The notes under the pieces: generated by a model
The model's input: only the letters and a program-made list of their open reading frames with translations
What the model was told of the DNA's origin: nothing
Databases searched by the model: none
Program-made: the position numbers and the translations under genes
In this document: one piece after another, positions 1 through 64,000 of the stretch
How the letters are laid out: the number at the start of each line of letters is the position of its first letter
Position numbering within the stretch: the first letter of the stretch is position 1
Source of the DNA: Escherichia coli
GTDB lineage: Bacteria > Pseudomonadota > Gammaproteobacteria > Enterobacterales > Enterobacteriaceae
Assembly (NCBI RefSeq): GCF_048403405.1
Contig: NZ_CP183129.1
Strand: one strand, 5' to 3'
Length of the DNA stretch: 64,000 bases

Positions 1-188
1 CCATCCTGGATATTGGTGCGTGCTCCGATCTGTACATAATGTACATCTCCACGAATAACAACGAGCGGCCAGATCCCCACATCATCAGCCAGACGAACGT
101 CACCAATCACGACGCTGCTATCGTCGATCATTACGCGCTGACCGATTTGTGGAAAAAGATCGCGGTATGGGCGTAAAACATCAGACAT
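1..188 (-). CDS. yrdA: YrdA-like hexapeptide-repeat protein, 5' portion only (3' end lies outside the window)
   Basis: Reverse strand from ATG (rc of 186-188) reads MSDVLRPYRDLFPQIGQRVMIDDSSVVIGDVRL..., which I recognise as the YrdA N-terminus; position upstream of rrnD fits K-12 synteny. Confidence 0.75.
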   Translation of the reverse strand, partial: MSDVLRPYRDLFPQIGQRVMIDDSSVVIGDVRLADDVGIWPLVVIRGDVHYVQIGARTNIQD

Positions 189-340
189 AATTACCTCAGC
201 AATAAATGATTTACTAATGACTTTGGGTGCATTATTGGCCTTGTGCAAGTCTTTTAGCATGCAAAAAAGCACCGTTTTGTGTGCGAATGCAGCAAAAAGG
301 GTGAAAAAGCAACAAACAGAAAAAAAGATCAAAAAAGTAC

Positions 341-369
341 TTGTGCAAAAAATTGGGATCCCTATAATG
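341..369 (+). promoter_or_regulatory. rrnD P1 promoter (-35 TTGTGC, 17 nt spacer, -10 TATAAT) preceded by A/T-rich UP-element-like sequence
   Basis: ttgtgcaaaaaattgggatccctataat seen directly about 300 bp upstream of 16S; matches rrn P1 architecture. Confidence 0.7.
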
Positions 370-448
370 CGCCTCCGTTGAGACGACAACGTGAAACACT
401 TCACAAGATGGTCGTAACAACAAAGAGAAAAAATCCTGAAATTCAGGG

Positions 449-476
449 TTGACTCTGAAAGAGGAAAGCGTAATAT
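449..476 (+). promoter_or_regulatory. rrnD P2 promoter (-35 TTGACT, -10 TAATAT)
   Basis: ttgactctgaaagaggaaagcgtaatat seen directly; tandem P1/P2 arrangement typical of E. coli rrn operons. Confidence 0.65.
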
Positions 477-516
477 ACGCCACCTCGCGACAGTGAGCTG
501 AAAGCCGCGTCGCAAA

Positions 517-529
517 TGCTCTTTAACAA
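517..529 (+). promoter_or_regulatory. boxA antitermination element in the rrn leader
   Basis: tgctctttaacaa matches the boxA consensus of rrn leaders. Confidence 0.7.
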
Positions 530-660
530 TTTATCAGACAATCTGTGTGGGCACTCGAAGATACGGATTCTTAACGTCGCAAGACGAAAATTGAATACCA
601 AGTCTCAAGAGTGAACACGTAATTCATTACGAAGTTTAATTCTTTGAGCATCAAACTTTT

Positions 661-2202
<1,542 letters not shown>

Positions 2203-2270
2203 CCTTAAAGAACTGTACTTTGCAGTGCTCACACAGATTGTCTGATGAAAATGAGCAGTAAAACCTCTAC

Positions 2271-2347
<77 letters not shown>

Positions 2348-2389
2348 AATTTGCACCGCAAATTTGAAGAGGTTTTAACTACATGTTAT

Positions 2390-2465
2390 GGGGCTATAGC
2401 TCAGCTGGGAGAGCGCCTGCTTTGCACGCAGGAGGTCTGCGGTTCGATCCCGCATAGCTCCACCA
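2390..2465 (+). tRNA. alaU: tRNA-Ala (anticodon TGC) in the 16S-23S spacer
   Basis: ggggctatagctcagctgggagagcgcctgctttgcacgcaggaggtctgcggttcgatcccgcatagctccacca. Confidence 0.95.
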
Positions 2466-2648
2466 TCTCTGTAGTGATTAAATAAAAAATACTTCAGAGT
2501 GTACCTGCAAAGGTTCACTGCGAAGTTTTGCTCTTTAAAAATCTGGATCAAGCTGAAAATTGAAACACTGAACAACGAAAGTTGTTCGTGAGTCTCTCAA
2601 ATTTTCGCAACACGATGATGAATCGAAAGAAACATCTTCGGGTTGTGA

Positions 2649-5550
<2,902 letters not shown>

Positions 5551-5642
5551 ACAACGCCGAAGATGTTTTGGCGGATGAGAGAAGATTTTCAGCCTGATAC
5601 AGATTAACTCAGAACGCAGAAGCGGTCTGATGAAACAGAATT

Positions 5643-5762
5643 TGCCTGGCGGCCGTAGCGCGGTGGTCCCACCTGACCCCATGCCGAACTCAGAAGTGAA
5701 ACGCCGTAGCGCCGATGGTAGTGTGGGGTCTCCCCATGCGAGAGTAGGGAACTGCCAGGCAT
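5643..5762 (+). rRNA. rrfD: 5S ribosomal RNA (first copy)
   Basis: tgcctggcggccgtagcgcggtggtcccacctgaccccatgccgaactcag...gggaactgccaggcat; 120 nt. Confidence 0.96.
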
Positions 5763-5774
5763 CAAATTTAGCGT

Positions 5775-5850
5775 GCTGATATGGCTCAGTTGGTAGAGCG
5801 CACCCTTGGTAAGGGTGAGGTCCCCAGTTCGACTCTGGGTATCAGCACCA
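5775..5850 (+). tRNA. thrV: tRNA-Thr (anticodon GGT) between the two 5S genes
   Basis: gctgatatggctcagttggtagagcgcacccttggtaagggtgaggtccccagttcgactctgggtatcagcacca. Confidence 0.95.
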
Positions 5851-5887
5851 CTTTTTAGGTTAAAGTTCGGCAGATTAGAAAAGAATT

Positions 5888-6007
5888 TGTCTGGCGGCAG
5901 TAGCGCGGTGGTCCCACCTGACCCCATGCCGAACTCAGAAGTGAAACGCCGTAGCGCCGATGGTAGTGTGGGGTCTCCCCATGCGAGAGTAGGGAACTGC
6001 CAGACAT
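5888..6007 (+). rRNA. rrfF: 5S ribosomal RNA (second copy, distal)
   Basis: tgtctggcggcagtagcgcggtggtcccacctgacccc...gggaactgccagacat; 120 nt; the double 5S with intervening tRNA-Thr is the rrnD signature. Confidence 0.95.
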
Positions 6008-6016
6008 CAAATAAAA

Positions 6017-6052
6017 CAAAAGGCTCAGTCGGAAGACTGGGCCTTTTGTTTT
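6017..6052 (+). terminator. rrnD terminator T1 (rho-independent hairpin plus T-run)
   Basis: aaaaggctcagtcggaagactgggccttttgtttt directly after the distal 5S. Confidence 0.8.
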
Positions 6053-6090
6053 ATCTGTTGTTTGTCGGTGAACACTCTCCCGAGTAGGAC

Positions 6091-6111
6091 AAATCCGCCG
6101 GGAGCGGATTT
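6091..6111 (+). terminator. Second hairpin downstream of rrnD (stem aaatccgc/gcggattt)
   Basis: aaatccgccgggagcggattt inverted repeat. Confidence 0.5.
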
Positions 6112-6187
6112 GAACTTTGCGAAGCAACGGCCCGGAGGGTGGCGGGCAGGACGCCCGCCATAAACTGCCAGACATCAAATCAAGCGA

Positions 6188-6215
6188 AAGGCCATCCGAA
6201 AGGATGGCCTTTTTG
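6188..6215 (+). terminator. Third terminator-like hairpin, also positioned to terminate convergent yhdZ
   Basis: aaaggccatccgaaaggatggccttttt; lies between rrnD and the yhdZ stop. Confidence 0.7.
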
Positions 6216-6235
6216 CTTTTCGAACTAACATTCAA

Positions 6236-6994
6236 TTAATGGATCACCTGCGATAAAAATGCCCTCGTACGCTCTGATTTAGGATGCGCAAAAAACTCAT
6301 CCGGTGCAGCTTGTTCCACTATCTCCCCACGATCCATAAAAATCACCCTGTCAGCGACGGTTCGTGCAAACCCCATCTCATGTGTTACACACAACATTGT
6401 CATACCCGACTGCGCCAGCCCAATCATCGTATCCAGCACTTCTTTCACCATCTCCGGATCGAGCGCCGACGTAGGTTCATCAAATAGCATGATCTTTGGT
6501 TTCATACAAAGTGAACGTGCTATGGCAACGCGTTGCTGCTGACCACCCGAAATCTGTCCGGGAAACTTCTGGGCATGTTCGGCAATTCTCACCCGCTCAA
6601 GGTAATGCATCGCCAGAGCTTCAGCCTCTTTTTTAGGCATCTTGCGTACCCAAATCGGTGCCAGGGTACAGTTCTGTAGAACGGTCAGATGAGGGAAGAG
6701 ATTGAAATGCTGAAAGACCATTCCCACTTCCTGCCTGACGCGCTCAATATTGCGGATATCTTCATTAAGTTCGATGCCATCCACCACGATCCGTCCCTGT
6801 TGATGTTCTTCCAGATGATTAATACAACGAATGGTTGTCGATTTACCGGAACCAGAAGGGCCACACAGAACGATCCGTTCTCCCGGTTGCACGGTTAAAT
6901 TTATATTTTTCAAAACATGGAATTGTCCATACCATTTATTGACGTTTTCCAGCGTAATCATCGCGTTAGCAGGTTGCAGTAAAATTTGGCTCAT
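6236..6994 (-). CDS. yhdZ: Polar amino-acid ABC transporter ATP-binding subunit
   Basis: 252 aa; Walker [13 protein letters not shown] signature [15 protein letters not shown], Walker [12 protein letters not shown]. Confidence 0.95.
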
Positions 6995-7001
6995 AGTGTC
7001 C

Positions 7002-8105
7002 TCAATGCGGTGTACGCCCGGTGTTAAAACGTTTTTCCAGATGTTGGCTATAACGTGACATGCTGAAACAGAAGATCCAGTAGATCAGCGCGGCGAAAAC
7101 ATACCCTTCCGTCGACATACCCAACCAGGCGGGATCAACGGTTGCCTGCTGAACGCTACTGAAAAGATCGAACAACCCGATGATGATCACCAGGCTGGTA
7201 TCTTTGAAAAGTGCGATGATGGTATTTACCAGCCCAGGAATCACCAGCTTCAACGCCTGTGGCAGAATAACCAGCCCCTGGGTTTTCCAGTAACCCAACG
7301 CCAGCGACTCTGCCGCTTCATATTGCCCTTTAGGCAGCGCCTGTAATCCGCCTCGCACGACTTCCGCAACATATGCTGACTGAAACAGGATCACGCCAAC
7401 CAGCGCGCGGATCAATTTGTCGATACTGGTGCCTTCTGCCATAAACAACGGCAGCATGACCGAAGACATAAACAGAACGGTAATCAGCGGTACACCGCGC
7501 CAGAACTCGATAAAAATGACCGATAAGATACGCACAATCGGCATATGGGAGCGGCGACCTAACGCCAGTAAGATCCCCCACGGCAGCGCCCCCGCAATCC
7601 CAACTGATGCAATAATTAAAGTTAGCGTCAGCCCGCCCCATTGCCGGGTTTCAACCCGCTCAAGACCAAGAAACCCGCCATACATCAGCCACCAGACAAT
7701 CAGTGGGTAAATCACCGCCCATACCGCAATATAGCGACCGCGATGCGGGAGTATTTTCCAGAACATTGGTGCGATCGACACAAGCCCAATCAGTAATGCG
7801 AGGTTAATTCGCCAGCGTTGGTCGTGTGGGTAAAGCCCATACATAAACTGACCAAATCGTTCGTGGATGAAGACCCAACAGGCACCGGCTTTTGTGCAGT
7901 CGGTACGCGTTGAGCCAACCCAGTTAGCCTGCAAAAATGCCCAGTTCAGCAACGGTGGAATCAGTTCCCACATCAACCATATGCAGCCAATAGTCAGCAG
8001 GCTATTGCTCCAGCTGGAGAACAGATTTTTTCGCACCCACACCATCGCGCGGCTTGAGTTATGGCTCGCCGGGCGCGGGGGATGAGACAGCAATACTTTT
8101 GTCAT
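7002..8105 (-). CDS. yhdY: Amino-acid ABC transporter permease
   Basis: 367 aa hydrophobic protein with permease EAA-like loop ([14 protein letters not shown]); operon position. Confidence 0.9.
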
Positions 8106-8114
8106 CATGACTCC

Positions 8115-9296
8115 TTAGCGTTCAACGATCGCGATGCGGCGGTTATAGATATTCATCAACAGCGAGATAGTCAGGCTGATAATCAGATAGACCGACATGG
8201 TCATGGCTATCGTCTCGATGGCTTGCCCCGTCTGGTTCAGCACGGTGCCAGCAAACAGCGAAACCATATCCGGATAGCCAATCGCGGCGGCAAGAGAGGA
8301 GTTTTTGACGATGTTGAGATACTGGCTGGTTAACGGCGGAATAATCACTCGCAGTGCCTGGGGAATAATGACCTGGCGTAGCGTAACCGGGTTGGGTAAT
8401 CCCAGTGACCGTGCCGCTTCATGTTGACCATAAGGCACTGCCTGGATCCCAGCGCGGATAATCTCGGCGATAAATGCAGAGGTATAAACCGAAAGCGCCA
8501 GCGTTAAGGCTGCCAGTTCAGGAATTAAAACCATCCCGCCACGGAAGTTGAAGCCTCGTAGGGCTGGAACATCCCAGTGTAGTGCTGCGCCAAAAAGCCA
8601 TTGCGCCAGTAAAGGCAAACCTATGATCAACATAACGGCGACCGGCCAGGTTCGGCGCAATTGTCCGGTCTTTATCTGGTACGTTTTATTAAAACGGAAT
8701 AGTCCAACAGAAATGGCTATAGCAATAACAACAGTCACGATAAACGCAATAAATCCGTCTCCCAGCTGCGGTGACGGAATATAAAGCCCACGATTGCTCA
8801 AAAAGGCCAGATCAAACGCGCTCACAGCCTGGCGTGGTCCGGGTAAATTGCGCAACACGGCAAAGTACCAGAAGAAGATTTGCAGCAGCGGCGGAATATT
8901 ACGGAAGATCTCAATATAAATTGTGGAAAGCTTTCGTAGCAGCCAGTTATCCGAAAGTCGCGCCAGACCGATAAAGAAGCCCAGAACAGAAGCGAATACA
9001 ATACACAATGCAGAAACCAGTAGCGTATTGAGTAAGCCAACAATGAAAACGCGTCTGTAGGTATCACCCTGCTGGTAATCGATCAAATGCTGGACAATAC
9101 CGAAGCCAGCGCCGCGATCCAGAAAGGCAAAACCTGAAGTAATGCCACGATTACTGAGATTCGTCACAGTGTTGTGAAATAGCCAACCAACAATGCCAAC
9201 AACAGCAACAACGGCAAGGATCTGGAATAACCAGGCGCGAACCGTAGGGTTGGCAAAGGAGAGTGAGCCTTTAACGGTTGAGCGGCGATGAGACAT
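8115..9296 (-). CDS. yhdX: Amino-acid ABC transporter permease
   Basis: 393 aa from MSHRRSTVKG; multi-TM permease with HEAARSLGL motif; operon position. Confidence 0.9.
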   Translation of the reverse strand: MSHRRSTVKGSLSFANPTVRAWLFQILAVVAVVGIVGWLFHNTVTNLSNRGITSGFAFLDRGAGFGIVQHLIDYQQGDTYRRVFIVGLLNTLLVSALCIVFASVLGFFIGLARLSDNWLLRKLSTIYIEIFRNIPPLLQIFFWYFAVLRNLPGPRQAVSAFDLAFLSNRGLYIPSPQLGDGFIAFIVTVVIAIAISVGLFRFNKTYQIKTGQLRRTWPVAVMLIIGLPLLAQWLFGAALHWDVPALRGFNFRGGMVLIPELAALTLALSVYTSAFIAEIIRAGIQAVPYGQHEAARSLGLPNPVTLRQVIIPQALRVIIPPLTSQYLNIVKNSSLAAAIGYPDMVSLFAGTVLNQTGQAIETIAMTMSVYLIISLTISLLMNIYNRRIAIVER

Positions 9297-9363
9297 AGAA
9301 ACCTCGGAAAGCATAACGCTGAAGAGAGCGCCGCCGTAGCGACGCTCGTTACCTCACACCGAC

Positions 9364-10389
9364 TTAACGCACGGGCGGCGCGTACTGAATTCCGCCGTTA
9401 TTCCAGAGATTATTTTGCCCACGTTTAATTTTCAGCGGGCTTTCTGAACCTACGTTACGCTCAAAAATTTCCGAGTAGTTACCCACCTGTTTGATGATGT
9501 TGTAAGCCCATTTATTATCCAGCTTCAGATCCTTGCCGTAATCGCCCTCTTTACCCAGCAGATGTGCCATATCGGGCGTTGCTGGATTAGCCGCTTTTTC
9601 ATCGACGTTTTGCGAGTTAACGCCCATCTCTTCAGCATTCAGCATGGCGAAAAGCGTCCAGCGTACAATTGAGAACCATTCATCATCGCCACGACGAACT
9701 ACCGGCCCAAGCGGTTCTTTAGAGATAACTTCCGGTAAGACAATCCATTCAGCTGGGTTGCTTAATTTGATGCGCAGGGCATACAGTTGTGATTGATCCG
9801 AGGCTAGCGTATCGCAGCGACCAGATTCCAGTGCCTTCGCTGATTCGTCAGAGCGATCGAAAGTCACTGGTGTGTACTTCATATTGTTTGCCTTAAAGTA
9901 ATCGGCAACGTTGAGTTCGGTATCAGTACCCGCCTGAATACAGACGGTAGCGCCATCCAGTTCTTTCGCGCTTTTTAGTCCCGCTTTATCGTGAGTCAGG
10001 AAGCCAATGCCGTCGTAATAAGTGACGCCGGTAAATGCCATTCCCATCCCGGCATCGCGAGATGAAGTCCAGGTCGTATTACGGGAGAGCAAATCCACCT
10101 CCCCTGACTGTAAAGCCGTGAAGCGTTCTTTTGCAGTGAGCGGGGTATATTTCACTTTCGTGTCGTCACCAAATACAGCTGCCGCAACACCACGACAAAC
10201 ATCTACATCAATACCTGAAAACTTACCGTCAGCATCGGCATAAGAGAACCCAGGTAATCCATCACTGATCCCGCATTGCACAAAACCTTTTTTCTGTACG
10301 GCATCAAGCGTCGCGCCAGCATGCGCCTGATTTGCAACGGCAAGCAGCACGCTGGCGGCAGCCAGTGTGGCTATCATCATCTTTTTCAT
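9364..10389 (-). CDS. yhdW: Periplasmic amino-acid binding protein of the YhdWXYZ ABC system
   Basis: 341 aa with signal peptide MKKMMIATLAAASVLLAVANQAHA; solute-binding protein. Confidence 0.9.
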   Translation of the reverse strand: MKKMMIATLAAASVLLAVANQAHAGATLDAVQKKGFVQCGISDGLPGFSYADADGKFSGIDVDVCRGVAAAVFGDDTKVKYTPLTAKERFTALQSGEVDLLSRNTTWTSSRDAGMGMAFTGVTYYDGIGFLTHDKAGLKSAKELDGATVCIQAGTDTELNVADYFKANNMKYTPVTFDRSDESAKALESGRCDTLASDQSQLYALRIKLSNPAEWIVLPEVISKEPLGPVVRRGDDEWFSIVRWTLFAMLNAEEMGVNSQNVDEKAANPATPDMAHLLGKEGDYGKDLKLDNKWAYNIIKQVGNYSEIFERNVGSESPLKIKRGQNNLWNNGGIQYAPPVR

Positions 10390-10788
10390 AATGCTTCCTG
10401 TGAGGCGAAAATTATCGTTATAGGACGTTTGGGAAACGTCTTTTACCTGTCTGTGGCCATCCTCTTATAAGCAAAAGTAGTGCCAGTTTTTGCGCACGAT
10501 TTCGCGTCGCAATAAGCTGAGTGTAGACAGGAAATAATAAAAACAGCGCCCCGCAATGGTGCGAAAATGAAACATGCGCCACATTTTGGCGCAAAATATT
10601 TACGCGTTTTTTACTAAGCAGAATAATGATTGTTAGCGTGAGTATAATTCTGGTGTGAAGTGTGAAAATTAAATTGATGCGTTATTTCGAAAGCAGCGAA
10701 ATAACGCGATATAACATGCTAAATCAGCAGGGAATTAGCCAGCAGAATATAGCAATATTTTATCTTATGGTGAGATACTGTATCGTTA

Positions 10789-10816
10789 AACAGAGCGCGG
10801 TACTCCGCGCTCTGTT
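10789..10816 (-). terminator. Rho-independent terminator downstream of yhdV
   Basis: Perfect 10 bp inverted repeat acagagcgcg-gtact-ccgcgctctgt immediately 3' of the yhdV stop. Confidence 0.7.
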
Positions 10817-10819
10817 CAG

Positions 10820-11041
10820 TTATTTCGACAGCGCGATGATCCCCATCGTCAGGCCAGCTACAGCTGCTGCCCCGCCAGCAATAGCCCCAGCCGTTTCCCA
10901 GTTATCCTGAGTCGTGCCTTTCATACAGGTATTAGTGTGAACCAGTCGACCCTGATCGTCATAAACCGGAACGCAGGGCGAATCGTGAGCACAGCCCGCC
11001 AGCAATGCGGTGAGCAATGCCACAGGAATTAATCTTTTCAT
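10820..11041 (-). CDS. yhdV: Small lipoprotein
   Basis: 73 aa; lipobox LLAGC after signal peptide MKRLIPVALLTALLAGC; Gly/Ala-rich C-terminus. Confidence 0.85.
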   Translation of the reverse strand: MKRLIPVALLTALLAGCAHDSPCVPVYDDQGRLVHTNTCMKGTTQDNWETAGAIAGGAAAVAGLTMGIIALSK

Positions 11042-11293
11042 GGTGTTACCTCAGTAATAAACGCTAACGCTTAATAAGTTAACTCTCTTATTAACGAGCT
11101 GAATGCCATTTTATCACTGGAGGTTATAAATCTTGCGGAATGAATAATGACAAATTATGTGAATTGTAAAAATAGTGAAGGGAGCGGGAACTATAGAAAG
11201 TTTTTAAAAAGTGAGTAGAGGAATATCTTATTAATTTTTATGGGTTTCACTGGAAATAATAAAGACACCCGAAAGTGCCTTTATGTTTCTGAT

Positions 11294-14200
11294 TTATCCT
11301 TTAAAGCAACGGCGGATCACCACAAAGAACACCGGCACGAAGAAGATTGCCAGCAACGTTGCAGAAACCATCCCGCCCATTACCCCGATACCCACTGCGT
11401 TCTGCGCGCCACTGCCGGCACCGTTACTGATAGCTAGCGGTAATACGCCGAGAATAAAGGCGAGAGAGGTCATCAGGATAGGACGCAGGCGCATACGTAC
11501 TGCCATCAGTGTCGCTTCAACAACACCTTTACCCTCTTTCTCCATGAGATCTTTAGCGAACTCAACAATCAAAATAGCGTTTTTAGCCGACAAGCCAATT
11601 GTCGTTAGCAAGCCCACCATAAAGTAGACGTCATTTTTTTGATTAAAGAGTGTCGCCGCCAGTAGCACGCCGACAATCCCTAACGGCACGACCAACATAA
11701 CCGAGACAGGAATTGACCAGCTTTCATAGAGTGCAGCAAGGCACAGGAAAACAACCACAAAGGAAATTGCTACCAGAGCGGGAGCCTGGTTTCCCGATAA
11801 GCGTTCCTGATATGACATACCCGTCCAGTCATAATCAATGCCAGCTGGTAATTGTGATGCAAGGTTTTCCATCAACGCCATGGCATCGCCGGAACTGGTT
11901 CCTGGCGCGGCTTCCCCCTGAATCTCCATTGACGGCAGACCGTTGTAGCGCTCCAGTCGCGGAGAGCCATACACCCAATGTGCAGTGGTAAAGGCCGAGA
12001 ATGGCACCATTTCGCCGTTGGCGCTGCGGACATAAAGTTTATCGACATCTTCTGGCAGCATACGGAATTTGGCATCCGCCTGAACATACACCTTTTTCAC
12101 GCGACCACGGTCAATGAAGTCGTTAACGTAAGTCCCACCCAACGCCGTTGAAATGGTCTGATTGATGTCAGAAAGTGAAACACCTAATGCCTGCGCCTTT
12201 TCCTGGTCAACTTCCAGTTTAAACTGCGCGGTGTCTTCCAGACCATTAGGACGCACGCTGACTAAGCTGGCAGGATGTTGCGCCGCCATACCAAGCAACT
12301 GGTTACGGGCCTGGGTTAGGGCATCGTGACCCAGCCCAGCCTGATCAATTAACTCAAAGTCGAAACCCGTTGCCGTGCCCAGTTCAACAATGGCTGGCAT
12401 ATTGAATGGAATGACAAAACCGTCGCGGATCTTGCCCAATTCCATTTTGGCGCGATGGATTACCGCTTCCGCACTGTTTTCGTCACCACTACGCTCTTCC
12501 CACGGTTTCAGACTGACGAAGGCCATACCGGCGTTTTGTGCCTGGCCGCTGAAGCTAAAACCGTTAACCGTAAAGACACTTTCAACGTTCGCTTTTTCGT
12601 TTTTCAGATAGTAATCCGTCACTTGATCCAACACTTTTTGCGTCCGCTCTTGCGTCGCGCCAGCGGGTAACTGAATCATGGTCAGAAAGACACCCTGATC
12701 CTCTTCAGGTAAGAAGGAAGACGGAAGGCGTAAAAACAACACCACCATTCCTGCAACAATCAGCGCATAGATCAGTAAATATCGTCCTGTGGAACCGAGG
12801 ATTTTGCCGACGCTGTTGGTGTAGTGGTTAACGCTATGATCGAAGGTGGTATTAAACCAGCCGAAGAAACTGCCCTTATTTTCGTGATGCTCAGCAGAGA
12901 CGGGTTTAAGCAGCGTTGCACATAACGCAGGGGTAAGAATCAATGCCACCAGAACAGAAAGCGCCATTGCCGAAACGATGGTGATAGAGAACTGGCGATA
13001 AATTGCCCCAGTAGAACCGCCGAAGAATGCCATCGGAATAAATACCGCTGACAGCACCATCGCGATACCCACCAGTGCGCCCTGAATTTGCGACATTGAT
13101 TTTTCCGTCGCTTCTTTTGGCGGGAGCTTATCCTCCATCATCACGCGCTCGACGTTCTCCACCACCACTATCGCATCATCGACGAGCAGCCCGATGGCAA
13201 GCACCATCCCGAACATCGTTAGTGTGTTGATGGAGTAACCAAAAGCGGCGAGGATGGCAAACGTCCCTAACAACACTACGGGTACCGCAATGGTGGGGAT
13301 CAGCGTTGCTCGCATATTCTGCAAGAACAGATACATCACCAGGAACACCAGCATAATGGCTTCGAACAGCGTTTTTACCACTTCGTGAATAGAAAGCTGG
13401 ACGAATGGTGTGGTGTCATAAGGGTAGAGAACCTTCATTCCCTGCGGGAAGAATGGCTGTAATTCCGCCAGTTTTGCCTTAATGGCTTTCGCGGTATCGA
13501 GAGCATTCGCGCCGGTTGCCAGCTTAATACCCAGGCCCGCCGCCGGTTTACCGTTGATGCGAGCGATAACGTTATAGTTTTCACCGCCAAGTTCAACCCG
13601 TGCGACATCTTTCAGGCGTACCACCGAGCCGTCACTGTTTACGCGCAAGGTCACTTTGCCGAATTCTTCCGGATTTTTTAACCGCGTCTGAGCAATAATC
13701 GAGGCGTTCAACTGTTGCCCTGGTAACGCTGGCGTTCCGCCCAACTGTCCGGCAGCGATCTGATCGTTCTGTACCTTCAACTGGTTAATCACATCAACCG
13801 GCGTCAGTTTGTATTTGTTTAGCAGATCGGCGTCCAACCAGATACGCATCGCATACTGTGCGCCGAAAAGTTGTACGTCACCGACGCCATTCAGACGGCT
13901 AAGCGTATCTTTAACGTTAGAGGCCACATAGTCCGAGATATCGTCCTGTGTGGTGCCTGGGTTATCAGAGACAAAGCCCGCCACCATCAAATAGCTGCTA
14001 CTGGACTTTTCAACACTGATCCCCTGCTGCTGTACCTCCTGCGGCAGCAACGGCGTGGCGAGCTGGAGTTTGTTCTGCACCTGCACTTGCGCGATATCTG
14101 GATCGGTCCCGGACTGGAAGGTAAGGGTAATTGTCACGCTACCGGCGGAATCGCTGGTGGAGGACATATACATCAGGTTATCGATACCATTCATATTCTG

Positions 14201-14398
14201 TTCGATAACCTGCGTCACCGTATCCTGCACAGTCTGCGCATCAGCGCCCGGATAGTTTGCCGAAACAGAAACTGCAGGCGGCGCAATGGTTGGGTATTGG
14301 GCGACGGGCAATTGTAGGATCGCCAGTACACCCGCCATCATCAGAATAATGGCCAGCACCCATGCAAATATCGGTCGTCGAATAAAAAAGTTTGCCAT
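11294..14398 (-). CDS. acrF: RND multidrug efflux pump inner-membrane transporter
   Basis: 1034 aa; N-terminus [23 protein letters not shown] typical of AcrB/AcrF; synteny with acrE and acrS. Confidence 0.95.
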
Positions 14399-14409
14399 GT
14401 CAGATTGCC

Positions 14410-15567
14410 TTACTTCGATGCAGAATCTGCGGGGGTATCGGTAGTGGCTTTAACCTGCTCTCCCGGACGCGCTTTTTGCAGGCCGCTGACAATGACTTGA
14501 TCGCCAGATTTCAGCCCTTCGCTAATCAACCATTTATCGCCAATCGCCTGGCTGGCAACGACAGGGCGCGCTTCAACCTGACTTTTATCGTTAACAATCA
14601 GCACGGTTGCATCACCACGCGGTGTGCGGCTAACGCCTTGTTGCGGGATAAGAATGGCATCAGGTTGGACGCCTTCATCAATCCGTGCGCGCACAAACAT
14701 ACCAGGTAAAAGCGTATGTTGCGGGTTAGGGAAGACGGCACGTAGGGTTATGGAGCCGGTGCTTTCATCAACGGTAACATCGGAGAATTGAAGAGTACCT
14801 TTCAGGGGATAGGTTTGACCGTTCTCCATGACCAACTCTACGTTGCTGGCGGCGTTTTCCTTATGCAGATTTCCTTGCTCTACGGATTGCTTCAGCCTCA
14901 TAAAATCGTTGCTGGATTGGGTCACATCAACGTAGATAGGATCGAGCTGCTGGACAGTCGCCAGTTCGGTCGTTTGCCCATTAGTGACAAGAGCGCCTTC
15001 GGTCACAGTCGATTTGCCGATACGTCCACTAATTGGCGCAGTCACTTTGGTATAAGCGAGATTGATGTGAGCACTTTCGACCGTGGCTTTTGCGGCAATC
15101 ACGGCGGCATCGGCCTGGCGAGCATCAGCAATGGCCTGGTCGTACTCCTGCTGACTGATGTATTTCGTACCCACGAGCGGAACGTAACGTTTTACCGTCA
15201 AATGCGCGATGGCGGCGGCGGCTTCACTTTTCGCCAGTTCGCCTTTCGCGCTGTCATAACTTGCCTGATAGGTCGCGGGATCGATCTGGTACAGAGACTG
15301 GCCTGCTTGCACATCGCTGCCTTCAGTGAAATTGCGACTCAGTACGATCCCGCTAACCTGTGGGCGAACTTCGGCTATACGGTAAGCATTGGTGCGGCCT
15401 GGTAATTCAGTCTTAACTTCTAACGGGGCCGTTTTTACAATATGAACGGTAACCTGCGGTTCACCGACGTGAGCTTTCTCTTCTCCCTTATCGTTACAAC
15501 CGGCGATTAAAGCCGCGGAGATCAGAATAAAGGAGGGCAGGAGGAAAAACCTGGCATGTTTCGTCAT
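14410..15567 (-). CDS. acrE: RND efflux periplasmic adaptor (membrane fusion) lipoprotein
   Basis: 385 aa; lipoprotein signal ...LIAGC; AcrA-like. Confidence 0.95.
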
Positions 15568-15965
15568 TACTATTCCTCAAAAAACCAAAAGCGCGTTATT
15601 TACCCAAAAAGGGAACGCGTTAACTCGCAGAAAGAAAAATACAGTTCGCTATCCTACAAATTATCATTCGTCGATGTAAGGAATAGTTATGAATACAGGC
15701 GTCTCAAGGCACATAAACACAAAAAAAGATTAATATTCTACTGTTTTATTTTGACGCGGGTTGAAAGAGGCAGAATTAAAACCTCGTAAATTGAAATATA
15801 TATTGATAGAGTGAATGTATTTTAGGTGAATAATAAGCGTTATTTATTTGACGATTTATAGCAACTCAATATTATCCTCTCGTATAAATATACATTAGGT
15901 GATAGATTAACCTTCGCTATTTTCTCATCCTGTATCGAATATATTTATTTCCTGAATAATTAATC
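15568..15965. promoter_or_regulatory. Divergent acrS / acrEF promoter-operator region
   Basis: About 400 bp AT-rich intergenic region between divergently transcribed acrE and acrS; specific sites not resolved. Confidence 0.5.
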
Positions 15966-16628
15966 ATGGCAAAAAGAACCAAAGCTGAAGCCCTGAAGAC
16001 CCGGCAAGAACTGATTGAAACTGCCATCGCCCAGTTTGCGCAGCATGGCGTAAGCAAGACGACGCTCAACGACATTGCCGACGCCGCTAACGTTACGCGT
16101 GGCGCTATCTACTGGCACTTCGAGAACAAGACCCAACTGTTTAATGAGATGTGGTTGCAACAGCCTTCATTGCGGGAGTTAATCCAGGATCACTTGACTG
16201 CTGGGTTAGAGCATGACCCGTTTCAGCAATTGCGTGAAAAATTGATTGTTGGCTTGCAATATATTGCCAAAATTCCCCGCCAGCAGGCGTTGCTGAAAAT
16301 CTTATATCACAAATGTGAATTTAATGATGAGATGCTGGCAGAGGGAGTGATACGCGAAAAGATGGGTTTTAATCCGCAGACTCTCCGCGAAGTATTGCAG
16401 GCATGTCAGCAACAAGGTTGTATAGCAAATAATCTCGATTTAGATGTTGTGATGATTATTATTGATGGTGCCTTCAGCGGAATTGTTCAAAACTGGTTAA
16501 TGAATATGGCGGGTTATGATCTTTATAAACAAGCACCCGCACTGGTCGATAACGTATTAAGAATGTTCATGCCAGATGAAAACATAACGAAATTAATTCA
16601 TCAAGCGAATGAATTAAGTGTCATATAA
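15966..16628 (+). CDS. acrS: TetR-family transcriptional repressor of acrEF (EnvR)
   Basis: 220 aa; N-terminal TetR HTH (TRQELIETAIAQFAQHGVSKTTLNDIADAANVTRGAIYWHFENK). Confidence 0.93.
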   Translation: MAKRTKAEALKTRQELIETAIAQFAQHGVSKTTLNDIADAANVTRGAIYWHFENKTQLFNEMWLQQPSLRELIQDHLTAGLEHDPFQQLREKLIVGLQYIAKIPRQQALLKILYHKCEFNDEMLAEGVIREKMGFNPQTLREVLQACQQQGCIANNLDLDVVMIIIDGAFSGIVQNWLMNMAGYDLYKQAPALVDNVLRMFMPDENITKLIHQANELSVI

Positions 16629-16630
16629 AT

Positions 16631-16810
16631 TCACATTCTGTCCTGAAAATCCAGTTCGTCACAGTTAACCAGTTTTAGTGGATTAACTGAGTTCATATTG
16701 CGGCATTTGTCTGTTTCTGTTGCCAGCAGTTCAATCCACTGCATCAGTAAAGTATCAAACAGAAAAACGAAGACAGCGAAAACGACGAGCCACCAATACT
16801 TGCGAATCAT
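16631..16810 (-). CDS. yhdU: Small inner-membrane protein
   Basis: 59 aa from MIRKYWWLVVFAVFVFLF...; the 68-aa ORF in the track has an N-terminal extension. Confidence 0.7.
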   Translation of the reverse strand: MIRKYWWLVVFAVFVFLFDTLLMQWIELLATETDKCRNMNSVNPLKLVNCDELDFQDRM

Positions 16811-16893
16811 TACCTGAGCCTGTGCATGTTTAACCAAGTCTGGCAGGAAATATACACGAAATGAATAATCTGAAAACCAGGCTTACACTTCCT

Positions 16894-17778
16894 TTACTTT
16901 GCAATGAGATCGGGGTCAACTTCGCTTAACCTGCTTCGTTTTGACAGGTTGCCGGTCTTTCTTTTTTTCACTTTCGCCAGTTCTTCCGCAGAGTAATGCG
17001 ACGTGACATCCAGCCGTCGAAGCCCCATTTTGATGTACTCGCTGTTGATCTCAATACCAATGAATTTTCGCCCGCTGGCGACGGCTACGGCACCGGTAGT
17101 AAAGCTACCGGCAAACGGGTCGAGAACGATATCGCCTGGGTTGGAAGAGGCGAGAATAATGCGTTTCAGTAAGGCTTCCGGTTTTTGCGTCGGGTGATTC
17201 TCATATTCATCCATTAAATAACGCACGCGCGGAAAATCCCAGACGTTACCCGGTACTTTTTGATGATTGTAAGGCTGTGGAGGATTTTTGCGATAATCGA
17301 TTAACGCACGCTGCGATCCGGTTTTGGCTTCTACCAGAATAGCATCACCGTTGAACGTGTAGTTCTTTGCGTCTTTCACCATCATCAGGATGGGTTCGTA
17401 CATGGAGCCGTAGTGTTTTTTCGCCTGCACTCCAGAACTGTCATATGACCAGACGATGCGACTTTTGATGGTAAAAAGCTTGCGGCACTGGAGATCGATA
17501 AAGGGCATGTTTTCCGTACTGTTCATGATGTACATGCTGCCCTGCTTTTTCAGAACGCGGTGGCACTCTGCAATCACTTCAAACAGCCAGTCGATAAACA
17601 GATCTTCTTTCCAGGCTTCGATCAGACCATCAAAATTTTTACCGATGTTATACGGTGGGTCGGCAAAGATCAGATCGACACTTTCGGCGGGGATCTTTTT
17701 AAGTTCGGTTAATGCATCACCCTGGATGATGGTCTTTGCTTCATTACCAAATCGGGTCGGTTCACATCCTGTTCTCAT
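16894..17778 (-). CDS. yhdJ: DNA adenine (N6) methyltransferase
   Basis: 294 aa from MRTGCEP; DPPY catalytic motif (IFADPPYNIG) and SAM-binding region; K-12 neighbour of fis. Confidence 0.92.
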   Translation of the reverse strand: MRTGCEPTRFGNEAKTIIQGDALTELKKIPAESVDLIFADPPYNIGKNFDGLIEAWKEDLFIDWLFEVIAECHRVLKKQGSMYIMNSTENMPFIDLQCRKLFTIKSRIVWSYDSSGVQAKKHYGSMYEPILMMVKDAKNYTFNGDAILVEAKTGSQRALIDYRKNPPQPYNHQKVPGNVWDFPRVRYLMDEYENHPTQKPEALLKRIILASSNPGDIVLDPFAGSFTTGAVAVASGRKFIGIEINSEYIKMGLRRLDVTSHYSAEELAKVKKRKTGNLSKRSRLSEVDPDLIAK

Positions 17779-17800
17779 GGTCACTCCCTTTGTGACACCT

Positions 17801-17880
17801 ATAAAAAAGGCGCTTCCCCATGCCGAGTAGCGCCTTTTTAATCAAGCATTTAGCTAACCTGAATTAGTTCATGCCGTATT
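17801..17880. repeat. attL: 80 bp direct repeat copy carrying a duplicate of the fis 3' end and terminator hairpin
   Basis: ataaaaaaggcgcttccccatgccgagtagcgcctttttaatcaagcatttagctaacctgaattagttcatgccgtatt, identical to 33086-33165. Confidence 0.9.
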
Positions 17881-18007
17881 ATCAAAACCTATGTTTCTTA
17901 CAGTTTGTCATGGTTCGTTAGTGTTTATATAACTTATTGAATAAAATGATTAATGTTGTTTCTTTAGTTTACCTTTGTTCATTTCTGTTCATAGGGTAAT
18001 ATTAAAG

Positions 18008-18029
18008 TGTGCAGTCAGTGGTGCAGTCA
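18008..18029 (+). repeat. Candidate integrase arm-type site (left copy); internal tandem GTGCAGTCAG x2
   Basis: tgtgcagtcagtggtgcagtca also present at 33059-33080; sits 27 bp upstream of the int start codon. Confidence 0.55.
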
Positions 18030-18055
18030 GTTTTCAATATGAATTAAGGTTTTCT

Positions 18056-19279
18056 ATGGCTGGAGGAACGAACAAATTAAGCGATACATCGTTGCGTAAG
18101 ATGCTGGGGAGGGAAATCGATAGAGATAGATTTTATGCTGACGGTGATGGATTGAGTATCAAGGTGTCAAAAATTGGCGTTCTTACTTGGTATTTCTCTT
18201 TCCGGATTGGTGGGCGTGAATCGTATTCACAGCGTGTTAAGCTTGGAAACTACCCGGATCTTTCTCTGAAAGCTGCGCGCGAGAAACGTGAACAGTGTCG
18301 AGCATGGCTTGCTGAAGGTAAAAATCCAAAGCATCGGTTAAATGTGGCAATACATGAAACACTCAAACCAGTGACGGTAAAAGAGGCTCTGGATTACTGG
18401 ATCAGAGAATACGCCGTTTACAAGCGCACGAATGTTGATAAACACATTGAGCAACTGAGGAAGCATATTTTCCCCTATATAGGTGATTATCCGTTATCAA
18501 TGTGCGAAACCCGGCATTGGCTGGAGTGTTTCGCTAGAGTAAGGAATGACGCTCCAGTGGCAGCTGGTTATTTGCTGCAGATGTGTAAGCAGGCTCTGAA
18601 GTTTTGCCGCGTACATCGTTATGCGGTTAGCAATGCTCTGGATGACCTGACTATCGATGATGTTGGTAGAAAACAGAATAAGCGCGATAGGGAACACAGC
18701 AGTCAAGAGTTAGCAGATATTTGGCAGGAATGTTCAGGTAAGAAATTTAAACCATACTATTCATCGTTGTTGCGTCTATTGGTGGTGTTTGGATGTCGAA
18801 CCCAGGAGCTTCGGTTGTCACGTATTACAGAGTGGGATTTAAAGGATTGGATCTGGACAGTGCCTAAAGAACACAGCAAAGGCGGAGAGAAGATATTGCG
18901 CCCTATTCCAGTGGTAATACGCCCATTCATCCAACAGCTTATAGAGCAACACAAAAACTCAGGTCTTTTGTTGGGTGAAATAAAGAAACCAGAAGCTGTC
19001 AGCCAATGGGGGAGGATGATATATAAGCGTCTGGGGCATATTGAATCGTGGACACTTCACGACCTGCGCAGGACGTTTGCTACCACACTAAATAACATGG
19101 GGGTTGCACCACATGTTGTTGAACAGCTTCTCGGTCACACATTAGGTGGTGTAATGGCCATATACAATCGTAGCCAGTACTTACCAGAAAAACTAGACGC
19201 TCTAAATAAATGGATGGAACGGCTTGAGGTTATTTCTGGTCAGTATTCAAATGTAAAAATATTGAAGGTAGCGAAATGA
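18056..19279 (+). CDS. int: Tyrosine integrase (P4-like, N-terminal arm-binding domain)
   Basis: 407 aa from MAGGTNKLSD with RBS aagg; C-terminal catalytic residues in HDLRRTFAT and GHTLGGVMAIYNRSQY. Confidence 0.9.
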   Translation: MAGGTNKLSDTSLRKMLGREIDRDRFYADGDGLSIKVSKIGVLTWYFSFRIGGRESYSQRVKLGNYPDLSLKAAREKREQCRAWLAEGKNPKHRLNVAIHETLKPVTVKEALDYWIREYAVYKRTNVDKHIEQLRKHIFPYIGDYPLSMCETRHWLECFARVRNDAPVAAGYLLQMCKQALKFCRVHRYAVSNALDDLTIDDVGRKQNKRDREHSSQELADIWQECSGKKFKPYYSSLLRLLVVFGCRTQELRLSRITEWDLKDWIWTVPKEHSKGGEKILRPIPVVIRPFIQQLIEQHKNSGLLLGEIKKPEAVSQWGRMIYKRLGHIESWTLHDLRRTFATTLNNMGVAPHVVEQLLGHTLGGVMAIYNRSQYLPEKLDALNKWMERLEVISGQYSNVKILKVAK

Positions 19280-20013
19280 AAAAGATAAGCATCCCTGAGC
19301 GTATATATTATCCATTGCCTGAAGCAGCAAAGAAGCTGGGATGTACGCTTAATGATATATATCATTTTGCTGCTATAGGTGCTTTGAATATTTCTGTTTA
19401 TTTTCCAAACTGTCATCCATGTAAATCGCTAGTTATACCAAAATCATTAGTTGAAAATATTGATGTTGATTCAGGTGGGATGTTGCAAGGGGATCGCTGG
19501 GTAATTACAGGGATGAAGCCTGTTGGTAGCGATTTTGAATGGGTAAATTATTTTGGTGTGGCTTCTTATCTTGCAAAGAATTTTTGCGGTTTCTTCTATC
19601 TAAATCGGGAAAGTTTTTCTGAACTTGAATTTATTGGCAATGATGCAAGGATAGTATCATCTTTTTTTTCAACTCGTCCTGAATCAGAAAACTGGGAATG
19701 TCAAATTATGAGTGATGGGGCTATTGAGATCGACAGAAGGTTTTTATGTGTAATGGCTAAGGATTTGGAGCATATCAAAGATGTTGGAACCATGCCTGGA
19801 AGAAAAATGGGAGAATCGCCAAAAACTCTTGCGAAGAAAGCTGAGTTGATCCCTGCATTAATCAAACTAATTCCAGAAATGGATGATATAGATATTGGAA
19901 CTGCTCCAGTTGCTAAAGTGATCGCTGTTTTAGAGGCTGCGGCAGCGATGAAAGGGGTGTTTCTTCCCGCAACAGATAAGAATACGTGGGCTAAATACTT
20001 AGGGCGAACGTGA
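19276..20013 (+). CDS. Hypothetical accessory protein, AT-rich, between int and alpA
   Basis: 245 aa ORF whose start overlaps the int stop (ATGA); no motif I recognise; Ala-rich C-terminus. Confidence 0.55.
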   Translation: MKKISIPERIYYPLPEAAKKLGCTLNDIYHFAAIGALNISVYFPNCHPCKSLVIPKSLVENIDVDSGGMLQGDRWVITGMKPVGSDFEWVNYFGVASYLAKNFCGFFYLNRESFSELEFIGNDARIVSSFFSTRPESENWECQIMSDGAIEIDRRFLCVMAKDLEHIKDVGTMPGRKMGESPKTLAKKAELIPALIKLIPEMDDIDIGTAPVAKVIAVLEAAAAMKGVFLPATDKNTWAKYLGRT

Positions 20014-20102
20014 TATCACATATAAAATATGTGATATCACCTAAATATTCTAAGCATATTATCAATATGCTCTCGAACGATAATAAACGAGGGCATATCC
20101 AT

Positions 20103-20324
20103 ATGAGCAAAGTTAAATCATCGCAAGACCAATTTGATCGCATCATTCGTGAGGAGGAATGCCGACGCCTTACCGGTATTTGCCGAACGACGCGTTATAT
20201 GATGGAAAGGAAAGGGGTGTTTCCAGCCCGTCGTCAGTTGGGGGCTCGTTCTGTCGGTTGGTTGCTGTCTGAGGTTAATGATTGGCTTGAACGTCAACCC
20301 AAAGCACAACTGAAATCGGCGTAA
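20103..20324 (+). CDS. alpA: AlpA-family transcriptional regulator (excisionase-like HTH)
   Basis: 73 aa from MSKVKSSQDQ with RBS gaggg; RLTGICRTTRYMMERKGVFPARRQLGARSVGWLLSEVNDWL matches the AlpA family pattern. Confidence 0.8.
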   Translation: MSKVKSSQDQFDRIIREEECRRLTGICRTTRYMMERKGVFPARRQLGARSVGWLLSEVNDWLERQPKAQLKSA

Positions 20325-20673
20325 GGTGAGTTATGGTATATAAAACAAAGGCGACCGGGGGCGGTCGCCAATGGATACACACTAAACTTGAACGCATCAC
20401 CAACAATGCCACATTTGCGGCTGGTGGGCAATGTGATCAGTCAGATTTGGTTCGTTCCAAGGTTTGCAACGAGAGCTTTTTCCTGTGCTCTTTAAGGAAT
20501 TTCTCAAGAGCAAACGAACAAGGTGCGAATCTTTCTGATTCATGTTCATGCGCTATATTTTTGCGTCGTCTCTTACGAGTTGGTGATGGTGTTTTGGTTG
20601 ATTCTGTGTCGCTCATGGTGCTGTCCTGTAAAGCAATGCGCCTGCGTTCCTCAAACTATGGCGCTGATAGTGG

Positions 20674-20979
20674 CTATTCCTGCCCTTTGACCTTGCGTCG
20701 CTGGAGTTCTTCACGCGCGACGGTGACGAGTTGCCCGATCTCCTCGGCGGCTTTGACTCCGATTTTTTCAACCTGCGCTAGGGCATCGAGCGAAGAAACC
20801 AGGAGGTTTTCTCCGCTTCCTTCTGCCTGGCGGCGGGCGATTTCACCGCGCATGGCGGTTACTATGAATCCGGCGTTGCTTTCACCGTCCAGTTTTACGG
20901 ATTCCATGCCTTCAATAACATCATGCGGGATCCGAGCTGTCAGTGATTGTGATTTTGCGTTTTTTGAACCTGTAGCCAT
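20674..20979 (-). CDS. Putative small DNA-binding regulator, possibly ribbon-helix-helix
   Basis: 101 aa from MATGSKNAKS with strong RBS gagga; LTARIPHDVIEGMESVKLD resembles an RHH strand-helix; divergent from the downstream module. Confidence 0.5.
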   Translation of the reverse strand: MATGSKNAKSQSLTARIPHDVIEGMESVKLDGESNAGFIVTAMRGEIARRQAEGSGENLLVSSLDALAQVEKIGVKAAEEIGQLVTVAREELQRRKVKGQE

Positions 20980-20994
20980 CTGTAATCCTCTCAA

Positions 20995-21175
20995 TGAAAG
21001 TGTAAGACAATATACACATAAAAAGTCTTACATAAAAGCATTGACATGTAAGCCACCTATAAATAAAGTTACTTACACCTTGTTAATGCAAGGTGCAGAA
21101 ACGACGAAACCCCGCACTGTAGGAGCAGTAACGGGGCTTCTAACCACCAACGATAGCAAGATTATCGAGGCAGCT
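20995..21175. promoter_or_regulatory. Divergent promoter region with an array of TGTAAG/CTTACA half-sites
   Basis: TGTAAG at 21001 and 21047, CTTACA at 21027 and 21072, forming two inverted-repeat pairs; TTGACA at 21041. Confidence 0.45.
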
Positions 21176-21379
21176 ATGAGAAATCATACCATACACCCGC
21201 AAGGGCGGGACTCGTACAACCTGAATAAATACATCTGGCGTTTTATCGCCCTGAGCACCGCACAACCGCGCGTGATTCACATCGTGGCCACCAGCGAACA
21301 GGAAGCACGCCAGCAATCCCCGGCTGGCTGCGTGATGGTATTCGCCGCCCGCATTCGTCAGGGGGGGTGCCATGCCTGA
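21176..21379 (+). CDS. Small hypothetical protein (67 aa)
   Basis: ATG at 21176 preceded by RBS gagg; retained portion of the 348-aa track ORF, which is otherwise antisense to the regulator gene. Confidence 0.4.
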   Translation: MRNHTIHPQGRDSYNLNKYIWRFIALSTAQPRVIHIVATSEQEARQQSPAGCVMVFAARIRQGGCHA

Positions 21380-21692
21380 TATGTCAAATTACCAGTACCT
21401 GATTAATCCGCATTTTAACTGTGAGCATGATATTGCTAAAAAGGTTTATTCCGCTGCGGATGGGGCTACTGACAATATATCAATGGCTGTTGCGTCAATT
21501 GGTAGCCTGATGTGGCATGCGTCAGAAAATGAGGAATATGACGCAAAGGCCATGCGCATTGATATGGGTAATATCGGTTTGTTACTGGCAATGCTTGGAC
21601 ATTTTGATATTTCGTTACGGTGCACCATTGAAAATGCCACAGATGCATTAAATGCCATAAAGAAAGCGAATACTGATTCAAATCGGGGATAA
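21372..21692 (+). CDS. Hypothetical protein (106 aa)
   Basis: ORF in the replication module, co-directional with primase; no recognisable motif. Confidence 0.5.
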   Translation: MPDMSNYQYLINPHFNCEHDIAKKVYSAADGATDNISMAVASIGSLMWHASENEEYDAKAMRIDMGNIGLLLAMLGHFDISLRCTIENATDALNAIKKANTDSNRG

Positions 21693-21698
21693 ATAATC

Positions 21699-21998
21699 AT
21701 GAGAACATATTTATCTGGCTTGACTGCCAGCGGTTATGCACACCCTAAAATTATCCCCGGCGCTATTTATCTGGATAAGAACGGTAACAGAGTAACGGTA
21801 AAAGAACTGATGTTTGACCGTGTTTATTTTATTCGTGATGGCTATTCATTTCATAGTTCGCTGAACGTGGAGATCTTTATTTGCAGATTCCGGCGGGAAA
21901 TCCCGCTTTCCAGAAATAACCATGTGTCATGTATGGATGTTGATAAAAAACTACAGGAACTGAAAAACATGATTGCCGCGTGGAGAGAGCAGAAATGA
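21699..21998 (+). CDS. Hypothetical protein (99 aa)
   Basis: ORF whose stop overlaps the primase start (ATGA coupling). Confidence 0.5.
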   Translation: MRTYLSGLTASGYAHPKIIPGAIYLDKNGNRVTVKELMFDRVYFIRDGYSFHSSLNVEIFICRFRREIPLSRNNHVSCMDVDKKLQELKNMIAAWREQK

Positions 21999-23812
21999 AA
22001 AAAGCGCCAAATTTAAAACACCAGCCGCGTGACAAAATGACGGAAGTCATCATTTTTGCGGGTAGTGATGCGTGGGCACATGCGAAGCAGTGGCAGGAAC
22101 AGGACGGGCGACTGGCAGGCGATAACGTGCCACCTGTCTGGCTTGGAGAGCAACAACTTGCCGAACTGGACAACCTGCAAATTGTACCGGACGGACGCTA
22201 TCGCGTGCGTCTCTATCAGGCGGGGTTATTGCGTCCGGGGCTTGTTAATACCATCGGGCAGAAACTGGCAGCGGCAGGTGTCAGGGATGCTGATTATTAC
22301 CCTGAAGGAATGCACAGCCAGAAACGGGAGAACTGGCGCGAATATCTGGAACGTGAGCGGGGAGAGCTGGCGGAAAAGAAAAAGGTAGTTGAACTGCCTG
22401 TAAAGAAAAAAGAGCGGGTAAAAGACGATAACGCTTCATCACTGGCGCTTAACCAGATGGGAGCAAGTCAACGCGGCGAAGTTCTCCTGGCACATTATGG
22501 CGGTGAACTGGCGATTCATGCCGACTCTGACACTGTTCACCATTACAACGGCGTTGTATGGGAGCCAGTACAGGATAAAGAATTACAGCGAGCTATGGCG
22601 CAGATTTTCATTGATGCGGAGATCAGCTATTCGCAGAACGCCATTAAATCGGCGGTCGATACCATGAAGTTAAGTTTGCCTGTAATGGGGAATACAGCCC
22701 GTAACCTGATTGGATTCAGTAACGGGGTATTTGATACCAGAACAGGTAATTTTCGGGAGCATAACAAAAACGACTGGTTGTTAATTGCCAGTGAATTACC
22801 TTTCAGCCCACCAGCAGAGGGGGAAACGCTGGCAACACATGCGCCGAATTTCTGGAAGTGGTTACGCCGTTCGGTGGCTGAGAATGACCGCAAGGCGGAT
22901 CGCGTACTGGCGGCATTATTCATGGTGCTGGCGAACCGGTACGACTGGCAGTTATTCATTGAGGTAACAGGTCCAGGGGGAAGTGGTAAAAGCGTGATGG
23001 CGGAGATTTGCACCATGCTGGCGGGTAAGGCTAATACAGTATCAGCAAGCATGAAGGCGCTGGAAGATGCAAGGGAACGTGCGTTAGTGGTTGGCTTTTC
23101 TCTGATTATCATGCCGGATATGACCCGCTACGCTGGTGATGGGGCAGGGATTAAGGCCATTACAGGCGGTGACAAGGTGGCAATTGACCCGAAACACAAA
23201 GCTCCCTACTCAACGCGTATTCCGGCAGTAGTGCTGGCGGTTAACAATAACGCCATGTCATTCAGTGACCGCAGCGGGGGGATCTCACGTCGTCGGGTGA
23301 TATTCAATTTTTCGGAAGTTGTACCGGAGAACGAACGTGATCCGATGCTGGCGGAAAAAATAGAAGGTGAGCTGGCGGTAGTGATTCGCCATCTGCTTAC
23401 ACGGTTTGCTAACCAGGACGAAGCCAGACGCCTGTTATATGAGCAGCAGAAATCTGAAGAAGCACTGGCGATAAAGCGAGAGGGGGATTCGCTGGTGGAC
23501 TTCTGCGGCTATCTCATGGCGTCGGTAATGTGTGATGGCCTGTTAGTGGGTAATGCTGAAATTGTGCCATTCAGCCCGCGCAGATATCTCTATCATGCCT
23601 ATCTGGCTTATATGAGGGCACATGGGTTTGGTAAACCTGTAACACTGACGCGCTTCGGTAAAGATATGCCGGGGGCAATGGCGGAATATGGCAGGGAGTA
23701 TATGAAACGGAAAACGAAGCACGGTTTGCGTTCAAACGTGACACTGACGGAGGAATCAGAAGACTGGATGCCATCATGTGTATCGGTCACTAATGACGAT
23801 AGCAAAAATTAA
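21995..23812 (+). CDS. Primase-helicase of the phage/plasmid P4-alpha type (PICI pri-rep)
   Basis: About 605 aa; Walker A GPGGSGKS in the C-terminal half; followed directly by the iteron array. Confidence 0.8.
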   Translation: MKKAPNLKHQPRDKMTEVIIFAGSDAWAHAKQWQEQDGRLAGDNVPPVWLGEQQLAELDNLQIVPDGRYRVRLYQAGLLRPGLVNTIGQKLAAAGVRDADYYPEGMHSQKRENWREYLERERGELAEKKKVVELPVKKKERVKDDNASSLALNQMGASQRGEVLLAHYGGELAIHADSDTVHHYNGVVWEPVQDKELQRAMAQIFIDAEISYSQNAIKSAVDTMKLSLPVMGNTARNLIGFSNGVFDTRTGNFREHNKNDWLLIASELPFSPPAEGETLATHAPNFWKWLRRSVAENDRKADRVLAALFMVLANRYDWQLFIEVTGPGGSGKSVMAEICTMLAGKANTVSASMKALEDARERALVVGFSLIIMPDMTRYAGDGAGIKAITGGDKVAIDPKHKAPYSTRIPAVVLAVNNNAMSFSDRSGGISRRRVIFNFSEVVPENERDPMLAEKIEGELAVVIRHLLTRFANQDEARRLLYEQQKSEEALAIKREGDSLVDFCGYLMASVMCDGLLVGNAEIVPFSPRRYLYHAYLAYMRAHGFGKPVTLTRFGKDMPGAMAEYGREYMKRKTKHGLRSNVTLTEESEDWMPSCVSVTNDDSKN

Positions 23813-23824
23813 ACTTATGGAATA

Positions 23825-24049
23825 ACTGTTCACCACTGTTCACCCTGTCATAAATATCTTTTATATCAGTATATTATAGGGTTAACAGTTATTTATGAAC
23901 TGTTCACCAAACTATTCACTGTTCACCTTTTTGATTGTTTATTGAGCTTCAAGGGTGAACAGTGGTGAACAGTTGGTGAATAGTTTTTGTGAAACTGTTC
24001 ACCCCTTAACCTTATGAATTAAAAGATAAAATATCAAAAGGTGAACAGG
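23825..24049. repeat. Candidate origin of replication: array of about 9 ACTGTTCACC / GGTGAACAGT iterons with AT-rich spacers
   Basis: Direct copies at 23825, 23835, 23899, 23918, 23994; inverted copies at 23954, 23964, 24040; degenerate copies at 23909 and 23975; immediately 3' of the primase gene. Confidence 0.75.
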
Positions 24050-24196
24050 TGAAGGGTTAAAACGCAAAAATTTTAATTTACTGCTGTGAGATAAAGACTA
24101 TGACAGTAAAGCACACAAAAACACGCGCTTGATTTGACCGAATACTGGTTAAAAATGACTACAAATTAGATAAATTAGATAAAATAGGAAGAAATA

Positions 24197-24457
24197 ATGC
24201 CGATTCTGACGCATGAAATAAACAATTATTTTGATCAATTCGGACTTCATGATATTGCTTCAATGCCTACCACTCAGTACCGTCAGGCCCTTGCAAATGG
24301 TGGTTTACTGTGGATTGATCATCATGATTTTATTCGTAGCACGCTATCAGATGAAATCCTTGCAACAAATCAAGAGCAGGTTAATGTTTTGATTGAGCAT
24401 TTGCAGGTTTTAAGGAAAAAAATGCCACTACCTCCTAATTGGATGAGTGAGAAATGA
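24197..24457 (+). CDS. Hypothetical protein (86 aa)
   Basis: ATG at 24197 with RBS aggaag; convergent with the two-gene operon. Confidence 0.55.
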   Translation: MPILTHEINNYFDQFGLHDIASMPTTQYRQALANGGLLWIDHHDFIRSTLSDEILATNQEQVNVLIEHLQVLRKKMPLPPNWMSEK

Positions 24458-24459
24458 AT

Positions 24460-24490
24460 TATATGGCCTGGCTCTTTGCCAGGCCATATA
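24460..24490. terminator. Bidirectional terminator: perfect 13 bp inverted repeat between convergent stop codons
   Basis: tatatggcctggc-tctttg-ccaggccatata located exactly between the stops at 24455-24457 (+) and 24492-24494 (-). Confidence 0.75.
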
Positions 24491-24491
24491 C

Positions 24492-25001
24492 TCAAAGCAT
24501 TGTTAACAAGGCGGACGCACCAGCACCAACGAGACTGGCTACCGTACTATTATTTAGTAAATCCTTAAGCAAATTTTTTGCCTGAGGATCTTGTGATTGA
24601 GAAACTTTTTCAACAAGTTCAGTTATGCTGAGATTTACAATAAGATTGTTATGCTCACCGAGTTGAACCTGTGTACCGGATATGTTACCAATGTTAAATG
24701 TATTTTGGCTAGATTGTTTTGGTTTATGTTCATTAGCAGTCAGATTCTCGACTTTTAATGTAAGCATGTGAGGGTGATTAGTACCAACATTGAGTGTACC
24801 TCCTGGTAAAAATGACATATCAATTACTTTTAATATTATTTCCCCCTTCCCTAGTTTTTGAGTGATTTCATCTCCAATATTAATATCTGGTTCTTCAGTA
24901 TAAGGGATTAGCACTTTTTTTTCAGCTGAGTTTCTTTTCCCCTTGTATTCAACTCCTGCGATTGTGAATTTTTCTGGATATGCCATGACGTTAAGATCCA
25001 T
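24492..25001 (-). CDS. Candidate system gene B: 169-aa protein with hydrophobic Gly/Ala-rich C-terminal tail
   Basis: ATG (rc of 24999-25001) with RBS gaggag 7 nt upstream; 27 bp after gene A; C-terminus STVASLVGAGASALLTML; shares a C-terminal module with gene A. Confidence 0.7.
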   Translation of the reverse strand: MDLNVMAYPEKFTIAGVEYKGKRNSAEKKVLIPYTEEPDINIGDEITQKLGKGEIILKVIDMSFLPGGTLNVGTNHPHMLTLKVENLTANEHKPKQSSQNTFNIGNISGTQVQLGEHNNLIVNLSITELVEKVSQSQDPQAKNLLKDLLNNSTVASLVGAGASALLTML

Positions 25002-25030
25002 TATGTTGCTCCTCGTGATCGCTTTTGCGT

Positions 25031-25807
25031 TTAACTAGTAGATTTGAAAGTGTATTTTGTCTGTGTGTTAAGGTTTGATATTAGAGCTTCATAGTTTTCT
25101 TTACTCAGTAAGTTTTTTGAGTAGGCCTTCTTAAGAAGGTTTTTTGAGAGAGTAATAATTTCTTTTTCACCAGTTGATGCAATTTTTGAGAAGAACTCAG
25201 AGAGCTCTTGTATATTAATATTGTTATTTGTACCAAGTTGTACGTATTGGCTATTTACAGTAGCTATGTTGAATATGTTTTGTTTTGGATGCGTTTTTTT
25301 TAGCTTTTCAATTTCAGCATGTTCTATGATTTTTTGAGAGATACTTTCAATATAACCACTAACGTCTTTTTTTTCTGGGAAGGAAAACCCATCACCTCTT
25401 AATATTTTATCTGTTTCGGCCATTTCATAGTAAAGCCTGCGAATCATCACAAGTAATAGTAATTTAGCCTCCTCGATTGACTCCTCTATTGAGAATTGAC
25501 ATTCAATTGCTAACGCGGAGGTCTGCTCTAAAACAATTTCTGAGTTATTTTCAATGTAAGGATTGATAAAACCATTCCAAAAAATTTGAACGGGAGTACC
25601 TTTAAATGCCAAACCTTGATAGCATATTTCTGTTCCATCATATGCAGTAACTTTCATGGGGGGGCCTGCATTGAAAAATCGCCATCTATGAATCAGTTTG
25701 GTTAATCTTTCGTCAATCTCCCGAACTAATTTATAAGTCCTTTTGAACAATGGGGATGGTCGCATCCCAGGAACAGCAAGAATTTCTTTTGTCACTTGAA
25801 TCTCCAT
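25031..25807 (-). CDS. Candidate system gene A: 258-aa protein, no recognisable motifs
   Basis: First gene of the two-gene minus-strand operon; Lys/Asn/Ile-rich, AT-rich coding sequence; segment KQNIFNIATVNSQYVQLGTNNNINIQELSEFF is paralogous to gene B. Confidence 0.7.
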   Translation of the reverse strand: MEIQVTKEILAVPGMRPSPLFKRTYKLVREIDERLTKLIHRWRFFNAGPPMKVTAYDGTEICYQGLAFKGTPVQIFWNGFINPYIENNSEIVLEQTSALAIECQFSIEESIEEAKLLLLVMIRRLYYEMAETDKILRGDGFSFPEKKDVSGYIESISQKIIEHAEIEKLKKTHPKQNIFNIATVNSQYVQLGTNNNINIQELSEFFSKIASTGEKEIITLSKNLLKKAYSKNLLSKENYEALISNLNTQTKYTFKSTS

Positions 25808-26054
25808 AGTTTATCAGCATTTTTGTAAATTATTTGTGTGTTAACATTCAAGACTGTTCGTAACAAAAATACCTTATTTACATCAATTTTTTGATCCATA
25901 TCTTAAATAGTGGCACTCAGACGTGAGCCGCCACTGTTGCCGTCCGATCCCCTGCGCGATGCCGGGTTGATCTGCGAGATGCCGAGAGTGTCGGGCGGCG
26001 CTCCCTCCGTGTTGGTTTCACGTCCTGAATCTTAACCAATACGAGAAAACCTTC

Positions 26055-27224
26055 ATGAAGAAATTAATCGAGCTCCGCCAGCAAAAAAACGCCCTGAAAA
26101 ACCAGATGCGATCCCTGCTGGAAAAAGCCGACAGTGAAAACCGCAGCCTGAACGATGACGAGGGCAAACAGTTTGATGAACTGCGTGCAAAAGCTGATTC
26201 CCTCGATACAGACATTTCCCGCCTCGAGTCTGTGGCTGATGAAGAACGCAGCAAGCCAGGAACGGGCATCCAGAAAGTATCATCTGATGAATTGCGTAAC
26301 TACATCGTAACCGGAGATGTGCGATCTCTGTCCACCAGCACTGACAGCGGCAGGGATGGCGGATATACCGTAATTCCTGAGCTTGATCGCGAAGTCATGC
26401 GCCAGCTACAGGATGACAGTGTTATGCGCGTGATCGCGACCGTGAAGACTGCAAAATCAAATGAGTTTCAGAAACTGGTTTCCACTGGCGGCGCAACTGT
26501 AGGACGAGGCACAGAAGGCAGCGCACGCAGTGAAACCAACACCCCGAAAATTGAACGCGTAACCATCAAGCTGAACCCGATCTACGCCTACCCGAAAACC
26601 ACGCAGGAAATCCTAGATTTTTCAGAGGTGGATATTCTGGGCTGGTTATCCTCCGAAATTGCCGACACGTTCGCCAGCACCGAAGAGGATGATTTTGTTA
26701 ATGGCAACGGTAACGGCAAGCCGAAAGGCTTCATGGCTTACACCCGTGCGGCGACCAGTGACAAAACCCGCGCTTTTGGCACCATTGAAAAAATGGTAGC
26801 GGCAAGTGGAACCGCCATTACAGCGGACGAACTGATCGACATTCTCTACAAGCTGAAAGCGAAATACCGCAAAAATGCCGTCTGGGTGATGAACTCGGGC
26901 ACGGCAGGGACACTACAGAAGCTGAAAAATGAGAACGGCGATTATATCTGGCGCGACAGCCTTAAAGAAGGTGCGCCGGATATGTTGCTTGGTCGTCCTG
27001 TTTACTGCCTGGAGTCCATGCCGGACATCGGCGCAGGAAAAGCACCGCTAGCGGTTGGCGATTTCAGTCGTGGTTATTTCATCGTTGATCATGTAACAGG
27101 GATTCGCACCCGACCGGACAACATTACTGAACCCGGATTCTACAAGGTCCACACGGATAAATATCTGGGCGGTGGTGTGGTGGATTCAAACGCCATCAAA
27201 ATTCTGGAAATGAAAGCTGGCTAG
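26055..27224 (+). CDS. Major capsid protein, HK97 fold, with N-terminal coiled-coil delta/scaffold domain
   Basis: 389 aa; coiled-coil N-terminus then conserved MCP blocks (LLGRPVYCLESMP, GDFSRGYFIVDHVTGIRTRPD, NAIKILEMKAG). Confidence 0.85.
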   Translation: MKKLIELRQQKNALKNQMRSLLEKADSENRSLNDDEGKQFDELRAKADSLDTDISRLESVADEERSKPGTGIQKVSSDELRNYIVTGDVRSLSTSTDSGRDGGYTVIPELDREVMRQLQDDSVMRVIATVKTAKSNEFQKLVSTGGATVGRGTEGSARSETNTPKIERVTIKLNPIYAYPKTTQEILDFSEVDILGWLSSEIADTFASTEEDDFVNGNGNGKPKGFMAYTRAATSDKTRAFGTIEKMVAASGTAITADELIDILYKLKAKYRKNAVWVMNSGTAGTLQKLKNENGDYIWRDSLKEGAPDMLLGRPVYCLESMPDIGAGKAPLAVGDFSRGYFIVDHVTGIRTRPDNITEPGFYKVHTDKYLGGGVVDSNAIKILEMKAG

Positions 27225-27278
27225 TCATGAGTAAGGAGGAGGCTGCGGCCTCCTTTTTCAGCTTTATGGAGTACACCG

Positions 27279-27839
27279 ATGAAAAACACCGATTTTGAAA
27301 TCCGCACATCTGAACTGACCGCCAGCAATAAAAAGCTGGTGGGGTATGCCGTTCGCTGGAACAGCCTTTCAGAAATTATCTGGGACGAATTCCGCGAACA
27401 GTTCACGCCGGGGGCTTTTGCTGACTATCTGGCGGCGGGTAATGATGTGCGCTGCCTGTATGAGCATGACTATACCCAACTGCTGGGGCGCACCAAATCC
27501 GGCACTCTGGTACTGACTGAGGATAACACCGGGTTACGTTTTGAACTGACACCGCCGGATACCCAGCTTGGAAAAGATGTGCTTACGCTGGTGGAGCGTG
27601 GCGACATTACAGGAATGAGCTTTGGTTTTCGCGCATTATGCGAGGAGTGGAGTATCGCGCAAAAACCGTATTTGCGTACCGTAACCGCCGCTGAACTCCG
27701 TGAAATCACAATAACGTCGATGCCTGCTTATCCAGAATCTGGCGTGGAGATTGCCCACCGTTCGTTGTTTGCACAGCACCCTGAATTATGCCCGACAGGA
27801 AATAATCGTCATCGCTGGTCTGAGCTGGCGGGGTTGTGA
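27279..27839 (+). CDS. Prohead maturation protease, HK97 family
   Basis: 186 aa; pattern FEIR...GYAVRWN...GAF...LYEHD...LGRT...GMSFGFR...MPAYPE typical of HK97 prohead protease. Confidence 0.8.
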   Translation: MKNTDFEIRTSELTASNKKLVGYAVRWNSLSEIIWDEFREQFTPGAFADYLAAGNDVRCLYEHDYTQLLGRTKSGTLVLTEDNTGLRFELTPPDTQLGKDVLTLVERGDITGMSFGFRALCEEWSIAQKPYLRTVTAAELREITITSMPAYPESGVEIAHRSLFAQHPELCPTGNNRHRWSELAGL

Positions 27840-27840
27840 T

Positions 27841-29055
27841 ATGTGGTGGCCTTTTAGTCGTAAAAAAAGCGAGCAGCGTAACCTGTCCATTGATGATTTT
27901 CTGGCGCTGTCCGGCGTACCGAATACCGGATCCGGAGAATATGTTTCTGCCGGGACGGCTGAATCATTGCCTGCAGTGATGAATGCGGTTTCTGTCATCG
28001 CTGAGGCGGTGGCCACGATGCCGTGTTATCTGTATCTGGTACGTAATGACAAGGGCAGGGAGGCGCGGGAATGGCTGGACAGTCACCCGGTAGATATTCT
28101 GCTGAATGAGCAGCCTAATTCGTGCCAGACACCTTACCAGTTTAAACGCACAATGATGCGTCACTGCCTGCTGAACGGTAACGCCTATGCGGTTATTGAG
28201 TGGGGGCAGGACGGGCAGCCAAAATCACTTCATCCTTATGCGCCGGGGTGTGTTGTACCGGAACGCACAGGCGCACACAAATACCGCTATACCATCACCG
28301 AACCCTATACAGGAACGGTGCGCACGTATTTACAGGAAGAAGTTCTGCATCTCCGCTATGCCTCGGATGATGGCTTTCTGGGGCGCTCCCCCGTCACGAT
28401 TTGCCGTGAGGCACTTGGGCTTGGCCTTGCTCAACAGCGCCACGGAGCCAGCATTATGAAAGATGGCATGATGGCGGCAGGGATTATCACGTCAGGCGAA
28501 TGGCTGGACGGCGTGAAAGGTAAACAGGCATTGGATGCTCTGGAACGCTACAAGGGGGCGAAAAATGCCGGAAAAACGCCAATCCTTGAAGGGGGCATGG
28601 ATTACAGGCAACTGGGAATGAGTAACCAGGATGCGGAATGGCTGGCCTCCCGTCGCTTCTCCATTGAAGACATCGCCCGCATGTTCAACGTATCGCCTAT
28701 TTTTCTGCAGGAATACAGCAACAGCACCTACAGCAATTTCAGCGAGGCAAGCCGCGCGTTTCTGACCATGACAATGCGCCCGTGGCTGGCGAACTTCGAA
28801 CAGCAAATCAAGGCCGCTTTGCTGGTGGCTTCTCCCGTACCTGGTACCCGTTATCTGGTTGAGTTTGATTCAGCCGATTTATTACGCGCCACACCCACCG
28901 AACGTTATGCCACGTATGAGAAAGGGATTAAGAACGGGATCATGAATCCGAACGAAGCCCGTGAGCGTGAGGGTATGCCGCCGCGTGAAGGTGGTGATGA
29001 GTTCAGCCAGGCATGGAAACAGACTGTGGAAATTAAAGGGAGAAAAGATGAGTGA
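27841..29055 (+). CDS. Portal protein, HK97 family
   Basis: 404 aa from MWWPFSRKK, starting 2 nt after the protease stop; the track ORF's upstream extension overlaps the protease. Confidence 0.8.
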   Translation: MWWPFSRKKSEQRNLSIDDFLALSGVPNTGSGEYVSAGTAESLPAVMNAVSVIAEAVATMPCYLYLVRNDKGREAREWLDSHPVDILLNEQPNSCQTPYQFKRTMMRHCLLNGNAYAVIEWGQDGQPKSLHPYAPGCVVPERTGAHKYRYTITEPYTGTVRTYLQEEVLHLRYASDDGFLGRSPVTICREALGLGLAQQRHGASIMKDGMMAAGIITSGEWLDGVKGKQALDALERYKGAKNAGKTPILEGGMDYRQLGMSNQDAEWLASRRFSIEDIARMFNVSPIFLQEYSNSTYSNFSEASRAFLTMTMRPWLANFEQQIKAALLVASPVPGTRYLVEFDSADLLRATPTERYATYEKGIKNGIMNPNEAREREGMPPREGGDEFSQAWKQTVEIKGRKDE

Positions 29056-29350
29056 AGCCAGAATTACACCTGATGAAGTCAGGGCACATCTTCGACTTGA
29101 TGATGATTTATCCGGTGAAGGCGAACTTCTGAAAATGTATACCGATGCGGCGCTGGAAGCCTGCCAGAAGCATATCGGGAAACGTTTTGAAGACGGGCTG
29201 GAATTTACCCCGGCAATGCGTGTTGGTTGCCTGATGTACATCGCTTTCCTGTACGAGAACCGGGAAGCGGTTTCACCAGTGGAGCACTCGGAACTGCCTA
29301 TGGCTATTTCTGCGCTCTGGTCAGTTTATCGTGACGTAGGGGTGTACTGA
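29048..29350 (+). CDS. Head-tail connector (gp6-like) protein
   Basis: 100 aa, MSEARITPDEVRAHLRLDDDLSGEGELLKMYTDAALEACQKHIGKRF; start overlaps the portal stop. Confidence 0.7.
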   Translation: MSEARITPDEVRAHLRLDDDLSGEGELLKMYTDAALEACQKHIGKRFEDGLEFTPAMRVGCLMYIAFLYENREAVSPVEHSELPMAISALWSVYRDVGVY

Positions 29351-29790
29351 TGCCGTGGCAACCATTAAGGCGATGCACTGAGCCTGGCTGTAATAAGCGC
29401 GTGAAGTCCGGCAAGTGTGAAGAGCACAGGCGGGCTGCATGGCGTGCAGAGGATGCCAGACGGGGACACCGCCGCGCGCGCGGGTATTCCCGACAGTGGG
29501 ACAAATACCGCGCCCTGTACCTGAGCAAAAACCCGTTATGCGTGCGTTGTCTGGCTAAGGGGATTTATACGCCAGCTCTTGTGGTGGATCACATCATTCC
29601 CATCAATGGCGGCGGTGATGTTCTCTTCTGGCCTGAGTGGAATCACCAGGCATTGTGCCAGACGTGCCACAACCGTAAGACGACACGGGAAGATCCAGCC
29701 ACGAAAGCAAACCGTAAAGCGGGCATGTATCACGAGCAGGAAGAACGGGCGGCACACCGTAACGACTGGATGTATGGCGATGATGACTGA
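29350..29790 (+). CDS. HNH endonuclease (cos-packaging accessory nuclease)
   Basis: 146 aa; Cys-rich HNH core CVRCLAKG...VVDHIIPINGGGD...NHQALCQTCHNRKT. Confidence 0.85.
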   Translation: MPWQPLRRCTEPGCNKRVKSGKCEEHRRAAWRAEDARRGHRRARGYSRQWDKYRALYLSKNPLCVRCLAKGIYTPALVVDHIIPINGGGDVLFWPEWNHQALCQTCHNRKTTREDPATKANRKAGMYHEQEERAAHRNDWMYGDDD

Positions 29791-29960
29791 ACAGGAGCAA
29801 ACCAGGCTGATACGTGGACTGATAAGGCAGCGTGACACATGGAAGACACAGGAGACAGAGCACAAAGCCAACAGGACAGGGCGCACAAAACTCACCACAG
29901 CGAAGCGATTAACCGACCGTGACCGCGAGGTCATGGAATGTTTTCGCAATCGCTGGTGAG

Positions 29961-30026
29961 GCCGTCAGAGGGGGTGGGGGTGGTTTTCAGGACGAAACCG
30001 TCCCTGCCGGACACCGACCGCCCCCT
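29961..30026. other. Candidate cos/packaging site between HNH and terS
   Basis: G-tract gagggggtgggggtgg and complementary C-tract ccgccccctc flanking palindrome ggacgaaaccgtcc, in the 290 bp gap upstream of terS. Confidence 0.35.
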
Positions 30027-30078
30027 CAAATTTTTGTGCACGGTAATTTTTTTGAAAATAATTGGGCGAAAAAAGAAC

Positions 30079-30435
30079 ATGGCAAGACCACCAAAAGCCC
30101 CCGCTTACCTGGATGAAATCGCGGTCAGGCAGTGGAAGGAAAAATCGCGCCAGCTTTCCGGGCGGGAAGACCTTACCCCCGCCGACTGGAGCAATCTGGA
30201 ACTGTATTGTGTTAACTACTCCATATACCGCAAAGCCGTCGAAGACCTTGCGACGCGCGGGTTCAGCATTGTTAACAGTCAGGGCAGCGAGAGCAGAAAC
30301 CCCGCACTGAGCGCAAAGGCTGACGCAGAAAGAATAATGATCAAAATGGCTTCTTTGCTGGGTTTTGACCCGGTAAGCCGTCGCAGAAATCCACCGGAAA
30401 CAGAGGAAGAGGACGAACTTGACCGCCTGGCATGA
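30079..30435 (+). CDS. Terminase small subunit (P27-family-like)
   Basis: 118 aa from MARPPKAPAYLDEIAVRQWKEK; directly upstream of and overlapping terL; acidic C-terminus. Confidence 0.75.
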   Translation: MARPPKAPAYLDEIAVRQWKEKSRQLSGREDLTPADWSNLELYCVNYSIYRKAVEDLATRGFSIVNSQGSESRNPALSAKADAERIMIKMASLLGFDPVSRRRNPPETEEEDELDRLA

Positions 30436-32080
30436 GTACGCAGAAGGCGTAAAAAACGGCAAAATTACGGCCTGTAAACGACTGAAACAGGCCGTTAAAC
30501 GGTATTTTTCTGACCTTGAAAACTCCCTTTACACGTTCGATCCGGAGGTCGTGGAGCGGTTTATTGCCTTTTCCCGGGTGTGTCCGCACGTAAAAGGCGC
30601 AATGCGCGGTAGTCCCATTGAACTGGAGCCGTGGCAGCAGTTCGCCTTTGCCTGCATCCTGGGCTTTAAGGTTAAGGCCACCGGACGGCGCAAATACACC
30701 AGCGCATTCATTGAAGTACCGCGAAAAAATGCCAAATCCACGGTCGCCGCTATCCTGGCTAACTGGTTTCTGGTTATGGAAAACGGGCAGCAGGATATTT
30801 ACACCGCCGCCGTGAGTCGTGATCAGGCGCGGATCGTGTTTGATGATGCGCGTCAGATGTGCCTTTTATCCCGACCGTTACGAAAGCGGGTAAATATTCA
30901 GGCACACAAGGTGATACACCCGAAAACTAACAGCCTGTTAAAGCCACTGGCAGCAAAAGCGGCAACCATTGAAGGTACAAATCCGAGTCTTGCCATTGTG
31001 GATGAATATCACCTGCACCCTGACAACGGGGTTTATTCCGCACTTGAGCTGGGGATGGGGGCGCGTCCGGAGGGGCTGTTATTTGCCATCACCACATCGG
31101 GGAGCAACGTTGTTTCAGCCTGTAAACAACACTATGACTATTGCTGTCAGATACTGGATGGTGAAGAGATGAACGAATCCATGTTCGTTCTGATTTACGA
31201 GCTGGATGATGAAAGCGAGGTTGACGATCCGGCCATGTGGATAAAGGCGAATCCAAATATCGATGTTTCCGTCGATCGTGAAAAACTGGCCTCAACCATC
31301 CAGAAAGCGCGGGGTATTCCGTCGCAGTGGGTGGAAATGCTCACCAAGCGATTCAATATCTGGTGTCAGGGGGCTACGCCGTGGATGGGTAACGGTGCAT
31401 GGGCGGAGTGCGCCGGAACGTTCGCGGAGGCGGATTTATACGGGCAGGAGTGCTACGCGGGACTGGACTTATCATCAACCAGCGATATTTCCAGCGTGTG
31501 CTATGCCTTTCCGGTCGGTAAAAAGATTATGCTGGTTTCCCGTCACTATCTGCCGGAATTTCAGCTACAGAACCCCGCCAATAAAAACCGCGCCATCTAT
31601 CGCCAGTGGGTAAAGGCGGGCTGGATACGCACAACACCGGGTGACTGCATTGATTATGACCGTATCCGTGATGACATCATGGCGGATGCAGAGAATTTCA
31701 ATATCAGGCTGGTGGGCTTCGATACATGGAACGCCACGCACCTGAGGACGCAGCTACAGGGGGCAGGATTTGAGGTGGAGCCGTTCCCGCAAACATACCT
31801 TCGTTTCAGTCCGGCGGCGAAATCGTTCGAAGTTTTTGTTAACCGGAAGGTGATTGTGCATCGTGGTGATCCGGTGCTGGCCTGGTCAATGAGTAATGTT
31901 GTGATGCAGAGTGACGCGAACGCCAATATCAAGCCGAACAAGAAAAAATCATCCAACAAGATAGACCCGAGCGTTGCGGCGCTGATGGCGTTTGGCACAT
32001 TCCAGGCAGAGCATGAGGAATTTGCATTTGATATGAGCGACAGCCACAAAGAGCGACTTGCGGCGTTTGATGGGGTATGA
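30419..32080 (+). CDS. Terminase large subunit
   Basis: 553 aa; ATPase N-terminal domain and nuclease C-terminal domain typical of TerL. Confidence 0.85.
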   Translation: MTAWHEYAEGVKNGKITACKRLKQAVKRYFSDLENSLYTFDPEVVERFIAFSRVCPHVKGAMRGSPIELEPWQQFAFACILGFKVKATGRRKYTSAFIEVPRKNAKSTVAAILANWFLVMENGQQDIYTAAVSRDQARIVFDDARQMCLLSRPLRKRVNIQAHKVIHPKTNSLLKPLAAKAATIEGTNPSLAIVDEYHLHPDNGVYSALELGMGARPEGLLFAITTSGSNVVSACKQHYDYCCQILDGEEMNESMFVLIYELDDESEVDDPAMWIKANPNIDVSVDREKLASTIQKARGIPSQWVEMLTKRFNIWCQGATPWMGNGAWAECAGTFAEADLYGQECYAGLDLSSTSDISSVCYAFPVGKKIMLVSRHYLPEFQLQNPANKNRAIYRQWVKAGWIRTTPGDCIDYDRIRDDIMADAENFNIRLVGFDTWNATHLRTQLQGAGFEVEPFPQTYLRFSPAAKSFEVFVNRKVIVHRGDPVLAWSMSNVVMQSDANANIKPNKKKSSNKIDPSVAALMAFGTFQAEHEEFAFDMSDSHKERLAAFDGV

Positions 32081-32367
32081 CGAGAATGACTGAAACTGAT
32101 CTACTAAAAATAATTCGCCGCATTACCGGAATCAGTCAGCAGCCTGACGAACAGGCTACACAGCCGGACAGCGTGATAGCCGAAAATTACGCGCGTGTGG
32201 TGGCTGAGGTGATGCGCCGTGACGGTATTGAGCTTAACGGCGTGGATATGCGCAACATACGAACCAGAGTCCTTGAGTTGCTGGCATACCGTCGCCGTTC
32301 TCAACAACGGAGGGAGAGCGCGAAAAATACTTACCAGTGGAAGAAGCCGGAACGACTGCGGCGGTAA
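32077..32367 (+). CDS. Hypothetical protein (96 aa), translationally coupled to terL
   Basis: ATGA overlap with the terL stop; basic C-terminus; possibly a head-completion protein. Confidence 0.5.
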   Translation: MTRMTETDLLKIIRRITGISQQPDEQATQPDSVIAENYARVVAEVMRRDGIELNGVDMRNIRTRVLELLAYRRRSQQRRESAKNTYQWKKPERLRR

Positions 32368-32408
32368 CTTGCTGATATTCCCGATAACGCAAAATTGCGT
32401 TGGCTGGC
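32366..32408 (+). repeat. Copy 1 of a 43 bp imperfect direct repeat in the right-end non-coding region, followed by palindrome TGCAAATTTGCA (32414-32425)
   Basis: taacttgctgatattcccgataacgcaaaattgcgttggctgg versus copy 2 at 32669-32711, about 35 of 43 identical by eye. Confidence 0.6.
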
Positions 32409-32668
32409 ATAGTGCAAATTTGCACGATGACCTAACCCATTGACTTTTCTTCAATCCTCAATTTTGAGGAGGCCGGAAGATAAAAAACTGTCAAAACTTG
32501 TCATGCAAAACGTTACCAGCACGGCTATTGATTTATTCGGCCCCTGCAACTGCTCCCAGAATGGTGGGGATCTGAAATCCGACCCTGAAAAAGTGCGCAA
32601 AAGTGGTACGCAAAAATTAGCGTCCAGCCACAGCCACCAGCTAGACAGAACGCCCAGAGCATTGTCAG

Positions 32669-32711
32669 TAACTGGTTGATATTCCCGACAGCCCCAAAAT
32701 GGGTTGGCTGG
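32669..32711 (+). repeat. Copy 2 of the 43 bp imperfect direct repeat, followed by palindrome TTGCAGATCTGCAA (32720-32733)
   Basis: taactggttgatattcccgacagccccaaaatgggttggctgg. Confidence 0.6.
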
Positions 32712-33058
32712 TGGGTGAGTTGCAGATCTGCAACTCGACCATGAAACTACGGAAACTACCCGTAGTTTGGGTAGTAAGAGTAACACCCAGATTCTGGGGC
32801 TTACTCGCGATACCCAAATAAAGGGTATCGGTGGACGAAATATTATTTCTCATATGTGAGCACCGAAGGCGGAATTCCGCCCTCGGTTATCTATCATGCA
32901 CAGGGAGAAGCAGGGCAAAACTCTTGCCATGGCGTCTTCCGGACCGCTCACCACACCGTTTTTATCCCCATTAAAAATGAAAAAACACATCACTGCGGAG
33001 ACATAACCACTGGCAGGTATCTATTCTATTTATTATTGTTCGGTTTCGTTCGTGCTTA

Positions 33059-33080
33059 TGTGCAGTCAGTGGTGCAGTCA
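33059..33080 (+). repeat. Candidate integrase arm-type site (right copy), 5 bp from attR
   Basis: tgtgcagtcagtggtgcagtca identical to 18008-18029. Confidence 0.55.
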
Positions 33081-33085
33081 TTTTA

Positions 33086-33165
33086 ATAAAAAAGGCGCTT
33101 CCCCATGCCGAGTAGCGCCTTTTTAATCAAGCATTTAGCTAACCTGAATTAGTTCATGCCGTATT
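33086..33165. repeat. attR: 80 bp direct repeat overlapping the last 17 nt of fis and its terminator
   Basis: Identical to 17801-17880; the fis stop codon (33149-33151) lies inside the repeat. Confidence 0.9.
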
Positions 33166-33445
33166 TTTTCAATTTTTTACGCAGCGTACCACGGTTGATG
33201 CCCATCATCAGCGCAGCACGGGTCTGGTTACCACGGGTGTATTGCATCACCATGTCCAACAGGGGCTGTTCTACTTCAGCCAGTACCAGCTCATAGAGGT
33301 CATTCACATCCTGACCGTTCAGTTGAGCAAAATAGTTCTTCAGTGCCTGTTTAACCGAGTCACGCAGGGGTTTTTGGGTTACCTGATCCTGAGAGTTAAC
33401 GGTAGAAACGGTCAGTACGTCAGAATTTACGCGTTGTTCGAACAT
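33149..33445 (-). CDS. fis: Nucleoid-associated protein / global regulator Fis
   Basis: 98 aa [39 protein letters not shown]...[17 protein letters not shown]. Confidence 0.97.
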
Positions 33446-33470
33446 AGTTCTGTCAGCTCTTTATTTCTGT

Positions 33471-34436
33471 TTACGCAAAATTTTCGAAGTATGCCTCCAA
33501 CGCCTCCAGCTGTTCGCTGGCATCCTCAATGGCGTTGAATGTGCGCCGAAACTGGTCATTTGGAGCGTGTTCCTGGAGATACCAGGAAACGTGTTTACGT
33601 GCAATTCGGTACCCTTTTGCCGGACCATAAAAGTCATGCAGTTCCCGAACGTGCGCGCAAAGCAAGCGCTTAACCTCTGCCAAAGGCAGCGGGGGCAGCA
33701 ACTCCCCAGTGTCCAGATAATGCTGGATTTCCCGAAAGATCCAGGGTCTTCCCTGAGCTGCGCGGCCTATCATCAGGGCATCCGCCCCTGTATAGTCGAG
33801 CACAGCTCTGGCTTTAAGCGGGTCAGTAATGTCGCCATTCGCGATAACCGGAATGGAAACTTTCTGCTTAACTGCCCGAATACTGTCGTACTCAGCTTCT
33901 CCATTGAACAAACAGGCGCGTGTACGGCCATGAATGGTCAGAGCCTGAATGCCACAGTCTTCAGCCAGTTGGGCAATCTCTTCGCAGTTACGGTGTTCCG
34001 GTGCCCAGCCGGTGCGAATCTTCAGGGTAACAGGAACGTCCACTGCATTGACGACCTCGGTAAGGATCGATTTAACGACATCCGGGTACTGCAAGAGGGC
34101 TGAACCTGCGAGCTTGCGATTCACTTTTTTAGCCGGGCAACCCATATTGATATCAATAATCTGGGCACCGCTTTCCACGTTAATACGTGCTGCATCTGCC
34201 ATTTCTTTCGGATCGCTACCAGCAATTTGCACGGTGCGAATACCGGGTTCATCAATGTGCACCATCCGTAAACGAGATTTGTCGCTTTCCCAAACCTGAG
34301 GGTTAGAAGACATCATCTCGGATACTGTCAATCCGGCTCCCATCTCGTAGCACAACGTCCGAAAAGGTCTGTCTGTAATGCCAGCCATGGGCGCTGCGAT
34401 CAGGCGATTTCTGAGCTGATATTGTCCGATGCGCAT
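33471..34436 (-). CDS. dusB: tRNA-dihydrouridine synthase B
   Basis: 321 aa; TIM-barrel Dus family; operon with fis. Confidence 0.93.
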
Positions 34437-34763
34437 GAGTTAAGAAATGACCATACTGTGACTGCAAGGCGGCGTATATTACGCATTTTTTGCACGAGAT
34501 GAAAGGCCAAACTTTGACCAATCCTCTGAGATGGATCAAAGAATTGCATTTAAAATGAGCGTGGCGCGATAATTACTCATAAAAATCATCATATTAGAAA
34601 ATGTTGACTAAAATTTACACTCCAAGAAATTTGAGTAAGTTCTCAATTTTTCTTTATGAATGAAAATTTTGGCACGCAAATTTGCGTAAATAATCAGCAA
34701 ATTTACGTGCCTTTTGTGAGCTTGCTCGCACTTCGGCTTGGTCACCTTACGGTGATGCGAAGG

Positions 34764-35645
34764 TTAATTCTTACGACCGGTAATGCGGCACCACTCTTCT
34801 TTTTCCACGACCGGGTCCAGTGCGAAGCTGTCGGCATAAGCTTCGCAAACGCTCTCTGCCTGGCTTGCCAGAATACCGGAAAGGCCCAGCAAACCGCCTG
34901 AAACCGGCAGGACGCTGATTAACGGTGCCAGTTCACGTAATGGGCCTGCAAGGATGTTAGCGACCACCACGTCGGCTTTCATTTCTTCTGGCTGATCTTT
35001 CGGTAAGTAGAGTTCCAGACGGTCAGAGACGCCATTACGTTCCGCGTTGTCGCGGCTGGCCTGAATCGCCTGCGGATCGATATCAATACCAATGGCTTTT
35101 GCTGCACCCAGTTTCAGCGCCGCGATAGCCAGAATGCCGGAACCACAGCCAAAGTCGATGACTGTTTTACCGGTTAAATCGAGGCTGTCGAGCCATTGCA
35201 GGCACAGAGAGGTAGTTGGATGGGTACCCGTACCAAACGCCAGCCCTGGGTCTAACATTACGTTGACGGCGTTTTCGTCCGGCACATCACGCCAGCTTGG
35301 GCAGATCCACAGTCGTTCACCAAAGCGCATCGGGTGGAAATTATCCATCCATTCGCGCTCCCAGTCTTTATCTTCCAGTTGTTCGATTTTATGCGCGAAG
35401 ACTGCGCCGAGCAGCGGATGGTTTTCCAGAATCGCCACCACGTCGTTCATATCGGTTTCAGCGTCGAACAGACCAATCACATCGGTGTCGCCCCACAGGC
35501 GCGTTTCGCCCGGCAGCGGCTCAAACACAGGCGTATCGTGGGTATCCTGAAAAGTGATAGAAACGGCACCCGCTTCCATCAGCGCATCGCTAAGATCTTC
35601 CGCGTTCGCGCCGGTGGTGTTCAGTTTCAGTTGGATCCAAGGCAT
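34764..35645 (-). CDS. prmA: Ribosomal protein L11 methyltransferase
   Basis: 293 aa; SAM-binding motif [20 protein letters not shown]. Confidence 0.93.
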
Positions 35646-35656
35646 GGCAAAACTCT

Positions 35657-37108
35657 TTATTTATCAGTAGTCAAAACGGTAGCTTGCGGGACGGATGTAC
35701 CGAAACGGTTTCCGACCAGGAAAGCCAGCAAACTTAGTAGTAACGAGGGCACGATAGGGTGGAAGCCCAGGTACTGAATATTCAGCGTCGCGAGTACGGC
35801 ATACAGCACGCCGCCAACGATCATCGCACTTAGCGCGCCTTTGGCGTTGGCGCGTTCCCAGTAAAGACCCAGCACCAGCGGCCACAGGAAAACGGCTTCC
35901 AGCCCACCGAAGGCCAGCAAATTCAGCCAGATGATCATTTCTGGCGGCTTCCAGGCGGCAAGCAGCAGCAACGCACCGAGAACTAACGTAATTACCGCCG
36001 ACATCCGCTTCAGACGCGTCTCGTTTTGCATTTGATCCGGACGGATATTCAAATAGAGATCTTTAATGATCGTAGCGGAACTTTGCAGCAACTGGGCATT
36101 GATCGTCGACATGATCGCAGCCATAGGTGCAGCCAGGAAGATCCCGGCAGCAAACGGTGGCAACACTTTTACCATTAACGTCGGGATCACCAGGTCCGGT
36201 ACGGTGAGATCGGGGATCACCGCCCGACCTAACGCTCCGGCCAGGTGCATACCGAACATCAGGATTGCGACCACAATCGTACCGATGATGATCCCCCGAT
36301 GTACGGCTTTGCTGTCTTTATAAGAGATACAGCGCACCGCAGTATGCGGCAGGCCAATCACGCCAAAACACACCAGCACCCAGAACGACGTCATAAACGC
36401 AGGCGACAGAATATCGTCAGCGCCTTGTGGCGTAACCAGTTGCGGATCGATGGTTTGCAGCGTCTCTACCGCATTGCTTAAGCCGCCAGCAGCATGGACC
36501 ACGCCAATAAGCAGCACAATGGTGCCAATCAGCATCACCAGCCCTTGCATGGTGTCGTTCAGCACGCTGGCGCGAAAGCCACCAAAGGCGGTGTAGAGCG
36601 CAATGCTGATGCCAAAAATCAGCAAACCTGTTTCATAAGGAATACCCGCCGCAGTTTCCAGCAGGCGCGCACCGCCGATAAACTGCACGGCCATCGCACC
36701 AACGAACGCAACCAGCAAACTCAAACTCGCCAGCCACACCAGCAGACGACTCTGGTAGCGGGCAAATAGCATATCGTTCAGCGTCACCGCATTGTAGCGG
36801 CGCGCAAGAATCGCGAACTTCTTGCCGAGAATACCGAGCGAAAGCCAGACCGCAGGAAGCTGAATCATCGCCAGCAATACCCAACCCAGGCCGTATTTAT
36901 AAGCAGCGCCAGGCCCGCCGATAAACGAACTGGCACTGATATAGGTCGCGGTGAGCGTCATCGCTAGCACAATACCGCCCATAGAGCGGCTACCGAGGAA
37001 ATACTCATTAAGGAAGGTGCCGGTGCTCCGTTTACGCATCGCATAAACAGAGATACCGAACACCACCACCAGATAGGCGACCAGCGGTAGAATCACTTCA
37101 AGCTGCAT
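35657..37108 (-). CDS. panF: Sodium/pantothenate symporter
   Basis: 483 aa from [13 protein letters not shown]; multi-TM SSS-family transporter. Confidence 0.92.
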
Positions 37109-37340
37109 CGTCATCCTCCAGTGGGATATCGCGATAGATAAATTTCACCATCGCCCAGCACAGTCCAATAAACAGCAGCGGCGTCAGGATGCAGGCCATC
37201 TCAAACCAGCGCGGAAAGCCGGTAAAACCGGGGGCAACGCCAGGTAAGTAAGCGGCTACTAACCATACCGCCAGATACAAAAGGGTCAGCCCCAGCGCCC
37301 AGCGCGCCTCTTTATGGGCCTGAACAAAACGAGTGTCCAT
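37098..37340 (-). CDS. yhdT: Small membrane protein co-transcribed with panF
   Basis: 80 aa, two hydrophobic segments; overlaps the panF start. Confidence 0.8.
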   Translation of the reverse strand: MDTRFVQAHKEARWALGLTLLYLAVWLVAAYLPGVAPGFTGFPRWFEMACILTPLLFIGLCWAMVKFIYRDIPLEDDDAA

Positions 37341-37448
37341 TTTTTGTCCCTGATGGGTGAAGAAAGCGGGGATTGTACCTTATGGGGGTTGTCGATCCCC
37401 AGTAATAAAAAAGGCCGGAAAATCCGGCCTTTTGACGCTTTTGCAGTC

Positions 37449-38798
37449 TTATTTTTCCTGAAGACCGAGTTTTTTCTCCAGATAGTGGATATTAGTACCA
37501 CCATGCTGGAAGTTCTCGTCATTCATGATGCGGATCTGTAGATCAACGTTGGTTTTGATACCGTCGATGATCAGCTCCTGCAGCGCATTCTTCATGCGGG
37601 CAATCGCCACGTCACGGTTTTCACCGTAGCAAATCAGCTTACCGATCATTGAGTCATAGTACGGCGGTACGGTGTAGCCCGCGTAGATATGAGACTCCCA
37701 ACGTACGCCAAAACCGCCAGGTGCGTGGAAACGGGTAATTTTGCCCGGACTTGGCAGGAAGGTGTTCGGATCTTCGGCGTTGATACGACATTCCACCGCA
37801 TGGCCGCGAACGTGAACTTCTTCTTGCTTGATCGACAGCGGTTGACCAGCAGCGATACGCAGCTGTTCTTTGATCAGGTCAACGCCGGTGATCATTTCAG
37901 TAACCGGGTGTTCTACCTGAATACGGGTGTTCATTTCGATGAAATAGAACTCGCCGTTTTCGAACAGGAACTCGAAAGTACCCGCACCGCGATAGCCGAT
38001 ATCAATACATGCTTTAGCGCAACGTTCGCCGATGTAGCGACGCAGTTCCGGGGTAATGCCTGGTGCTGGTGCTTCTTCGACCACTTTCTGGTGGCGGCGC
38101 TGCATGGAGCAGTCACGTTCCGCCAGATAGATAGCGTTGCCCTGACCGTCAGCCAGTACCTGAATCTCGACGTGGCGAGGATTTTCCAGGTATTTCTCCA
38201 TGTAAACCATATCGTTGCTGAAAGCAGCTTTCGCTTCCGCACGGGTCATGGAGATGGATTGTGCCAGTTCAGCGTCGCCGCGCACTACGCGCATACCGCG
38301 ACCGCCGCCGCCGCCGGAGGCTTTGATAATCACCGGATAACCAATGCGTTTAGCAATGGCGCGGTTTTTATCCATATCGTCGCCCAGCGGGCCGTCAGAA
38401 CCCGGTACGCAAGGAACACCCGCTTTTTTCATCGCCGCGATTGCGGATACTTTGTCGCCCATCAGGCGAATGGTTTCTGCTTTCGGGCCGATGAAGATAA
38501 AGCCGGAGCGTTCAACCTGCTCGGCAAAATTGGCGTTCTCGGAGAGGAAGCCGTAACCCGGATGGATTGCTACTGCGCCGGTGATTTCAGCGGCGCTGAT
38601 GATTGCCGGGATGTTCAGATAACTTTTTACTGACGGAGCAGGGCCGATACAGACCGTTTCATCTGCCAGTAATACGTGTTTTAGATCGCGATCCGCGCTG
38701 GAGTGCACAGCGACAGTCTTGATGCCCAGTTCTTTACAGGCACGAAGAATACGCAATGCAATCTCGCCGCGGTTGGCAATAACAATTTTATCCAGCAT
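37449..38798 (-). CDS. accC: Biotin carboxylase subunit of acetyl-CoA carboxylase
   Basis: 449 aa from [33 protein letters not shown]. Confidence 0.96.
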
Positions 38799-38808
38799 GT
38801 TCGCCTCG

Positions 38809-39279
38809 TTACTCGATGACGACCAGCGGCTCGTCAAATTCTACCGGTTGTCCACTTTCGACCAGAATTGCTTTCACGGTACCGGATTTGTCCGCTTCGA
38901 TCTGGTTCATCATTTTCATGGCTTCAACGATGCACAGGGTATCGCCCACGTTGACTTTCTGACCCACTTCGATGAACGCTTTCGCGTCCGGGCTTGGGGT
39001 GCGGTAGAAAGTACCAACCATCGGGGAACGTACGATGTGACCACTGATTTCCGCTGCTGCTGGCGCTTCCATGGAAGGAACGGTCGCCGGAGCGGCTGCG
39101 TTAGATTGAGCTGGCTGCTGCATCATTGGTGCAGCGTAAGCTTGTTGCATCACAGGGAAACTTGCGGCAGGAGCTGCACGGCTGATGCGTACTGACTCTT
39201 CGCCTTCGGAGATTTCCAGTTCGGAGATGCCTGATTCTTCAACCAGCTCGATCAGTTTTTTAATCTTACGAATATCCAT
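38809..39279 (-). CDS. accB: Biotin carboxyl carrier protein
   Basis: 156 aa; biotinylation motif [10 protein letters not shown]; Pro/Ala-rich linker. Confidence 0.96.
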
Positions 39280-40256
39280 GAGTGGGTTCCGTACTCTTTG
39301 TTTAGTGTGATTGTGACAGGCGTTTCACCGCCGTCTGTAAAGCGTATGCCCCGACAGCTGTATGCATAGCGATAAATTCCAGCAGGCCGGGACGCCGGTC
39401 TATTTTGCCCCAGAGTGTCAATGTTAGACTTGACGGACATTGTGCAGCGATCTGCTGCTATCCTCCGGCAAAAAACAAAATATACCTTCGTTGCGCCAAT
39501 GTCACCTTTTCCGCAGCGCAAAAACTGCGTCAGGGAGGACGAGGTCGCACATTATAACGATTTCGTAGCAATTGGCAGCTAAATACTGGTCTTATCAGGG
39601 AAGATAATCAACAGCTAACATGTAAATAACCTTCAACACCGTGTAATTTGCAACAAGCCGCACAATTCACGAAATTAGCGCCATCATCGACGGAACTTCT
39701 TATAACGTAAGGCTAAAAGCTGTAAAGCCAGCCCTGCGAAGATGAGGGGCTGTAATGAGATAATCTTCACAGACCACAAATAATGTAGGGATGCCAGGAT
39801 CGCGACAAGATAGACGACATTACGCAGCGGTTGCTGAGGATTACGCAATTTTCACTGTATCGTCTGGATAGATGTGAATGCTAAAGCACGCAAAATCAAC
39901 CGTCTGACAATGCTCAGCATCAAATACGTTCGAGTGGTTAATTTGTAGGCAAATAAAATCAGATTATTCACCCCATGGTACCAGAAATCAGTAACAGGTT
40001 AAGCGTAGCGTCGCCCAGGCAAAGCACCATAAACCTAACAGGCGACGGAGGCGTATCAATAATGGCTGTTTAGTGGAGTAACAGTGCGCATCAATTTATG
40101 GTCAGTCGAAATCATGACGTTCCAGTTTGGATGATGTTGTACAACTTCATGACCAAGATGTTCGACGAAAGCTGTCCGGCTAACCGCTTTTCCCGTTAAC
40201 CGATTGAATAATGATTTCAAAATGAGTTCCCTCTCTTATTAATCCTTGCTAAATGG

Positions 40257-41231
40257 TTAGTTAACCTTCACCAGCGTGCGACCCTGGATCTGGTTATTAA
40301 TGATGGCCTCGGCAAACTTCGGTGCCTCTGCCAGAGATATCTCTTGTGCCGCCTGGGTATAGAATGATTCCGGTAAATCGGCGACCAATCGCTGCCAGGC
40401 TTGTGCGCGGCGTGTTGGTGGCGTCATCACTGAATCCACCCCCTGTAAACGGACATTACGCAGAATAAATGGCATGACCGTGGTCGGCAGAGTGAAACCA
40501 CCCGCCAGACCACAGGCCGCCACGCAGCCGCCGTAATTCATTTGCGCCAGCACTTTTGCCAGCACTTTGTCGCCAACGGTGTCAATTGCCCCAGCCCAGA
40601 CTTGTTTTTCCAGAGGACGGGATTCGGCAAACTCATCGCGAGGGAGAATACGGCTGGCTCCTAAACTTTTCAGATATTCATGGGTACTTTCGCGACCAGA
40701 AACGGCAACGACCTGATAACCCAACTTATGCAGCAGCGCCACGGCGGTACTGCCGACGCCACCACTGGCACCCGTCACGACAATCTCCCCATCCTGCGGG
40801 CGAACACCGGCATCTTCCAGCGCCATCACACACAGCATGGCGGTAAAACCGGCAGTACCGATAATCATTGCTTTACGCGCGTCCAGCCCTTGCGGCATGG
40901 CAACCAGCCAGTCACCTTTCACTCGCGCCTGCTCCGCCAGCCCCCCCCAGTGGTTTTCACCAACGCCCCAGCCAGTGAGTAACACCTCCTGACCGGCATG
41001 AAAACGCGGATCTTCGCTGGTGCGTACAGTTCCGGCAAAATCGATCCCAGGAATCATCGGAAAATTACGGATGATTTTTCCCTTACCGGTAATTGCCAGC
41101 GCATCTTTGTAGTTCAGGCTCGACCAATGAACATCAACCGTGACATCGCCCTCCGGCAGGCAACTTTCGTCCAGAGTCTTTACCGATGCGAGAGTTTTGC
41201 CGTCCTGCTGTTCTAAAAGTAACGCCTGCAT
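40257..41231 (-). CDS. yhdH: Acrylyl-CoA reductase / zinc-type quinone oxidoreductase family protein
   Basis: 324 aa MDR-family dehydrogenase; synteny. Confidence 0.88.
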   Translation of the reverse strand: MQALLLEQQDGKTLASVKTLDESCLPEGDVTVDVHWSSLNYKDALAITGKGKIIRNFPMIPGIDFAGTVRTSEDPRFHAGQEVLLTGWGVGENHWGGLAEQARVKGDWLVAMPQGLDARKAMIIGTAGFTAMLCVMALEDAGVRPQDGEIVVTGASGGVGSTAVALLHKLGYQVVAVSGRESTHEYLKSLGASRILPRDEFAESRPLEKQVWAGAIDTVGDKVLAKVLAQMNYGGCVAACGLAGGFTLPTTVMPFILRNVRLQGVDSVMTPPTRRAQAWQRLVADLPESFYTQAAQEISLAEAPKFAEAIINNQIQGRTLVKVN

Positions 41232-41382
41232 AAGTGGTCCTCATGTGCATGATGGATTGGAAAATAATTTCTGAAGACTATACTCGCTAATGGAAAAGCA
41301 AAGCCGATGAAGCGCAATAAATTGCGAGATAAATCTGATTTGCTAGTATGCCCGCTTCCTCACTATCGGAGTTAACACAAGG

Positions 41383-43323
41383 ATGAGATTAACGACGAAA
41401 TTTTCGGCCTTTGTTACGCTGCTCACCGGGTTAACAATTTTTGTGACTTTGCTGGGCTGTTCGCTAAGTTTCTACAACGCCATTCAGTATAAGTTTAGTC
41501 ATCGCGTTCAGGCGGTGGCGACGGCGATTGATACCCACCTTGTGTCGAATGACTTCAGCGCATTAAGGCCACAAATTACCGAATTAATGATGTCAGCAGA
41601 TATCGTTCGTGTAGACCTGCTGCATGGTGATAAACAGGTTTATACCCTCGCCAGAAATGGTAGTTATCGTCCGGTTGGCACCAGCGATCTGTTTCGCGAA
41701 CTGAGCGTTCCGTTGATAAAGCATCCGGGGATGTCGCTGCGTCTGGTTTATCAGGATCCGATGGGCAACTATTTCCATTCGTTGATGACCACCGCGCCGC
41801 TCACGGGGGCGATTGGCTTTATCATTCTTATGCTCTTCCTGGCGGTACGCTGGTTACAACGGCAACTTGCCGGGCAAGAATTGCTGGAAACCCGGGCTAC
41901 TCGTATCTTAAACGGTGAGCGTGGCTCTAATGTGTTGGGAACCATCTATGAATGGCCGCCCAGAACCAGCAGTGCGCTGGATACGCTGCTTCGTGAAATT
42001 CAGAACGCACGCGAACAACACAGCCGTCTTGATACGCTGATCCGCTCTTATGCCGCCCAGGACATGAAAACCGGCCTCAATAACCGACTCTTTTTCGATA
42101 ATCAGTTAGCAACGTTACTGGAAGATCAAGAGAAAGTAGGTACCCACGGGATCGTGATGATGATTCGTCTGCCGGATTTCAATATGTTGAGTGATACCTG
42201 GGGGCACAGCCAGGTTGAAGAACAGTTCTTCTCTCTGACGAATCTGCTATCGACATTTATGATGCGCTACCCTGGCGCACTGCTGGCGCGTTACCACCGC
42301 AGTGATTTTGCTGTGCTGTTACCGCACCGGACGTTAAAAGAGGCAGAGAGCATCGCCGGTCAGTTAATCAAAGCCGTCGATACCTTGCCGAACAATAAAA
42401 TGCTCGATCGCGACGATATGATCCACATTGGTATCTGCGCCTGGCGTAGTGGTCAGGATACCGAGCAGGTAATGGAACATGCAGAGTCTGCCACGCGTAA
42501 TGCGGGATTGCAGGGCGGCAATAGCTGGGCTATTTACGATGACTCGTTGCCTGAAAAAGGACGCGGTAATGTTCGCTGGCGTACGCTTATCGAGCAAATG
42601 CTGAGTCGCGGCGGCCCGCGCCTTTATCAAAAACCGGCGGTTACTCGCGAAGGTCAGGTTCATCATCGCGAACTCATGTGCCGCATCTTCGATGGTAACG
42701 AAGAGGTTAGCTCGGCGGAGTATATGCCGATGGTCTTGCAGTTTGGCTTATCGGAAGAGTATGACCGCCTGCAAATCAGCCGTCTTATTCCACTATTGCG
42801 TTACTGGCCTGAGGAAAATCTGGCGATTCAGGTTACCGTTGAGTCGCTGATTCGCCCGCGTTTTCAGCGTTGGCTGCGCGATACGTTAATGCAATGTGAA
42901 AGATCGCAACGAAAACGCATAATTATTGAACTTGCAGAGGCCGATGTAGGTCAACATATCAGTCGTTTACAACCTGTTATTCGTTTAGTGAATGCTTTAG
43001 GGGTACGGGTAGCCGTCAACCAGGCTGGTTTGACGCTGGTAAGCACCAGTTGGATCAAAGAACTTAATGTTGAGTTACTCAAGCTCCATCCGGGGCTGGT
43101 CAGAAACATTGAGAAGCGAACGGAGAACCAGCTGCTGGTTCAAAGCCTGGTGGAAGCCTGCTCCGGGACCAGCACCCAGGTTTACGCCACCGGCGTGCGT
43201 TCGCGAAGCGAGTGGCAGACCCTGATTCAGCGCGGTGTTACAGGTGGGCAAGGGGATTTTTTCGCGTCCTCACAGCCACTTGATACTAACGTGAAAAAAT
43301 ATTCACAAAGATACTCGGTTTAA
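41383..43323 (+). CDS. csrD: GGDEF-EAL domain regulator of CsrB/CsrC RNA decay
   Basis: 646 aa; N-terminal TM segments followed by degenerate GGDEF and EAL domains; synteny upstream of mreB. Confidence 0.9.
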   Translation: MRLTTKFSAFVTLLTGLTIFVTLLGCSLSFYNAIQYKFSHRVQAVATAIDTHLVSNDFSALRPQITELMMSADIVRVDLLHGDKQVYTLARNGSYRPVGTSDLFRELSVPLIKHPGMSLRLVYQDPMGNYFHSLMTTAPLTGAIGFIILMLFLAVRWLQRQLAGQELLETRATRILNGERGSNVLGTIYEWPPRTSSALDTLLREIQNAREQHSRLDTLIRSYAAQDMKTGLNNRLFFDNQLATLLEDQEKVGTHGIVMMIRLPDFNMLSDTWGHSQVEEQFFSLTNLLSTFMMRYPGALLARYHRSDFAVLLPHRTLKEAESIAGQLIKAVDTLPNNKMLDRDDMIHIGICAWRSGQDTEQVMEHAESATRNAGLQGGNSWAIYDDSLPEKGRGNVRWRTLIEQMLSRGGPRLYQKPAVTREGQVHHRELMCRIFDGNEEVSSAEYMPMVLQFGLSEEYDRLQISRLIPLLRYWPEENLAIQVTVESLIRPRFQRWLRDTLMQCERSQRKRIIIELAEADVGQHISRLQPVIRLVNALGVRVAVNQAGLTLVSTSWIKELNVELLKLHPGLVRNIEKRTENQLLVQSLVEACSGTSTQVYATGVRSRSEWQTLIQRGVTGGQGDFFASSQPLDTNVKKYSQRYSV

Positions 43324-43501
43324 CCTGCCGTTTAATCCGTTTTCACGTAGAATAACGCGCGCTGCGTCTCATGGGAGTGTGCTTGTCTGCTCGCCAGATT
43401 GTTGCAGCACATATGCAGATGAATGACCTTACGCGGTTGCAAACAGGCGAGGAATGCTGCTGATGCATTAAGCCTTTCTGGACTCAGGCAGAGATTTGTA
43501 A

Positions 43502-44671
<1,170 letters not shown>

Positions 44672-44736
44672 TCGGATGCAGGCAGGGGAAATGTCTGTTT
44701 ACCCTGCCTGGTCTGATACGAGAATACGCATAACTT

Positions 44737-46328
<1,592 letters not shown>

Positions 46329-46336
46329 AGGTTTCT

Positions 46337-46930
46337 ATGACTTCTCTGTATTTAGCTTCCGGTTCTCCGCGTCGTCAGGAGTTACTTGCGCAACTTGGCG
46401 TAACCTTTGAACGTATTGTTACGGGCATTGAGGAGCAGCGTCAGCCGCAGGAGAGCGCGCAGCAGTATGTTGTGCGTCTGGCGCGCGAGAAAGCACAGGC
46501 GGGTGTCGCGCAAACGGCGCAGGATCTCCCGGTGCTGGGTGCGGATACTATCGTTATCCTGAACGGAGAAGTGCTGGAGAAACCGCGCGACGCAGAGCAT
46601 GCGGTGCAGATGTTGCGCAAATTATCGGGTCAGACCCATCAGGTAATGACGGCAGTGGCGTTGGCTGACAGCCAGCACATTCTCGATTGCCTGGTGGTCA
46701 CCGATGTGACTTTCAGAACGTTAACAGACGAAGACATCGCGGGCTATGTCGCCAGCGGTGAACCGTTAGATAAAGCAGGTGCATACGGTATTCAGGGGCT
46801 GGGTGGCTGTTTTGTCAGGAAGATAAATGGCAGCTATCACGCCGTAGTCGGCTTACCGCTGGTTGAAACGTATGAATTATTAAGTAATTTTAACGCACTG
46901 CGTGAGAAAAGGGATAAACATGACGGCTGA
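46337..46930 (+). CDS. yhdE: Maf-family nucleotide pyrophosphatase
   Basis: 197 aa [22 protein letters not shown]... Maf signature. Confidence 0.93.
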
Positions 46931-48389
46931 ATTGTTGGTAAACGTAACGCCTTCGGAAACGCGAGTGGCGTATATTGATGGCGGTATTCTGCAGGAAATT
47001 CATATTGAACGTGAGGCGCGACGCGGAATAGTAGGCAATATCTACAAGGGTCGTGTAAGTCGTGTACTTCCGGGTATGCAGGCGGCTTTTGTAGATATTG
47101 GGCTGGATAAAGCCGCGTTTCTTCATGCATCTGACATCATGCCGCACACCGAATGTGTGGCGGGTGAAGAACAAAAGCAATTCACGGTGCGCGACATCTC
47201 GGAGCTGGTCCGTCAGGGGCAAGATCTGATGGTGCAGGTGGTGAAAGATCCACTTGGCACTAAGGGTGCGCGCCTGACCACGGATATCACGCTGCCTTCT
47301 CGCTATTTGGTATTTATGCCAGGGGCTTCTCACGTTGGGGTTTCCCAACGAATTGAAAGCGAATCAGAACGTGAACGCCTGAAAAAAGTGGTCGCAGAGT
47401 ATTGCGACGAGCAGGGCGGGTTTATCATCCGTACCGCAGCGGAAGGGGTTGGCGAGGCTGAACTGGCCTCCGATGCCGCTTATCTGAAACGCGTCTGGAC
47501 CAAAGTTATGGAGCGTAAAAAGCGCCCGCAGACTCGTTATCAGCTGTACGGCGAACTGGCGCTGGCGCAGCGTGTTCTGCGTGATTTCGCCGACGCCGAA
47601 CTCGACCGCATTCGCGTTGACTCACGCCTGACTTACGAAGCATTGCTGGAGTTTACCTCGGAGTACATTCCCGAGATGACCAGCAAGCTGGAGCATTACA
47701 CCGGACGCCAGCCGATTTTCGATCTCTTTGATGTCGAAAACGAAATTCAGCGAGCGCTGGAACGCAAAGTAGAACTGAAATCCGGTGGCTATCTGATTAT
47801 CGACCAGACCGAAGCGATGACCACCGTAGACATCAATACCGGGGCGTTTGTCGGTCATCGCAATCTGGACGACACCATTTTCAATACCAATATTGAAGCG
47901 ACGCAGGCTATCGCTCGCCAGTTACGGTTGCGTAATCTGGGCGGGATTATCATTATTGATTTCATCGATATGAATAATGAAGATCACCGCCGCCGCGTGC
48001 TGCACTCGCTGGAGCAGGCGTTGAGCAAAGACCGGGTGAAAACCAGCGTTAATGGTTTTTCGGCGCTGGGGCTGGTGGAGATGACGCGTAAACGCACCCG
48101 CGAAAGCATTGAGCACGTACTATGTAACGAATGCCCAACCTGCCACGGTCGCGGAACGGTGAAAACCGTGGAAACGGTATGCTATGAAATCATGCGCGAG
48201 ATTGTTCGTGTACACCATGCTTATGATTCCGACCGTTTCCTGGTCTATGCTTCTCCGGCAGTAGCTGAAGCCTTGAAAGGCGAAGAGTCACACTCGCTGG
48301 CGGAAGTGGAAATTTTCGTTGGCAAACAGGTTAAAGTACAAATTGAACCGCTCTATAACCAGGAGCAGTTTGACGTCGTAATGATGTAA
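46920..48389 (+). CDS. rng: Ribonuclease G
   Basis: 489 aa from [30 protein letters not shown]; S1 domain and RNase E/G catalytic core. Confidence 0.95.
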
Positions 48390-48456
48390 ACAGATGCTGG
48401 GCCGCCATCCGGCAAAGGGTTTTTGAGTCACATTTTTAGCAGACAAGGAGTGACGG

Positions 48457-51400
48457 GTGAGGCGATTGCCGGGGATATTACTGCTTACTGGAGCCGCGCT
48501 CGTTGTGATCGCTGCCCTGCTGGTTAGCGGCCTGCGTATTGCTTTACCGCATCTTGATGCCTGGCGTCCGGAAATCCTCAACAAAATAGAATCCGCGACT
48601 GGCATGCCGGTAGAAGCCAGTCAGCTCTCAGCCAGCTGGCAGAATTTTGGCCCGACGCTTGAAGCACACGACATCCGTGCAGAACTAAAGGATGGCGGCG
48701 AATTTTCGGTTAAACGCGTTACTCTTGCGCTAGATGTCTGGCAGAGCCTGTTACATATGCGCTGGCAGTTTCGCGACCTCACTTTCTGGCAGCTGCGCTT
48801 TCGCACCAACACTCCTATCACCAGCGGCGGTGGTAATGATAGCCTGGAAGCCAGTCACATCAGCGATCTGTTTCTTCGTCAGTTCGACCATTTTGATCTC
48901 CGCGACAGTGAAGTCAGTTTCCTGACGCCATCCGGTCAGCGCGCCGAGCTGGCGATCCCACAACTCACCTGGCTGAACGATCCACGTCGACACCGTGCAG
49001 AAGGCCTGGTAAGCCTCTCCAGCCTTACCGGACAGCACGGCGTGATGCAGGTGCGTATGGATTTGCGCGATGATGAGGGGTTGTTAAGCAATGGTCGCGT
49101 CTGGCTCCAGGCGGATGACATCGACCTGAAGCCGTGGCTCGGTAAATGGATGCAGGACAATATTGCGCTGGAAACGGCACAGTTCTCCCTTGAAGGCTGG
49201 ATGACGATCGACAAAGGCGATGTAACCGGTGGCGACGTCTGGCTGAAACAGGGCGGTGCCAGCTGGTTGGGCGAGAAGCAAACGCATACGCTGTCGGTGG
49301 ATAATCTGACCGCGCATATTACGCGTGAAAATCCGGGATGGCAGTTCTCTATTCCCGATACACGGATCACGATGGACGGCAAACCCTGGCCGAGCGGAGC
49401 ATTGACGCTGGCCTGGATACCGGAACAGGACGTTGGCGGCAAAGACAATAAACGCAGTGACGAACTCCGGATTCGCGCCAGTAATCTGGAGCTGGCAGGC
49501 CTGGAGGGCATACGCCCGCTGGCCGCGAAACTTTCACCTGCACTGGGTGATGTTTGGCGCTCCACACAACCGAGCGGCAAGATTAACACTCTGGCGCTGG
49601 ATATCCCGCTTCAGGCGGCAGACAAGACCCGTTTTCAGGCATCGTGGAGCGATCTGGCCTGGAAGCAATGGAAATTATTACCGGGTGCGGAACACTTCTC
49701 CGGGACGCTTTCCGGCAGCGTAGAAAATGGTTTGCTTACCGCGTCGATGAAACAGGCAAAGATGCCTTACGAAACGGTATTCCGTGCGCCACTGGAAATC
49801 GCCGACGGCCAGGCAACGATAAGCTGGCTGAACAATGACAAAGGTTTCCAGCTGGATGGGCGTAATATTGACGTTAAAGCCAAAGCAGTCCATGCGCGCG
49901 GCGGTTTTCGTTACCTGCAACCAGCTAACGATGAACCCTGGCTGGGTATTCTGGCTGGCATCAGTACCGATGATGGTTCACAAGCCTGGCGCTATTTCCC
50001 GGAAAACTTGATGGGTAAAGACCTGGTTGATTACTTAAGTGGCGCGATTCAGGGCGGTGTAGCGGATAACGCGACGCTGGTTTATGGTGGCAATCCGCAA
50101 CTCTTCCCCTATAAACACAACGAAGGTCAGTTTGAAGTGCTGGTGCCGCTGCGCAACGCGAAGTTTGCCTTCCAGCCGGACTGGCCTGCATTAACTAACC
50201 TTGATATTGAACTGGACTTTATTAACGACGGTTTATGGATGAAAACCGATGGCGTTAATCTGGGCGGCGTGCGCGCGAGTAATCTCACCGCAGTGATCCC
50301 TGACTACTCGAAAGAAAAACTGCTGATTGACGCTGACATTAAAGGTCCGGGTAAAGCCGTCGGCCCTTACTTTGATGAGACACCGCTGAAAGATTCTCTG
50401 GGTGCAACCCTGCAAGAACTCCAGCTCGACGGCGATGTGAATGCTCGCTTACATCTCGATATTCCGCTGAACGGCGAACTGGTAACCGCGAAAGGTGAAG
50501 TGACGCTGCGTAATAACAGTCTGTTTATCAAACCACTCGACAGCACCCTGAAAAATTTGAGCGGGAAATTCAGCTTTATTAATGGCGATCTGCAAAGTGA
50601 ACCACTGACAGCAAGCTGGTTTAATCAGCCGTTGAACGTGGATTTTTCCACCAAAGAAGGGGCAAAAGCCTACCAGGTTGCGGTGAATCTCAACGGTAAC
50701 TGGCAACCAGCGAAAACCGGCGTTTTGCCTGAAGCGGTGAACGAAGCATTAAGTGGCAGCGTGGCGTGGGATGGTAAAGTGGGCATTGATCTGCCTTATC
50801 ATGCTGGCGCGACCTATAACGTAGAGCTAAACGGCGATTTGAAGAATGTGAGCAGTCACTTACCTTCACCGTTAGCCAAACCTGCGGGTGAACCACTGCC
50901 GGTAAACGTTAAGGTTGATGGCAATCTCAACAGCTTTGAGTTAACCGGACAGGCTGGTGCAGATAACCATTTCAATAGTCGCTGGTTGCTTGGTCAAAAG
51001 CTGACGCTCGACCGTGCTATTTGGGCGGCAGACAGTAAAACGCTCCCGCCGTTGCCGGAACAAAGTGGCGTTGAACTCAATATGCCGCCGATGAATGGTG
51101 CCGAGTGGCTGGCCCTGTTCCAGAAAGGCGCGGCGGAGAGTGTCGGTGGTGCAGCGAGTTTCCCACAACACATAACGTTACGTACGCCTATGTTGTCGCT
51201 GGGAAATCAGCAATGGAATAACCTGAGCATTGTTTCGCAACCGACGGCAAATGGCACCCTGGTTGAGGCGCAAGGGCGTGAAATCAACGCCACGCTGGCG
51301 ATGCGTAATAACGCGCCGTGGCTGGCGAATATCAAATATCTTTATTACAACCCGAGCGTGGCGAAAACTCGTGGTGATTCAACACAGTCATCACCTTTCC

Positions 51401-52257
51401 CGACAACGGAGCGCATTAACTTCCGTGGCTGGCCGGACGCCCAAATACGATGCGCAGAGTGCTGGTTCTGGGGGCAAAAATTCGGGCGCATTGACAGTGA
51501 TATCACCATTTCTGGCAATACATTAACGCTGACTAATGGACTGATTGATACTGGTTTTTCGCGGCTCACTGCCGATGGTGAATGGGTTAACAATCCGGGA
51601 AATGAACGCACCTCGCTGAAAGGAAAACTGCGTGGGCAGAAAATTGATGCCGCCGCAGAATTTTTTGGTGTCACGACGCCCATACGCCAGTCGTCATTTA
51701 ATGTGGATTACGATTTACACTGGCGCAAAGCACCCTGGCAACCAGATGAGGCGACGTTGAATGGCATCATTCATACTCAACTGGGCAAAGGCGAAATTAC
51801 CGAAATCAATACCGGACATGCCGGGCAATTGCTGCGCTTATTGAGCGTTGATGCACTGATGCGTAAGCTGCGTTTTGATTTCAGAGACACTTTTGGCGAA
51901 GGGTTCTATTTTGACTCCATTCGCAGCACCGCGTGGATTAAAGACGGCGTTATGCACACTGACGACACGCTGGTGGATGGCCTGGAAGCGGATATCGCCA
52001 TGAAAGGGTCGGTAAATCTGGTGCGTCGCGACCTGAATATGGAAGCGGTTGTCGCACCAGAGATTTCTGCGACGGTGGGCGTGGCTGCGGCTTTTGCGGT
52101 TAACCCCATTGTTGGCGCGGCAGTGTTTGCAGCCAGTAAAGTGCTGGGGCCGCTGTGGAGCAAAGTCTCCATTTTGCGCTATCACATTTCGGGTCCGCTG
52201 GACGATCCGCAAATCAACGAAGTGTTGCGCCAACCGCGTAAAGAAAAAGCGCAATGA
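48457..52257 (+). CDS. yhdP: AsmA-like large envelope protein (inter-membrane phospholipid transport family)
   Basis: 1266 aa with N-terminal TM anchor MRRLPGILLLTGAALVVIAALLVSGL; synteny. Confidence 0.92.
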   Translation: MRRLPGILLLTGAALVVIAALLVSGLRIALPHLDAWRPEILNKIESATGMPVEASQLSASWQNFGPTLEAHDIRAELKDGGEFSVKRVTLALDVWQSLLHMRWQFRDLTFWQLRFRTNTPITSGGGNDSLEASHISDLFLRQFDHFDLRDSEVSFLTPSGQRAELAIPQLTWLNDPRRHRAEGLVSLSSLTGQHGVMQVRMDLRDDEGLLSNGRVWLQADDIDLKPWLGKWMQDNIALETAQFSLEGWMTIDKGDVTGGDVWLKQGGASWLGEKQTHTLSVDNLTAHITRENPGWQFSIPDTRITMDGKPWPSGALTLAWIPEQDVGGKDNKRSDELRIRASNLELAGLEGIRPLAAKLSPALGDVWRSTQPSGKINTLALDIPLQAADKTRFQASWSDLAWKQWKLLPGAEHFSGTLSGSVENGLLTASMKQAKMPYETVFRAPLEIADGQATISWLNNDKGFQLDGRNIDVKAKAVHARGGFRYLQPANDEPWLGILAGISTDDGSQAWRYFPENLMGKDLVDYLSGAIQGGVADNATLVYGGNPQLFPYKHNEGQFEVLVPLRNAKFAFQPDWPALTNLDIELDFINDGLWMKTDGVNLGGVRASNLTAVIPDYSKEKLLIDADIKGPGKAVGPYFDETPLKDSLGATLQELQLDGDVNARLHLDIPLNGELVTAKGEVTLRNNSLFIKPLDSTLKNLSGKFSFINGDLQSEPLTASWFNQPLNVDFSTKEGAKAYQVAVNLNGNWQPAKTGVLPEAVNEALSGSVAWDGKVGIDLPYHAGATYNVELNGDLKNVSSHLPSPLAKPAGEPLPVNVKVDGNLNSFELTGQAGADNHFNSRWLLGQKLTLDRAIWAADSKTLPPLPEQSGVELNMPPMNGAEWLALFQKGAAESVGGAASFPQHITLRTPMLSLGNQQWNNLSIVSQPTANGTLVEAQGREINATLAMRNNAPWLANIKYLYYNPSVAKTRGDSTQSSPFPTTERINFRGWPDAQIRCAECWFWGQKFGRIDSDITISGNTLTLTNGLIDTGFSRLTADGEWVNNPGNERTSLKGKLRGQKIDAAAEFFGVTTPIRQSSFNVDYDLHWRKAPWQPDEATLNGIIHTQLGKGEITEINTGHAGQLLRLLSVDALMRKLRFDFRDTFGEGFYFDSIRSTAWIKDGVMHTDDTLVDGLEADIAMKGSVNLVRRDLNMEAVVAPEISATVGVAAAFAVNPIVGAAVFAASKVLGPLWSKVSILRYHISGPLDDPQINEVLRQPRKEKAQ

Positions 52258-52335
52258 TTTGACGAGGGCGCGTAATTGCCCCAATCTCATATGATAATCG
52301 TTGCCAAAGGCCAACGAGCCGGAACATAACCGTAG

Positions 52336-52365
52336 GCCGGATAGGGCGTTCACGCCGCATCCGGC
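52336..52365. repeat. REP (repetitive extragenic palindromic) element between yhdP and tldD
   Basis: gccggatagggcgttcacgccgcatccggc fits the REP consensus. Confidence 0.75.
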
Positions 52366-52397
52366 AGCCGTAAAAAATCCTCTACTGCAGTAACTAA

Positions 52398-53858
<1,461 letters not shown>

Positions 53859-53984
53859 TAATTTCAGTATTTTCAGAAGGATAATTAATCCTTCTACGTG
53901 CACGAACGGTCCCCTCCCCCTCTGGGGTTAGGGTGAGGGGAACCCATTGGCACAGGTTTGTACAACGTAACAGTACAATATGAA

Positions 53985-54914
53985 TTACTTCTCTTTCCCG
54001 CGCCCGTGCATTTCCTGAAACAATTTACCGACCTCAACAAAATAATCCGTCAGTGAGTTGATCACGACCTGTACCTTCAGCGGCAGCTTATCTTTTTCGG
54101 TATACAACGCATAAACCGGGCGTGGATCTGACTGGTAACGCGGCAGCAGGATCTCCAGCTCCCCGCGATTGATCTCGTTGATCACCCACATCAGCGGCAC
54201 ATAGGCGATCCCAGCGCCTGCAGTCAGCCAGCGCACCAGCGTCATCGGATCATTAGTCACAAATCTCCCTTGCGGGATCAGGCGAGTCGAGATCCCTTCC
54301 GGTGCGATCAGTTCAAATTCATTGTCGGGTCGCACGCTGTATTCAAGCCATGAATGACTACTTAAATCGGCGGGTTTTTCCGGTATGCCGTATTGTGTGA
54401 GATAGCTTTTCGCGGCGCACACCACCATTGGCATCGCGCCCAGACGGCGGGAAAACAGGCTGGAATCCTGCAACGCGCCGACGCGGATCACCACATCCAG
54501 ACCGTCGGCAATCAGGTCGGGGGCAGGAATTCCGGTAACCAGATTGACGCTCAAACCTGGGTATTCTTTCAGCATTTTTGCTGTCAGCCCGGCGAGAACA
54601 TTTTGTGCCATAGTTGAAGAACAGCCAATGCGCAGCGTCCCGATGGGGGTGTTATTGAAAGCATACAGTTGCTCATGAACATCCTGCACTTCATGAAGCA
54701 TCCGACGGCAGCCCTGGTAGTAAATTCTACCGGCTTCGGTCAGGCCAATGCTGCGTGTGCTACGGTTTAACAGCTTTACCTGCAACTCATCTTCCAGTTT
54801 TGACACCGTCTGACTGATGGACGAAACGCTCATCTGTAGCTGTCTGGCGGCGGCGGTAAAAGAGCCAAATTCAACTACTTTGGCAAACACCGACATGCGT
54901 TTTAGTCGTTCCAT
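53985..54914 (-). CDS. aaeR: LysR-family transcriptional activator of aaeXAB
   Basis: 309 aa; N-terminal LysR HTH (FTAAARQLQMSVSSISQTVSKLEDEL); divergent from aaeX. Confidence 0.93.
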   Translation of the reverse strand: MERLKRMSVFAKVVEFGSFTAAARQLQMSVSSISQTVSKLEDELQVKLLNRSTRSIGLTEAGRIYYQGCRRMLHEVQDVHEQLYAFNNTPIGTLRIGCSSTMAQNVLAGLTAKMLKEYPGLSVNLVTGIPAPDLIADGLDVVIRVGALQDSSLFSRRLGAMPMVVCAAKSYLTQYGIPEKPADLSSHSWLEYSVRPDNEFELIAPEGISTRLIPQGRFVTNDPMTLVRWLTAGAGIAYVPLMWVINEINRGELEILLPRYQSDPRPVYALYTEKDKLPLKVQVVINSLTDYFVEVGKLFQEMHGRGKEK

Positions 54915-55096
54915 TATTCACTCTGACTTAAAAGTGATTTAGATCACATAATATAGATAACAGCATAACAGTTACGCTAATATATTAAATATCAATCTAC
55001 AGCAATGTTGCTCTCGCCCGGCTTTCCATGCCCTTCTCTGCGGCGACAGATGCTGAAAATAATAACGCCTGCTCTCTCTATACAACCAAGGTCAAC

Positions 55097-55300
55097 ATGA
55101 GTCTGTTTCCCGTTATCGTGGTGTTTGGGCTGTCCTTCCCACCGATATTTTTTGAATTGCTTTTATCACTGGCGATTTTCTGGCTGGTGCGCCGGGTACT
55201 TGTGCCAACAGGTATCTACGACTTTGTCTGGCATCCGGCGTTGTTCAACACCGCGCTCTATTGCTGCTTGTTTTATTTGATATCGCGACTGTTCGTTTGA
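55097..55300 (+). CDS. aaeX: Small membrane protein AaeX
   Basis: 67 aa from [23 protein letters not shown]; the track ORF has an N-terminal extension. Confidence 0.85.
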
Positions 55301-55307
55301 GGTTGAA

Positions 55308-56240
55308 GTGAAAACACTAATAAGAAAATTCTCCCGTACGGCCATCACGGTCGTATTAGTCATTCTGGCCTTCATCGCAATTTTTAATGCCTGGGTCTAT
55401 TACACCGAATCCCCGTGGACGCGTGACGCGCGCTTTAGCGCTGACGTCGTTGCGATCGCGCCGGACGTTTCTGGACTTATCACCCAGGTGAATGTTCATG
55501 ATAACCAGCTGGTGAAAAAAGGACAGGTACTGTTCACCATCGACCAGCCGCGCTATCAAAAGGCGCTTGAGGAAGCGCAAGCCGATGTTGCTTATTATCA
55601 GGTACTGGCACAGGAGAAACGCCAGGAGGCCGGACGTCGTAACCGTCTCGGTGTGCAGGCGATGTCTCGCGAAGAGATCGATCAGGCCAACAACGTACTA
55701 CAAACGGTTCTGCATCAGTTAGCGAAAGCGCAGGCGACCCGCGATCTGGCAAAACTGGATCTTGAACGCACGGTGATCCGCGCGCCAGCAGATGGCTGGG
55801 TGACCAACCTCAACGTCTATACCGGTGAGTTTATTACCCGTGGATCAACGGCGGTTGCGCTGGTGAAACAGAACTCCTTCTATGTACTGGCCTATATGGA
55901 AGAAACTAAGCTGGAAGGGGTGCGCCCTGGGTATCGTGCAGAGATCACGCCGCTTGGCAGTAACAAAGTGCTGAAAGGGACTGTTGATAGTGTTGCCGCT
56001 GGGGTCACCAACGCCAGCAGCACGCGTGACGACAAAGGGATGGCGACCATCGACTCTAACCTTGAATGGGTGCGTTTGGCGCAACGTGTTCCGGTTCGTA
56101 TTCGTCTCGACAACCAGCAAGAGAACATCTGGCCTGCGGGCACCACTGCTACAGTGGTGGTCACTGGCAAACAAGATCGCGACGAAAGCCAGGATTCGTT
56201 CTTCCGTAAAATGGCCCATCGCCTGCGTGAGTTTGGTTAA
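55308..56240 (+). CDS. aaeA: p-Hydroxybenzoic acid efflux pump periplasmic adaptor subunit
   Basis: 310 aa membrane-fusion protein with N-terminal anchor. Confidence 0.93.
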
Positions 56241-56245
56241 TCACG

Positions 56246-58213
56246 ATGGGTATTTTCTCCATTGCTAACCAACATATTCGCTTTGCGGTAAAACTGGCGA
56301 CCGCCATTGTACTGGCGCTGTTTGTTGGCTTTCACTTCCAGCTGGAAACGCCACGCTGGGCGGTACTGACAGCGGCGATTGTTGCCGCCGGTCCGGCCTT
56401 TGCTGCGGGAGGTGAACCGTATTCTGGCGCTATTCGCTATCGTGGCTTTTTGCGCATCATCGGCACATTTATTGGCTGTATTGCCGGACTGGTGATCATT
56501 ATTGCGATGATCCGTGCACCATTATTGATGATTCTGGTGTGCTGTATCTGGGCCGGTTTTTGTACCTGGATATCCTCGCTGGTACGAATAGAAAACTCGT
56601 ATGCGTGGGGGCTGGCCGGTTATACCGCGCTGATCATTGTGATCACCATTCAGCCGGAACCATTGCTTACGCCGCAGTTTGCCGTCGAACGTTGTAGCGA
56701 GATCGTTATCGGTATTGTGTGTGCCATTATGGCGGATTTGCTCTTTTCTCCGCGATCGATCAAACAAGAAGTGGATCGAGAGCTGGAAAGTTTGCTGGTC
56801 GCGCAATATCAATTAATGCAACTCTGTATCAAGCATGGCGATGGTGAAGTTGTCGATAAAGCCTGGGGCGATCTGGTGCGACGCACCACGGCGTTACAAG
56901 GTATGCGCAGCAACCTGAATATGGAATCTTCCCGCTGGGCGCGGGCCAATCGACGTTTAAAAGCGATTAATACGCTATCGCTGACGCTGATTACACAATC
57001 CTGCGAAACTTATCTTATTCAGAATACGCGCCCGGAATTGATCACTGATACTTTCCGCGAATTTTTTGACACGCCGGTAGAAACCGCGCAGGACGTCCAC
57101 AAGCAGCTCAAACGCCTGCGGAGAGTTATCGCCTGGACTGGGGAACGGGAAACGCCTGTCACCATTTATAGCTGGGTCGCGGCGGCAACGCGTTATCAGC
57201 TTCTCAAGCGCGGCGTTATCAGTAACACAAAAATCAACGCCACCGAAGAAGAGATCCTGCAAGGCGAACCGGAAGTCAAAGTAGAGTCAGCCGAACGTCA
57301 TCATGCGATGGTTAACTTCTGGCGAACCACACTTTCCTGCATTCTGGGGACGCTTTTCTGGCTGTGGACGGGCTGGACTTCCGGCAGTGGTGCAATGGTG
57401 ATGATTGCGGTAGTGACGTCACTGGCAATGCGTTTGCCGAATCCACGCATGGTGGCGATCGACTTTATCTACGGGACGCTGGCAGCGCTGCCGTTAGGGC
57501 TGCTCTACTTTTTGGTGATTATCCCTAATACTCAACAGAGCATGTTGCTGCTGTGTATTAGCCTGGCAGTGCTGGGATTCTTCCTCGGTATAGAAGTACA
57601 GAAACGGCGACTGGGCTCGATGGGGGCGCTGGCCAGCACCATAAATATTATCGTGCTGGATAACCCGATGACTTTCCATTTCAGTCAGTTTCTCGACAGC
57701 GCATTAGGGCAAATCGTCGGCTGTGTGCTCGCGTTCACCGTTATTTTGCTGGTGCGGGATAAATCGCGCGACAGGACTGGACGTGTACTGCTTAATCAGT
57801 TCGTTTCTGCTGCTGTTTCCGCGATGACTACCAATGTGGCACGTCGTAAAGAGAACCACCTCCCGGCACTTTATCAGCAGCTGTTTTTGCTGATGAATAA
57901 GTTCCCAGGGGATTTGCCGAAATTTCGCCTGGCGCTGACGATGATTATCGCGCACCAGCGCCTGCGTGATGCGCCGATCCCGGTTAACGAGGATTTATCG
58001 GCGTTTCACCGACAAATGCGCCGCACAGCAGACCATGTGATATCTGCCCGTAGCGATGATAAACGTCGTCGGTACTTTGGCCAGTTGCTGGAAGAACTTG
58101 AAATCTACCAGGAAAAGCTACGCATCTGGCAAGCGCCACCGCAGGTGACGGAACCGGTTCATCGGCTGGCGGGGATGCTCCATAAGTATCAACATGCGTT
58201 GACCGATAGTTAA
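56246..58213 (+). CDS. aaeB: p-Hydroxybenzoic acid efflux pump inner-membrane subunit
   Basis: 655 aa polytopic membrane protein. Confidence 0.93.
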
Positions 58214-58304
58214 GTCAAAACCGACGCCAAAAGCGTCGGTTTTTTCATGGCTATACTTAGCGATGAACGGCAGAACTCGCCGCGAAACGTGACGGTGGCA
58301 ACAG

Positions 58305-58577
58305 ATGAATATTTATACCTTTGATTTTGATGAGATTGAGAGTCAGGAGGATTTTTATCGCGACTTCAGCCAAGCCTTTGGTCTGGCGAAAGATAAGGTA
58401 CGCGATCTCGACTCACTATGGGATGTGTTAATGAACGATGTCCTGCCGCTACCACTTGAGATTGAATTTGTTCATCTGGGAGAGAAAACGCGTCGCCGTT
58501 TTGGCGCGTTAATATTGCTGTTTGATGAGGCAGAGGAAGAGTTGGAAGGGCATTTGCGTTTTAATGTTCGTCATTAG
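58305..58577 (+). CDS. yhcO: Barstar-like ribonuclease inhibitor family protein
   Basis: 90 aa [27 protein letters not shown]... barstar-like. Confidence 0.85.
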
Positions 58578-58632
58578 CGCAAAAAAAAGCCCCCGAACCG
58601 AGGGCAATATCGTCGGACAAGACGATGAGGGT

Positions 58633-58896
58633 TTATTTGTACAGTTCAGCCGTAGCGTGCCAGGTGTCACCGCTACGAGCTTCCGTAATCTGGTAGGCCG
58701 TTGCGCCTTTCTCTTCTGCTTTTTTGTTCAGCATTTCACGCATATCCATTGGCGAAGACGCCACACCACTTACGGATACGGTCCCGATTGCTTCACGATT
58801 TTGTGCTTGTGCAGCATCAATGGAGTCGGCAGCGAATGCACCGAAAGATAGAACAGAAAGTACGCTTAATGCAGCAACAGTGGTTTTGATTTTCAT
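58633..58896 (-). CDS. yhcN: Periplasmic stress-response protein of the YhcN/YdgH family
   Basis: 87 aa from MKIKTTVAALSVLSVLSFGAFA (signal peptide). Confidence 0.85.
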   Translation of the reverse strand: MKIKTTVAALSVLSVLSFGAFAADSIDAAQAQNREAIGTVSVSGVASSPMDMREMLNKKAEEKGATAYQITEARSGDTWHATAELYK

Positions 58897-59261
58897 GATT
58901 TTTACCTCGACATAATCTTTTAGCTGGGCCTTTGTTTCGTGACCCATATCACAAAATCAAGTATACACTAATTATTGAACTAATTAATACCACGCTAACT
59001 GTTTCAGTTGATACTAAGTGTTAAAAATGTGAATTTTAATAACAAAAAAGAATTAAAAACACGGTTATTTATTTTTAATTCTAGTATTTTCAATTAGATA
59101 ATGAATTTTGCATAATGTGCTTTTTTTATCGTATGTATTCATTGTGTGAATGACATGTCGCAGTAAAACGCACTATTCGTTAAATTAATCGCAGGGGAAA
59201 GCAGGGGGGTTGAGAGGGATAAGCAACATTTTCCCCGCCGCCAGAAGCGACGGGGCAGAGA

Positions 59262-59735
<474 letters not shown>

Positions 59736-59763
59736 TCACCCGATATGGTGGTTGATACAACAT

Positions 59764-59795
59764 TATTGTGCATACAGATGAATTTTTATGCAAAC
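59764..59795. promoter_or_regulatory. Candidate ARG-box operator in the argR promoter (autoregulation)
   Basis: tgtgcatacagatgaatttttatgca resembles the ARG-box consensus TNTGAATWWWWATTCANW; immediately upstream of argR. Confidence 0.5.
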
Positions 59796-60091
59796 AGTCA
59801 GCCCTGAAGAAGGCTGAAATAATGTTATGAAAGAGCGGGATTTTATCAAATTTCGTTATTGAGAAACATGCCTGCGTCACGGCATGCAAATTCTGCTTAA
59901 AAGTAAATTAATTGTTATCAAATTGATGTTGTTTTGGCTGAACGGTAGGGTATATTGTCACCACCTGTTGGAATGTTGCGCTAATGCATAAGCGACTGTT
60001 AATTACGTAAGTTAGGTTCCTGATTACGGCAATTAAATGCATAAACGCTAAACTTGCGTGACTACACATTCTTGAGATGTGGTCATTGTAA

Positions 60092-61105
<1,014 letters not shown>

Positions 61106-61167
61106 TTGATTAGCGGATAATAAAAAACCGGAGCGCAGACTCCGGTTTTTTGTTTTGAGCGCACGAC

Positions 61168-62235
61168 TTAATTGGTTGCCGGATATTCCTGAATGGTGAC
61201 CTGCAGCGTTAACTGCTTATCATCACGCATCACTACAACCGGGATCACCGAGCCAGGGCGAATTTCCGCCACCTGATCCATCGTCTCCAGAGCAGAGATG
61301 GCCGGTTTGTTATCCACCGAAATAATCAAATCGTTGACCTGAATACCCGCATTCGCCGCCGGGCCGTCAGGTGACACTTCATTAACCACGATCCCTTGCA
61401 GTTGATCTATACCACCGCCCTGCGCGTGCAGTGGTGCGATCTCACGTCCGCCGATACCAATGTAGCCGCGGATCACGCGACCATCGCGGATCAGTTTATC
61501 CATAATTTTGGTTGCTAACTGGAAAGGAATCGCAAAGCCGATACCTTCCGGCGTTTCGCCATCGTTACTCTTATCAAACGACAGCGTGTTAATGCCCATC
61601 AGTTCGCCCAGCGAGTTCACCAGCGCGCCGCCAGAGTTACCGTGGTTAATGGAAGCATCGGTTTGCAGGAAGTTTTGCCGCCCGGTCGGGTTCAGACCGA
61701 TTCGACCCGTGGCACTAATAATCCCCTGGGTAATGGTCTGCCCGAGGTTGTACGGGTTACCGATCGCTAGTACCACGTCGCCAATGTGCGGTACGCGACG
61801 TGCATTGATTGGAATGGTAGGTAAACCGCCAGTGGCATTAATTTTAAGTACCGCCAGATCGGTTAGAGAGTCAGATCCCACCAGCAATGCTTCAAATACA
61901 CGCCCATCCTGTAAGGCGACGATGATCTGATCGGCGTCGTTGATGACGTGTTTATTGGTGATGATATAACCGCGTTGATCCATGATTACACCGGATCCCA
62001 GGGTGCGGATCTCAAGCTGGTTGTGAGAGTTGGTGTTCAAACCACGGTTGTAAACGTTAACCACCGCTGGTGCGGCGCGGCGAACCGCCAGATTATAGCT
62101 GGCAGGCGTCTCATCGGTACTGTCAAATTGCGGAGTGGAAAGCGGGTTAAGGCTGCGCAGCGAAGGCATGGCAACCAGCAGAATAGCGCCGACAATTAAT
62201 CCAATCGCAACGGAACGTAAGAGCTTCACAAACAT
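61168..62235 (-). CDS. degS: Periplasmic serine endoprotease DegS (sigma-E activating)
   Basis: 355 aa; N-terminal TM anchor, trypsin-like domain (GNSGGALVN), single C-terminal PDZ. Confidence 0.95.
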   Translation of the reverse strand: MFVKLLRSVAIGLIVGAILLVAMPSLRSLNPLSTPQFDSTDETPASYNLAVRRAAPAVVNVYNRGLNTNSHNQLEIRTLGSGVIMDQRGYIITNKHVINDADQIIVALQDGRVFEALLVGSDSLTDLAVLKINATGGLPTIPINARRVPHIGDVVLAIGNPYNLGQTITQGIISATGRIGLNPTGRQNFLQTDASINHGNSGGALVNSLGELMGINTLSFDKSNDGETPEGIGFAIPFQLATKIMDKLIRDGRVIRGYIGIGGREIAPLHAQGGGIDQLQGIVVNEVSPDGPAANAGIQVNDLIISVDNKPAISALETMDQVAEIRPGSVIPVVVMRDDKQLTLQVTIQEYPATN

Positions 62236-62324
62236 GATGGAGGCGTCATTAAAAAAGGGAACGGCAGCAGCATACCACGAGTTAACCGGACATCACACGT
62301 CAGCCTGATGCCCGGTTTACGACA

Positions 62325-63692
62325 TTAACGCATCAGCAGATAGATGCTTTCATTGCCGCGTACAATTTGCAGGGCGATGATGGCCGGTTTTGCCGCCAGC
62401 ACTTTACGCATTTCAGCAATCGAGTTCACCCGATCGCGGTTGACGCCAATGATCACATCGTCTTTTTGCAAGCCTGCCTGAGCAGCTGGGCTTCCTTTGA
62501 CAACCTCATCGATCTTAATACCTTTGCCGCCATCTTTTAGCTGACCATCGCTCAACGTTGCACCTTCAAGCGCTGGCGTGATCATTTCAGCGCTGGCCGA
62601 CGAAGAGGTGCTGGTATCGAGCGTCACTTCTACTTCCAGTGGTTTGCCGTTACGCAGCAGGCCAAGCTTCACTTTCGTGCCCGGCTCGGTGGTTGCGATA
62701 CGAGAGCGCAACTCAGCAAAGCTATTCAGCGGTTTGCCGTTGAGGCTGGTAATAATATCGCCCGCTTTGACGCCCGCTTTTGCCGAGCCAGAACCTGGCA
62801 ACACTTCGCTGACAAACGCGCCACGCTGCACGTCAAGGTTGAAGGCTTTGGCGATATCGGCACTCATCTCTGTGCCTTTGATGCCTAACAGACCGCGTTT
62901 GATTTCACCAAAGTCGATAAGCTGCTGCGCCAGTGTTCGCGCCATATTACTGGGGATGGCAAATCCAATCCCGACGCTCCCGCCGCCAGGCGCAAGGATT
63001 GCCGTGTTGATGCCAATTAACTCACCGTTAAGGTTTAACAGTGCACCGCCGGAGTTACCGCGGTTAATGGAAGCATCTGTCTGGATAAAGTTTTCAAGAC
63101 CTTCAAGATTCAACCCACTGCGGCCTAATGCTGACACAATGCCAGAGGTGGCGGTTTGCCCAAGGCCAAATGGGTTACCGACCGCCACGGCAAAATCACC
63201 GACGCGCAATTTATCGGAGTCGGCAATAGCGATTTGCGTTAATTTGCTCGGGTTTTGAATTTGCAACAGGGCGATATCGCTCTGGTCATCGCTACCAATC
63301 AGTTTTGCATCAAACTCGCGCCCATCATTGAGCTGAATACTGATTTTCTGTGCCTGATTAATCACATGGTTGTTAGTCAGCACATAGCCTTTACTGGCGT
63401 TGATGATGACACCGGAGCCTAAACCTTCGAAGGGTTGTGCAGGTTGATCCGGTAAATCATCACCAAAAAACTTTTTGAATTCTTCCGGGATTTTCTGTCC
63501 CTGACTGGCCGTTCCTTCCACCCGTACGCTCACCACTGCCGGAAGCACTTTTTCCAGCATTGGAGCCAGACTGGGGAGAGGGGCCTGATCGGCAACCTGG
63601 CCTGGAATCGACGCAACGGCCTGAAATGACGCCGAGAGAGTTAACCCGACACTTAACGCTAATGCACTCAACAGCTGGGTTTGTTTTTTCAT
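62325..63692 (-). CDS. degQ: Periplasmic serine endoprotease DegQ
   Basis: 455 aa from MKKQTQLLSALALSVG; trypsin-like domain (GNSGGALLN) and two PDZ domains. Confidence 0.95.
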   Translation of the reverse strand: MKKQTQLLSALALSVGLTLSASFQAVASIPGQVADQAPLPSLAPMLEKVLPAVVSVRVEGTASQGQKIPEEFKKFFGDDLPDQPAQPFEGLGSGVIINASKGYVLTNNHVINQAQKISIQLNDGREFDAKLIGSDDQSDIALLQIQNPSKLTQIAIADSDKLRVGDFAVAVGNPFGLGQTATSGIVSALGRSGLNLEGLENFIQTDASINRGNSGGALLNLNGELIGINTAILAPGGGSVGIGFAIPSNMARTLAQQLIDFGEIKRGLLGIKGTEMSADIAKAFNLDVQRGAFVSEVLPGSGSAKAGVKAGDIITSLNGKPLNSFAELRSRIATTEPGTKVKLGLLRNGKPLEVEVTLDTSTSSSASAEMITPALEGATLSDGQLKDGGKGIKIDEVVKGSPAAQAGLQKDDVIIGVNRDRVNSIAEMRKVLAAKPAIIALQIVRGNESIYLLMR

Positions 63693-63845
63693 TATTCCTG
63701 CTCTCGTACCTGAATGATAAGAAAAGAGATTCAAAACAGTTTGATGTTATTGAATTTTCAGACGGCTAACAATGAGACACCAGATTAAATGATAGTCGGG
63801 GAGGGAAAGAAGAGGAGGGCGCAATGGCTGCGCCCGAAAAATAAA

Positions 63846-64000
63846 TTAGTCGCGCTTCGCGCCAGTACGCAGCAGGCCGGACGCGCCTTCAGAATAGTCG
63901 CGAGGCATTTGCACCGGTGCCTGATCGTTGCTGGCTTCAGACTCTGCCAGACGATTACGGAACGGGTTTGCTTCAGCAGACAGTTCCGGCAGCAGGCTGC
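63846..64000 (-). CDS. yhcB: Cell-division associated inner-membrane protein YhcB (ZapG), C-terminal portion only
   Basis: Reverse-strand translation ends ...NDQAPVQMPRDYSEGASGLLRTGAKRD*, which I recognise as the YhcB C-terminus; 5' end lies outside the window. Confidence 0.75.
   Translation of the reverse strand, partial: SLLPELSAEANPFRNRLAESEASNDQAPVQMPRDYSEGASGLLRTGAKRD

What the first reader, a model, noticed from the sequence alone, without database searches (positions are those of the whole stretch)
24492..25807. AT-rich two-gene operon in the satellite's accessory slot: candidate undescribed anti-phage / abortive-infection system
Two tightly linked minus-strand genes (258 aa then 169 aa, 27 bp apart, the second with a strong gaggag RBS) sit between the iteron origin and the packaging module, the variable cargo position where phage satellites are known to carry defence systems. 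Both coding sequences are visibly more AT-rich and Lys/Asn/Ile-rich than the rest of the island, suggesting separate acquisition. Neither protein has a catalytic or DNA-binding motif I recognise. They share a paralogous C-terminal module (A: KQNIFNIATVNSQYVQLGTNNNINIQELSEFF; B: KQSSQNTFNIGNISGTQVQLGEHNNLIVNLSITELV), and B ends in a hydrophobic Gly/Ala-rich tail (STVASLVGAGASALLTML). That combination suggests two proteins that interact through the shared module, with B a possible membrane-acting effector. The operon is insulated by a perfect bidirectional terminator at 24460-24490.
Basis: partly seen in the sequence, partly recalled or inferred. Interest (0 to 1): 0.9.

Follow-up and report, generated by a model that had tools for sequence, protein, structure and literature searches.

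The report
RHIM-like amyloid-motif gene pair in satellite
Two adjacent cargo genes of an E. coli phage satellite share a short motif that matches the RHIM amyloid switch of animal necroptosis kinases, which suggests, without any experiment so far, a prion-like cell-death defence against phages.

Summary
Two AT-rich minus-strand genes, A (25031-25795/25807) and B (24492-25001), sit in the variable slot between the replication origin and the capsid gene of a capsid-forming PICI satellite at the E. coli fis locus. They end at a strong hairpin terminator.

The shared C-terminal module is real (BLASTP 1e-6). It consists of a RHIM-like motif (core VQLG flanked by Asn), two helices and, in B only, a hydrophobic Gly/Ala/Ser-rich terminal helix. 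Motif profiles built from this family retrieve only RIPK1, RIPK3 and herpesvirus RHIM chains from the whole PDB. Some family members hit Pfam RHIM, although A and B themselves do not.

The module is always C-terminal and is fused to at least 25 unrelated N-terminal domains. B usually occurs alone, in the same satellite slot and in prophage moron sites. A always has B downstream when its own tail is degenerate.

Neither protein matches PADLOC, Pfam or NCBIfam, and neither is homologous to Tai, the defence system already known from this slot. The closest known system is Bab/Agp, the amyloid-signalling abortive-infection pair of E. coli, but A and B are not members of it.

My best reading is an amyloid-triggered, membrane-acting abortive-infection module, a new variant of a known kind. 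The function is inferred, not shown.

The parts
24460..24490 (-). Intrinsic-terminator hairpin ending the A-B operon. It lies between the convergent B gene and the 86-aa ORF.
   Evidence: Perfect 13-bp stem with a 5-nt loop, followed on the minus strand by ATTCATTTCT. RNA fold -26.6 kcal/mol, z = -5.8.
24492..25001 (-). Gene B, 169 aa. It is the self-contained unit: N-terminal beta-barrel, RHIM-like motif, two helices and a hydrophobic terminal helix.
   Evidence: ORF. Full-length match to phrog_5789 at 6e-69. More than 180 homologues of about 168 aa. AF2 model.
24744..24980 (-). B residues 8-86: small beta-barrel, the putative specificity or sensor domain.
24633..24704 (-). B residues 100-123: RHIM-like motif NTFNIGNISGTQVQLGEHNNLIVN, with core tetrad V112-Q113-L114-G115 at 24657-24668.
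   Evidence: I104, Q113, G115 and N118 are invariant in 47 homologues. The motif profile A6 hits only RIPK1, RIPK3 and ICP6 RHIM chains in the PDB. pLDDT is 41-49 here.
24495..24548 (-). B residues 152-169: STVASLVGAGASALLTML, a hydrophobic small-residue-rich terminal helix and putative membrane-acting element.
   Evidence: Kyte-Doolittle 1.70, Hessa sum +1.7 kcal/mol. N151 and G159 are invariant and S152, T153, V154, A160, G161, L165 and L169 nearly so. AF2 predicts a helix at 152-168.
25009..25014 (-). GAGGAG ribosome-binding site of B, 7 nt before the ATG.
   Evidence: Read from the sequence.
25031..25807 (-). Gene A: 258 aa from ATG 25807, more likely 254 aa from GTG 25795. It has a helical N-domain, a RHIM-like motif and helices, with no hydrophobic tail.
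   Evidence: ORF. RefSeq start. 24 homologues. AF2 model. Always followed by B when its tail is degenerate.
25214..25279 (-). A residues 177-198: RHIM-like motif NIFNIATVNSQYVQLGTNNNIN, with core tetrad V189-Q190-L191-G192 at 25232-25243.
   Evidence: N180, G192 and N195 are invariant and Q190 nearly so. BLASTP against B gives 1e-6. Matches phrog_5789 positions 89-150 at 2e-4. pLDDT is below 50 at 174-196.
25808..26054 (.). Divergent intergenic region between A and the capsid gene. It presumably holds the A-B promoter. The capsid-proximal part is conserved among islands with different cargo.
   Evidence: Window 25822-26050 is shared by 164 E. coli genomes. The simple sigma-70 scan found no minus-strand promoter here.

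Best explanation
A and B are cargo of a capsid-forming PICI satellite and form a RHIM-like amyloid-signalling module, most likely an abortive-infection type anti-phage defence.

B is the complete unit and has three parts.
- An N-terminal beta-barrel that gives specificity.
- A RHIM-like motif that is unstructured in the monomer.
- A short helical region ending in a hydrophobic, small-residue-rich helix.

Proposed sequence of events:
1. A phage-derived cue brings B molecules together through the barrel.
2. The RHIM-like motifs nucleate a cross-beta assembly.
3. The assembly recruits further B molecules in a prion-like way.
4. The clustered terminal helices insert into and damage the inner membrane.
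5. The infected cell dies before the phage completes its cycle.

A is a paralogue that kept the motif but lost the hydrophobic helix. It probably acts as a second sensor or nucleator, or possibly as a regulator, that templates B through hetero-amyloid contacts. The comparable pairs are RIPK1 with RIPK3 and Agp with Bab.

What is shown: the anatomy, the motif similarity, the modularity and the genomic contexts. What is inferred: amyloid formation, membrane action, the trigger and the anti-phage phenotype.
For: **RHIM-like motif**
- Pfam RHIM (PF12721) hits 8 of 38 diverse family members at E <= 0.1, best 9.8e-7. P0257 residues 106-123 match at 2e-5.
- A 28-position motif profile from distant members, searched against all PDB sequences, returns RHIM chains as its ten best hits: RIPK1 2.7e-5, RIPK3 2e-3, herpes RNR-like 0.086.
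- The profile built from the A- and B-type motifs themselves gives 9 hits at E <= 10. All are RIPK1, RIPK3 or ICP6-type, best 0.01.
- The two motif profiles match each other by hhalign at 95.7% probability, E = 9.5e-9.

**Constraint and disorder**
- The motif residues are among the few invariant positions in both families.
- AF2 gives the motif low confidence in both proteins.

**Modularity**
- The module is always C-terminal, in proteins of 145-276 aa. It is joined to B-type barrels (35 representatives), A-type domains, and 26 clusters of other N-terminal domains, two of them spurious matches.

**Division of labour between A and B**
- A-type proteins with an intact hydrophobic tail stand alone.
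- A-type proteins with a degenerate tail always have B downstream.
- Loci with B alone contain no second motif-bearing ORF.

**Genomic context**
- The after-pri slot of PICIs is an experimentally shown immune hotspot (PMC11364771).
- The slot also occurs empty or with other cargo.
- B relatives lie in moron positions of lambdoid, Mu-like and P2-like prophages.
- In Aeromonas, B lies next to an Abi_C gene and near a VspR/helicase locus.

**Precedent**
- Bab/Agp shows that adjacent E. coli genes sharing an amyloid motif confer Abi defence, with relocalisation of the effector to the cell periphery (10.1101/2024.11.07.622273).
Against: - There is no experiment on these proteins.
- B and A themselves do not reach any Pfam RHIM hit, and the window-type motif profile reaches RIPK1 only at E = 0.01. 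For so short a motif, similarity could be convergent.
- The tail is only marginally hydrophobic for a transmembrane helix, with a Hessa sum of +1.7 kcal/mol.
- B is unusually conserved for a defence gene: 66% mean column identity across Gammaproteobacteria.
- B is the dominant occupant of one fixed slot. It is present there in 47 of 56 IMG/VR loci, and at least 75 of 5426 E. coli genomes carry a B-like gene. This could point to a role in the satellite's own life cycle.
- No minus-strand promoter was found by the simple scan.
- No hit in PADLOC.
Confidence: 0.5

Rival explanations
1. Satellite life-cycle factor. In this reading B's barrel, which resembles phage neck or stopper proteins, binds helper-phage heads, portals or tail ends. 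B would then divert tails to satellite capsids or block helper virion completion, with the RHIM-like motif serving only for oligomerisation. This would be helper interference rather than host defence.
For: - B sits directly beside and divergent from the capsid gene in 47 of 56 IMG/VR loci and in many E. coli cf-PICIs.
- The neighbouring precedent, Tai, blocks tail assembly.
Against: - PilZ and split-barrel folds score almost as well, so the fold match is generic.
- There is no sequence-profile match to any head-tail family.
- B also occurs without any satellite, in Shewanella and Aeromonas chromosomal islets and in Mu-like, P2-like and lambdoid prophages.
- Related islands lack the gene altogether.
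- The same C-terminal module carries many unrelated N-domains.
Confidence: 0.12
2. Membrane-anchored superinfection exclusion or another non-suicidal protective moron. In this reading the terminal helix is a constitutive tail anchor, the motif and helices mediate oligomerisation at the membrane, and the variable N-domains block phage DNA entry or another early step without killing the cell.
For: - The hydrophobic helix is at the very C-terminus and is often followed by one to three polar or charged residues.
- The genes sit at moron positions typical of exclusion genes.
- B is highly conserved, which fits a conserved host or membrane partner.
Against: - The tail's hydrophobicity is marginal for constitutive insertion.
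- In a tail-anchored topology the N-domains would face the cytoplasm, which is a poor position for blocking entry.
- An invariant RHIM-like core is not needed for simple anchoring.
Confidence: 0.12
3. Anti-defence decoy. By analogy with viral RHIM proteins (M45, ICP6) that poison host RHIM signalling, the satellite- and phage-borne proteins would co-assemble with and inactivate a host amyloid-signalling defence. Within the pair, A would cap and silence B.
For: - Family members are carried by phages and satellites: phrog_5789 and phrog_16834 and the IMG/VR loci.
- A keeps the motif but lacks the effector-like tail.
- Viral use of RHIM as counter-defence is established in animals (stated in 10.1101/2024.11.07.622273).
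Against: - No host RHIM-like target is known in Enterobacteria apart from this family.
- In the window only A and B carry the motif.
- B is common without A, so A is not an obligatory antidote.
- B relatives also lie in chromosomal islets next to defence-type genes.
Confidence: 0.08
4. The motif resemblance is fortuitous. In this reading the Asn/Gln/Gly-rich hairpin is an ordinary structural element of a small oligomeric protein of unrelated function, such as a host-fitness moron, and forms no amyloid.
For: - B and A have no direct Pfam RHIM hit.
- E-values for short motifs are modest.
- AF2 draws a beta-hairpin at B 103-115.
Against: - Two independent motif profiles pull out only RHIM chains from 177,635 PDB sequences.
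- Pfam RHIM hits several members.
- The hairpin has the lowest confidence in both models.
- The core residues are invariant.
Confidence: 0.1

Closest known systems
Bab/Agp amyloid-signalling abortive-infection system of E. coli ECOR25 (BASS11 motif; Ibarlosa et al., bioRxiv 10.1101/2024.11.07.622273)
   Same: - Two adjacent genes in a mobile-element defence hotspot of E. coli share a short amyloid-type motif of about 20-25 residues.
- One partner carries a terminal hydrophobic helix proposed to attack the membrane.
- The other partner lacks that helix and would act as sensor or template.
   Different: - There is no homology of the globular parts. [quoted passage not shown]
- Here the N-domains are a beta-barrel (B) and an uncharacterised helical domain (A).
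- The motif is RHIM-like rather than BASS11, and it is internal rather than terminal.
- The hydrophobic helix is C-terminal to the motif, the mirror image of Bab.
- B usually works without any partner gene.
RHIM of RIPK1/RIPK3/ZBP1/TRIF and viral RHIM proteins (Pfam PF12721), with the RHIM-like fungal PP and bacterial BASS3 motifs (Dyrka et al. 2020, 10.1101/2020.01.06.895854)
   Same: - Core tetrad (I/V)-Q-(I/V/L)-G with flanking Asn residues, for example I-N-N-S-Q-G-I-Q-I-G-D-H-N against RIPK1 I-F-N-S-S-G-I-Q-I-G-N-H-N.
- The motif occurs in pairs of proteins expected to interact.
- It is linked to regulated cell death.
   Different: - BASS3 was reported only in multicellular Actinobacteria and Cyanobacteria, in Bell/NLR gene pairs. 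This family is in Gammaproteobacteria, on satellites and prophages, and has no NLR.
- The B-type motif has a two-residue insertion before the core (NIGSISGxQVQVG).
- The window proteins themselves fall below the Pfam threshold.
Tai (tail assembly inhibition) systems of PICIs, prophages and P4-like satellites (He et al. 2024, PMC11364771)
   Same: - Same genomic slot (after pri in PICIs; before terS in lambdoid phages).
- Small genes undetected by PADLOC and DefenseFinder.
- Carried by the same kinds of elements.
   Different: - No sequence relationship: TaiEcA and TaiSalA score about 3 bits against the A, B and module profiles.
- Tai proteins are helical with an R-x4-H motif and block tail assembly.
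Fungal HET-S/NWD2 and HELLP/PNT1 amyloid-controlled cell-death pairs
   Same: - A sensor templates an effector through a shared amyloid motif. The PP motif of HELLP is RHIM-like.
- The effector exposes a hydrophobic helix that targets the membrane.
   Different: - The fungal effector domains (HeLo/HELL) are N-terminal helical bundles and the sensors are NLRs.
- Here the putative effector element is a short C-terminal helical region and no NLR is present.

Membership tests
RHIM / RHIM-like amyloid signalling motifs (PF12721; BASS3; PP) | Core tetrad (I/V)-Q-(I/V/L/C)-G with conserved flanking Asn residues in a stretch of about 20 residues | tested here: met
   B has V112-Q113-L114-G115 with N103 and N118. 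A has V189-Q190-L191-G192 with N180 and N195. These are invariant or nearly invariant in both families.
RHIM / RHIM-like amyloid signalling motifs (PF12721; BASS3; PP) | Profile-level similarity to curated RHIM sequences | tested here: inconclusive
   Met at family level: Pfam RHIM hits 8 of 38 members (best 9.8e-7; P0257 at 2e-5), and the A5 profile reaches RIPK1 at 2.7e-5. The window proteins give no Pfam hit. The window-type motif profile reaches RIPK1 at E = 0.01, though all 9 of its hits are RHIM chains.
RHIM / RHIM-like amyloid signalling motifs (PF12721; BASS3; PP) | The motif forms cross-beta amyloid and mediates homotypic or heterotypic assembly | not testable with these tools
   Only indirect evidence: low AF2 confidence over the motif in both proteins. 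Fibril, ThT and cross-seeding assays are needed.
Bab/Agp (BASS11) system | Effector with a Bell/BabyBell helical domain and an N-terminal 'MEPIS' pore-lining helix | tested here: not met
   B starts MDLNVMAYPEKF and its N-domain is a beta-barrel.
Bab/Agp (BASS11) system | Sensor with TPR, GreA/B-C and PIN domains carrying the motif at its N-terminus | tested here: not met
   A is 254-258 aa with no Pfam domain, and its motif is at residues 177-198.
Bab/Agp (BASS11) system | Adjacent genes sharing one amyloid motif | tested here: met
   A and B are 29 nt apart and share the motif. The motif type differs.
Bell/NLR BASS gene pairs (Dyrka 2020) | NB-ARC or NACHT NLR partner with an N-terminal motif next to a Bell-domain effector | tested here: not met
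   The neighbours are PICI genes (primase, 86-aa ORF, capsid). No second motif-bearing ORF exists in the window or in loci with B alone.
Tai (tail assembly inhibition) | Homology to TaiEcA (phi80 orf63), TaiSalA or TaiPect | tested here: not met
   The A, B and module profiles score about 1-8 bits against TaiEcA and TaiSalA. The sequences were fetched.
Tai (tail assembly inhibition) | Located in the accessory region after pri in PICIs, or before terS in phages | tested here: met
   Window layout. A phage homologue lies between Rz and HNH/terS.
Known defence systems in PADLOC-DB v2 | Match to any model | tested here: not met
   No family at E <= 1 for A, B or the 86-aa ORF. None of note for ten other module-bearing proteins.

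The most novel reading that the evidence does not exclude
A large, unnamed protein family of Gammaproteobacterial phages, satellites and islets uses a RHIM-type amyloid switch fused directly to a membrane-inserting helix. A single protein of about 170 aa would then be sensor, prion-like amplifier and executioner of cell death. The window's A-B pair would be a two-component version with hetero-amyloid templating. If so, RHIM-based 'necroptosis-like' signalling exists in E. coli and is spread by phage satellites. That would extend the RHIM/PP/BASS3 lineage from animals, fungi and filamentous bacteria to unicellular bacteria and their viruses.
Probability: 0.4. Interest if true: 0.9.

Novelty: new variant of a known kind. 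Interest (0 to 1): 0.8.

Why it matters
**Why the finding would be new**
- Amyloid signalling in anti-phage defence is known from a single E. coli system (Bab/Agp).
- RHIM-like bacterial motifs (BASS3) were thought to be confined to multicellular bacteria with NLR partners.
- A RHIM-like motif on E. coli phage satellites and prophages, in a compact architecture that needs no NLR and usually no partner, would broaden the distribution of this signalling principle.
- It would also provide the smallest known candidate for a complete sense-amplify-kill device.

**Why it is tractable**
- The system is genetically easy to handle: 0.5-1.3 kb, E. coli host, known helper phages. Work could address how amyloid nucleation is coupled to membrane damage and how the RHIM lineage evolved.

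**Further consequences**
- It would add a second, unrelated cargo family to the after-pri hotspot of PICIs.
- It would give a function to two PHROG families of unknown function (phrog_5789 and phrog_16834).

Tried and rejected
- **Tai membership.** The slot matches, but the phi80 orf63 and FSL SP-016 Tai sequences are unrelated to A and B.
- **Whole-protein and whole-module PDB sequence searches.** Nothing significant. The RHIM link appeared only with motif-only profiles.
- **BFVD Foldseek with the B model.** Weak matches, TM about 0.3. Uninformative.
- **Other architectures for the B barrel.** A search with the N-domain profile found only proteins of about 168 aa with the same module.
- **Paralogue arrays around B in Shewanella.** None found.
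- **Literature search by RefSeq accession.** Nothing found. Searches for RHIM-like or BASS motifs in antiphage contexts returned only the Bab/Agp preprint and the BASS papers.
- **Promoter for the A-B operon.** The simple sigma-70 scan found no minus-strand site upstream of A.
- **Two large proteins hit by the module profile (P0232, P0261).** Rejected as repeat-driven, spurious matches.
- **Direct comparison with BASS11.** Not possible, because the Bab sequence is given only in figures.
Full report
**Setting**

The window is E. coli chromosome. The region 18-32.4 kb is an island between yhdJ and fis. Its gene order is integrase, AlpA-type regulator, Icd-like protein, primase (21980-23812), HK97-type capsid (26055-27224), protease, portal, connector, HNH, TerS and TerL. 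This is the gene set of a capsid-forming PICI (cf-PICI) satellite. Between primase and the finding lie iterons, 5 direct and 4 inverted copies of ACTGTTCACC at 23824-24048, and an 86-aa plus-strand ORF (24197-24457, phrog_1957).

**The observation**

Both minus-strand ORFs are present: B at 24492-25001 and A at 25031-25807. The pair has GC 0.33-0.36 against 0.50-0.53 on either side.

- B has a GAGGAG site 7 nt before its ATG. The A-B gap is 29 nt.
- A more likely starts at GTG 25795, giving 254 aa. A GGAG lies 6 nt upstream, RefSeq uses this start, and the homologues begin MTKEIL.
- The operon ends at a perfect 13-bp hairpin at 24460-24490 (dG -26.6 kcal/mol, z = -5.8). A T-rich tail follows only on the minus strand.

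The identical locus occurs in 19 of 5426 complete E. coli genomes, while 164 share only the capsid-side flank. In related islands the same slot holds a DUF3775 gene or nothing, and the small 80-86-aa ORF stays in place. So the slot is a true cargo position. He et al. 2024 showed experimentally that the region after pri in PICIs carries immune genes, the Tai systems (PMC11364771).

**What the proteins are not**

Neither A nor B matches any PADLOC, Pfam or NCBIfam family. They are not Tai: TaiEcA (phi80 orf63) and TaiSalA, fetched from the phage records, are unrelated. Whole-protein profiles find nothing in the PDB by sequence.

**Anatomy**

B matches phrog_5789 (unknown function) over its full length. 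It has more than 180 homologues of about 168 aa across Gammaproteobacteria, with 66% mean column identity. The AlphaFold2 model (mean pLDDT 67) shows four regions:

- a beta-barrel at residues 8-86 (pLDDT about 80);
- a low-confidence stretch at 91-123 containing a hairpin;
- helices at 126-134 and 139-149;
- a terminal helix at 152-168.

The shared module is real. BLASTP of A 161-235 against B 84-159 gives E = 1e-6, and A 166-227 matches phrog_5789 positions 89-150.

**A modular superfamily**

A 74-position profile of the shared module was run against 1.84 billion representative proteins. It found 145 proteins, nearly all 145-276 aa, with the module always at the C-terminus. The N-terminal parts fall into three groups:

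- B-type barrels (35 representatives);
- A-type domains;
- 26 further clusters with no detectable similarity to one another, two of them spurious hits. These include a second barrel type (phrog_16834), winged-helix-like domains and a zinc ribbon.

A constant C-terminal part joined to interchangeable N-terminal parts is the pattern expected when the constant part carries out the common action and the variable part gives specificity. This is an inference.

**The motif**

Scanning 38 diverse members against Pfam gave one recurrent family, RHIM (PF12721): 8 members at E <= 0.1, best 9.8e-7. P0257 residues 106-123 match RHIM positions 2-19 of 22 at 2e-5. Three further tests agree.

1. A 28-position profile of the motif from distant members was searched against all 177,635 distinct PDB sequences. 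The ten best hits were all RHIM chains: RIPK1 at 2.7e-5, RIPK3 at 2e-3 and the herpesvirus RNR-like RHIM protein at 0.086. The alignments include InInnSqgVQIGDhN against YTIFNSSGIQIGNHN.
2. A profile built only from the A- and B-type motifs returned nine hits at E <= 10. All were the same RHIM proteins, best 0.01.
3. The two motif profiles match each other at 95.7% probability, E = 9.5e-9.

In B the core is V112-Q113-L114-G115, and in A it is V189-Q190-L191-G192. These residues and the flanking Asn are among the few invariant positions of each family. The window proteins themselves do not reach a Pfam RHIM hit. The assignment therefore rests on family-level evidence and is best stated as 'RHIM-like'. 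Homology cannot be separated from convergence for so short a motif.

**The tail**

B ends in STVASLVGAGASALLTML. Its Kyte-Doolittle mean is 1.70 over 17 residues, its Hessa sum is +1.7 kcal/mol and 47% of its residues are Gly, Ala or Ser. Read from the sequence, small residues line two faces (A155/G159/S163/T167 and S152/S156/A160/A164). That is marginal for a constitutive transmembrane helix but typical of tightly packing helices. A's C-terminus is not hydrophobic.

Across the A family the tail degrades stepwise.

- Members with an intact tail stand alone with no B downstream: P0179, P0217 and P0141. P0141 sits in the same PICI slot and looks like an A-N-domain/B-module fusion.
- Members with a degenerate tail always have B downstream. 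This holds for the window, a Yersinia island, another genus and six IMG/VR loci.
- Loci with B alone contain no other motif-bearing ORF.

**Contexts**

- Of 56 IMG/VR loci with a B relative, 47 are cf-PICI-like with the capsid gene immediately upstream and divergent. Six of these have A plus B.
- At least 75 of 5426 E. coli genomes carry a B-like gene detectable by blastn, at several integration sites.
- Outside satellites, relatives lie at several kinds of site:
  - between Rz and HNH/terS of a lambdoid phage;
  - inside a Mu-like head module, at the end of a P2-like prophage, and between Q and the lysis genes (the second barrel type). These assignments come from reading the neighbouring ORFs and were not checked with profile searches;
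  - in Shewanella chromosomal islets;
  - in Aeromonas, directly after an Abi_C gene and near VspR/helicase genes, flanked by transposases.

These are the places where defence and other moron genes accumulate.

**Mechanism proposed**

B is a one-protein device and A is an accessory paralogue. The steps are inferred.

1. The N-domain binds a phage-derived, probably multimeric, cue.
2. The crowded RHIM-like motifs nucleate a cross-beta assembly.
3. The assembly propagates to free B.
4. The clustered terminal helices insert into the inner membrane and kill the cell.
5. A, which keeps the motif under constraint but has lost the helix, would add a second input by templating B. Less likely, it restrains B.

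The anatomy, motif similarity, modularity and synteny are shown. Amyloid formation, membrane action, the trigger and the anti-phage phenotype are not. I put this reading at about 0.5.

**Comparison with what is known**

- **Bab/Agp of E. coli ECOR25.** This is the nearest system. Adjacent genes in a prophage hotspot share the BASS11 amyloid motif. The TPR-GreA/B-C-PIN sensor Agp templates the 109-aa Bell-like effector Bab, which moves to the cell periphery and causes abortive infection (10.1101/2024.11.07.622273). A and B work like this on paper but fail its defining features. They have no Bell domain and no TGP sensor, the motif is internal rather than terminal, and the motif type differs.
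- **BASS3.** RHIM-like bacterial motifs of this type were reported only in multicellular Actinobacteria and Cyanobacteria, in Bell/NLR pairs (10.1101/2020.01.06.895854). The present family is in Gammaproteobacteria and their mobile elements and has no NLR.
- **Literature.** I found no paper describing this family. NCBIfam (June 2026) has no model for it.

I therefore class it as a new variant of a known kind.

**Rivals**

1. **A satellite life-cycle factor using the neck-like barrel (0.12).** The fixed position beside the capsid gene and the high occupancy favour it. Occurrence outside satellites and absence from related islands argue against it.
2. **A constitutively anchored exclusion protein (0.12).**
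3. **An amyloid decoy acting as counter-defence, with A silencing B (0.08).**
4. **Fortuitous motif resemblance in a protein of unrelated function (0.10).**

Each is separable by the experiments listed under decisive next steps.

Noticed in passing
window 24197-24457 (+): An 86-aa ORF (phrog_1957, unknown function) lies between the origin and the cargo slot. A homologue of 80-99 aa keeps this position in related islands whether the slot holds A plus B, B alone, a DUF3775 gene or nothing. It therefore looks like a core satellite gene, not part of the cargo.
   Followed up: partly
window 23824-24048: The replication-origin iterons comprise five direct copies of (A/C)ACTGTTCACC and four copies of the reverse complement GGTGAACAG, in an AT-rich stretch after the primase gene.
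   Followed up: partly
L015 4742-5986; L016 5870-6145: The same slot shows cargo swapping in other E. coli cf-PICIs. Strain HZ13, also at the fis site, carries a 414-aa DUF3775-domain protein on the minus strand, and strain CFSAN064036 has an empty slot. The DUF3775 gene is another untested candidate cargo function.
   Followed up: no
L018 383-988 and L019 847-1671: In Aeromonas, a gene with an Abi_C domain (PF14355, containing an R-x6-H stretch RTHASSAH) lies directly upstream of the B homologue on the same strand. An Xre-type regulator, VspR and a ResIII helicase are nearby. This may be a different two-gene arrangement for B.
   Followed up: partly
L026 152-877 (P0141); L082 3230-3979: Some proteins combine an A-type N-domain with a B-type C-terminal module that has an intact hydrophobic tail. 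In L026 such a protein sits alone in the satellite slot. This looks like a deletion by recombination between the paralogous modules of an A-B pair.
   Followed up: partly
L063 5344-5961 and L076 5309-5926: A 201-aa protein with a hydrophobic N-terminus (MGATVTFLTTVIGAIVGGLIAGYF...) lies directly upstream of a B homologue, at what looks like the end of a P2-like prophage after a gpD-like gene. It was not analysed.
   Followed up: no
L013 1866-2480 (phi80 orf63) and L014 1779-2324: The Tai proteins fetched for comparison both contain an R-x4-H stretch (RNDLAH, RNARSH) reminiscent of HEPN domains. This was read from the translations and not tested.
   Followed up: no
L002 3067-7871 (Klebsiella 'phage' P12620-1, PQ569648): The right end of this 106-kb record, deposited as a phage, carries a cf-PICI-like block: DUF927-type primase, B homologue, capsid, protease and portal. 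This suggests a satellite assembled into, or co-assembled with, the phage record.
   Followed up: no
L027 2678-5271: A member of the second barrel type (P0154, phrog_16834-like) sits immediately downstream of groES-groEL on a metagenome contig. This context has no obvious mobile-element genes.
   Followed up: no

What the first reader, a model, noticed from the sequence alone, without database searches (positions are those of the whole stretch)
26055..29350. Head module gene order is capsid, protease, portal, connector
HK97-like phages usually encode portal, protease and capsid in that order, whereas here the major capsid gene comes first and the portal follows the protease. The compact reordered module with a coiled-coil delta domain fused to the capsid protein fits a satellite-specific small-capsid assembly pathway.
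Basis: partly seen in the sequence, partly recalled or inferred. Interest (0 to 1): 0.35.

Follow-up and report, generated by a model that had tools for sequence, protein, structure and literature searches.

The report
Known cf-PICI satellite head module
The capsid-protease-portal-connector order is real, but it is the published hallmark of capsid-forming phage satellites (cf-PICIs) of enterobacteria, so this is an ordinary member of a known family and not a new assembly pathway.

Summary
On the + strand, window 26055-29350 encodes an HK97-fold major capsid protein, an S78 prohead protease, a portal and a gp6-like head-tail adaptor, followed by HNH, TerS and TerL. These genes sit in a 15,285-bp island bounded by a perfect 80-nt direct repeat at the 3' end of fis. 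The island carries int, alpA and a D5-type primase and has no recognisable tail or lysis genes, so it is a capsid-forming PICI (cf-PICI).

Alqurainy et al. state this exact order (capsid-protease-portal-head connectors, then hnh-terS-terL) as the conserved layout of proteobacterial cf-PICIs. The capsid is 63% identical to the EcCIEDL933 capsid, which has been solved as a T=4 shell (PDB 9gyi).

All 80 close relatives in IMG/VR and 533 of 5,426 complete E. coli genomes keep the order. All 10 bona fide phages I fetched, including HK97 and the helper HK106, are portal-first.

- The delta domain is also present in the phage relatives, so it is not satellite-specific.
- Firmicutes cf-PICIs are reported with other gene orders, so capsid-first order is not needed for the cf-PICI lifestyle.

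Two side findings: this element lacks the head-closure gene, and a conserved terminator-like hairpin directly follows the capsid gene.

The parts
17801..17880 (.). attL: left copy of the perfect 80-nt direct repeat bounding the island
   Evidence: repeat family D1, 100% identity, spacing 15,285 bp
33086..33165 (.). attR: right copy of the 80-nt repeat; overlaps the last 17 nt of fis (33149-33445, minus strand)
18056..19279 (+). tyrosine integrase
   Evidence: Arm-DNA-bind_3, Phage_int_M and Phage_integrase domains; RefSeq annotation
20103..20324 (+). AlpA-family regulator
   Evidence: PF05930, E 3e-14
21995..23812 (+). D5-type primase/helicase (replication module)
   Evidence: D5_N, DUF5906 and Pox_D5 domains
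25824..25938 (+). Putative packaging-operon control region: conserved box TGTAAATTATTTGT (25824-25837), sigma-70-like hexamers (25877-25904) and a leader hairpin (25906-25938)
   Evidence: the box and hairpin are conserved across E. coli and Klebsiella cf-PICIs; the hairpin stem shows compensatory changes between clades; fold z = -3.5. Function is inferred.
26055..27224 (+). Major capsid protein, HK97 fold, with N-terminal delta domain (about codons 1-92, 26055-26330)
   Evidence: PF05065 on residues 102-385. PDB 9gyi at E 8e-155; 63-64% identity to the EcCIEDL933-type capsid. N-terminal helices.
27235..27258 (+). GC-rich hairpin followed by a U-run directly after the capsid stop codon (intrinsic-terminator-like)
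   Evidence: -21.4 kcal/mol, z = -3.1; every one of the 25 distinct spacer sequences from 86 cf-PICI loci folds into a hairpin plus T-run, with stems that differ between clades; consensus fold.
27279..27839 (+). Prohead serine protease (S78)
   Evidence: PF04586, E 7e-46
27841..29055 (+). Portal protein
   Evidence: PF04860, E 2e-92
29048..29350 (+). Head-tail adaptor (gp6-like, Ad1); the only neck gene present, with no head-closure gene beside it
   Evidence: PF05135 and phrog_40; no Hc homologue anywhere in the window.
29350..29790 (+). HNH endonuclease (packaging accessory)
   Evidence: PF01844
29774..29959 (+). Conserved 61-aa protein of unknown function
   Evidence: phrog_3373-class family of unknown function (phrog_3173, E 5e-26); 75% identity to the protein at the same position in the EcCIEDL933-type island.
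29960..30078 (.). Inferred cos region between the HNH/61-aa genes and terS
   Evidence: Inference only. The cos site of phiP27 is annotated between HNH and terS. The linear record of vB_KppS-Ant starts 22 nt before terS and ends just after the HNH-side small ORF.
30079..30435 (+). Small terminase, P27 family
   Evidence: PF05119
30419..32080 (+). Large terminase
   Evidence: TerL_ATPase and TerL_nuclease domains
32086..32367 (+). Conserved 93-aa protein of unknown function; last gene of the operon
   Evidence: phrog_1561; 75% identity to the EcCIEDL933-type counterpart

Best explanation
Window 26055-29350 is the morphogenesis half of the packaging operon of a capsid-forming phage-inducible chromosomal island (cf-PICI) of the proteobacterial, EcCIEDL933-like clade. 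The island is integrated at the 3' end of fis.

The mechanism below is inferred by homology to EcCIEDL933, for which each step was shown experimentally. A helper phage triggers AlpA-dependent induction. The island excises and replicates. The capsid protein co-assembles with the portal and the S78 protease into a small (T=4) procapsid, using its N-terminal delta domain as a built-in scaffold. The protease then removes the delta domain. HNH, TerS and TerL cut at cos and package one ~15.3-kb genome. The adaptor caps the portal, and a helper-phage tail is attached.

The capsid-first order is a conserved lineage trait of this clade. It is not specific to this locus and has not been shown to determine capsid size.

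My own inference on how the order could work: the capsid gene is promoter-proximal and is followed at once by a conserved terminator-like hairpin. That arrangement would give an excess of capsid mRNA over the downstream portal, adaptor and terminase messages.
For: 1. Island anatomy. It is 15,285 bp between perfect 80-nt repeats. It carries int, alpA, a D5 primase, capsid, protease, portal, adaptor, HNH, TerS and TerL on one strand. No ORF was recognised as a tail or lysis gene by Pfam, PHROGs or RefSeq annotation.
2. Relatedness to the prototype. Against an O157:H7 EcCIEDL933-type island the proteins are 63% (capsid), 62% (protease), 81% (portal), 56% (connector), 84% (HNH), 88% (TerS) and 93% (TerL) identical, in the same order. 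The EcCIEDL933 capsid in the PDB (9gyi) matches at E 8e-155 over the full length. The best true-phage capsid is 37% identical.
3. Literature. The order 'capsid-protease-portal-head connectors' followed by 'hnh-terS-terL' is stated as conserved in proteobacterial cf-PICIs. All genes of the EcCIEDL933 packaging module are required for its transfer, and only helper tails are needed. Its capsid is T=4, 47.5 nm, with the N-terminus cleaved at residue 93.
4. Distribution. 80 of 80 IMG/VR relatives keep the order. 533 of 5,426 complete E. coli genomes hold the module, and 529 of them have a place covering at least 80% of the query.
5. Selection. dN/dS is 0.07-0.25 for the head and packaging genes compared.
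6. Post-capsid hairpin. It is present in all 86 cf-PICI loci examined, with different stem sequences in different clades. HK97 and HK106 also have an annotated terminator right after their capsid gene.
Against: No experiment exists for this particular element.

It lacks the head-closure (Hc1) gene that EcCIEDL933, SM107, vB_KppS-Ant and Pmp8 carry between portal and adaptor. Its particle completion may therefore differ from the prototype.

The expression-polarity role of the hairpin is inference only. If AlpA acts as an antiterminator, the hairpin may be bypassed.

The AlphaFold model was poor (mean pLDDT 59), so the T=4 assignment rests on sequence homology alone.
Confidence: 0.9

Rival explanations
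1. The capsid-first order is an adaptive, satellite-specific device that directs small (T=4) capsid assembly.
For: The order is restricted to cf-PICI-type elements in everything I sampled: 80 of 80 IMG/VR relatives and 0 of 10 true phages. The prototype makes T=4 capsids. In alignment A1 the cf-PICI delta domain is about 11 residues shorter than in the closest phage relatives.
Against: The two Firmicutes cf-PICI groups arose independently and are reported with other gene orders. Capsid size in HK97-fold systems is a property of the proteins, and the authors of the structure attribute it tentatively to a loop in the capsid protein, not to gene order. The delta domain is shared with phage relatives. 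No mechanism connects gene order to triangulation number.
Confidence: 0.07
2. It is a decaying prophage remnant that lost its tail and lysis genes and was scrambled by rearrangement.
For: It has phage-like head and terminase genes without tail genes. One neck gene (head closure) is missing compared with relatives.
Against: All ORFs are intact and under purifying selection (dN/dS 0.07-0.25). The att repeats are perfect. The same architecture and a ~15-kb size recur in hundreds of genomes and in induced or virome records: vB_KppS-Ant at 16.5 kb, Pmp8 at 15.3 kb, and IMG/VR contigs of 15-17 kb. The capsid and TerL are far from any phage (37% or less for the capsid).
Confidence: 0.03

Closest known systems
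EcCIEDL933, the prototype capsid-forming PICI of E. coli O157:H7 (Alqurainy et al., bioRxiv 10.1101/2022.09.08.507074; He et al., bioRxiv 10.1101/2025.02.11.637232; PDB 9gyi)
   Same: The island plan is the same: int-alpA-primase, then capsid-protease-portal-neck-HNH-small ORF-TerS-TerL-small ORF. The size is similar (15.3 versus 15.4-15.5 kb). Proteins are 56-93% identical. Both have a delta-domain capsid, and both have a hairpin after the capsid gene.
   Different: The attachment site differs: fis 3' end here, versus between roxA and phoQ in the O157 island. The replication protein differs: D5 primase versus a DUF927 protein. The accessory genes differ. This element has no head-closure (Hc1) gene, and its adaptor is only 56% identical.
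cf-PICI of E. coli SM107 (NZ_CP130667.1) and similar IMG/VR contigs
   Same: Capsid, protease, portal and TerL are 98-99% identical, TerS is 100% and HNH is 96%, all in the same order.
   Different: SM107 carries a two-gene neck cassette (head closure plus adaptor) where the window has a single adaptor gene. The breakpoints lie at about portal codon 398 and at the HNH start. The integration site and replication module also differ.
HK97-like phage head modules (HK97, helper HK106, ST64B, phiP27)
   Same: The protein families match: HK97-fold capsid with delta domain, S78 protease, portal, gp6-like adaptor, and HNH plus P27-type TerS plus TerL cos packaging. A terminator follows the capsid gene in both.
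   Different: The phage order is terS-terL-portal-protease-capsid-adaptor-closure-tail. Capsid identity is only 16-37%. The phages carry tail and lysis genes and have 38-44-kb genomes.
Rhodobacter capsulatus gene transfer agent capsid (PDB 6tb9, 6tba)
   Same: It is the second-best solved-structure match to the mature capsid domain (E 9e-55). It also forms a small capsid made by a non-phage element.
   Different: GTAs package random host DNA. The window element, unlike a GTA, carries int, alpA, a replication module and an HNH-cos packaging system. The match covers only residues 94-388, so it gives no evidence of a homologous delta domain.

Membership tests
cf-PICI (capsid-forming PICI), proteobacterial clade | Small chromosomal island (~14-16 kb) bounded by att repeats, with an integrase at one end | tested here: met
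   15,285 bp between perfect 80-nt repeats. The integrase has Arm-DNA-bind_3 and Phage_integrase domains.
cf-PICI (capsid-forming PICI), proteobacterial clade | PICI-type regulation and replication module (alpA regulator, primase-replicase) | tested here: met
   AlpA PF05930 and D5-type primase domains.
cf-PICI (capsid-forming PICI), proteobacterial clade | Own capsid, prohead protease, portal, HNH, TerS and TerL | tested here: met
   All six are detected above the Pfam gathering thresholds and are 62-93% identical to their EcCIEDL933-type counterparts.
cf-PICI (capsid-forming PICI), proteobacterial clade | [quoted passage not shown] | tested here: not met
   Only the gp6-like Ad1 gene is present. 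No PF05521/phrog_25 head-closure homologue exists anywhere in the 64-kb window. This gives 10 of 11 components, which corresponds to SatelliteFinder 'Type B'. Type B is still classed as cfPICI (459 of 969 elements; PMC10085698).
cf-PICI (capsid-forming PICI), proteobacterial clade | No tail genes and no holin or lysis genes (forbidden components) | tested here: met
   No ORF in 17881-33085 matches a tail or lysis family in Pfam or PHROGs or is annotated as one in RefSeq. The remaining ORFs are hypothetical or of unknown function.
cf-PICI (capsid-forming PICI), proteobacterial clade | Conserved order: capsid-protease-portal-connector(s), then hnh-terS-terL | tested here: met
   compared with the statement. 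The order is the same in the EcCIEDL933-type island, SM107, vB_KppS-Ant, Pmp8 and 80 IMG/VR loci.
cf-PICI (capsid-forming PICI), proteobacterial clade | Capsid and TerL group with cf-PICIs and are distant from phages | tested here: met
   By identity, not by a tree. The capsid is 60-77% identical to cf-PICI-type records and at most 37% to any true phage. PDB 9gyi matches at E 8e-155.
cf-PICI (capsid-forming PICI), proteobacterial clade | Helper-phage-dependent induction, self-made small capsids, transfer with stolen tails | not testable with these tools
   Shown only for EcCIEDL933 and a few other islands.
HK97-like temperate phage (ordinary prophage) | Canonical order terS-terL-portal-protease-capsid, followed by neck, tail and lysis genes, in a ~40-kb genome | tested here: not met
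   The order is different, there are no tail or lysis genes, and the element is 15.3 kb.

The most novel reading that the evidence does not exclude
The single-adaptor variant seen here has no head-closure gene. It accounts for 27 of the 80 close IMG/VR relatives, and its neck cassette is swapped cleanly between the portal C-terminus and HNH. This variant may be a functional sub-type that takes the head-closure protein from the helper phage as well as the tail. If so, some cf-PICIs steal the neck and the tail, which would narrow or change their helper range. Separately, the capsid-first order together with the conserved post-capsid terminator may be an expression-ratio device.
Probability: 0.3. 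Interest if true: 0.35.

Novelty: already known. Interest (0 to 1): 0.12.

Why it matters
As a finding it mainly confirms annotation. This locus is a cf-PICI, a satellite family that spreads DNA between enterobacterial species using borrowed phage tails. The module is present in about 10% of complete E. coli genomes (533 of 5,426). The gene order is a reliable marker that separates these satellites from HK97-like prophages, but it has been published. The only parts that might repay work are the missing head-closure gene, which asks how DNA-filled tail-less capsids are sealed and which tails they can accept, and the conserved hairpin after the capsid gene.

Tried and rejected
1. Structure prediction of the capsid from a 12-sequence alignment gave mean pLDDT 59 and a low-confidence core. 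I did not run a fold search on it. I relied on the sequence match to the solved EcCIEDL933 capsid instead.

2. Rfam found nothing in the island at E up to 0.1, so the conserved leader hairpin and the post-capsid hairpin belong to no curated RNA family.

3. PADLOC and Pfam found nothing for the two low-GC minus-strand cargo genes upstream of the capsid.

4. I looked for a relocated head-closure gene anywhere in the 64-kb window by tblastn with five Hc queries at E up to 10. Only noise came back.

5. I asked whether the window's adaptor was recently acquired from a phage. Its best true-phage match is only 40% identical over 65% of the protein (SfII), so there is no evidence for that.

6. The consensus fold of the post-capsid hairpin gave little formal covariation support, because MAFFT mis-registers stems of different sequence. 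The per-sequence folds are the better evidence.

7. Supplementary tables of the cf-PICI paper, which list attB sites, are not held. I could not check whether the fis-site element was listed there.

8. I considered a GTA-like reading because of the RcGTA capsid match. I rejected it because the element has an integrase, AlpA, a replication module and an HNH-cos terminase system.
Full report
**What is at the coordinates**

ORF listing, Pfam and PHROGs show four tightly packed + strand genes:

| Gene | Coordinates | Evidence |
|---|---|---|
| Major capsid protein | 26055-27224 | PF05065, E 5e-71 |
| Prohead protease, S78 | 27279-27839 | PF04586, E 7e-46 |
| Portal | 27841-29055 | PF04860, E 2e-92 |
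| gp6-like head-tail adaptor | 29048-29350 | PF05135; phrog_40 Ad1, E 2e-28 |

These are followed on the same strand by HNH (29350-29790), a 61-aa ORF, a P27-family TerS (30079-30435), TerL (30419-32080) and a 93-aa ORF. RefSeq annotation of a 100% identical island in E. coli TUM1226 gives the same gene calls. The stated order capsid, protease, portal, connector is therefore real.

**Context**

The window is E. coli chromosome. The module lies in a 15,285-bp insertion between yhdJ and fis, bounded by a perfect 80-nt direct repeat (17801-17880 and 33086-33165). The right copy overlaps the 3' end of fis. The insertion starts with a tyrosine integrase, an AlpA-family regulator, small ORFs (Icd-like, DUF4222) and a D5-type primase. 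No ORF in it is recognisable as a tail or lysis gene.

**Identification**

This is the anatomy of a capsid-forming PICI (cf-PICI). Against the island of an O157:H7 strain that corresponds to the prototype EcCIEDL933, the proteins are 63% (capsid), 62% (protease), 81% (portal), 56% (connector), 84% (HNH), 88% (TerS) and 93% (TerL) identical, in the same order. The best solved-structure match of the capsid is PDB 9gyi, the 385-residue major head protein, at E 8e-155 and aligned from residue 1.

The closest records in the phage collection are satellite-sized or fragmentary. They are vB_KppS-Ant (16.5 kb), Pasteurella Pmp8 (15.3 kb), a 3.8-kb Salmonella fragment and the terminal segment of a 106-kb Klebsiella record, and all of them are capsid-first. 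The best bona fide phage capsids (ST64B, SfI, SfII, phiP27, Pseudomonas phages) are 33-37% identical.

**Is the order unusual, and is it new?**

All ten true phages I fetched run (HNH)-terS-terL-portal-protease-capsid-adaptor-closure-tail. They are HK97, the experimentally proven helper HK106, ST64B, phiP27, VW-6S, D14E, ST101-KPC2phi6.3, Bacteriophage sp. 103231, vB_EcoS-733R4 and an unannotated faecal contig. Three streptococcal phages that appear in both the capsid and portal tables are also portal-first by coordinates.

Conversely, all 80 IMG/VR loci retrieved with the capsid keep capsid > protease > portal. In addition, 533 of 5,426 complete E. coli genomes hold the module, and 529 of them have a place covering at least 80% of the query.

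The order is already in the literature. [quoted passage not shown] SatelliteFinder likewise reports that the organisation of cfPICI core genes is very conserved.

**The interpretation**

The satellite and small-capsid part holds by homology. EcCIEDL933 makes its own T=4, 47.5-nm capsids, its capsid protein is cleaved at residue 93, and only helper tails are required. The element here is 15.3 kb, which is the size those capsids hold.

Two parts of the interpretation do not hold.

First, the delta domain is not satellite-specific. In alignment A1, every phage relative, including HK97 and HK106, has an N-terminal extension of about 90-105 residues before the conserved mature N-terminus. tblastn alignments to ST64B-type capsids also start at query residue 2. 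The domain is helical in the model (helices 2-27, 34-66, 77-86), although the model overall is poor.

Second, nothing connects gene order with capsid size. The two Firmicutes cf-PICI groups arose independently and are reported with portal-protease-capsid first or HNH-terS-terL first. The authors of the structure tentatively attribute size to a capsid loop.

**How it most likely works**

Shown for the prototype and inferred here: AlpA-dependent induction by a helper, excision, replication, assembly of a T=4 procapsid from delta-domain capsid protein with portal and protease, removal of the delta domain, cos cleavage and packaging by HNH, TerS and TerL, capping by the adaptor, and joining to a helper tail.

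All head and packaging genes compared are under purifying selection (dN/dS 0.07-0.25 against three relatives at different distances). This argues against a decaying remnant.

My own addition concerns the 54-nt capsid-protease spacer. It holds a GC-rich hairpin followed by a U-run (27235-27258; -21.4 kcal/mol, z = -3.1). Every one of the 86 cf-PICI loci I examined has such a hairpin in its 54-60-nt spacer. The stem sequences differ between the window, Klebsiella-type, EcCIEDL933-type and Pasteurella clades. HK97 and HK106 also have an annotated terminator directly after their capsid gene. With the capsid gene promoter-proximal, partial termination there would give excess capsid message relative to portal, adaptor and terminase. 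This is an inference, not a result.

Upstream of the capsid gene there is a conserved box TGTAAATTATTTGT (25824-25837), a sigma-70-like site (25877-25904) and a leader hairpin (25906-25938, z = -3.5). The inner stem of that hairpin changes in a compensatory way between clades: CTCA/TGAG, CCAG/CTGG and CTCC/GGAG. No Rfam family matches it.

**A real difference from the prototype**

EcCIEDL933-type islands, SM107, vB_KppS-Ant and Pmp8 all carry a head-closure gene (PF05521, phrog_25 Hc1) between portal and adaptor. The window has none there, nor anywhere else in its 64 kb.

Against SM107 the capsid, protease, portal and TerL are 98-99% identical, TerS is 100% and HNH is 96%. The adaptor, however, is only 56% identical, and similarity breaks at about portal codon 398 and resumes at the HNH start. 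A two-gene neck cassette has therefore been exchanged for a one-gene cassette. Of the 80 IMG/VR relatives, 27 share the single-gene state, including three with divergent capsids.

cf-PICI Hc proteins are 50-68% identical to phage Hc proteins (HK97 gp7 58%), far closer than the capsids are. The window's adaptor has no close phage relative.

In SatelliteFinder terms this element has 10 of 11 core components, which is 'Type B'. That class is common (459 of 969 elements), so the variant has been counted before, though I found no functional discussion of it. One possibility is that such elements borrow the helper's closure protein together with its tail. This is untested.

**Verdict**

The feature is already known. 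Interest is low. The missing head-closure gene and the conserved post-capsid hairpin are the only points that might deserve follow-up.

Noticed in passing
window 29048-29350 (and the absence of a gene between 29055 and 29048): The island has only one neck gene (Ad1 adaptor). The head-closure Hc1 gene found between portal and adaptor in EcCIEDL933-type, SM107, vB_KppS-Ant and Pmp8 islands is missing here and anywhere else in the 64-kb window. 27 of 80 IMG/VR relatives share this state. The swap breakpoints are at about portal codon 398 and the HNH start.
   Followed up: partly
window 27235-27258: A terminator-like GC hairpin plus U-run sits directly after the capsid stop codon. It is present in all 86 cf-PICI loci examined, with clade-specific stem sequences. 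HK97 and HK106 have an annotated terminator at the equivalent place after their capsid gene.
   Followed up: partly
window 25824-25938: The control region upstream of the capsid gene is conserved. It has the box TGTAAATTATTTGT, a sigma-70-like site, and a leader hairpin whose inner stem shows compensatory changes between cf-PICI clades. There is no Rfam match.
   Followed up: partly
window 24492-25001 and 25031-25807 (minus strand): Two low-GC (about 36%) cargo genes are transcribed opposite to the rest of the island, followed by a strong 13-bp-stem terminator at 24460-24490. PHROG 5789 (unknown function) matches them; there is no Pfam or PADLOC hit. They may be an accessory or defence cargo.
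   Followed up: partly
alignment A1, window capsid residues about 229-251: The 'connector loop' (EcCIEDL933 residues 227-248) was proposed as the T=4 determinant. It is present at full length in the closest phage capsids (ST64B, phiP27, VW-6S, D14E, KPC2phi6.3; genomes of 38-44 kb) and is short only in HK97 and HK106. The loop alone therefore may not explain the small capsid. The cf-PICI delta domain is about 11 residues shorter than in those phages.
   Followed up: no
window 18008-18033 and 33059-33084; also 32364-32407 and 32668-32711: Short direct repeats lie just inside the two island ends. One is TGTGCAGTCAGTGGTGCAGTCAGTTT, itself a tandem of GTGCAGTCAGT. There is also a 44-nt repeat pair in the gene-free 0.7 kb before attR. 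These are plausibly integrase arm-type or excision-factor binding sites.
   Followed up: no
L004 (PQ569648.1, Klebsiella phage P12620-1, record 90271-106503): The last ~16 kb of this 106-kb 'phage' record is a complete cf-PICI-like segment (terS-terL ... capsid-protease-portal-connector-HNH). It is probably an assembly chimera of a phage and a co-packaged satellite.
   Followed up: no
L025, L037, L040 (IMG/VR), about 20876-21166: Three Hc-less relatives have a head-closure homologue (63% identical to SM107 Hc) about 8 kb downstream of TerL, at the edge of the fetched locus. It probably belongs to a neighbouring prophage or to a second satellite.
   Followed up: no

What the first reader, a model, noticed from the sequence alone, without database searches (positions are those of the whole stretch)
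29774..30078. HNH-terS interval: candidate cos site and a possible hidden small basic protein
The roughly 290 bp between HNH and terS contains a G-tract (gagggggtgggggtgg) and complementary C-tract (ccgccccctc) flanking a short palindrome (ggacgaaaccgtcc) at 29961-30026, the position where HNH-dependent cos phages often carry their cos site. An overlapping reading frame (29774-29959, about 61 aa, MAMMTEQEQTRLIRGLIRQRD..., very basic) begins inside the HNH 3' end and may be a real small protein or a shadow ORF.
Basis: inference. Interest (0 to 1): 0.4.

Follow-up and report, generated by a model that had tools for sequence, protein, structure and literature searches.

The report
Satellite cos site plus small gene
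The gap between the HNH nuclease and small terminase genes of a 15-kb capsid-forming phage satellite very probably holds its DNA-packaging cut site, built like that of phage HK97, and the overlapping small reading frame is a real, conserved gene of unknown role; the result is a useful annotation rather than a surprise.

Summary
The sequence features are present as described, with small coordinate shifts (terS starts at 30079, not 30080).

**Context.** The region is the packaging end of a roughly 15-kb cf-PICI-type satellite inserted between yhdJ and fis.

**cos site: supported by homology, not by mapped ends of this element.**
- The 119-nt non-coding gap aligns collinearly with the mapped cos regions of HK97 and Burkholderia phi644-2.
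- It has three parts: a G-tract, a C-rich core (GACCGCCCC|CTCAAATTTTT) and an A/T block (ATTTTTTTGAAAATAA).
- These blocks are invariant or nearly so across relatives whose synonymous sites are saturated.
- The predicted top-strand nick is about 30024|30025, within about 6 nt. The predicted 10-nt 3' overhang is about 30015-30024.
- A particle-derived assembly of a related satellite lacks exactly 69 nt centred on this core.
- The short palindrome is not conserved. The G/C-tract complementarity shows no compensatory changes.

**Small ORF: a real gene.**
- PGAP already annotates it, and it matches phrog_3173.
- It is intact in 110 of 123 distinct related sequences, with dN/dS about 0.2-0.3.
- It always lies between HNH and terS.
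- Its conserved start is 29783, giving 58 aa.
- Its function is unknown, and it is absent from Pasteurella relatives.

Verdict: a new member of a known kind, of modest interest.

The parts
29350..29790 (+). HNH endonuclease gene (146 aa), HK97 gp74-type
   Evidence: Pfam HNH E = 8.7e-10 and phrog_144 E = 5e-45. 36% identical to HK97 gp74, E = 6e-17.
29783..29959 (+). Small basic protein gene, 58 aa from the conserved ATG (PGAP calls 29774, 61 aa). Its start overlaps the HNH stop by 8 nt (ATGACTGA).
   Evidence: PGAP hypothetical protein. phrog_3173 E = 4.8e-26. Intact in 110 of 123 distinct relatives. dN/dS about 0.2-0.3 with an in-frame indel. Invariant residues M1, E3, L13, R17, R46, E52, F54, R55, N56, R57. 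Always sits between HNH and terS.
29968..29995 (.). Conserved G-tract block (GAGGGGGTGGGGGTGGTTTTCAGGAC), about 30-57 bp upstream of the predicted nick. Candidate upstream cos element, cosQ-like by position only.
   Evidence: Conserved in TerS-ascertained relatives. A G-run followed by an A/T-rich stretch occupies the same position in Pmp8, ST64B, phi644-2 and HK97.
29990..30003 (.). Short palindrome GGACGAAACCGTCC inside the variable spacer (29996-30011); not a conserved feature
   Evidence: Pairs are broken in about 40-55% of 42 distinct relatives, with no compensatory changes. The spacer is variable.
30012..30036 (.). cosN-like core CACCGACCGCCCCCTCAAATTTTTG. Predicted top-strand nick at 30024|30025 (alternative alignment registers reach 30030|30031). 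Predicted 10-nt 3' overhang 30015-30024 (CGACCGCCCC).
   Evidence: In alignment A2 the first base of HK97 and of phi644-2 fall in the same column, which is window position 30025. The phi644-2 overhang CGCCCGCTTC is published (PMC2920897). The HK97 cut and 10-nt 3' overhang are published (PMC11331095). The Ant assembly gap is centred here.
30039..30061 (.). A/T-rich block (CACGGTAATTTTTTTGAAAATAA); candidate TerS-binding site
   Evidence: TTTTTTTGAAAATAA is invariant in 42 distinct relatives. The HK97 TerS site at +15..+29 maps to 30039-30053 with the T-runs in register (PMC11331095).
30079..30435 (+). Small terminase gene (118 aa), P27 family
   Evidence: Pfam Terminase_4 E = 1.6e-23. TIGR01558 E = 6.7e-18. 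PGAP annotation.
30419..32080 (+). Large terminase gene (553 aa), HK97 gp2-type
   Evidence: 28% identical to HK97 gp2 over about 500 aa, E = 4e-49. PGAP annotation.

Best explanation
The interval belongs to the DNA-packaging module of a roughly 15-kb capsid-forming phage-inducible chromosomal island (cf-PICI type) inserted between yhdJ and fis.

**The cos site.** The 119-nt non-coding stretch 29960-30078 is the element's cos site, of the HK97 type, which depends on an HNH nuclease and leaves 3' overhangs. The proposed mechanism, inferred from HK97, is as follows:
1. The satellite's TerS binds the invariant A/T block (30039-30061), just downstream of the cut.
2. TerL and the HNH nuclease make staggered nicks in the C-rich core. 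The top-strand nick is near 30024|30025 and the bottom-strand nick about 10 nt upstream.
3. This leaves a 10-nt 3' cohesive end of roughly CGACCGCCCC.
4. The conserved G-tract, about 30-57 bp upstream, is the last conserved sequence drawn into the capsid before cutting. It probably acts as an upstream termination or positioning element. That role is speculative.

**The small ORF.** It is a genuine gene encoding a 58-aa, basic protein predicted to form two helices. It is probably translationally coupled to HNH through the overlap ATGACTGA. Its fixed position next to cos suggests an accessory role in packaging, but that role is untested, and relatives from Pasteurella lack the gene.

**What is shown and what is inferred.** Shown: sequence conservation, homology to mapped cos sites, and coding constraint on the small ORF. 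Inferred: the nick positions, the protein-DNA contacts, and the roles of the G-tract and the small protein.
For: **Element identity.**
- Gene order is int...primase...capsid-protease-portal-connector-HNH-small ORF-terS-terL, between yhdJ and fis, with no tail or lysis genes.
- The same organisation is described for cf-PICIs from Proteobacteria (bioRxiv 10.1101/2022.09.08.507074).

**HK97-type machinery.** TerL is 28% identical to gp2 (E = 4e-49). HNH is 36% identical to gp74 (E = 6e-17).

**cos homology.**
- The pairwise alignment with the HK97 cos region is collinear, with z = 4.3; 0 of 500 shuffles reach the score.
- In the 8-sequence alignment, HK97 +1 and phi644-2 base 1 share one column, which is window position 30025. 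The HK97 TerS site at +15..+29 maps onto the T-run block.
- The phi644-2 10-nt 3' overhang CGCCCGCTTC is published (PMC2920897).
- The HK97 cut site, its 10-nt 3' overhang and its TerS site are published (PMC11331095).

**Conservation.** The blocks are invariant or nearly so in 42 TerS-ascertained distinct intervals. They are also recognisable in Pasteurella Pmp8, Salmonella ST64B and more distant cf-PICI loci.

**Physical hint.**
- vB_KppS-Ant was sequenced from particles with Nextera XT and is more than 99% identical to a region of K. pneumoniae DSM 30104 (PMC8006926).
- Its linear assembly lacks exactly the 69 nt that correspond to window 29994-30062.
- The cf-PICI of that same strain is reported to carry cohesive cos ends (bioRxiv 10.1101/2025.02.11.637232).

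**Small ORF.**
Against: **cos site.**
- No packaged-DNA ends have been mapped for this element or for any E. coli relative.
- I found no virome contig that ends at the predicted site.
- The Ant assembly gap could reflect poor coverage or assembly across G/C runs. An isolate-genome contig also breaks at the G-tract (L328).
- The satellite's TerS has no detectable BLASTP similarity to HK97 gp1, so transferring the TerS-site position rests on DNA alignment alone.
- Alignment registers differ by up to 6 nt.

**Small protein.**
- It has no family with a known function and no structural neighbour.
- It is missing in Pasteurella Pmp8, which keeps the cos blocks.
- Among the closest relatives the few changes are mostly non-synonymous.
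Confidence: 0.75

Rival explanations
1. The G-tract and C-tract pair in the mRNA, and the resulting hairpin followed by AAAUUUUU acts as a transcription terminator or attenuator, or as a translational regulator, between the small ORF and terS. This could hold instead of, or alongside, a cos function.
For: The predicted RNA hairpin has a free energy of -42.9 kcal/mol and z = -2.65. The outer stem can still pair in nearly all 42 relatives. A U-run follows 3 nt after the stem.
Against: There are no compensatory double changes. Pairing persists only because both tracts are conserved in sequence, and position 29970 is mismatched in 26 of 42. The inner hairpin is not conserved. The terminator scan did not call the G-tract/C-tract hairpin. 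Rfam gave no match. The same blocks coincide with the mapped DNA ends of HK97 and phi644-2. terS and terL lie downstream and are needed for packaging.
Confidence: 0.1
2. The element packages by a headful (pac) mechanism, or from a cos site elsewhere, and the conserved blocks are promoter, operator or other regulatory DNA for terS-terL.
For: No ends have been mapped for this element. The interval lies directly upstream of terS, where regulatory sites could sit.
Against: No sigma-70-like promoter was found on the + strand. HNH-associated HK97-type terminases are cos enzymes (PMC9410871). Cohesive ends are reported for a related cf-PICI. The block order matches two mapped cos sites.
Confidence: 0.05
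3. The small ORF is a shadow frame, kept open only because the underlying DNA is constrained by cos-flanking sequence or by the 3' end of HNH.
For: It is short and overlaps HNH. It has no Pfam or NCBIfam family. Changes among the closest relatives are mostly non-synonymous.
Against: Only 8-17 nt overlap HNH. Between subtypes pS is 0.56-0.75 against pN 0.24-0.41, giving dN/dS about 0.2-0.3. Conserved residues carry synonymous third-position changes (searches compared by eye). The indel is in frame. The start context ATGAxTGA and the stop position are conserved. A profile search finds the family only as complete small proteins in the same gene context.
Confidence: 0.05

Closest known systems
HK97 cos site (HNH gp74 / TerS gp1 / TerL gp2; 10-nt 3' overhang; TerS site at +15..+29)
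   Same: It lies between the HNH gene and terS. It has the same order of parts: a G-run upstream, a core GACCGCC...|G/C-T, then a T-run about 23-29 bp downstream of the cut. TerL and HNH are homologous.
   Different: TerS is a 118-aa P27-family protein with no BLASTP similarity to the 161-aa gp1. The A/T block has a different sequence (ATTTTTTTGAAAATAA against CTAACCCGATTTTTT). The ORF between HNH and cos in HK97 is unrelated to the small protein here. The ends of this element are not mapped.
Burkholderia phages phi644-2 and phiE125: cos with 10-nt 3' extension CGCCCGCTTC
   Same: P27-family TerS, 34% identical to the satellite's. HNH sits immediately upstream. The core GACCGCCCGCTTC|GTCAAATTTT aligns without gaps to CACCGACCGCCCC|CTCAAATTTTT. 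There is a G-tract upstream and an A/T block downstream.
   Different: These are full-size phages of about 48 kb. They have no small ORF between HNH and cos. The A/T block sequence differs (GAAAAATGAAATTTAA).
cf-PICIs (EcCIEDL933, KpCIDSM30104)
   Same: Same gene content and order. The O157:H7 element at phoQ is about 85% identical across HNH-terS and carries the same small ORF and cos blocks. KpCIDSM30104, sequenced as vB_KppS-Ant, has the same blocks.
   Different: This element sits at a different site (yhdJ/fis). Its small protein has a 7-8-aa insertion relative to the 50-aa forms. The texts I could read do not give a mapped cos sequence for any cf-PICI.
Phage lambda cos (cosQ-cosN-cosB)
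   Same: It works in a similar way: an upstream element, a nicking site with partial dyad symmetry, and a downstream small-terminase binding region next to the terminase genes. This comparison rests on my own knowledge of lambda.
   Different: Lambda has 12-nt 5' overhangs, no HNH partner and unrelated small terminase and binding sites. This element is not a member of that family.

Membership tests
HK97-type (HNH-dependent, 3'-overhang) cos site | Lies immediately upstream of terS and downstream of an HNH endonuclease gene | tested here: met
   HNH is 29350-29790 and terS is 30079-30435. HK97 and phi644-2 have the same layout.
HK97-type (HNH-dependent, 3'-overhang) cos site | Encoded TerL and HNH are homologous to HK97 gp2 and gp74 | tested here: met
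   E = 4e-49 and E = 6e-17.
HK97-type (HNH-dependent, 3'-overhang) cos site | DNA similarity to the mapped nicking cores | tested here: met
   Pairwise z = 4.3. The HK97 and phi644-2 cut positions share one column of the multiple alignment.
HK97-type (HNH-dependent, 3'-overhang) cos site | Packaged DNA has unique ends with about 10-nt 3' cohesive overhangs at this site | not testable with these tools
   Only indirect evidence: the 69-nt gap in the particle-derived Ant assembly and reported cohesive ends in KpCIDSM30104.
HK97-type (HNH-dependent, 3'-overhang) cos site | TerS binds an A-tract-containing site about 15-29 bp downstream of the cut | tested here: inconclusive
   The invariant T-run block is in register with the HK97 site. 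TerS is not detectably homologous to gp1, and binding cannot be tested here.
cf-PICI (capsid-forming phage-inducible chromosomal island) | An island of about 10-18 kb with integrase and replication modules plus capsid-protease-portal-connector-HNH-terS-terL, and no tail or lysis genes | tested here: met
   PGAP annotation of the identical region in E. coli 4621. The criteria are quoted from bioRxiv 10.1101/2025.02.11.637232.
cf-PICI (capsid-forming phage-inducible chromosomal island) | Induced by a helper phage and transferred in its own small capsids joined to helper tails | not testable with these tools
   This needs experiments.
PHROG phrog_3173 (unknown function) | Full-length match to the family profile | tested here: met
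   E = 4.8e-26, residues 4-60 aligned to profile positions 1-57 of 57.
Intrinsic (Rho-independent) terminator | A compact GC-rich stem-loop followed immediately by a U-tract | tested here: not met
   The scan does not call the G-tract/C-tract hairpin. Its loop would be 40 nt, with 3 nt between the stem and the U-run. No covariation supports it.

The most novel reading that the evidence does not exclude
The 58-aa basic protein, restricted to enterobacterial cf-PICIs, is a satellite-specific packaging factor. It would act at the conserved G-tract or on the HNH/TerL nuclease, so that the satellite's terminase cuts only its own cos site. This matters because the nicking core is nearly the same as that of HK97-like helper phages. 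Such a factor would help explain why satellite and helper packaging are mutually exclusive.
Probability: 0.15. Interest if true: 0.55.

Novelty: new member of a known kind. Interest (0 to 1): 0.3.

Why it matters
cf-PICIs are widespread; 514 of 5426 complete E. coli genomes carry a close version of this HNH-terS segment. They package only their own DNA. Knowing the cos anatomy gives a concrete handle for several things:
- engineering or tracking these satellites;
- explaining how satellite and helper packaging stay separate even though the nicking cores are similar;
- annotating satellite ends in virome data.

The small conserved gene beside cos is an untested candidate component of the packaging module. 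None of this overturns current understanding.

Tried and rejected
**Searches for physical ends.**
- A scan of viral contigs for the A/T block returned mostly unrelated AT-rich matches.
- A scan for the G-tract block found relatives, but no contig ends about 30-60 nt past the G-tract. Many locus ends are storage-block boundaries rather than contig ends.
- The Klebsiella phage P12620-1 record ends inside the small ORF and is uninformative.

**Structure and repeats.**
- Rfam gave no relevant match.
- The short palindrome is not conserved and was rejected as a functional element.
- The long-range inverted repeats I1 (29920-34 / 30113-27) and I3 (29932-47 / 30066-81, which covers the terS start) are not conserved in relatives and are probably chance.

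**Function of the small protein.**
- Pfam, NCBIfam, PADLOC and a PDB sequence-profile search gave nothing useful.
- The AlphaFold model (two helices, pLDDT 75) has no Foldseek match in the PDB.

**Other dead ends.**
- I tried to identify which gene is 'hypothetical gene 1792' in the EcCIEDL933 mutagenesis. Cluster-member names gave no EDL933 locus tags, no supplementary files are held, and the journal version is not held.
- My first nick estimate, 30030|30031, came from the pairwise HK97 alignment. The multiple alignment supersedes it with 30024|30025. I keep the earlier figure as the outer bound of uncertainty.

Full report
**1. What is in the sequence**

- The G-tract gagggggtgggggtgg is at 29968-29983.
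- The palindrome ggacgaaaccgtcc is at 29990-30003. It has a 5-bp stem and a 4-nt loop.
- The C-tract ccgccccctc is at 30018-30027.
- The repeat finder reports arms 29968-29977 and 30018-30027 as 10 nt, 90% complementary and 40 nt apart.
- HNH runs 29350-29790. terS starts at 30079, one base earlier than the finding implies. The HNH-terS distance is therefore 288 nt.
- The ORF 29774-29959 encodes 61 aa with pI 10.8.

In the single window these motifs are not statistically remarkable. The G-tract motif with one mismatch is expected 2.8 times and occurs twice. The RNA fold has z = -2.65. The case therefore rests on comparison with relatives.

**2. Context**

The region is 100% identical to chromosomal segments of several E. 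coli strains. In strain 4621, PGAP annotates a roughly 15-kb island between yhdJ and fis-dusB. Its gene order is:
- integrase, regulators and a primase;
- major capsid, prohead protease, portal and head-tail connector;
- HNH, a hypothetical protein, P27-family terS, terL and a second hypothetical protein.

The island has no tail or lysis genes. This is the organisation described for capsid-forming PICIs of Proteobacteria (bioRxiv 10.1101/2022.09.08.507074; criteria in 10.1101/2025.02.11.637232). A version of the HNH-terS segment at 80% identity or more occurs in 514 of 5426 complete E. coli genomes, with up to five copies per genome.

**3. The non-coding gap, 29960-30078**

*Conservation among close relatives.* I collected 80 related loci from IMG/VR using the TerS protein alone, so the sample carries no bias toward any DNA motif. 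Together with the window sequence these gave 42 distinct intervals, which show a clear block pattern:
- GGGGTGGGG..GGTTTTCAGGAC (29971-29995): invariant or nearly so.
- 29996-30011: variable.
- CACC...CCGCC.CCCTCAAATTTTT (30012-30035): conserved.
- TTTTTTTGAAAATAA (30047-30061): fully invariant.
- 30062-30078: variable.

Synonymous sites of the adjacent small ORF differ by 56-75% between the same subtypes. The blocks are therefore under strong selection at the DNA level.

*More distant relatives.* The same blocks can be recognised in:
- more distant cf-PICI loci (L323-L325);
- the Pasteurella 'phage' Pmp8, a 15.3-kb element of cf-PICI layout with TerS 61% identical;
- Salmonella phage ST64B and Burkholderia phage phi644-2, both with P27-family TerS about 35% identical and HNH immediately upstream.

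**4. Comparison with mapped cos sites**

HK97 has a defined cut site and 10-nt 3' overhangs. Its TerS-binding site is at +15..+29 and includes an A-tract at +24..+29 (PMC11331095; PMC9410871). My indexing of the HK97 record reproduces the published T16, C:G 21 and A-tract positions.

For phi644-2 the published cohesive end is a 10-nt 3' extension, 5'-CGCCCGCTTC-3'. It is shared with phiE125, where the paper says this sequence serves as the cos site (PMC2920897). Those 10 nt are the last 10 nt of the record.

The alignments give the following.
- A pairwise alignment of the window interval with the circularised HK97 cos region is collinear, and none of 500 shuffles reaches its score (z = 4.3).
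- In an 8-sequence MAFFT alignment, the first base of HK97 and the first base of phi644-2 fall in the same column, which is window position 30025.
- The HK97 TerS site maps to 30039-30053, with the T-runs in register.

By homology, then:
- the top-strand nick is near 30024|30025;
- the cohesive end is about 30015-30024 (CGACCGCCCC);
- the invariant A/T block is the likely TerS site.

Other alignment registers move the nick by up to 6 nt, to 30030|30031. These positions are inferences, not measurements.

The enzymes fit the same picture. TerL is 28% identical to HK97 gp2 (E = 4e-49), and HNH is 36% identical to gp74 (E = 6e-17). TerS shows no BLASTP similarity to gp1. This is consistent with a shared nicking core and a different TerS site.

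**5. A physical hint from a relative**

vB_KppS-Ant (LR881103, 16.5 kb) was assembled from particle DNA prepared with Nextera XT. It is more than 99% identical to a region of K. pneumoniae DSM 30104 (PMC8006926). Its gene map is that of a cf-PICI. The cf-PICI of that same strain, KpCIDSM30104, is reported to form concatemers through cohesive cos ends.

The linear Ant record ends at ...GGTTTTCAGGAC and starts at ACGAAAAGG.... IMG/VR loci that match both flanks exactly carry 69 further nucleotides between them. These correspond to window 29994-30062 and are centred on the predicted nick.

Transposase-based libraries under-represent the last tens of bases of linear molecules; this point rests on my own knowledge. 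The gap therefore fits unique ends at this site.

The hint is not decisive. An isolate-genome contig also breaks at the G-tract (L328), so assembly failure across G/C runs is an alternative explanation. I found no virome contig ending at the predicted site.

**6. What the complementarity means**

The outer G-tract/C-tract pairing remains possible in nearly all relatives. That is only because both tracts are conserved in sequence:
- there are no compensatory double changes;
- position 29970 is mismatched in 26 of 42;
- the inner palindrome is broken in about half.

The terminator scan does not call this hairpin, and Rfam has nothing. An RNA or terminator role is therefore not supported, although it is not excluded.

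A G-run followed by an A/T-rich stretch, about 30-57 bp upstream of the cut, is shared by HK97, phi644-2, ST64B, Pmp8 and the cf-PICIs. By position it would be the last conserved sequence to enter the capsid before cleavage. I suggest it acts as an upstream termination or positioning element, but that is speculation.

**7. The small ORF**

It is a real gene, and it is not hidden.
- PGAP annotates it as WP_001251187.1.
- It matches phrog_3173, a family of unknown function, over the full profile length at E = 4.8e-26.
- It is intact in 110 of 123 distinct related sequences.
- Between subtypes dN/dS is about 0.2-0.3. There is an in-frame 7-8-codon indel, and ten residues are invariant, including the C-terminal E-x-F-R-N-R.
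- The start codon shared by all subtypes is the ATG at 29783, giving MTEQEQ... and 58 aa. It overlaps the HNH stop in a conserved ATGAxTGA arrangement, which suggests translational coupling.

A profile search of 1.84 billion representative proteins finds only 25 clusters. The three distant members I checked all lie between HNH and a Terminase_4 terS, and the two found on contigs long enough to show the neighbouring genes sit in full cf-PICI-type modules.

AlphaFold predicts two helices (residues 3-38 and 45-55) with mean pLDDT 75. There is no fold match in the PDB and no Pfam, NCBIfam, PADLOC or PDB-sequence hit.

Pmp8 keeps the cos blocks but lacks the gene. The protein is therefore an accessory, not a universal part of the machine.

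The cf-PICI preprint mutated every gene of the EcCIEDL933 packaging module. All mutants abolished transfer except 'hypothetical gene 1792', which severely reduced it. The O157:H7 element has two hypothetical genes in the module: this small ORF and the ORF after terL. I could not determine which of them is 1792.

**8. Verdict**

The proposed anatomy needs correcting. The palindrome is incidental. The C-rich core and a downstream A/T block are the key parts. The G-tract is a conserved upstream element shared with HK97-type phages.

The small ORF is a genuine, already-annotated gene of unknown function that is restricted to enterobacterial cf-PICIs.

This is a new member of a known kind, of modest interest. 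The most useful follow-ups are end-mapping of particle DNA and a nonsense mutant of the small gene.

Noticed in passing
window 32077-32367 (+): A 96-aa ORF directly after terL is conserved in these satellites. It matches phrog_1561 (E = 1e-53, unknown function) and has a weak, sub-threshold PADLOC BrxA hit (E about 0.01). It is the other candidate for 'hypothetical gene 1792', whose mutation severely reduced EcCIEDL933 transfer.
   Followed up: partly
window about 17900-32900 (from L001): The whole island lies between yhdJ and fis-dusB. A distant relative (L323) sits at the same fis-dusB site, whereas the O157:H7 relative sits beside phoQ (L329). I did not look for att repeats or exact island boundaries.
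   Followed up: no
L002 (LR881103.1, vB_KppS-Ant): The source paper describes this record as a filamentous ssDNA prophage, but its gene map is that of a cf-PICI and it is more than 99% identical to a region of K. pneumoniae DSM 30104. It also carries a 765-aa gene after terL that is annotated as a tape-measure protein and is absent from the window element.
   Followed up: partly
L322 (OR544139.1, Pasteurella phage Pmp8); also Pmp7 (OR544138.1, 10.7 kb): These records are deposited as phages. Pmp8 (15.3 kb) has a cf-PICI-type packaging module (portal, head closure, adaptor, HNH, terS, terL) and the same cos blocks, but no small ORF between HNH and terS. Pmp7 was seen only as a TerS hit at 61% identity.
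   Followed up: partly
L327 (Logan SRR19512976 contig, 9.8 kb): In this variant a D5-type primase is followed directly by an 81-aa ORF, a 93-aa ORF containing the small-protein sequence, and then terS-terL. The capsid-to-HNH genes appear to be missing between them, which suggests either a deletion derivative or a different satellite type.
   Followed up: no
L330/L331 (ST64B) and L332/L333 (phi644-2): A Salmonella phage and a Burkholderia phage share an identical 21-nt block, CCCGCGAAAAATGAAATTTAA, just downstream of the cos core, despite their distant hosts. It may be the recognition site of their shared P27-type TerS.
   Followed up: no
HK97 L084 447-698 (record 39346-39597): HK97 also has an unannotated open frame (83 aa from GTG, 67 aa from ATG) between HNH gp74 and the right cos end. 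It is unrelated in sequence to the small protein here.
   Followed up: no
window 29920-29934 / 30113-30127 and 29932-29947 / 30066-30081: Two long-range inverted repeats bracket the cos gap, and the second covers the terS start codon. Neither is conserved in relatives, so they are probably chance.
   Followed up: yes

What the first reader, a model, noticed from the sequence alone, without database searches (positions are those of the whole stretch)
32368..33058. 700 bp structured non-coding region at the right end with a duplicated 43 bp module and perfect palindromes
No convincing ORF is present, yet the region contains two imperfect 43 bp direct repeats (32366-32408 and 32669-32711), each followed a few bp later by a perfect palindrome (TGCAAATTTGCA at 32414-32425; TTGCAGATCTGCAA at 32720-32733), plus several strong hairpins (gataccc-aaataaa-gggtatc at about 32809-32829; ccgaaggcgg-aatt-ccgccctcgg at 32863-32886). 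This looks like paired operator/protein-binding sites or one or two structured non-coding RNAs, for example a regulatory RNA of the satellite or helper-sensing element.
Basis: seen in the sequence. Interest (0 to 1): 0.55.

Follow-up and report, generated by a model that had tools for sequence, protein, structure and literature searches.

The report
Phage-copied protein-binding sites in satellite tail
The 700-bp gene-free stretch is the tail end of a phage satellite in E. coli, and its repeated modules look like binding sites for the host DNA-bending protein IHF plus a palindrome, in part copied from a regulatory site inside the roi gene of lambda-like phages, which suggests the satellite binds or senses a helper-phage regulator.

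Summary
Coordinates are right within 1-2 nt, there is no credible ORF, and folding z is about -5 on both strands.

The region is the non-coding tail of a capsid-forming PICI satellite inserted between yhdJ and fis. It lies between the last gene (orf96) and the attR arm sites. This slot is variable: absent in Buttiauxella, holding other ORFs in other genera.

The two "43-bp repeats" are two of three copies here of a ~54-nt unit found only in such tails (187 of 189 hits in 1.16 Mb). Each unit is an IHF consensus site with a T-tract, followed by a covarying palindrome. One unit type, including window 32431-32477, is a copy of a site inside lambdoid phage roi (antirepressor-family) genes. It is identical over up to 38 nt, running exactly from the IHF site to the end of the palindrome. 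HK022 roi has the same composite site.

Most relatives carry one module, so the duplication reflects two alternative tail cassettes joined in tandem, not a paired operator.

A separate 123-nt block (32712-32834) is nearly invariant, satellite-specific and unexplained.

Best reading: an array of IHF plus Roi-type protein-binding sites that acts as a decoy or sensor for helper phage. Binding and function are inferred, not shown. The satellite's cos site most likely lies elsewhere (about 29960-30030).

The parts
32077..32367 (+). orf96, the last gene of the satellite (PHROG 1561, unknown function). It always immediately precedes the tail, and its stop codon is the first TAA of unit 1.
   Evidence: The AF2 model has three helices and no PDB fold match.
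32364..32412 (+). IHF-like site TAACTTGCTGATA at 32365-32377 (1 mismatch), then palindrome AACGCAAAATTGCGTT at 32386-32401.
   Evidence: No phage counterpart found.
32412..32425 (.). Perfect 14-bp palindrome GTGCAAATTTGCAC, of the TGCA-N4-TGCA type.
   Evidence: Recurs after M-type units in other tails.
32432..32481 (+). Unit 2 (U-type, roi-like). IHF-like site TAACCCATTGACT at 32433-32445 (1 mismatch), then palindrome CCTCAATTTTGAGG at 32456-32469.
   Evidence: Matches phage roi/anti-repressor genes at 83-87% over 47 nt, on the strand antisense to roi.
32482..32667 (.). Spacer found in only about 41 E. coli genomes. Partly conserved in the diverged relative L087. Holds two terminator-like hairpins on the - strand (32647-32621 and 32612-32594).
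32668..32716 (+). Perfect IHF consensus TAACTGGTTGATA at 32669-32681, then palindrome CCCAAAATGGG at 32693-32703.
32712..32834 (+). B-core: a 123-nt block that is near-invariant, satellite-specific and of unknown function. Contains the 20-bp perfect palindrome at 32717-32736, interleaved ACTAC repeats and alternative hairpins at 32744-32775, a nested hairpin at 32773-32805, and a hairpin at 32809-32829.
   Evidence: 90-100% conserved per 10-nt bin across 29 distinct tails whose flanks are unrelated. No phage match. Non-coding.
32863..32886 (+). G+C-rich near-palindrome, possibly the intrinsic terminator of the late operon. The window copy is the exact inverse of the commoner variant CCGAGGGCGGAATTCCGCCTTCGG, which is followed by TTACTTATTG.
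33036..33080 (+). Recombination arm of attR: TTGTTCG-like repeats at 33036-42 and 33046-52, and two GTGCAGTCA repeats at 33060-68 and 33072-80. The GTGCAGTCA pair also sits next to attL at 18009-17 and 18021-29.
   Evidence: Same layout with different repeat sequences in satellites at other att sites.
33086..33161 (.). attR core: a 76-bp direct repeat of 17801-17876 (attL). Includes the fis terminator, the 3' end of fis, and an IHF consensus at 33125-33137.
   Evidence: The fis att site is described in PMC10111431.
29958..30078 (+). Probable cos site of the satellite, in the HNH-terS spacer. Outside the finding, but relevant for excluding cos from the tail.
   Evidence: Same layout as the physical ends of HK97.

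Best explanation
The region is the non-coding tail of a capsid-forming PICI satellite, lying between its last gene and attR in the element's variable 3' slot. Its repeated modules are DNA protein-binding units. Each has an IHF-type bending site (YAA-N4-TTGATW plus a T-tract) about 20 bp from a short palindrome.

One unit class is copied from a composite site inside the roi (Rha/KilAC antirepressor-family) gene of lambdoid phages. By recollection of the literature, Roi binds its own gene there, next to an IHF site.

I infer that the tail recruits host IHF together with Roi-type proteins made by a helper or invading lambdoid phage. It would act either as a decoy that titrates the regulator or as a sensor or architectural platform next to attR/attP.

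They belong to two alternative tail cassettes that recombination has placed in tandem.

Shown: the anatomy, distribution, homology to roi, the conservation pattern, and the mosaic origin. Inferred: actual binding of IHF and Roi, and the biological effect. The 123-nt B-core is part of the tail but is not explained by this model.
For: Context: int, alpA-like HTH, primase, capsid, protease, portal, HNH, terS, terL and orf96 lie between yhdJ and fis, with a 76-bp att repeat.

The slot is variable. Buttiauxella has orf96 followed directly by the arm sites, and other genera have ORFs there.

Units occur only in tails: 187 of 189 HMM hits in 1.16 Mb. There are 71 distinct units in 56 distinct tails.

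IHF consensus: 70 of 71 units match within one mismatch and 40 match perfectly. Tails hold 84 perfect matches on + against 3 on - and 0.9 expected. The consensus positions are the most conserved columns of the units.

Palindrome: all 5 arm pairs covary, 97.8% of cells are paired against 31-57% for slid controls, and 0 of 500 shuffles reach the observed score.

Homology to roi: 47/53 nt identity to an Stx-prophage roi. 99 phage records hit, all roi or anti-repressor genes. The window's own unit also hits roi. The same palindrome variants occur in roi alleles. Identity reaches 100% over 38 nt, bounded by the start of the IHF site and the end of the palindrome.

Identity profile of units against their best roi allele: 1.0 at YAA, 0.31-0.54 at the four N positions, high through the palindrome, then collapsing.

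Palindrome arms are perfect in 31 of 37 satellite units but only 10 of 19 phage alleles, so symmetry is kept without any coding constraint.

HK022 roi carries palindrome, 11 nt, then a perfect IHF consensus.

Mosaic origin.
Against: No binding data exist.

The statement that Roi binds inside its own gene beside an IHF site is my recollection of Clerget and Boccard 1996. That paper could not be read here.

Genomes with this island usually hold no closely matching roi allele: median one place per genome.

All units are co-oriented with the operon and antisense to roi, and the first is contiguous with the orf96 transcript, which also suits an RNA model. G.T outnumbers A.C at an outer 'helix', though that may be a by-product of the conserved T-tract.

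The tail is dispensable in other genera.

The B-core is not explained.
Confidence: 0.5

Rival explanations
1. RNA-level function. The tail is the 3' untranslated end of the late operon. The units fold as hairpins that stabilise or terminate the mRNA, or act as trans antisense RNAs that pair with roi mRNA of lambdoid phages. The B-core would then be a processed or independently transcribed small RNA.
For: Unit 1 starts at the orf96 stop codon, with no + strand terminator before it. All units are co-oriented with the operon and antisense to roi. Fold z is about -5. At paired positions G.T = 71 against A.C = 7. The B-core's few variants create G.U on the + strand. A G+C hairpin with a U-rich tail follows the B cassette in most relatives. 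A satellite sRNA has a precedent in PLE (bioRxiv 2022.04.08.487710).
Against: No Rfam match. Identity to roi is site-shaped: it is low at the N positions of the IHF consensus and ends at the palindrome, rather than being contiguous. The inner 'stem' exists in the phage coding DNA as well. The G.T excess sits in columns that are a conserved T-tract and GG. The + strand is more stable than the - strand in only 38 units against 20. No canonical promoter is present, and the sigma-54-like strings are weak and were defined post hoc.
Confidence: 0.2
2. No dedicated function. The tail is recombinational debris or stuffer DNA, made of fragments of phage roi genes and other sequences that were captured, duplicated and shuffled in the variable slot. 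It might be tolerated because cos packaging needs a minimum genome length.
For: The tail is strongly mosaic, with blocks in different orders and copy numbers. It is absent in Buttiauxella. Only 41 of 1170 matching genomes share the whole arrangement. The tail sits where satellites carry accessory cargo.
Against: Units keep the IHF consensus and perfect palindromes without any coding constraint, and are more symmetric than the phage originals. The covariation is strong. The B-core is near-invariant across unrelated flanks. Units occur nowhere else in 1.16 Mb.
Confidence: 0.15
3. Recombination architecture. The IHF sites are an extended arm of attP/attR that helps Int and AlpA assemble the intasome, with no role for any phage protein.
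For: The tail abuts the arm-type repeats and the att core, which itself holds an IHF consensus. IHF sites in att arms are classical for lambda-type recombination (established knowledge).
Against: Units lie 350-720 bp from the core. Their number varies from 1 to 5. They are shared by satellites with different integrases and att sites. A satellite at the same fis site lacks them.
Confidence: 0.1
4. Packaging site (cos or pac) of the satellite.
For: Palindromes next to an IHF site recall lambda cosN/cosB-I1. EcCICFT073 carries cos sites of its own (PMC6092414).
Against: The HNH-terS spacer has the HK97-type cos layout. Satellites L004 and L005 have the identical TerS protein (WP_000113645.1), but only L005 has the B-core. 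Tails are shared by satellites with unrelated TerS types. There is no lambda-like cosN.
Confidence: 0.03

Closest known systems
Intragenic Roi/IHF site of phage HK022 roi and its Stx-phage and HK629 homologues
   Same: The same composite of a 5+N+5 palindrome about 11 nt from a WATCAANNNNTTR IHF site with an A/T tract. U-type satellite units are up to 100% identical to phage alleles over 38 nt and show the same palindrome variants.
   Different: In phages the site is single and lies inside coding sequence. In the satellite it is non-coding, repeated 1-5 times, more perfectly symmetric, and in the opposite orientation relative to local transcription. The M-type units have no phage match. Roi binding at this exact site is recalled from the literature, not verified here.
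P4 satellite late promoter PLL with binding sites for helper P2 Cox, and satellites that carry helper cos sites (P4, SaPIbov5, EcCICFT073)
   Same: A satellite carrying cis elements recognised by a helper-phage protein, so that it can respond to or exploit the helper (own knowledge for the P4-Cox case; cos carriage).
   Different: Here the mimicked element is a regulatory site from a nin-region antirepressor-family gene. It is arrayed in several allelic versions and is not next to any satellite promoter or packaging gene.
Titration or decoy site arrays (E. coli datA for DnaA; P1 incA and plasmid iterons)
   Same: Clusters of repeated binding sites, in some cases with an IHF site, that sequester a regulator (own knowledge).
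   Different: Those arrays titrate a protein of the same replicon. Here the presumed ligand is encoded by another element, and the sites vary in sequence between copies.
REP/BIME-type extragenic palindromes and 3'-UTR stabiliser hairpins
   Same: Tandem imperfect palindromes just after the last gene of an operon. Some BIMEs include an IHF site (own knowledge).
   Different: The units are confined to satellite tails, all share one orientation, have no REP consensus, and derive from a phage gene.

Membership tests
Capsid-forming PICI (cf-PICI) | int, alpA, primase/replication genes, then capsid-protease-portal-connector followed by hnh-terS-terL, flanked by att repeats | tested here: met
   RefSeq annotation of the identical island. 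PHROG hits for HNH, TerS and the AlpA-like excisionase. 76-bp att repeat. Gene order matches the description in bioRxiv 2022.09.08.507074.
IHF binding site | Match to WATCAANNNNTTR with a flanking A/T tract | tested here: met
   Perfect at 32669-32681; one mismatch at 32365-32377 and 32433-45. 70 of 71 units match within one mismatch, and the consensus positions are the most conserved columns.
IHF binding site | Physical binding and bending by IHF | not testable with these tools
   Needs EMSA, footprinting or ChIP.
Roi-type operator (intragenic roi site) | Sequence homology to the palindrome + IHF segment of roi genes | tested here: met
   Met for U-type units. Window 32431-32477 is 83-87% identical to roi. 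Other units reach 100% over 38 nt.
   No phage match at E<=1 and no match among 20 roi alleles. The shared architecture is the only link.
Roi-type operator (intragenic roi site) | Binding by Roi protein, stabilised by IHF | not testable with these tools
   The source paper (PMID 8763934) is not held, so the claim rests on recollection.
HK97-type cos site | Located just upstream of terS and downstream of the HNH gene, with a G-run, GACCGCC and a T-rich layout | tested here: not met
   The tail lies downstream of terL. A region with this layout is at 29958-30078.
Described RNA family (Rfam 15) | Covariance-model match | tested here: not met
   No hit in the region at E<=1, and none in six related tails at E<=0.1.
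Structured RNA hairpin repeat | Covariation that requires RNA-specific pairs (G.U) on one strand | tested here: inconclusive
   The inner helix is almost purely Watson-Crick, so it is equally a DNA palindrome. The G.T excess of 71 against 7 is confined to T-tract/GG columns. MFE favours the + strand in 38 units against 20.
Type III toxin-antitoxin RNA repeats | Near-identical tandem repeats next to an endoribonuclease toxin gene | tested here: not met
   Units are about 75-80% alike and not always tandem. No toxin family was found for orf96 or the local ORFs in PHROGs, NCBIfam or Pfam. PADLOC was not run.
Arm-type integrase sites of attP | The same short repeat on both sides of the att core, inside the element | tested here: met
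   GTGCAGTCA occurs twice at 18009-18029 and twice at 33060-33080.

The most novel reading that the evidence does not exclude
E. coli phage satellites carry, in their 3' tails, multi-allelic arrays of decoy operators copied from the autoregulatory Roi/IHF site of lambdoid phages. This would let one satellite bind the Roi-type regulators of many different helper or competitor phages, either to sense them or to derail their lytic programme. The near-invariant 123-nt B-core would be a further cis element or small RNA of the same helper-interaction module, not yet described.
Probability: 0.3. Interest if true: 0.8.

Novelty: new variant of a known kind. Interest (0 to 1): 0.6.

Why it matters
How Gram-negative PICIs detect and interfere with their helper phages is largely unknown. 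The papers read here say only that helper phage activates alpA expression.

A satellite-borne array of sites copied from a helper regulatory gene gives a concrete, testable link between lambdoid Roi/antirepressor proteins, host IHF and satellite biology.

It would also add a cis-element form of molecular mimicry to the known cases of satellites borrowing helper cos sites.

In practical terms, these tails are present in roughly a fifth of complete E. coli genomes and are currently unannotated.

Tried and rejected
- **cos or pac site.** Rejected. An HK97-like cos layout lies upstream of terS, and B-core presence does not track TerS identity.
- **Lambda-like cosN.** Absent.
- **Hidden protein gene.** No family hits. 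The ORF over the B-core is not conserved as an ORF, and the synonymous/non-synonymous test was uninformative because two frames looked alike.
- **Known RNA family.** None.
- **orf96 as a recognisable binder.** 975 homologues are all 'hypothetical'. No Pfam, NCBIfam or PDB sequence hit, and no fold match for a pLDDT-74 model.
- **Cargo gene after the B-core in L089 and L070.** These turned out to be the interrupted terL and capsid genes of a lambda-like prophage, i.e. helper-embedded PICIs.
- **RNA-hairpin reading of the units.** I favoured this at first because of the covariation and the G.T excess. I downgraded it once the same palindromes and an IHF consensus were found inside phage roi.
- **Sigma-54 promoter strings** (TGGY-N7-KTGCA at 32401-16 and 32709-24). 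They are strand-specific in tails (47 against 1) but were defined post hoc, have a weak -24 half, and are missing from 11 of 29 B-core contexts. Left as an idea.
- **Co-residence of the island with a matching roi allele.** Not seen.
- **Literature.** Searches for the exact sequences, for sRNAs in these islands, and for any Roi-PICI link found nothing.

Full report
**Observation**

The direct repeat is 32364-32407 and 32668-32711 (44 nt, 82% identity). The palindromes are GTGCAAATTTGCAC at 32412-32425 and GAGTTGCAGATCTGCAACTC at 32717-32736. The hairpins are at 32809-32829 and 32863-32886.

The 695-nt stretch folds far better than shuffles on both strands, with z of -5.0 and -5.4. No gene is annotated here in any of the 41 complete E. 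coli genomes that carry the whole region. None of the local ORFs matches PHROGs or NCBIfam.

**Context**

The window is E. coli chromosome. A 15-kb capsid-forming PICI satellite is inserted between yhdJ and fis. Its genes, in order, are int, an AlpA-type regulator, an Icd-like gene, primase, capsid, protease, portal, connector, HNH, TerS, TerL and a final 96-codon gene, orf96.

The att core is a 76-bp direct repeat, 17801-17876 and 33086-33161. It includes the fis terminator, which agrees with the fis att site described in PMC10111431.

Inside the element, next to both cores, are two GTGCAGTCA repeats. On the right side there are also TTGTTCG-like repeats. Satellites at other att sites have the same layout with different repeat sequences. 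So 33036-33080 is the recombination arm.

The finding therefore occupies the slot between the last gene and the attR arm.

**The slot is variable**

E. coli satellites of two different packaging types, at four att sites, all have orf96 followed by 700-1000 bp of unannotated DNA.

Other genera have satellites at the same fis site. In Buttiauxella, orf96 is followed by the arm sites within about 30 bp. Pluralibacter and Edaphovirga have other ORFs in that position.

orf96 itself is satellite-specific and of unknown function.

**Not the packaging site**

HK97's physical ends lie 49 nt upstream of terS and downstream of the HNH gene. The sequence runs from a G-run to GACCGCCGCCAAA at the right end, then GTTTGAATTT...ATTTTTTTAG at the left end.

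The satellite's HNH-terS spacer (29958-30078) has the same layout.

Two O157 satellites with the identical TerS protein differ in whether they carry the conserved B-core. Tails are also shared by satellites with unrelated TerS types.

**The tail is a mosaic**

Only 41 of 1170 matching genomes have the whole arrangement. Most relatives join query positions 1-40 directly to about 301-617, which means one module and not two. Others have only the first 110 nt.

Pairwise comparisons show short shared blocks in different orders and copy numbers.

So the two 43-bp modules mark two alternative cassettes placed in tandem: an A-type start at 32364-32481 and a B-type cassette at 32668-32984. A diverged relative, L087 (about 75% identity), keeps the same arrangement.

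**The repeat unit**

An HMM built from eight copies finds a ~54-nt unit. There are 71 distinct versions in 56 distinct tails, with 1-5 per tail, all in the orientation of the operon.

The 64-kb window has exactly three: 32364-32412, 32432-32481 and 32668-32716.

The units share conserved flanks and a central 5+3+5 palindrome that takes at least nine different self-complementary sequences. On 37 units:

- All five arm pairs change on both sides.
- 97.8% of cells are paired, against 31-57% for slid controls.
- No shuffle out of 500 reaches the observed score.

I first read this as an RNA hairpin. A weaker outer helix is rich in G.T (71 against 7 A.C), which seemed to point to the + strand.

**The turn: the units come from phage roi**

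A BLAST search of U-type units against E. coli and phage genomes hit the inside of roi genes in lambdoid phages. These genes are annotated Roi, anti-repressor or KilAC, and carry Pfam Phage_pRha plus ANT domains.

- The match is 47/53 nt to an Stx prophage.
- There are 99 phage records, all in the same relative orientation.
- The window's own middle unit matches roi at 83-87%.

Eighty roi loci gave 20 alleles of codons 37-62. Their palindromes are the same set seen in the satellite units: CCACCATTGGGGG, CCTCAATTTGAGG, CCTGCAATGCAGG and CCTCAAATTGAGG.

Thirty-two of 71 units match a specific allele, at up to 100% over 38 nt. The identical stretch runs exactly from the conserved 5' flank to the end of the palindrome.

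That 5' flank is the reverse complement of the IHF consensus WATCAANNNNTTR, followed by a T-tract:

- 40 of 71 units match perfectly and 70 of 71 within one mismatch.
- Tails hold 84 perfect matches on the + strand, against 3 on the - strand and 0.9 expected.
- The consensus positions are the most informative columns of the units.
- In the window, the match is perfect at 32669-32681 and has one mismatch at 32365-32377 and at 32433-32445.

The profile of identity between units and their best roi allele follows the shape of a binding site:

| Segment | Identity |
|---|---|
| YAA | 1.0 |
| Four N positions | 0.31-0.54 |
| TTGAT, T-tract and palindrome | high |
| Just past the palindrome | collapses to about 0-0.4 |

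Satellite palindromes are more often perfect (31 of 37) than the phage ones, which are constrained by coding (10 of 19).

HK022's own roi carries CCTGCATTGCAG, then 11 nt, then AATCAATGATTTA.

My recollection of Clerget and Boccard (1996) is that Roi binds a site within its own gene, closely linked to an IHF site, and that IHF stabilises the binding. Their title is confirmed through reference 59 of PMC3430580. I could not read the paper, so this point is marked as recollection.

**Interpretation**

The units are best read as DNA sites for IHF plus a dimeric Roi-type protein. The covariation reflects palindromic operator variants. The G.T excess of the outer 'helix' falls in the T-tract and GG columns and is probably incidental.

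I infer that the satellite tail recruits IHF and the Roi-type regulators of helper or invading lambdoid phages, either as a decoy or as a sensor/architectural platform beside attR/attP. Function is not shown.

Weaknesses of this reading:

- Genomes with the island usually lack a closely matching roi allele.
- An antisense or 3'-UTR RNA role remains possible. The units are contiguous with the orf96 transcript and antisense to roi.

**The B-core**

Window 32712-32834 is 90-100% conserved per 10-nt bin across 29 tails whose flanks are otherwise unrelated. It is sometimes duplicated and sometimes absent, and it has no phage match even at E<=5.

A 40-codon ORF overlaps it. Its start varies, its stop is lost in 11 of 29 relatives, and L087 has a 1-nt deletion that removes the conserved ATG while the nucleotides stay conserved. 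It is therefore non-coding.

The few variants fall in loops or create G.U pairs on the + strand.

It contains the 20-bp palindrome, with TGCA-N4-TGCA half-sites reminiscent of roi-type CTGCA-T-TGCAG, and interleaved ACTAC repeats that can form two mutually exclusive hairpins. In most relatives a G+C hairpin with a U-rich tail follows it. The window's copy of that hairpin is the exact inverse of the commoner variant.

Whether the B-core is another protein-binding platform or a small RNA is open.

**Novelty**

No Rfam family, no paper containing these sequences, and no paper linking Roi to PICIs was found.

The closest known principles are satellites that carry helper cis elements (cos sites; by recollection, P2 Cox sites at P4 PLL) and titration arrays such as datA. 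I therefore file this as a new variant of a known kind, with moderate-to-good interest and a clear experimental path.

Noticed in passing
window 29958-30078: The HNH-terS spacer has a G-rich inverted repeat (GAGGGGGTGGGGG...CCGCCCCCTC) and a T-rich stretch, laid out like the physical ends of HK97. This is the probable cos site of the satellite. I did not find it described in the cf-PICI papers read.
   Followed up: partly
phage record OR845787.1 (hit H82): A 1621-bp record named 'Escherichia phage ECO95 1-6-1', from E. coli O157:H7 ATCC 43895, matches the satellite's putative cos spacer at 82%. It may be a fragment of a cf-PICI deposited as phage.
   Followed up: no
roi loci L130-L209 and L210 (HK022 about 3656-4381): The palindrome inside roi lies in the codons of Roi's own N-terminal Rha-type domain. 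It stays palindromic across alleles that encode different peptides (PQIEV, PALQV, PPMVV), so the site and the protein that presumably reads it change within the same DNA.
   Followed up: partly
L003 2993-3105 (E. coli E143, next to dinD): Two units plus the TGCAAATTTGCA palindrome lie at the edge of a P22-like prophage region with no orf96 upstream. This is the only place where units were found outside a recognisable satellite tail.
   Followed up: no
L089 (and L095, L113, L116, L122); L070: These are helper-embedded PICIs. The tail is followed directly by the 3' part of a lambda-like terL (then W and portal) or, in L070, by the major capsid gene. L070 has four GTATTGCAGCAT-type arm repeats and keeps only the first ~45 nt of the B-core (the palindrome part).
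   Followed up: partly
window 32863-32886 vs L002 3195-3220: The 26-bp G+C near-palindrome is 100% identical to the relatives' copy only when read as its reverse complement. The single mismatch is A.C here and G.T in most relatives, as if the palindrome had flipped.
   Followed up: partly
window 32401-32416 and 32709-32724: Strings with sigma-54 -24/-12 spacing (TGGCTGGCATAGTGCA and TGGTGGGTGAGTTGCA) sit at unit-palindrome junctions. In tails there are 47 on the + strand and 1 on the - strand, across four or five junction types. The -24 half is weak and no activator is known.
   Followed up: partly
window 21176-21379: The satellite has an Icd-like gene (PHROG 'transcriptional repressor'). In P1, icd follows the C4 antisense RNA, and PMC10111431 reports P4 CI/seqA homologues in PICI Bro zones. 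No Rfam C4 hit was seen in 20000-36000.
   Followed up: no
window 17840-17852 and 33125-33137: A perfect IHF consensus (TAAATGCTTGATT, - strand) lies inside the 76-bp att core next to the fis terminator.
   Followed up: no
window about 1000-5500: [quoted passage not shown] Unrelated to the finding.
   Followed up: no
L006 7669-7696 and L087 1752-1840: CRISPR-DR4 repeats (Rfam RF01317) lie near clpA, beyond the satellite at the clpS site. This is chromosomal context, not part of the tail.
   Followed up: no

Follow-up and report, generated by a model that had tools for sequence, protein, structure and literature searches.

Matching 80-nucleotide blocks beside yhdJ and at the 3′ end of fis very probably mark the attachment sites of a capsid-forming fis PICI in Escherichia coli

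Two copies of an 80-nt sequence, one beside yhdJ and one at the 3′ end of fis, were found in the 64,000-nt stretch of Escherichia coli DNA analysed here (contig NZ_CP183129.1; the whole stretch is called the window below). They are very probably the attL and attR sites of a capsid-forming 'fis PICI', with integrase crossover inside AGTTCATGCCGTA and with the element supplying the end of fis. The fis PICIs are a catalogued class of elements at fis (Barth et al. 2023, NAR Genom Bioinform, PMC10111431), and the repeat and the element are already known, down to the exact catalogued element. The supplementary table of that paper lists Eco10764.15.fis and Eco10847.15.fis, each of 15,285 bp and each with a block that is the exact reverse complement of our 80-mer, and the first 26 nt of the block occur at least 71 times in supplementary file 3. 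As far as the repeat is concerned, nothing sets the window apart from the published fis PICIs.

A repeat search and a direct string comparison showed that 17801–17880 and 33086–33165 form a perfect direct repeat, 80 nt long and 100% identical, with a start-to-start spacing of 15,285. Identity ends at the block edges, with no extra bases on either side, and the block is the lone long direct repeat in the 10–40 kb region of the window. In 64 kb of sequence an identity of 80 nt is effectively ruled out as a product of chance; even the 13-nt core AGTTCATGCCGTA occurs exactly twice in the window, against 0.11 expected. The preliminary description had placed the same 80 bp at the end of fis and beside yhdJ, and this is what we found, with 22 nt between the left copy and the start codon of yhdJ (17778). 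The right copy, read on the minus strand, contains the fis stop codon TAA (33149–33151), the codons for Asn98, Met97, Gly96 and Tyr95 (33152–33163) and two of the three bases of Lys94 (33164–33165). The 'last five codons and stop' attributed to it earlier are thus correct for the stop and need amendment for the codons, which are four complete ones plus two bases. Beyond the stop codon, 63 nt of 3′ UTR end in an A-run, a hairpin and a T-run. The two blocks and the cores within them are as follows.

17801–17880, no strand: attL identity block, the left 80-nt copy; native fis–yhdJ intergenic region including the terminator, through the hybrid fis 3′ end
17866–17878, no strand: minimal shared core AGTTCATGCCGTA in attL, the smallest attL/attR identity among 11 elements
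33086–33165, no strand: attR identity block, the right 80-nt copy; fis 3′ UTR with its terminator, the stop codon and, from the functional fis, the final four and two-thirds codons
33151–33163, no strand: minimal core AGTTCATGCCGTA in attR, comprising codons 98–95 of fis and the last base of its stop codon

The core was delimited on 11 complete elements at fis, eight from E. coli (that in the window included) and three from IMG/VR; the integrases on which the delimitation draws are only 53–86% identical to the Int of the window. The attL/attR identity blocks of the 11 elements ranged from 13 to 82 nt, and AGTTCATGCCGTA lay inside every one. This smallest shared identity must therefore contain the strand-exchange site. 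The published fis PICIs target the same fis 3′ end and have the consensus core TACGGCATGAACTAA; both copies in the window hold its reverse complement, TTAGTTCATGCCGTA.

When the attP of the element was rebuilt, two co-oriented copies of a doubled motif, GTGCAGTCAgtgGTGCAGTCA, were found to flank the core.

33060–33080, plus strand: doubled motif of the P arm, GTGCAGTCAgtgGTGCAGTCA, separated from the terminator A-run by 5 nt and starting 92 nt left of GTTCATGCCGTA
18009–18029, plus strand: P′-arm doubled motif GTGCAGTCAgtgGTGCAGTCA, co-oriented with the P-arm copy, starting 142 nt to the right of base 1 of GTTCATGCCGTA and ending 26 nt before the int ATG

Chance would give 0.53 occurrences of the 9-mer GTGCAGTCA in the 64 kb; there are four, each of them in one of the two arm sites. 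For the P′ arm, 48 elements in which a fis core precedes int were surveyed (the window, L002–L008 and 40 IMG/VR loci). In 44 of these a doubled motif of 12-nt period started at +138, and in the other four at +139, +149, +150 and +151; its distance from the int ATG varied from 34 to 58 nt. On the P arm the motif started at −94 to −97 in 8 of the 11 complete elements. The P-arm doubling is degenerate in L005 and L007, and one unit is lost in strain N17; either perfect P-arm doubling is dispensable, or these three elements are impaired. The sequence of the motif differed with the integrase subtype, the forms being GTGCAGTCA, GTGTAGTCA, GTGTATCAC, TGTATAAACA, GTGTAACTA and GTTGTCA. Between subtypes the Int N-terminal domain was 37–49% identical and the rest of the protein 59–68% (reference, the Int of the window). 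In L046 the motif is of the GTGTAGTCA type, as in L003 and L026, and its N-terminus is 74–75% identical to theirs, against 66–67% for the rest.

These observations point to the doubled motifs as putative arm-type integrase sites, which the Int N-terminal domain would bind. With regard to att sites of the lambda-type (heterobivalent) kind, Int has an N-terminal arm-binding domain, and the doubled motifs on both arms, at fixed offsets and co-varying with the Int N-terminus, would be candidates for the arm-type sites. The motifs might alternatively be operators for AlpA or another regulator, or promoter elements of int, a reading that we consider rather unlikely. The P′ copy does end only 26 nt upstream of the int start codon, and for the analogous motif of HE-PICIs a role for AlpA or an unknown protein was left open (PMC10111431). 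Against this, it is the distance to the core that is fixed (+138 in 44 of 48) while that to the int ATG varies over 34–58 nt; the other attP arm, at the opposite end of the island, has a second copy in the same orientation and no promoter to be regulated; and the motif type tracks the Int N-terminal domain, as the 74–75% versus 66–67% identities of L046 with L003 and L026 illustrate.

The integrase clade of the HE-PICIs is related to this Int, and their attPs likewise have two co-oriented doubled motifs, one per arm, at fixed distances from the core. Their motif is tgTGTATTGCantgTGTATTGCa (TGTATTGC doubled), whereas that of the window is GTGCAGTCA with a 12-nt period, and the motifs of other fis PICIs (TGTATAAACA, GTGTATCAC, GTGTAACTA and GTTGTCA) are also unlike that of the HE-PICIs. 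The spacings are different as well: relative to the core the motifs start at about −96 and +138 here, and 81 and 132 are reported for HE-PICIs, figures whose reference points may differ. HE-PICIs target a prophage late gene, whereas the target here is a chromosomal gene. The HE-PICI doubled motif was stated not to be found in fis PICI attPs (PMC10111431); in contrast to that published absence, the fis PICIs examined here show a doubled motif of another sequence in a similar placement. The portions of the supplements of PMC10111431 that were consulted did not contain it, a slight indication that it is unreported. We think it somewhat probable that doubled motifs of 12-nt period at about −96 and +138, tracking the Int N-terminus, are a conserved and unreported att architecture of fis PICIs, and that they would, as arm sites, determine specificity throughout the fis/HE-PICI integrase clade. 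This architecture is a minor detail that is possibly unreported.

Two sets of related sequences bear on the arms. In E. coli N17 (L008, NZ_CM165900.1) one 12-nt unit, GTGCAGTCAGTG, is lost on the attR side at about 33036–33057 of L008, in an island otherwise 99% identical; N17 is thus a natural arm-site variant. The island matches in N64, MS20657, N24, N39 and N47 stop at the same query position, 15188, and these strains probably share the deletion. Related integrases (61% identity) were also found on two prophage-sized IMG/VR contigs of 38–45 kb, L054 and L056, with no fis core upstream. They have doubled motifs of their own, CTGGAACAACT and GTGGGGCACA respectively, just upstream of int in L054 and 233 nt upstream in L056, and may be helper-embedded PICIs or elements with other targets.

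Because the two copies of the 80-nt block are identical, the position of the crossover in it is unreadable from this window alone, and the relatives were used to locate it. In L004, L006 and L035 attL has TTA (a TAA stop codon), while attR, in the functional fis, has TCA (TGA); the attR stop codon therefore came from the element. In L026, L028 and L035, whose integrases are 82–83% identical to that of the window, scattered SNPs distinguish the attR-side copy of the terminator from the attL-side copy. These differences in the relatives therefore place strand exchange within the last four fis codons, the downstream part of attR being supplied by the element. We infer that the same crossover point holds for the element in the window, and that 33086–33150 in attR is element-borne. 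The terminator that now follows fis (33086–33148) would then be the element's copy, and the copy beside yhdJ the native one. The element's copy is here base-for-base identical to that of E. coli, and the block is for this reason 80 nt long, as against 13–17 nt in other elements.

Were the crossover instead elsewhere in the block, at the terminator or at its left edge, the terminator of fis would be native and the yhdJ-side copy element-borne. The identity of the two copies in this window accommodates such an exchange, which we nevertheless judge very improbable. Elements at fis share as little as the 13 nt of AGTTCATGCCGTA, with attL and attR arms that differ to the left of it, and from the TAA/TGA difference the strands must have been exchanged between the stop codon and the body of fis. 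An exchange in the fis codons also agrees with the published consensus core and with experimentally mapped excision, excision within the identity block having been shown experimentally for Kpn47.16.fis (PMC10111431). As a separate observation, the element-borne fis 3′ UTR and terminator of L026, L028 and L035 (IMG/VR; hosts with a TGA stop codon) are nearly, though not exactly, the same as the host version, which suggests that the attP arm may have been repeatedly homogenised with the host fis flank, or may co-diverge with it.

The terminator itself was examined by folding.

17803–17839, minus strand: native fis rho-independent terminator (A-run, GGCGCT...AGCGCC hairpin, T-run), from the sequence and the fold of the identical right copy; now between the island and yhdJ
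33088–33124, minus strand: element-borne terminator, 100% identical to the native one, from its fold; now terminates fis

The A-run, hairpin and T-run that had been noted in the preliminary description are indeed present at 33088–33124 and fold as fis-sense RNA with UUUUUU. The main hairpin has a 10-position stem with one mismatch, followed by UUUUUU. The fis-sense RNA of 33080–33150 (71 nt, containing the terminator) gave −24.2 kcal/mol with z = −4.3, an energy to which a small additional hairpin upstream contributes. A hairpin followed by a U-run forms on the opposite strand too (−16.8 kcal/mol, z = −3.1); on the plus strand it faces the late operon of the island. A simple terminator scanner run on both att regions made no call of the fis terminator, because its rules require a perfect stem and a 3–8 nt loop and so exclude the mismatch; since folding shows the hairpin, this negative scan was discounted. 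A hairpin and U-run just past the stop codon were present in all five attR arms that were folded (the window, L002, L004, L005 and L007), several of them unrelated in sequence. Rfam searches, with relaxed thresholds over 16–35 kb and gathering thresholds over the whole window, found nothing in or near the att sites, the only matches being to the rrn operon at 661–6005. This complete operon (16S, tRNA-Ile, tRNA-Ala, 23S, 5S, tRNA-Thr and a second 5S) lies upstream of yhdZYX–acrEF, a position that is ordinary E. coli synteny and unconnected to the repeat.

Between the two blocks lies the island, the main features of which are listed below.

17881–33085, plus strand: island-specific DNA of 15,205 bp, from the repeat bounds; with one repeat copy 15,285 bp, matching the length of Eco10764.15.fis
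18056–19279, plus strand: tyrosine integrase of 407 aa (Arm-DNA-bind_3, Phage_int_M and Phage_integrase), directed inward from attL; domain search and RefSeq annotation of the identical island
20103–20324, plus strand: AlpA-family regulator, putative excisionase (Phage_AlpA, 1.4e-14; phrog_2790)
21995–23812, plus strand: D5/P4-type primase-helicase, the replication module; domain search and RefSeq annotation of the identical island
26055–32080, plus strand: late operon with major capsid protein, S78 prohead protease, portal, gp6-like connector, HNH, TerS (Terminase_4) and TerL; domain searches and RefSeq annotation

The domains of the late operon occur in the order Phage_capsid, Peptidase_S78, Phage_portal, Phage_connect_1, HNH, Terminase_4, and TerL ATPase and nuclease. 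An Icd-like protein is also encoded by the island. Neither the RefSeq annotation of the identical island nor Pfam and PHROG searches of the remaining ORFs, which covered part of the small ones, showed tail or lysis genes. The island therefore has the gene content of a cf-PICI: 15.2 kb with int, alpA and primase, its own capsid module followed by HNH-TerS-TerL, and neither tail nor lysis genes. The features of a fis PICI were found as well, that is, an inward tyrosine integrase at the edge, then Phage_AlpA, with fis at attR and yhdJ across the island; the published fis PICIs have the same AlpA and inward tyrosine integrase, the same lack of tail genes and the same position of yhdJ opposite fis. 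The cf-PICI prototype EcCIEDL933 (Alqurainy et al., bioRxiv 10.1101/2022.09.08.507074) is, like the island, about 15 kb long with int, alpA and primase/rep, and the two are alike in gene content, with a capsid-protease-portal-connector module followed by HNH-TerS-TerL and no tail genes. We accordingly assign the island, on gene content, to the capsid-forming PICIs within the fis PICI class already published.

Since it encodes a capsid of HK97 type together with a protease, a portal and a terminase, the island might be taken for a decayed prophage remnant, with the repeat as a plain prophage att site. This is very improbable. The island is only 15.2 kb long, without tail, lysis or phage-type early genes, and its layout (int inward, AlpA, P4-type primase, capsid-protease-portal-connector-HNH-TerS-TerL) is that given for proteobacterial cf-PICIs. 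The compact organisation recurs at six of eight inspected occupied E. coli sites, and among 3565 islands there were zero prophages at fis (PMC10111431); the same paper describes yhdJ as lying across the island from fis in fis PICIs.

Several parts of the island and its relatives deserve separate mention. Two adjacent accessory genes, 24492–25001 and 25031–25795, lie on the minus strand between the replication and capsid modules, against the direction of the rest of the island, and match only PHROG families of unknown function. PADLOC gave no defence-system match for the unknown accessory genes of the island; a BrxA match of one accessory gene (E = 0.009) was dismissed as noise. The locus could, from its position and orientation, be a cargo or defence locus. 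At the right end, about 690 bp (32368–33059) have no annotated gene, the lone ORF of more than 70 aa wholly inside being a 76-aa GTG ORF at 32856–33086. Rfam had no match in 32368–33059, which could hold a cos/packaging site or a regulatory RNA. About 70% of the segment 20319–32984, from AlpA to just past the last late gene, is present in many E. coli (for example SMS-3-5, ST648) at 96–98% identity over the aligned pieces, at other chromosomal positions and with a different integrase module, which shows about 65% nucleotide identity to the int region here over only a third of it. This looks like modular exchange of integration modules.

The distribution of the island was examined with a query made of the left flank, one repeat copy and the right flank, searched against complete E. 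coli genomes. The rebuilt island-free junction was contiguous in 5306 of 5426 genomes, and in NZ_CP007394.1 it was matched at 100% over 1080 nt. In an alignment, a K-12-type locus had yhdJ and fis 85 nt apart and contained the 80 bp base for base; the attL block is identical to this empty-site sequence. A comparison with an island-free junction had been proposed as a check, and it comes out in favour of the preliminary reading, as the 80 bp are present in references that lack the island. The preliminary description had, in the same context, opposed a target duplication to an element-internal repeat. That choice is a false one: the sequence is in the empty site (attB), as was supposed, and it is also carried by the element (attP). 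On these comparisons the repeat is best described as a site-specific attP/attB identity block and not as a duplication made by insertion. A transposase-made target-site duplication, a segmental duplication or an assembly artefact, for which the existence of a direct repeat is the sole argument, can be dismissed, since target-site duplications are known only at lengths far below 80 nt, neither the searches nor the annotation of the island show a transposase, a tyrosine integrase and AlpA adjoining instead, and the same structure occurs in 19 independent complete genomes and in the published catalogue. The duplication by a transposon was in addition rejected on the ground that the block pre-exists singly in empty sites and in the element attP.

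The junction was split in about 119 complete E. coli genomes. Eight were inspected, including the genome of the window, and all eight had an island between yhdJ and fis, of 9.5–16.4 kb and in no case a full prophage. Coverage of the island of the window reached at least 80% in 19 complete E. coli genomes, and TUM1226 and strain 4621 have it at 100.0% identity. The fis site was empty in both O157:H7 genomes sampled. The compact cf-PICI layout was seen at six of the eight occupied sites; one of the six lacks part of the module. L005 (E. coli 126096) and L007 (WCHEC035148), the remaining two, contained a different island type of about 9.5 kb, with a VapE-type primase, a gene annotated as tail tape-measure protein, its own terminator, a 17-nt identity block and no capsid genes; L005 also has a small terminase. 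As they carry a tape-measure gene, these islands are not cf-PICIs, and the fis site appears from these gene complements to be common to at least two satellite architectures. In E. coli MS 69-1 (L090, NZ_CP146675.1, 3061–4247) the same island is present at 100% identity, with a deletion that fuses a truncated acrE to the AlpA region and removes acrS, yhdU, yhdJ, attL, int and a 245-aa ORF. To judge from these losses, it is an immobilised, int-less remnant.

The genes on either side of the island are the following.

33149–33445, minus strand: fis, intact, its protein identical to K-12-type Fis by sequence comparison; dusB behind it
16894–17778, minus strand: yhdJ (M.EcoKII adenine methyltransferase), from a gene search; split from fis by the island

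The earlier proposals that integration targeted the fis 3′ end and rebuilt an intact fis, and that yhdJ was moved away from it, both hold: Fis is 98 aa long and identical to the K-12-type protein, and the distance between the genes has grown from 85 nt to about 15.4 kb. A copy of the terminator is still upstream of yhdJ, 22 nt away, and a promoter scan of both att regions found no promoter-like site aimed at yhdJ. In K-12, according to a published report, the gene is silent where it natively lies (PMC4444293). Deletion of dusB-fis left yhdJ expression unchanged in a strain marked between fis and yhdJ (PMC4751926), although this bears weakly on read-through, as the control strain already has a cat cassette between the two genes. 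An effect of the island on yhdJ expression is speculation and unlikely to matter.

The following course of integration is proposed. The circular element would have an attP consisting of a doubled arm motif, 5 nt, a copy of the 63-nt fis 3′ UTR and terminator, and then the fis stop and last four codons, continuing past these codons with an AT-rich spacer of about 130 nt, the second doubled arm motif and the int gene. The tyrosine integrase would recombine attP with the chromosomal attB within AGTTCATGCCGTA, in the terminal fis codons. The integrated state would combine a chromosomal fis body with a stop codon, 3′ UTR and terminator that derive from the element, and the native terminator would be left with a dead fis tail beside yhdJ. 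The element-borne bidirectional terminator would keep the 3′ end of fis normal and shield fis from late transcription of the island, and Int together with AlpA would presumably excise the element upon induction of a helper phage. For this element, excision, the position of the crossover and helper dependence are based on relatives. Where integrases target the 3′ ends of genes, attP usually carries a replacement end. P4-type elements at tRNA genes and e14 at icd keep their target functional through such a surrogate 3′ end in attP, as here. The block in the window differs from theirs in lying mostly downstream of the gene, in the 3′ UTR and terminator, with only four codons replaced. In 3′-end-targeting elements the identity block extends past the exchange region of roughly 7 bp (PMC10111431).

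The repeat provides a clean, precisely bounded annotation of a mobile satellite, 17881–33085 plus one 80-nt att copy. To what was known of these elements the analysis adds the natural TAA/TGA and SNP differences, which give direct evidence for which half of each att site is element-borne. The doubled arm motif could guide experiments on arm recognition by the integrase or help software for att-site prediction, and the one-unit deletion of N17 and the int-less remnant of MS 69-1 could serve as ready-made mutants. fis is a catalogued PICI hotspot across Enterobacterales (PMC10111431), and this gene for a global regulator survives as an integration target because a stop codon, a 3′ UTR and a terminator arrive with the element.
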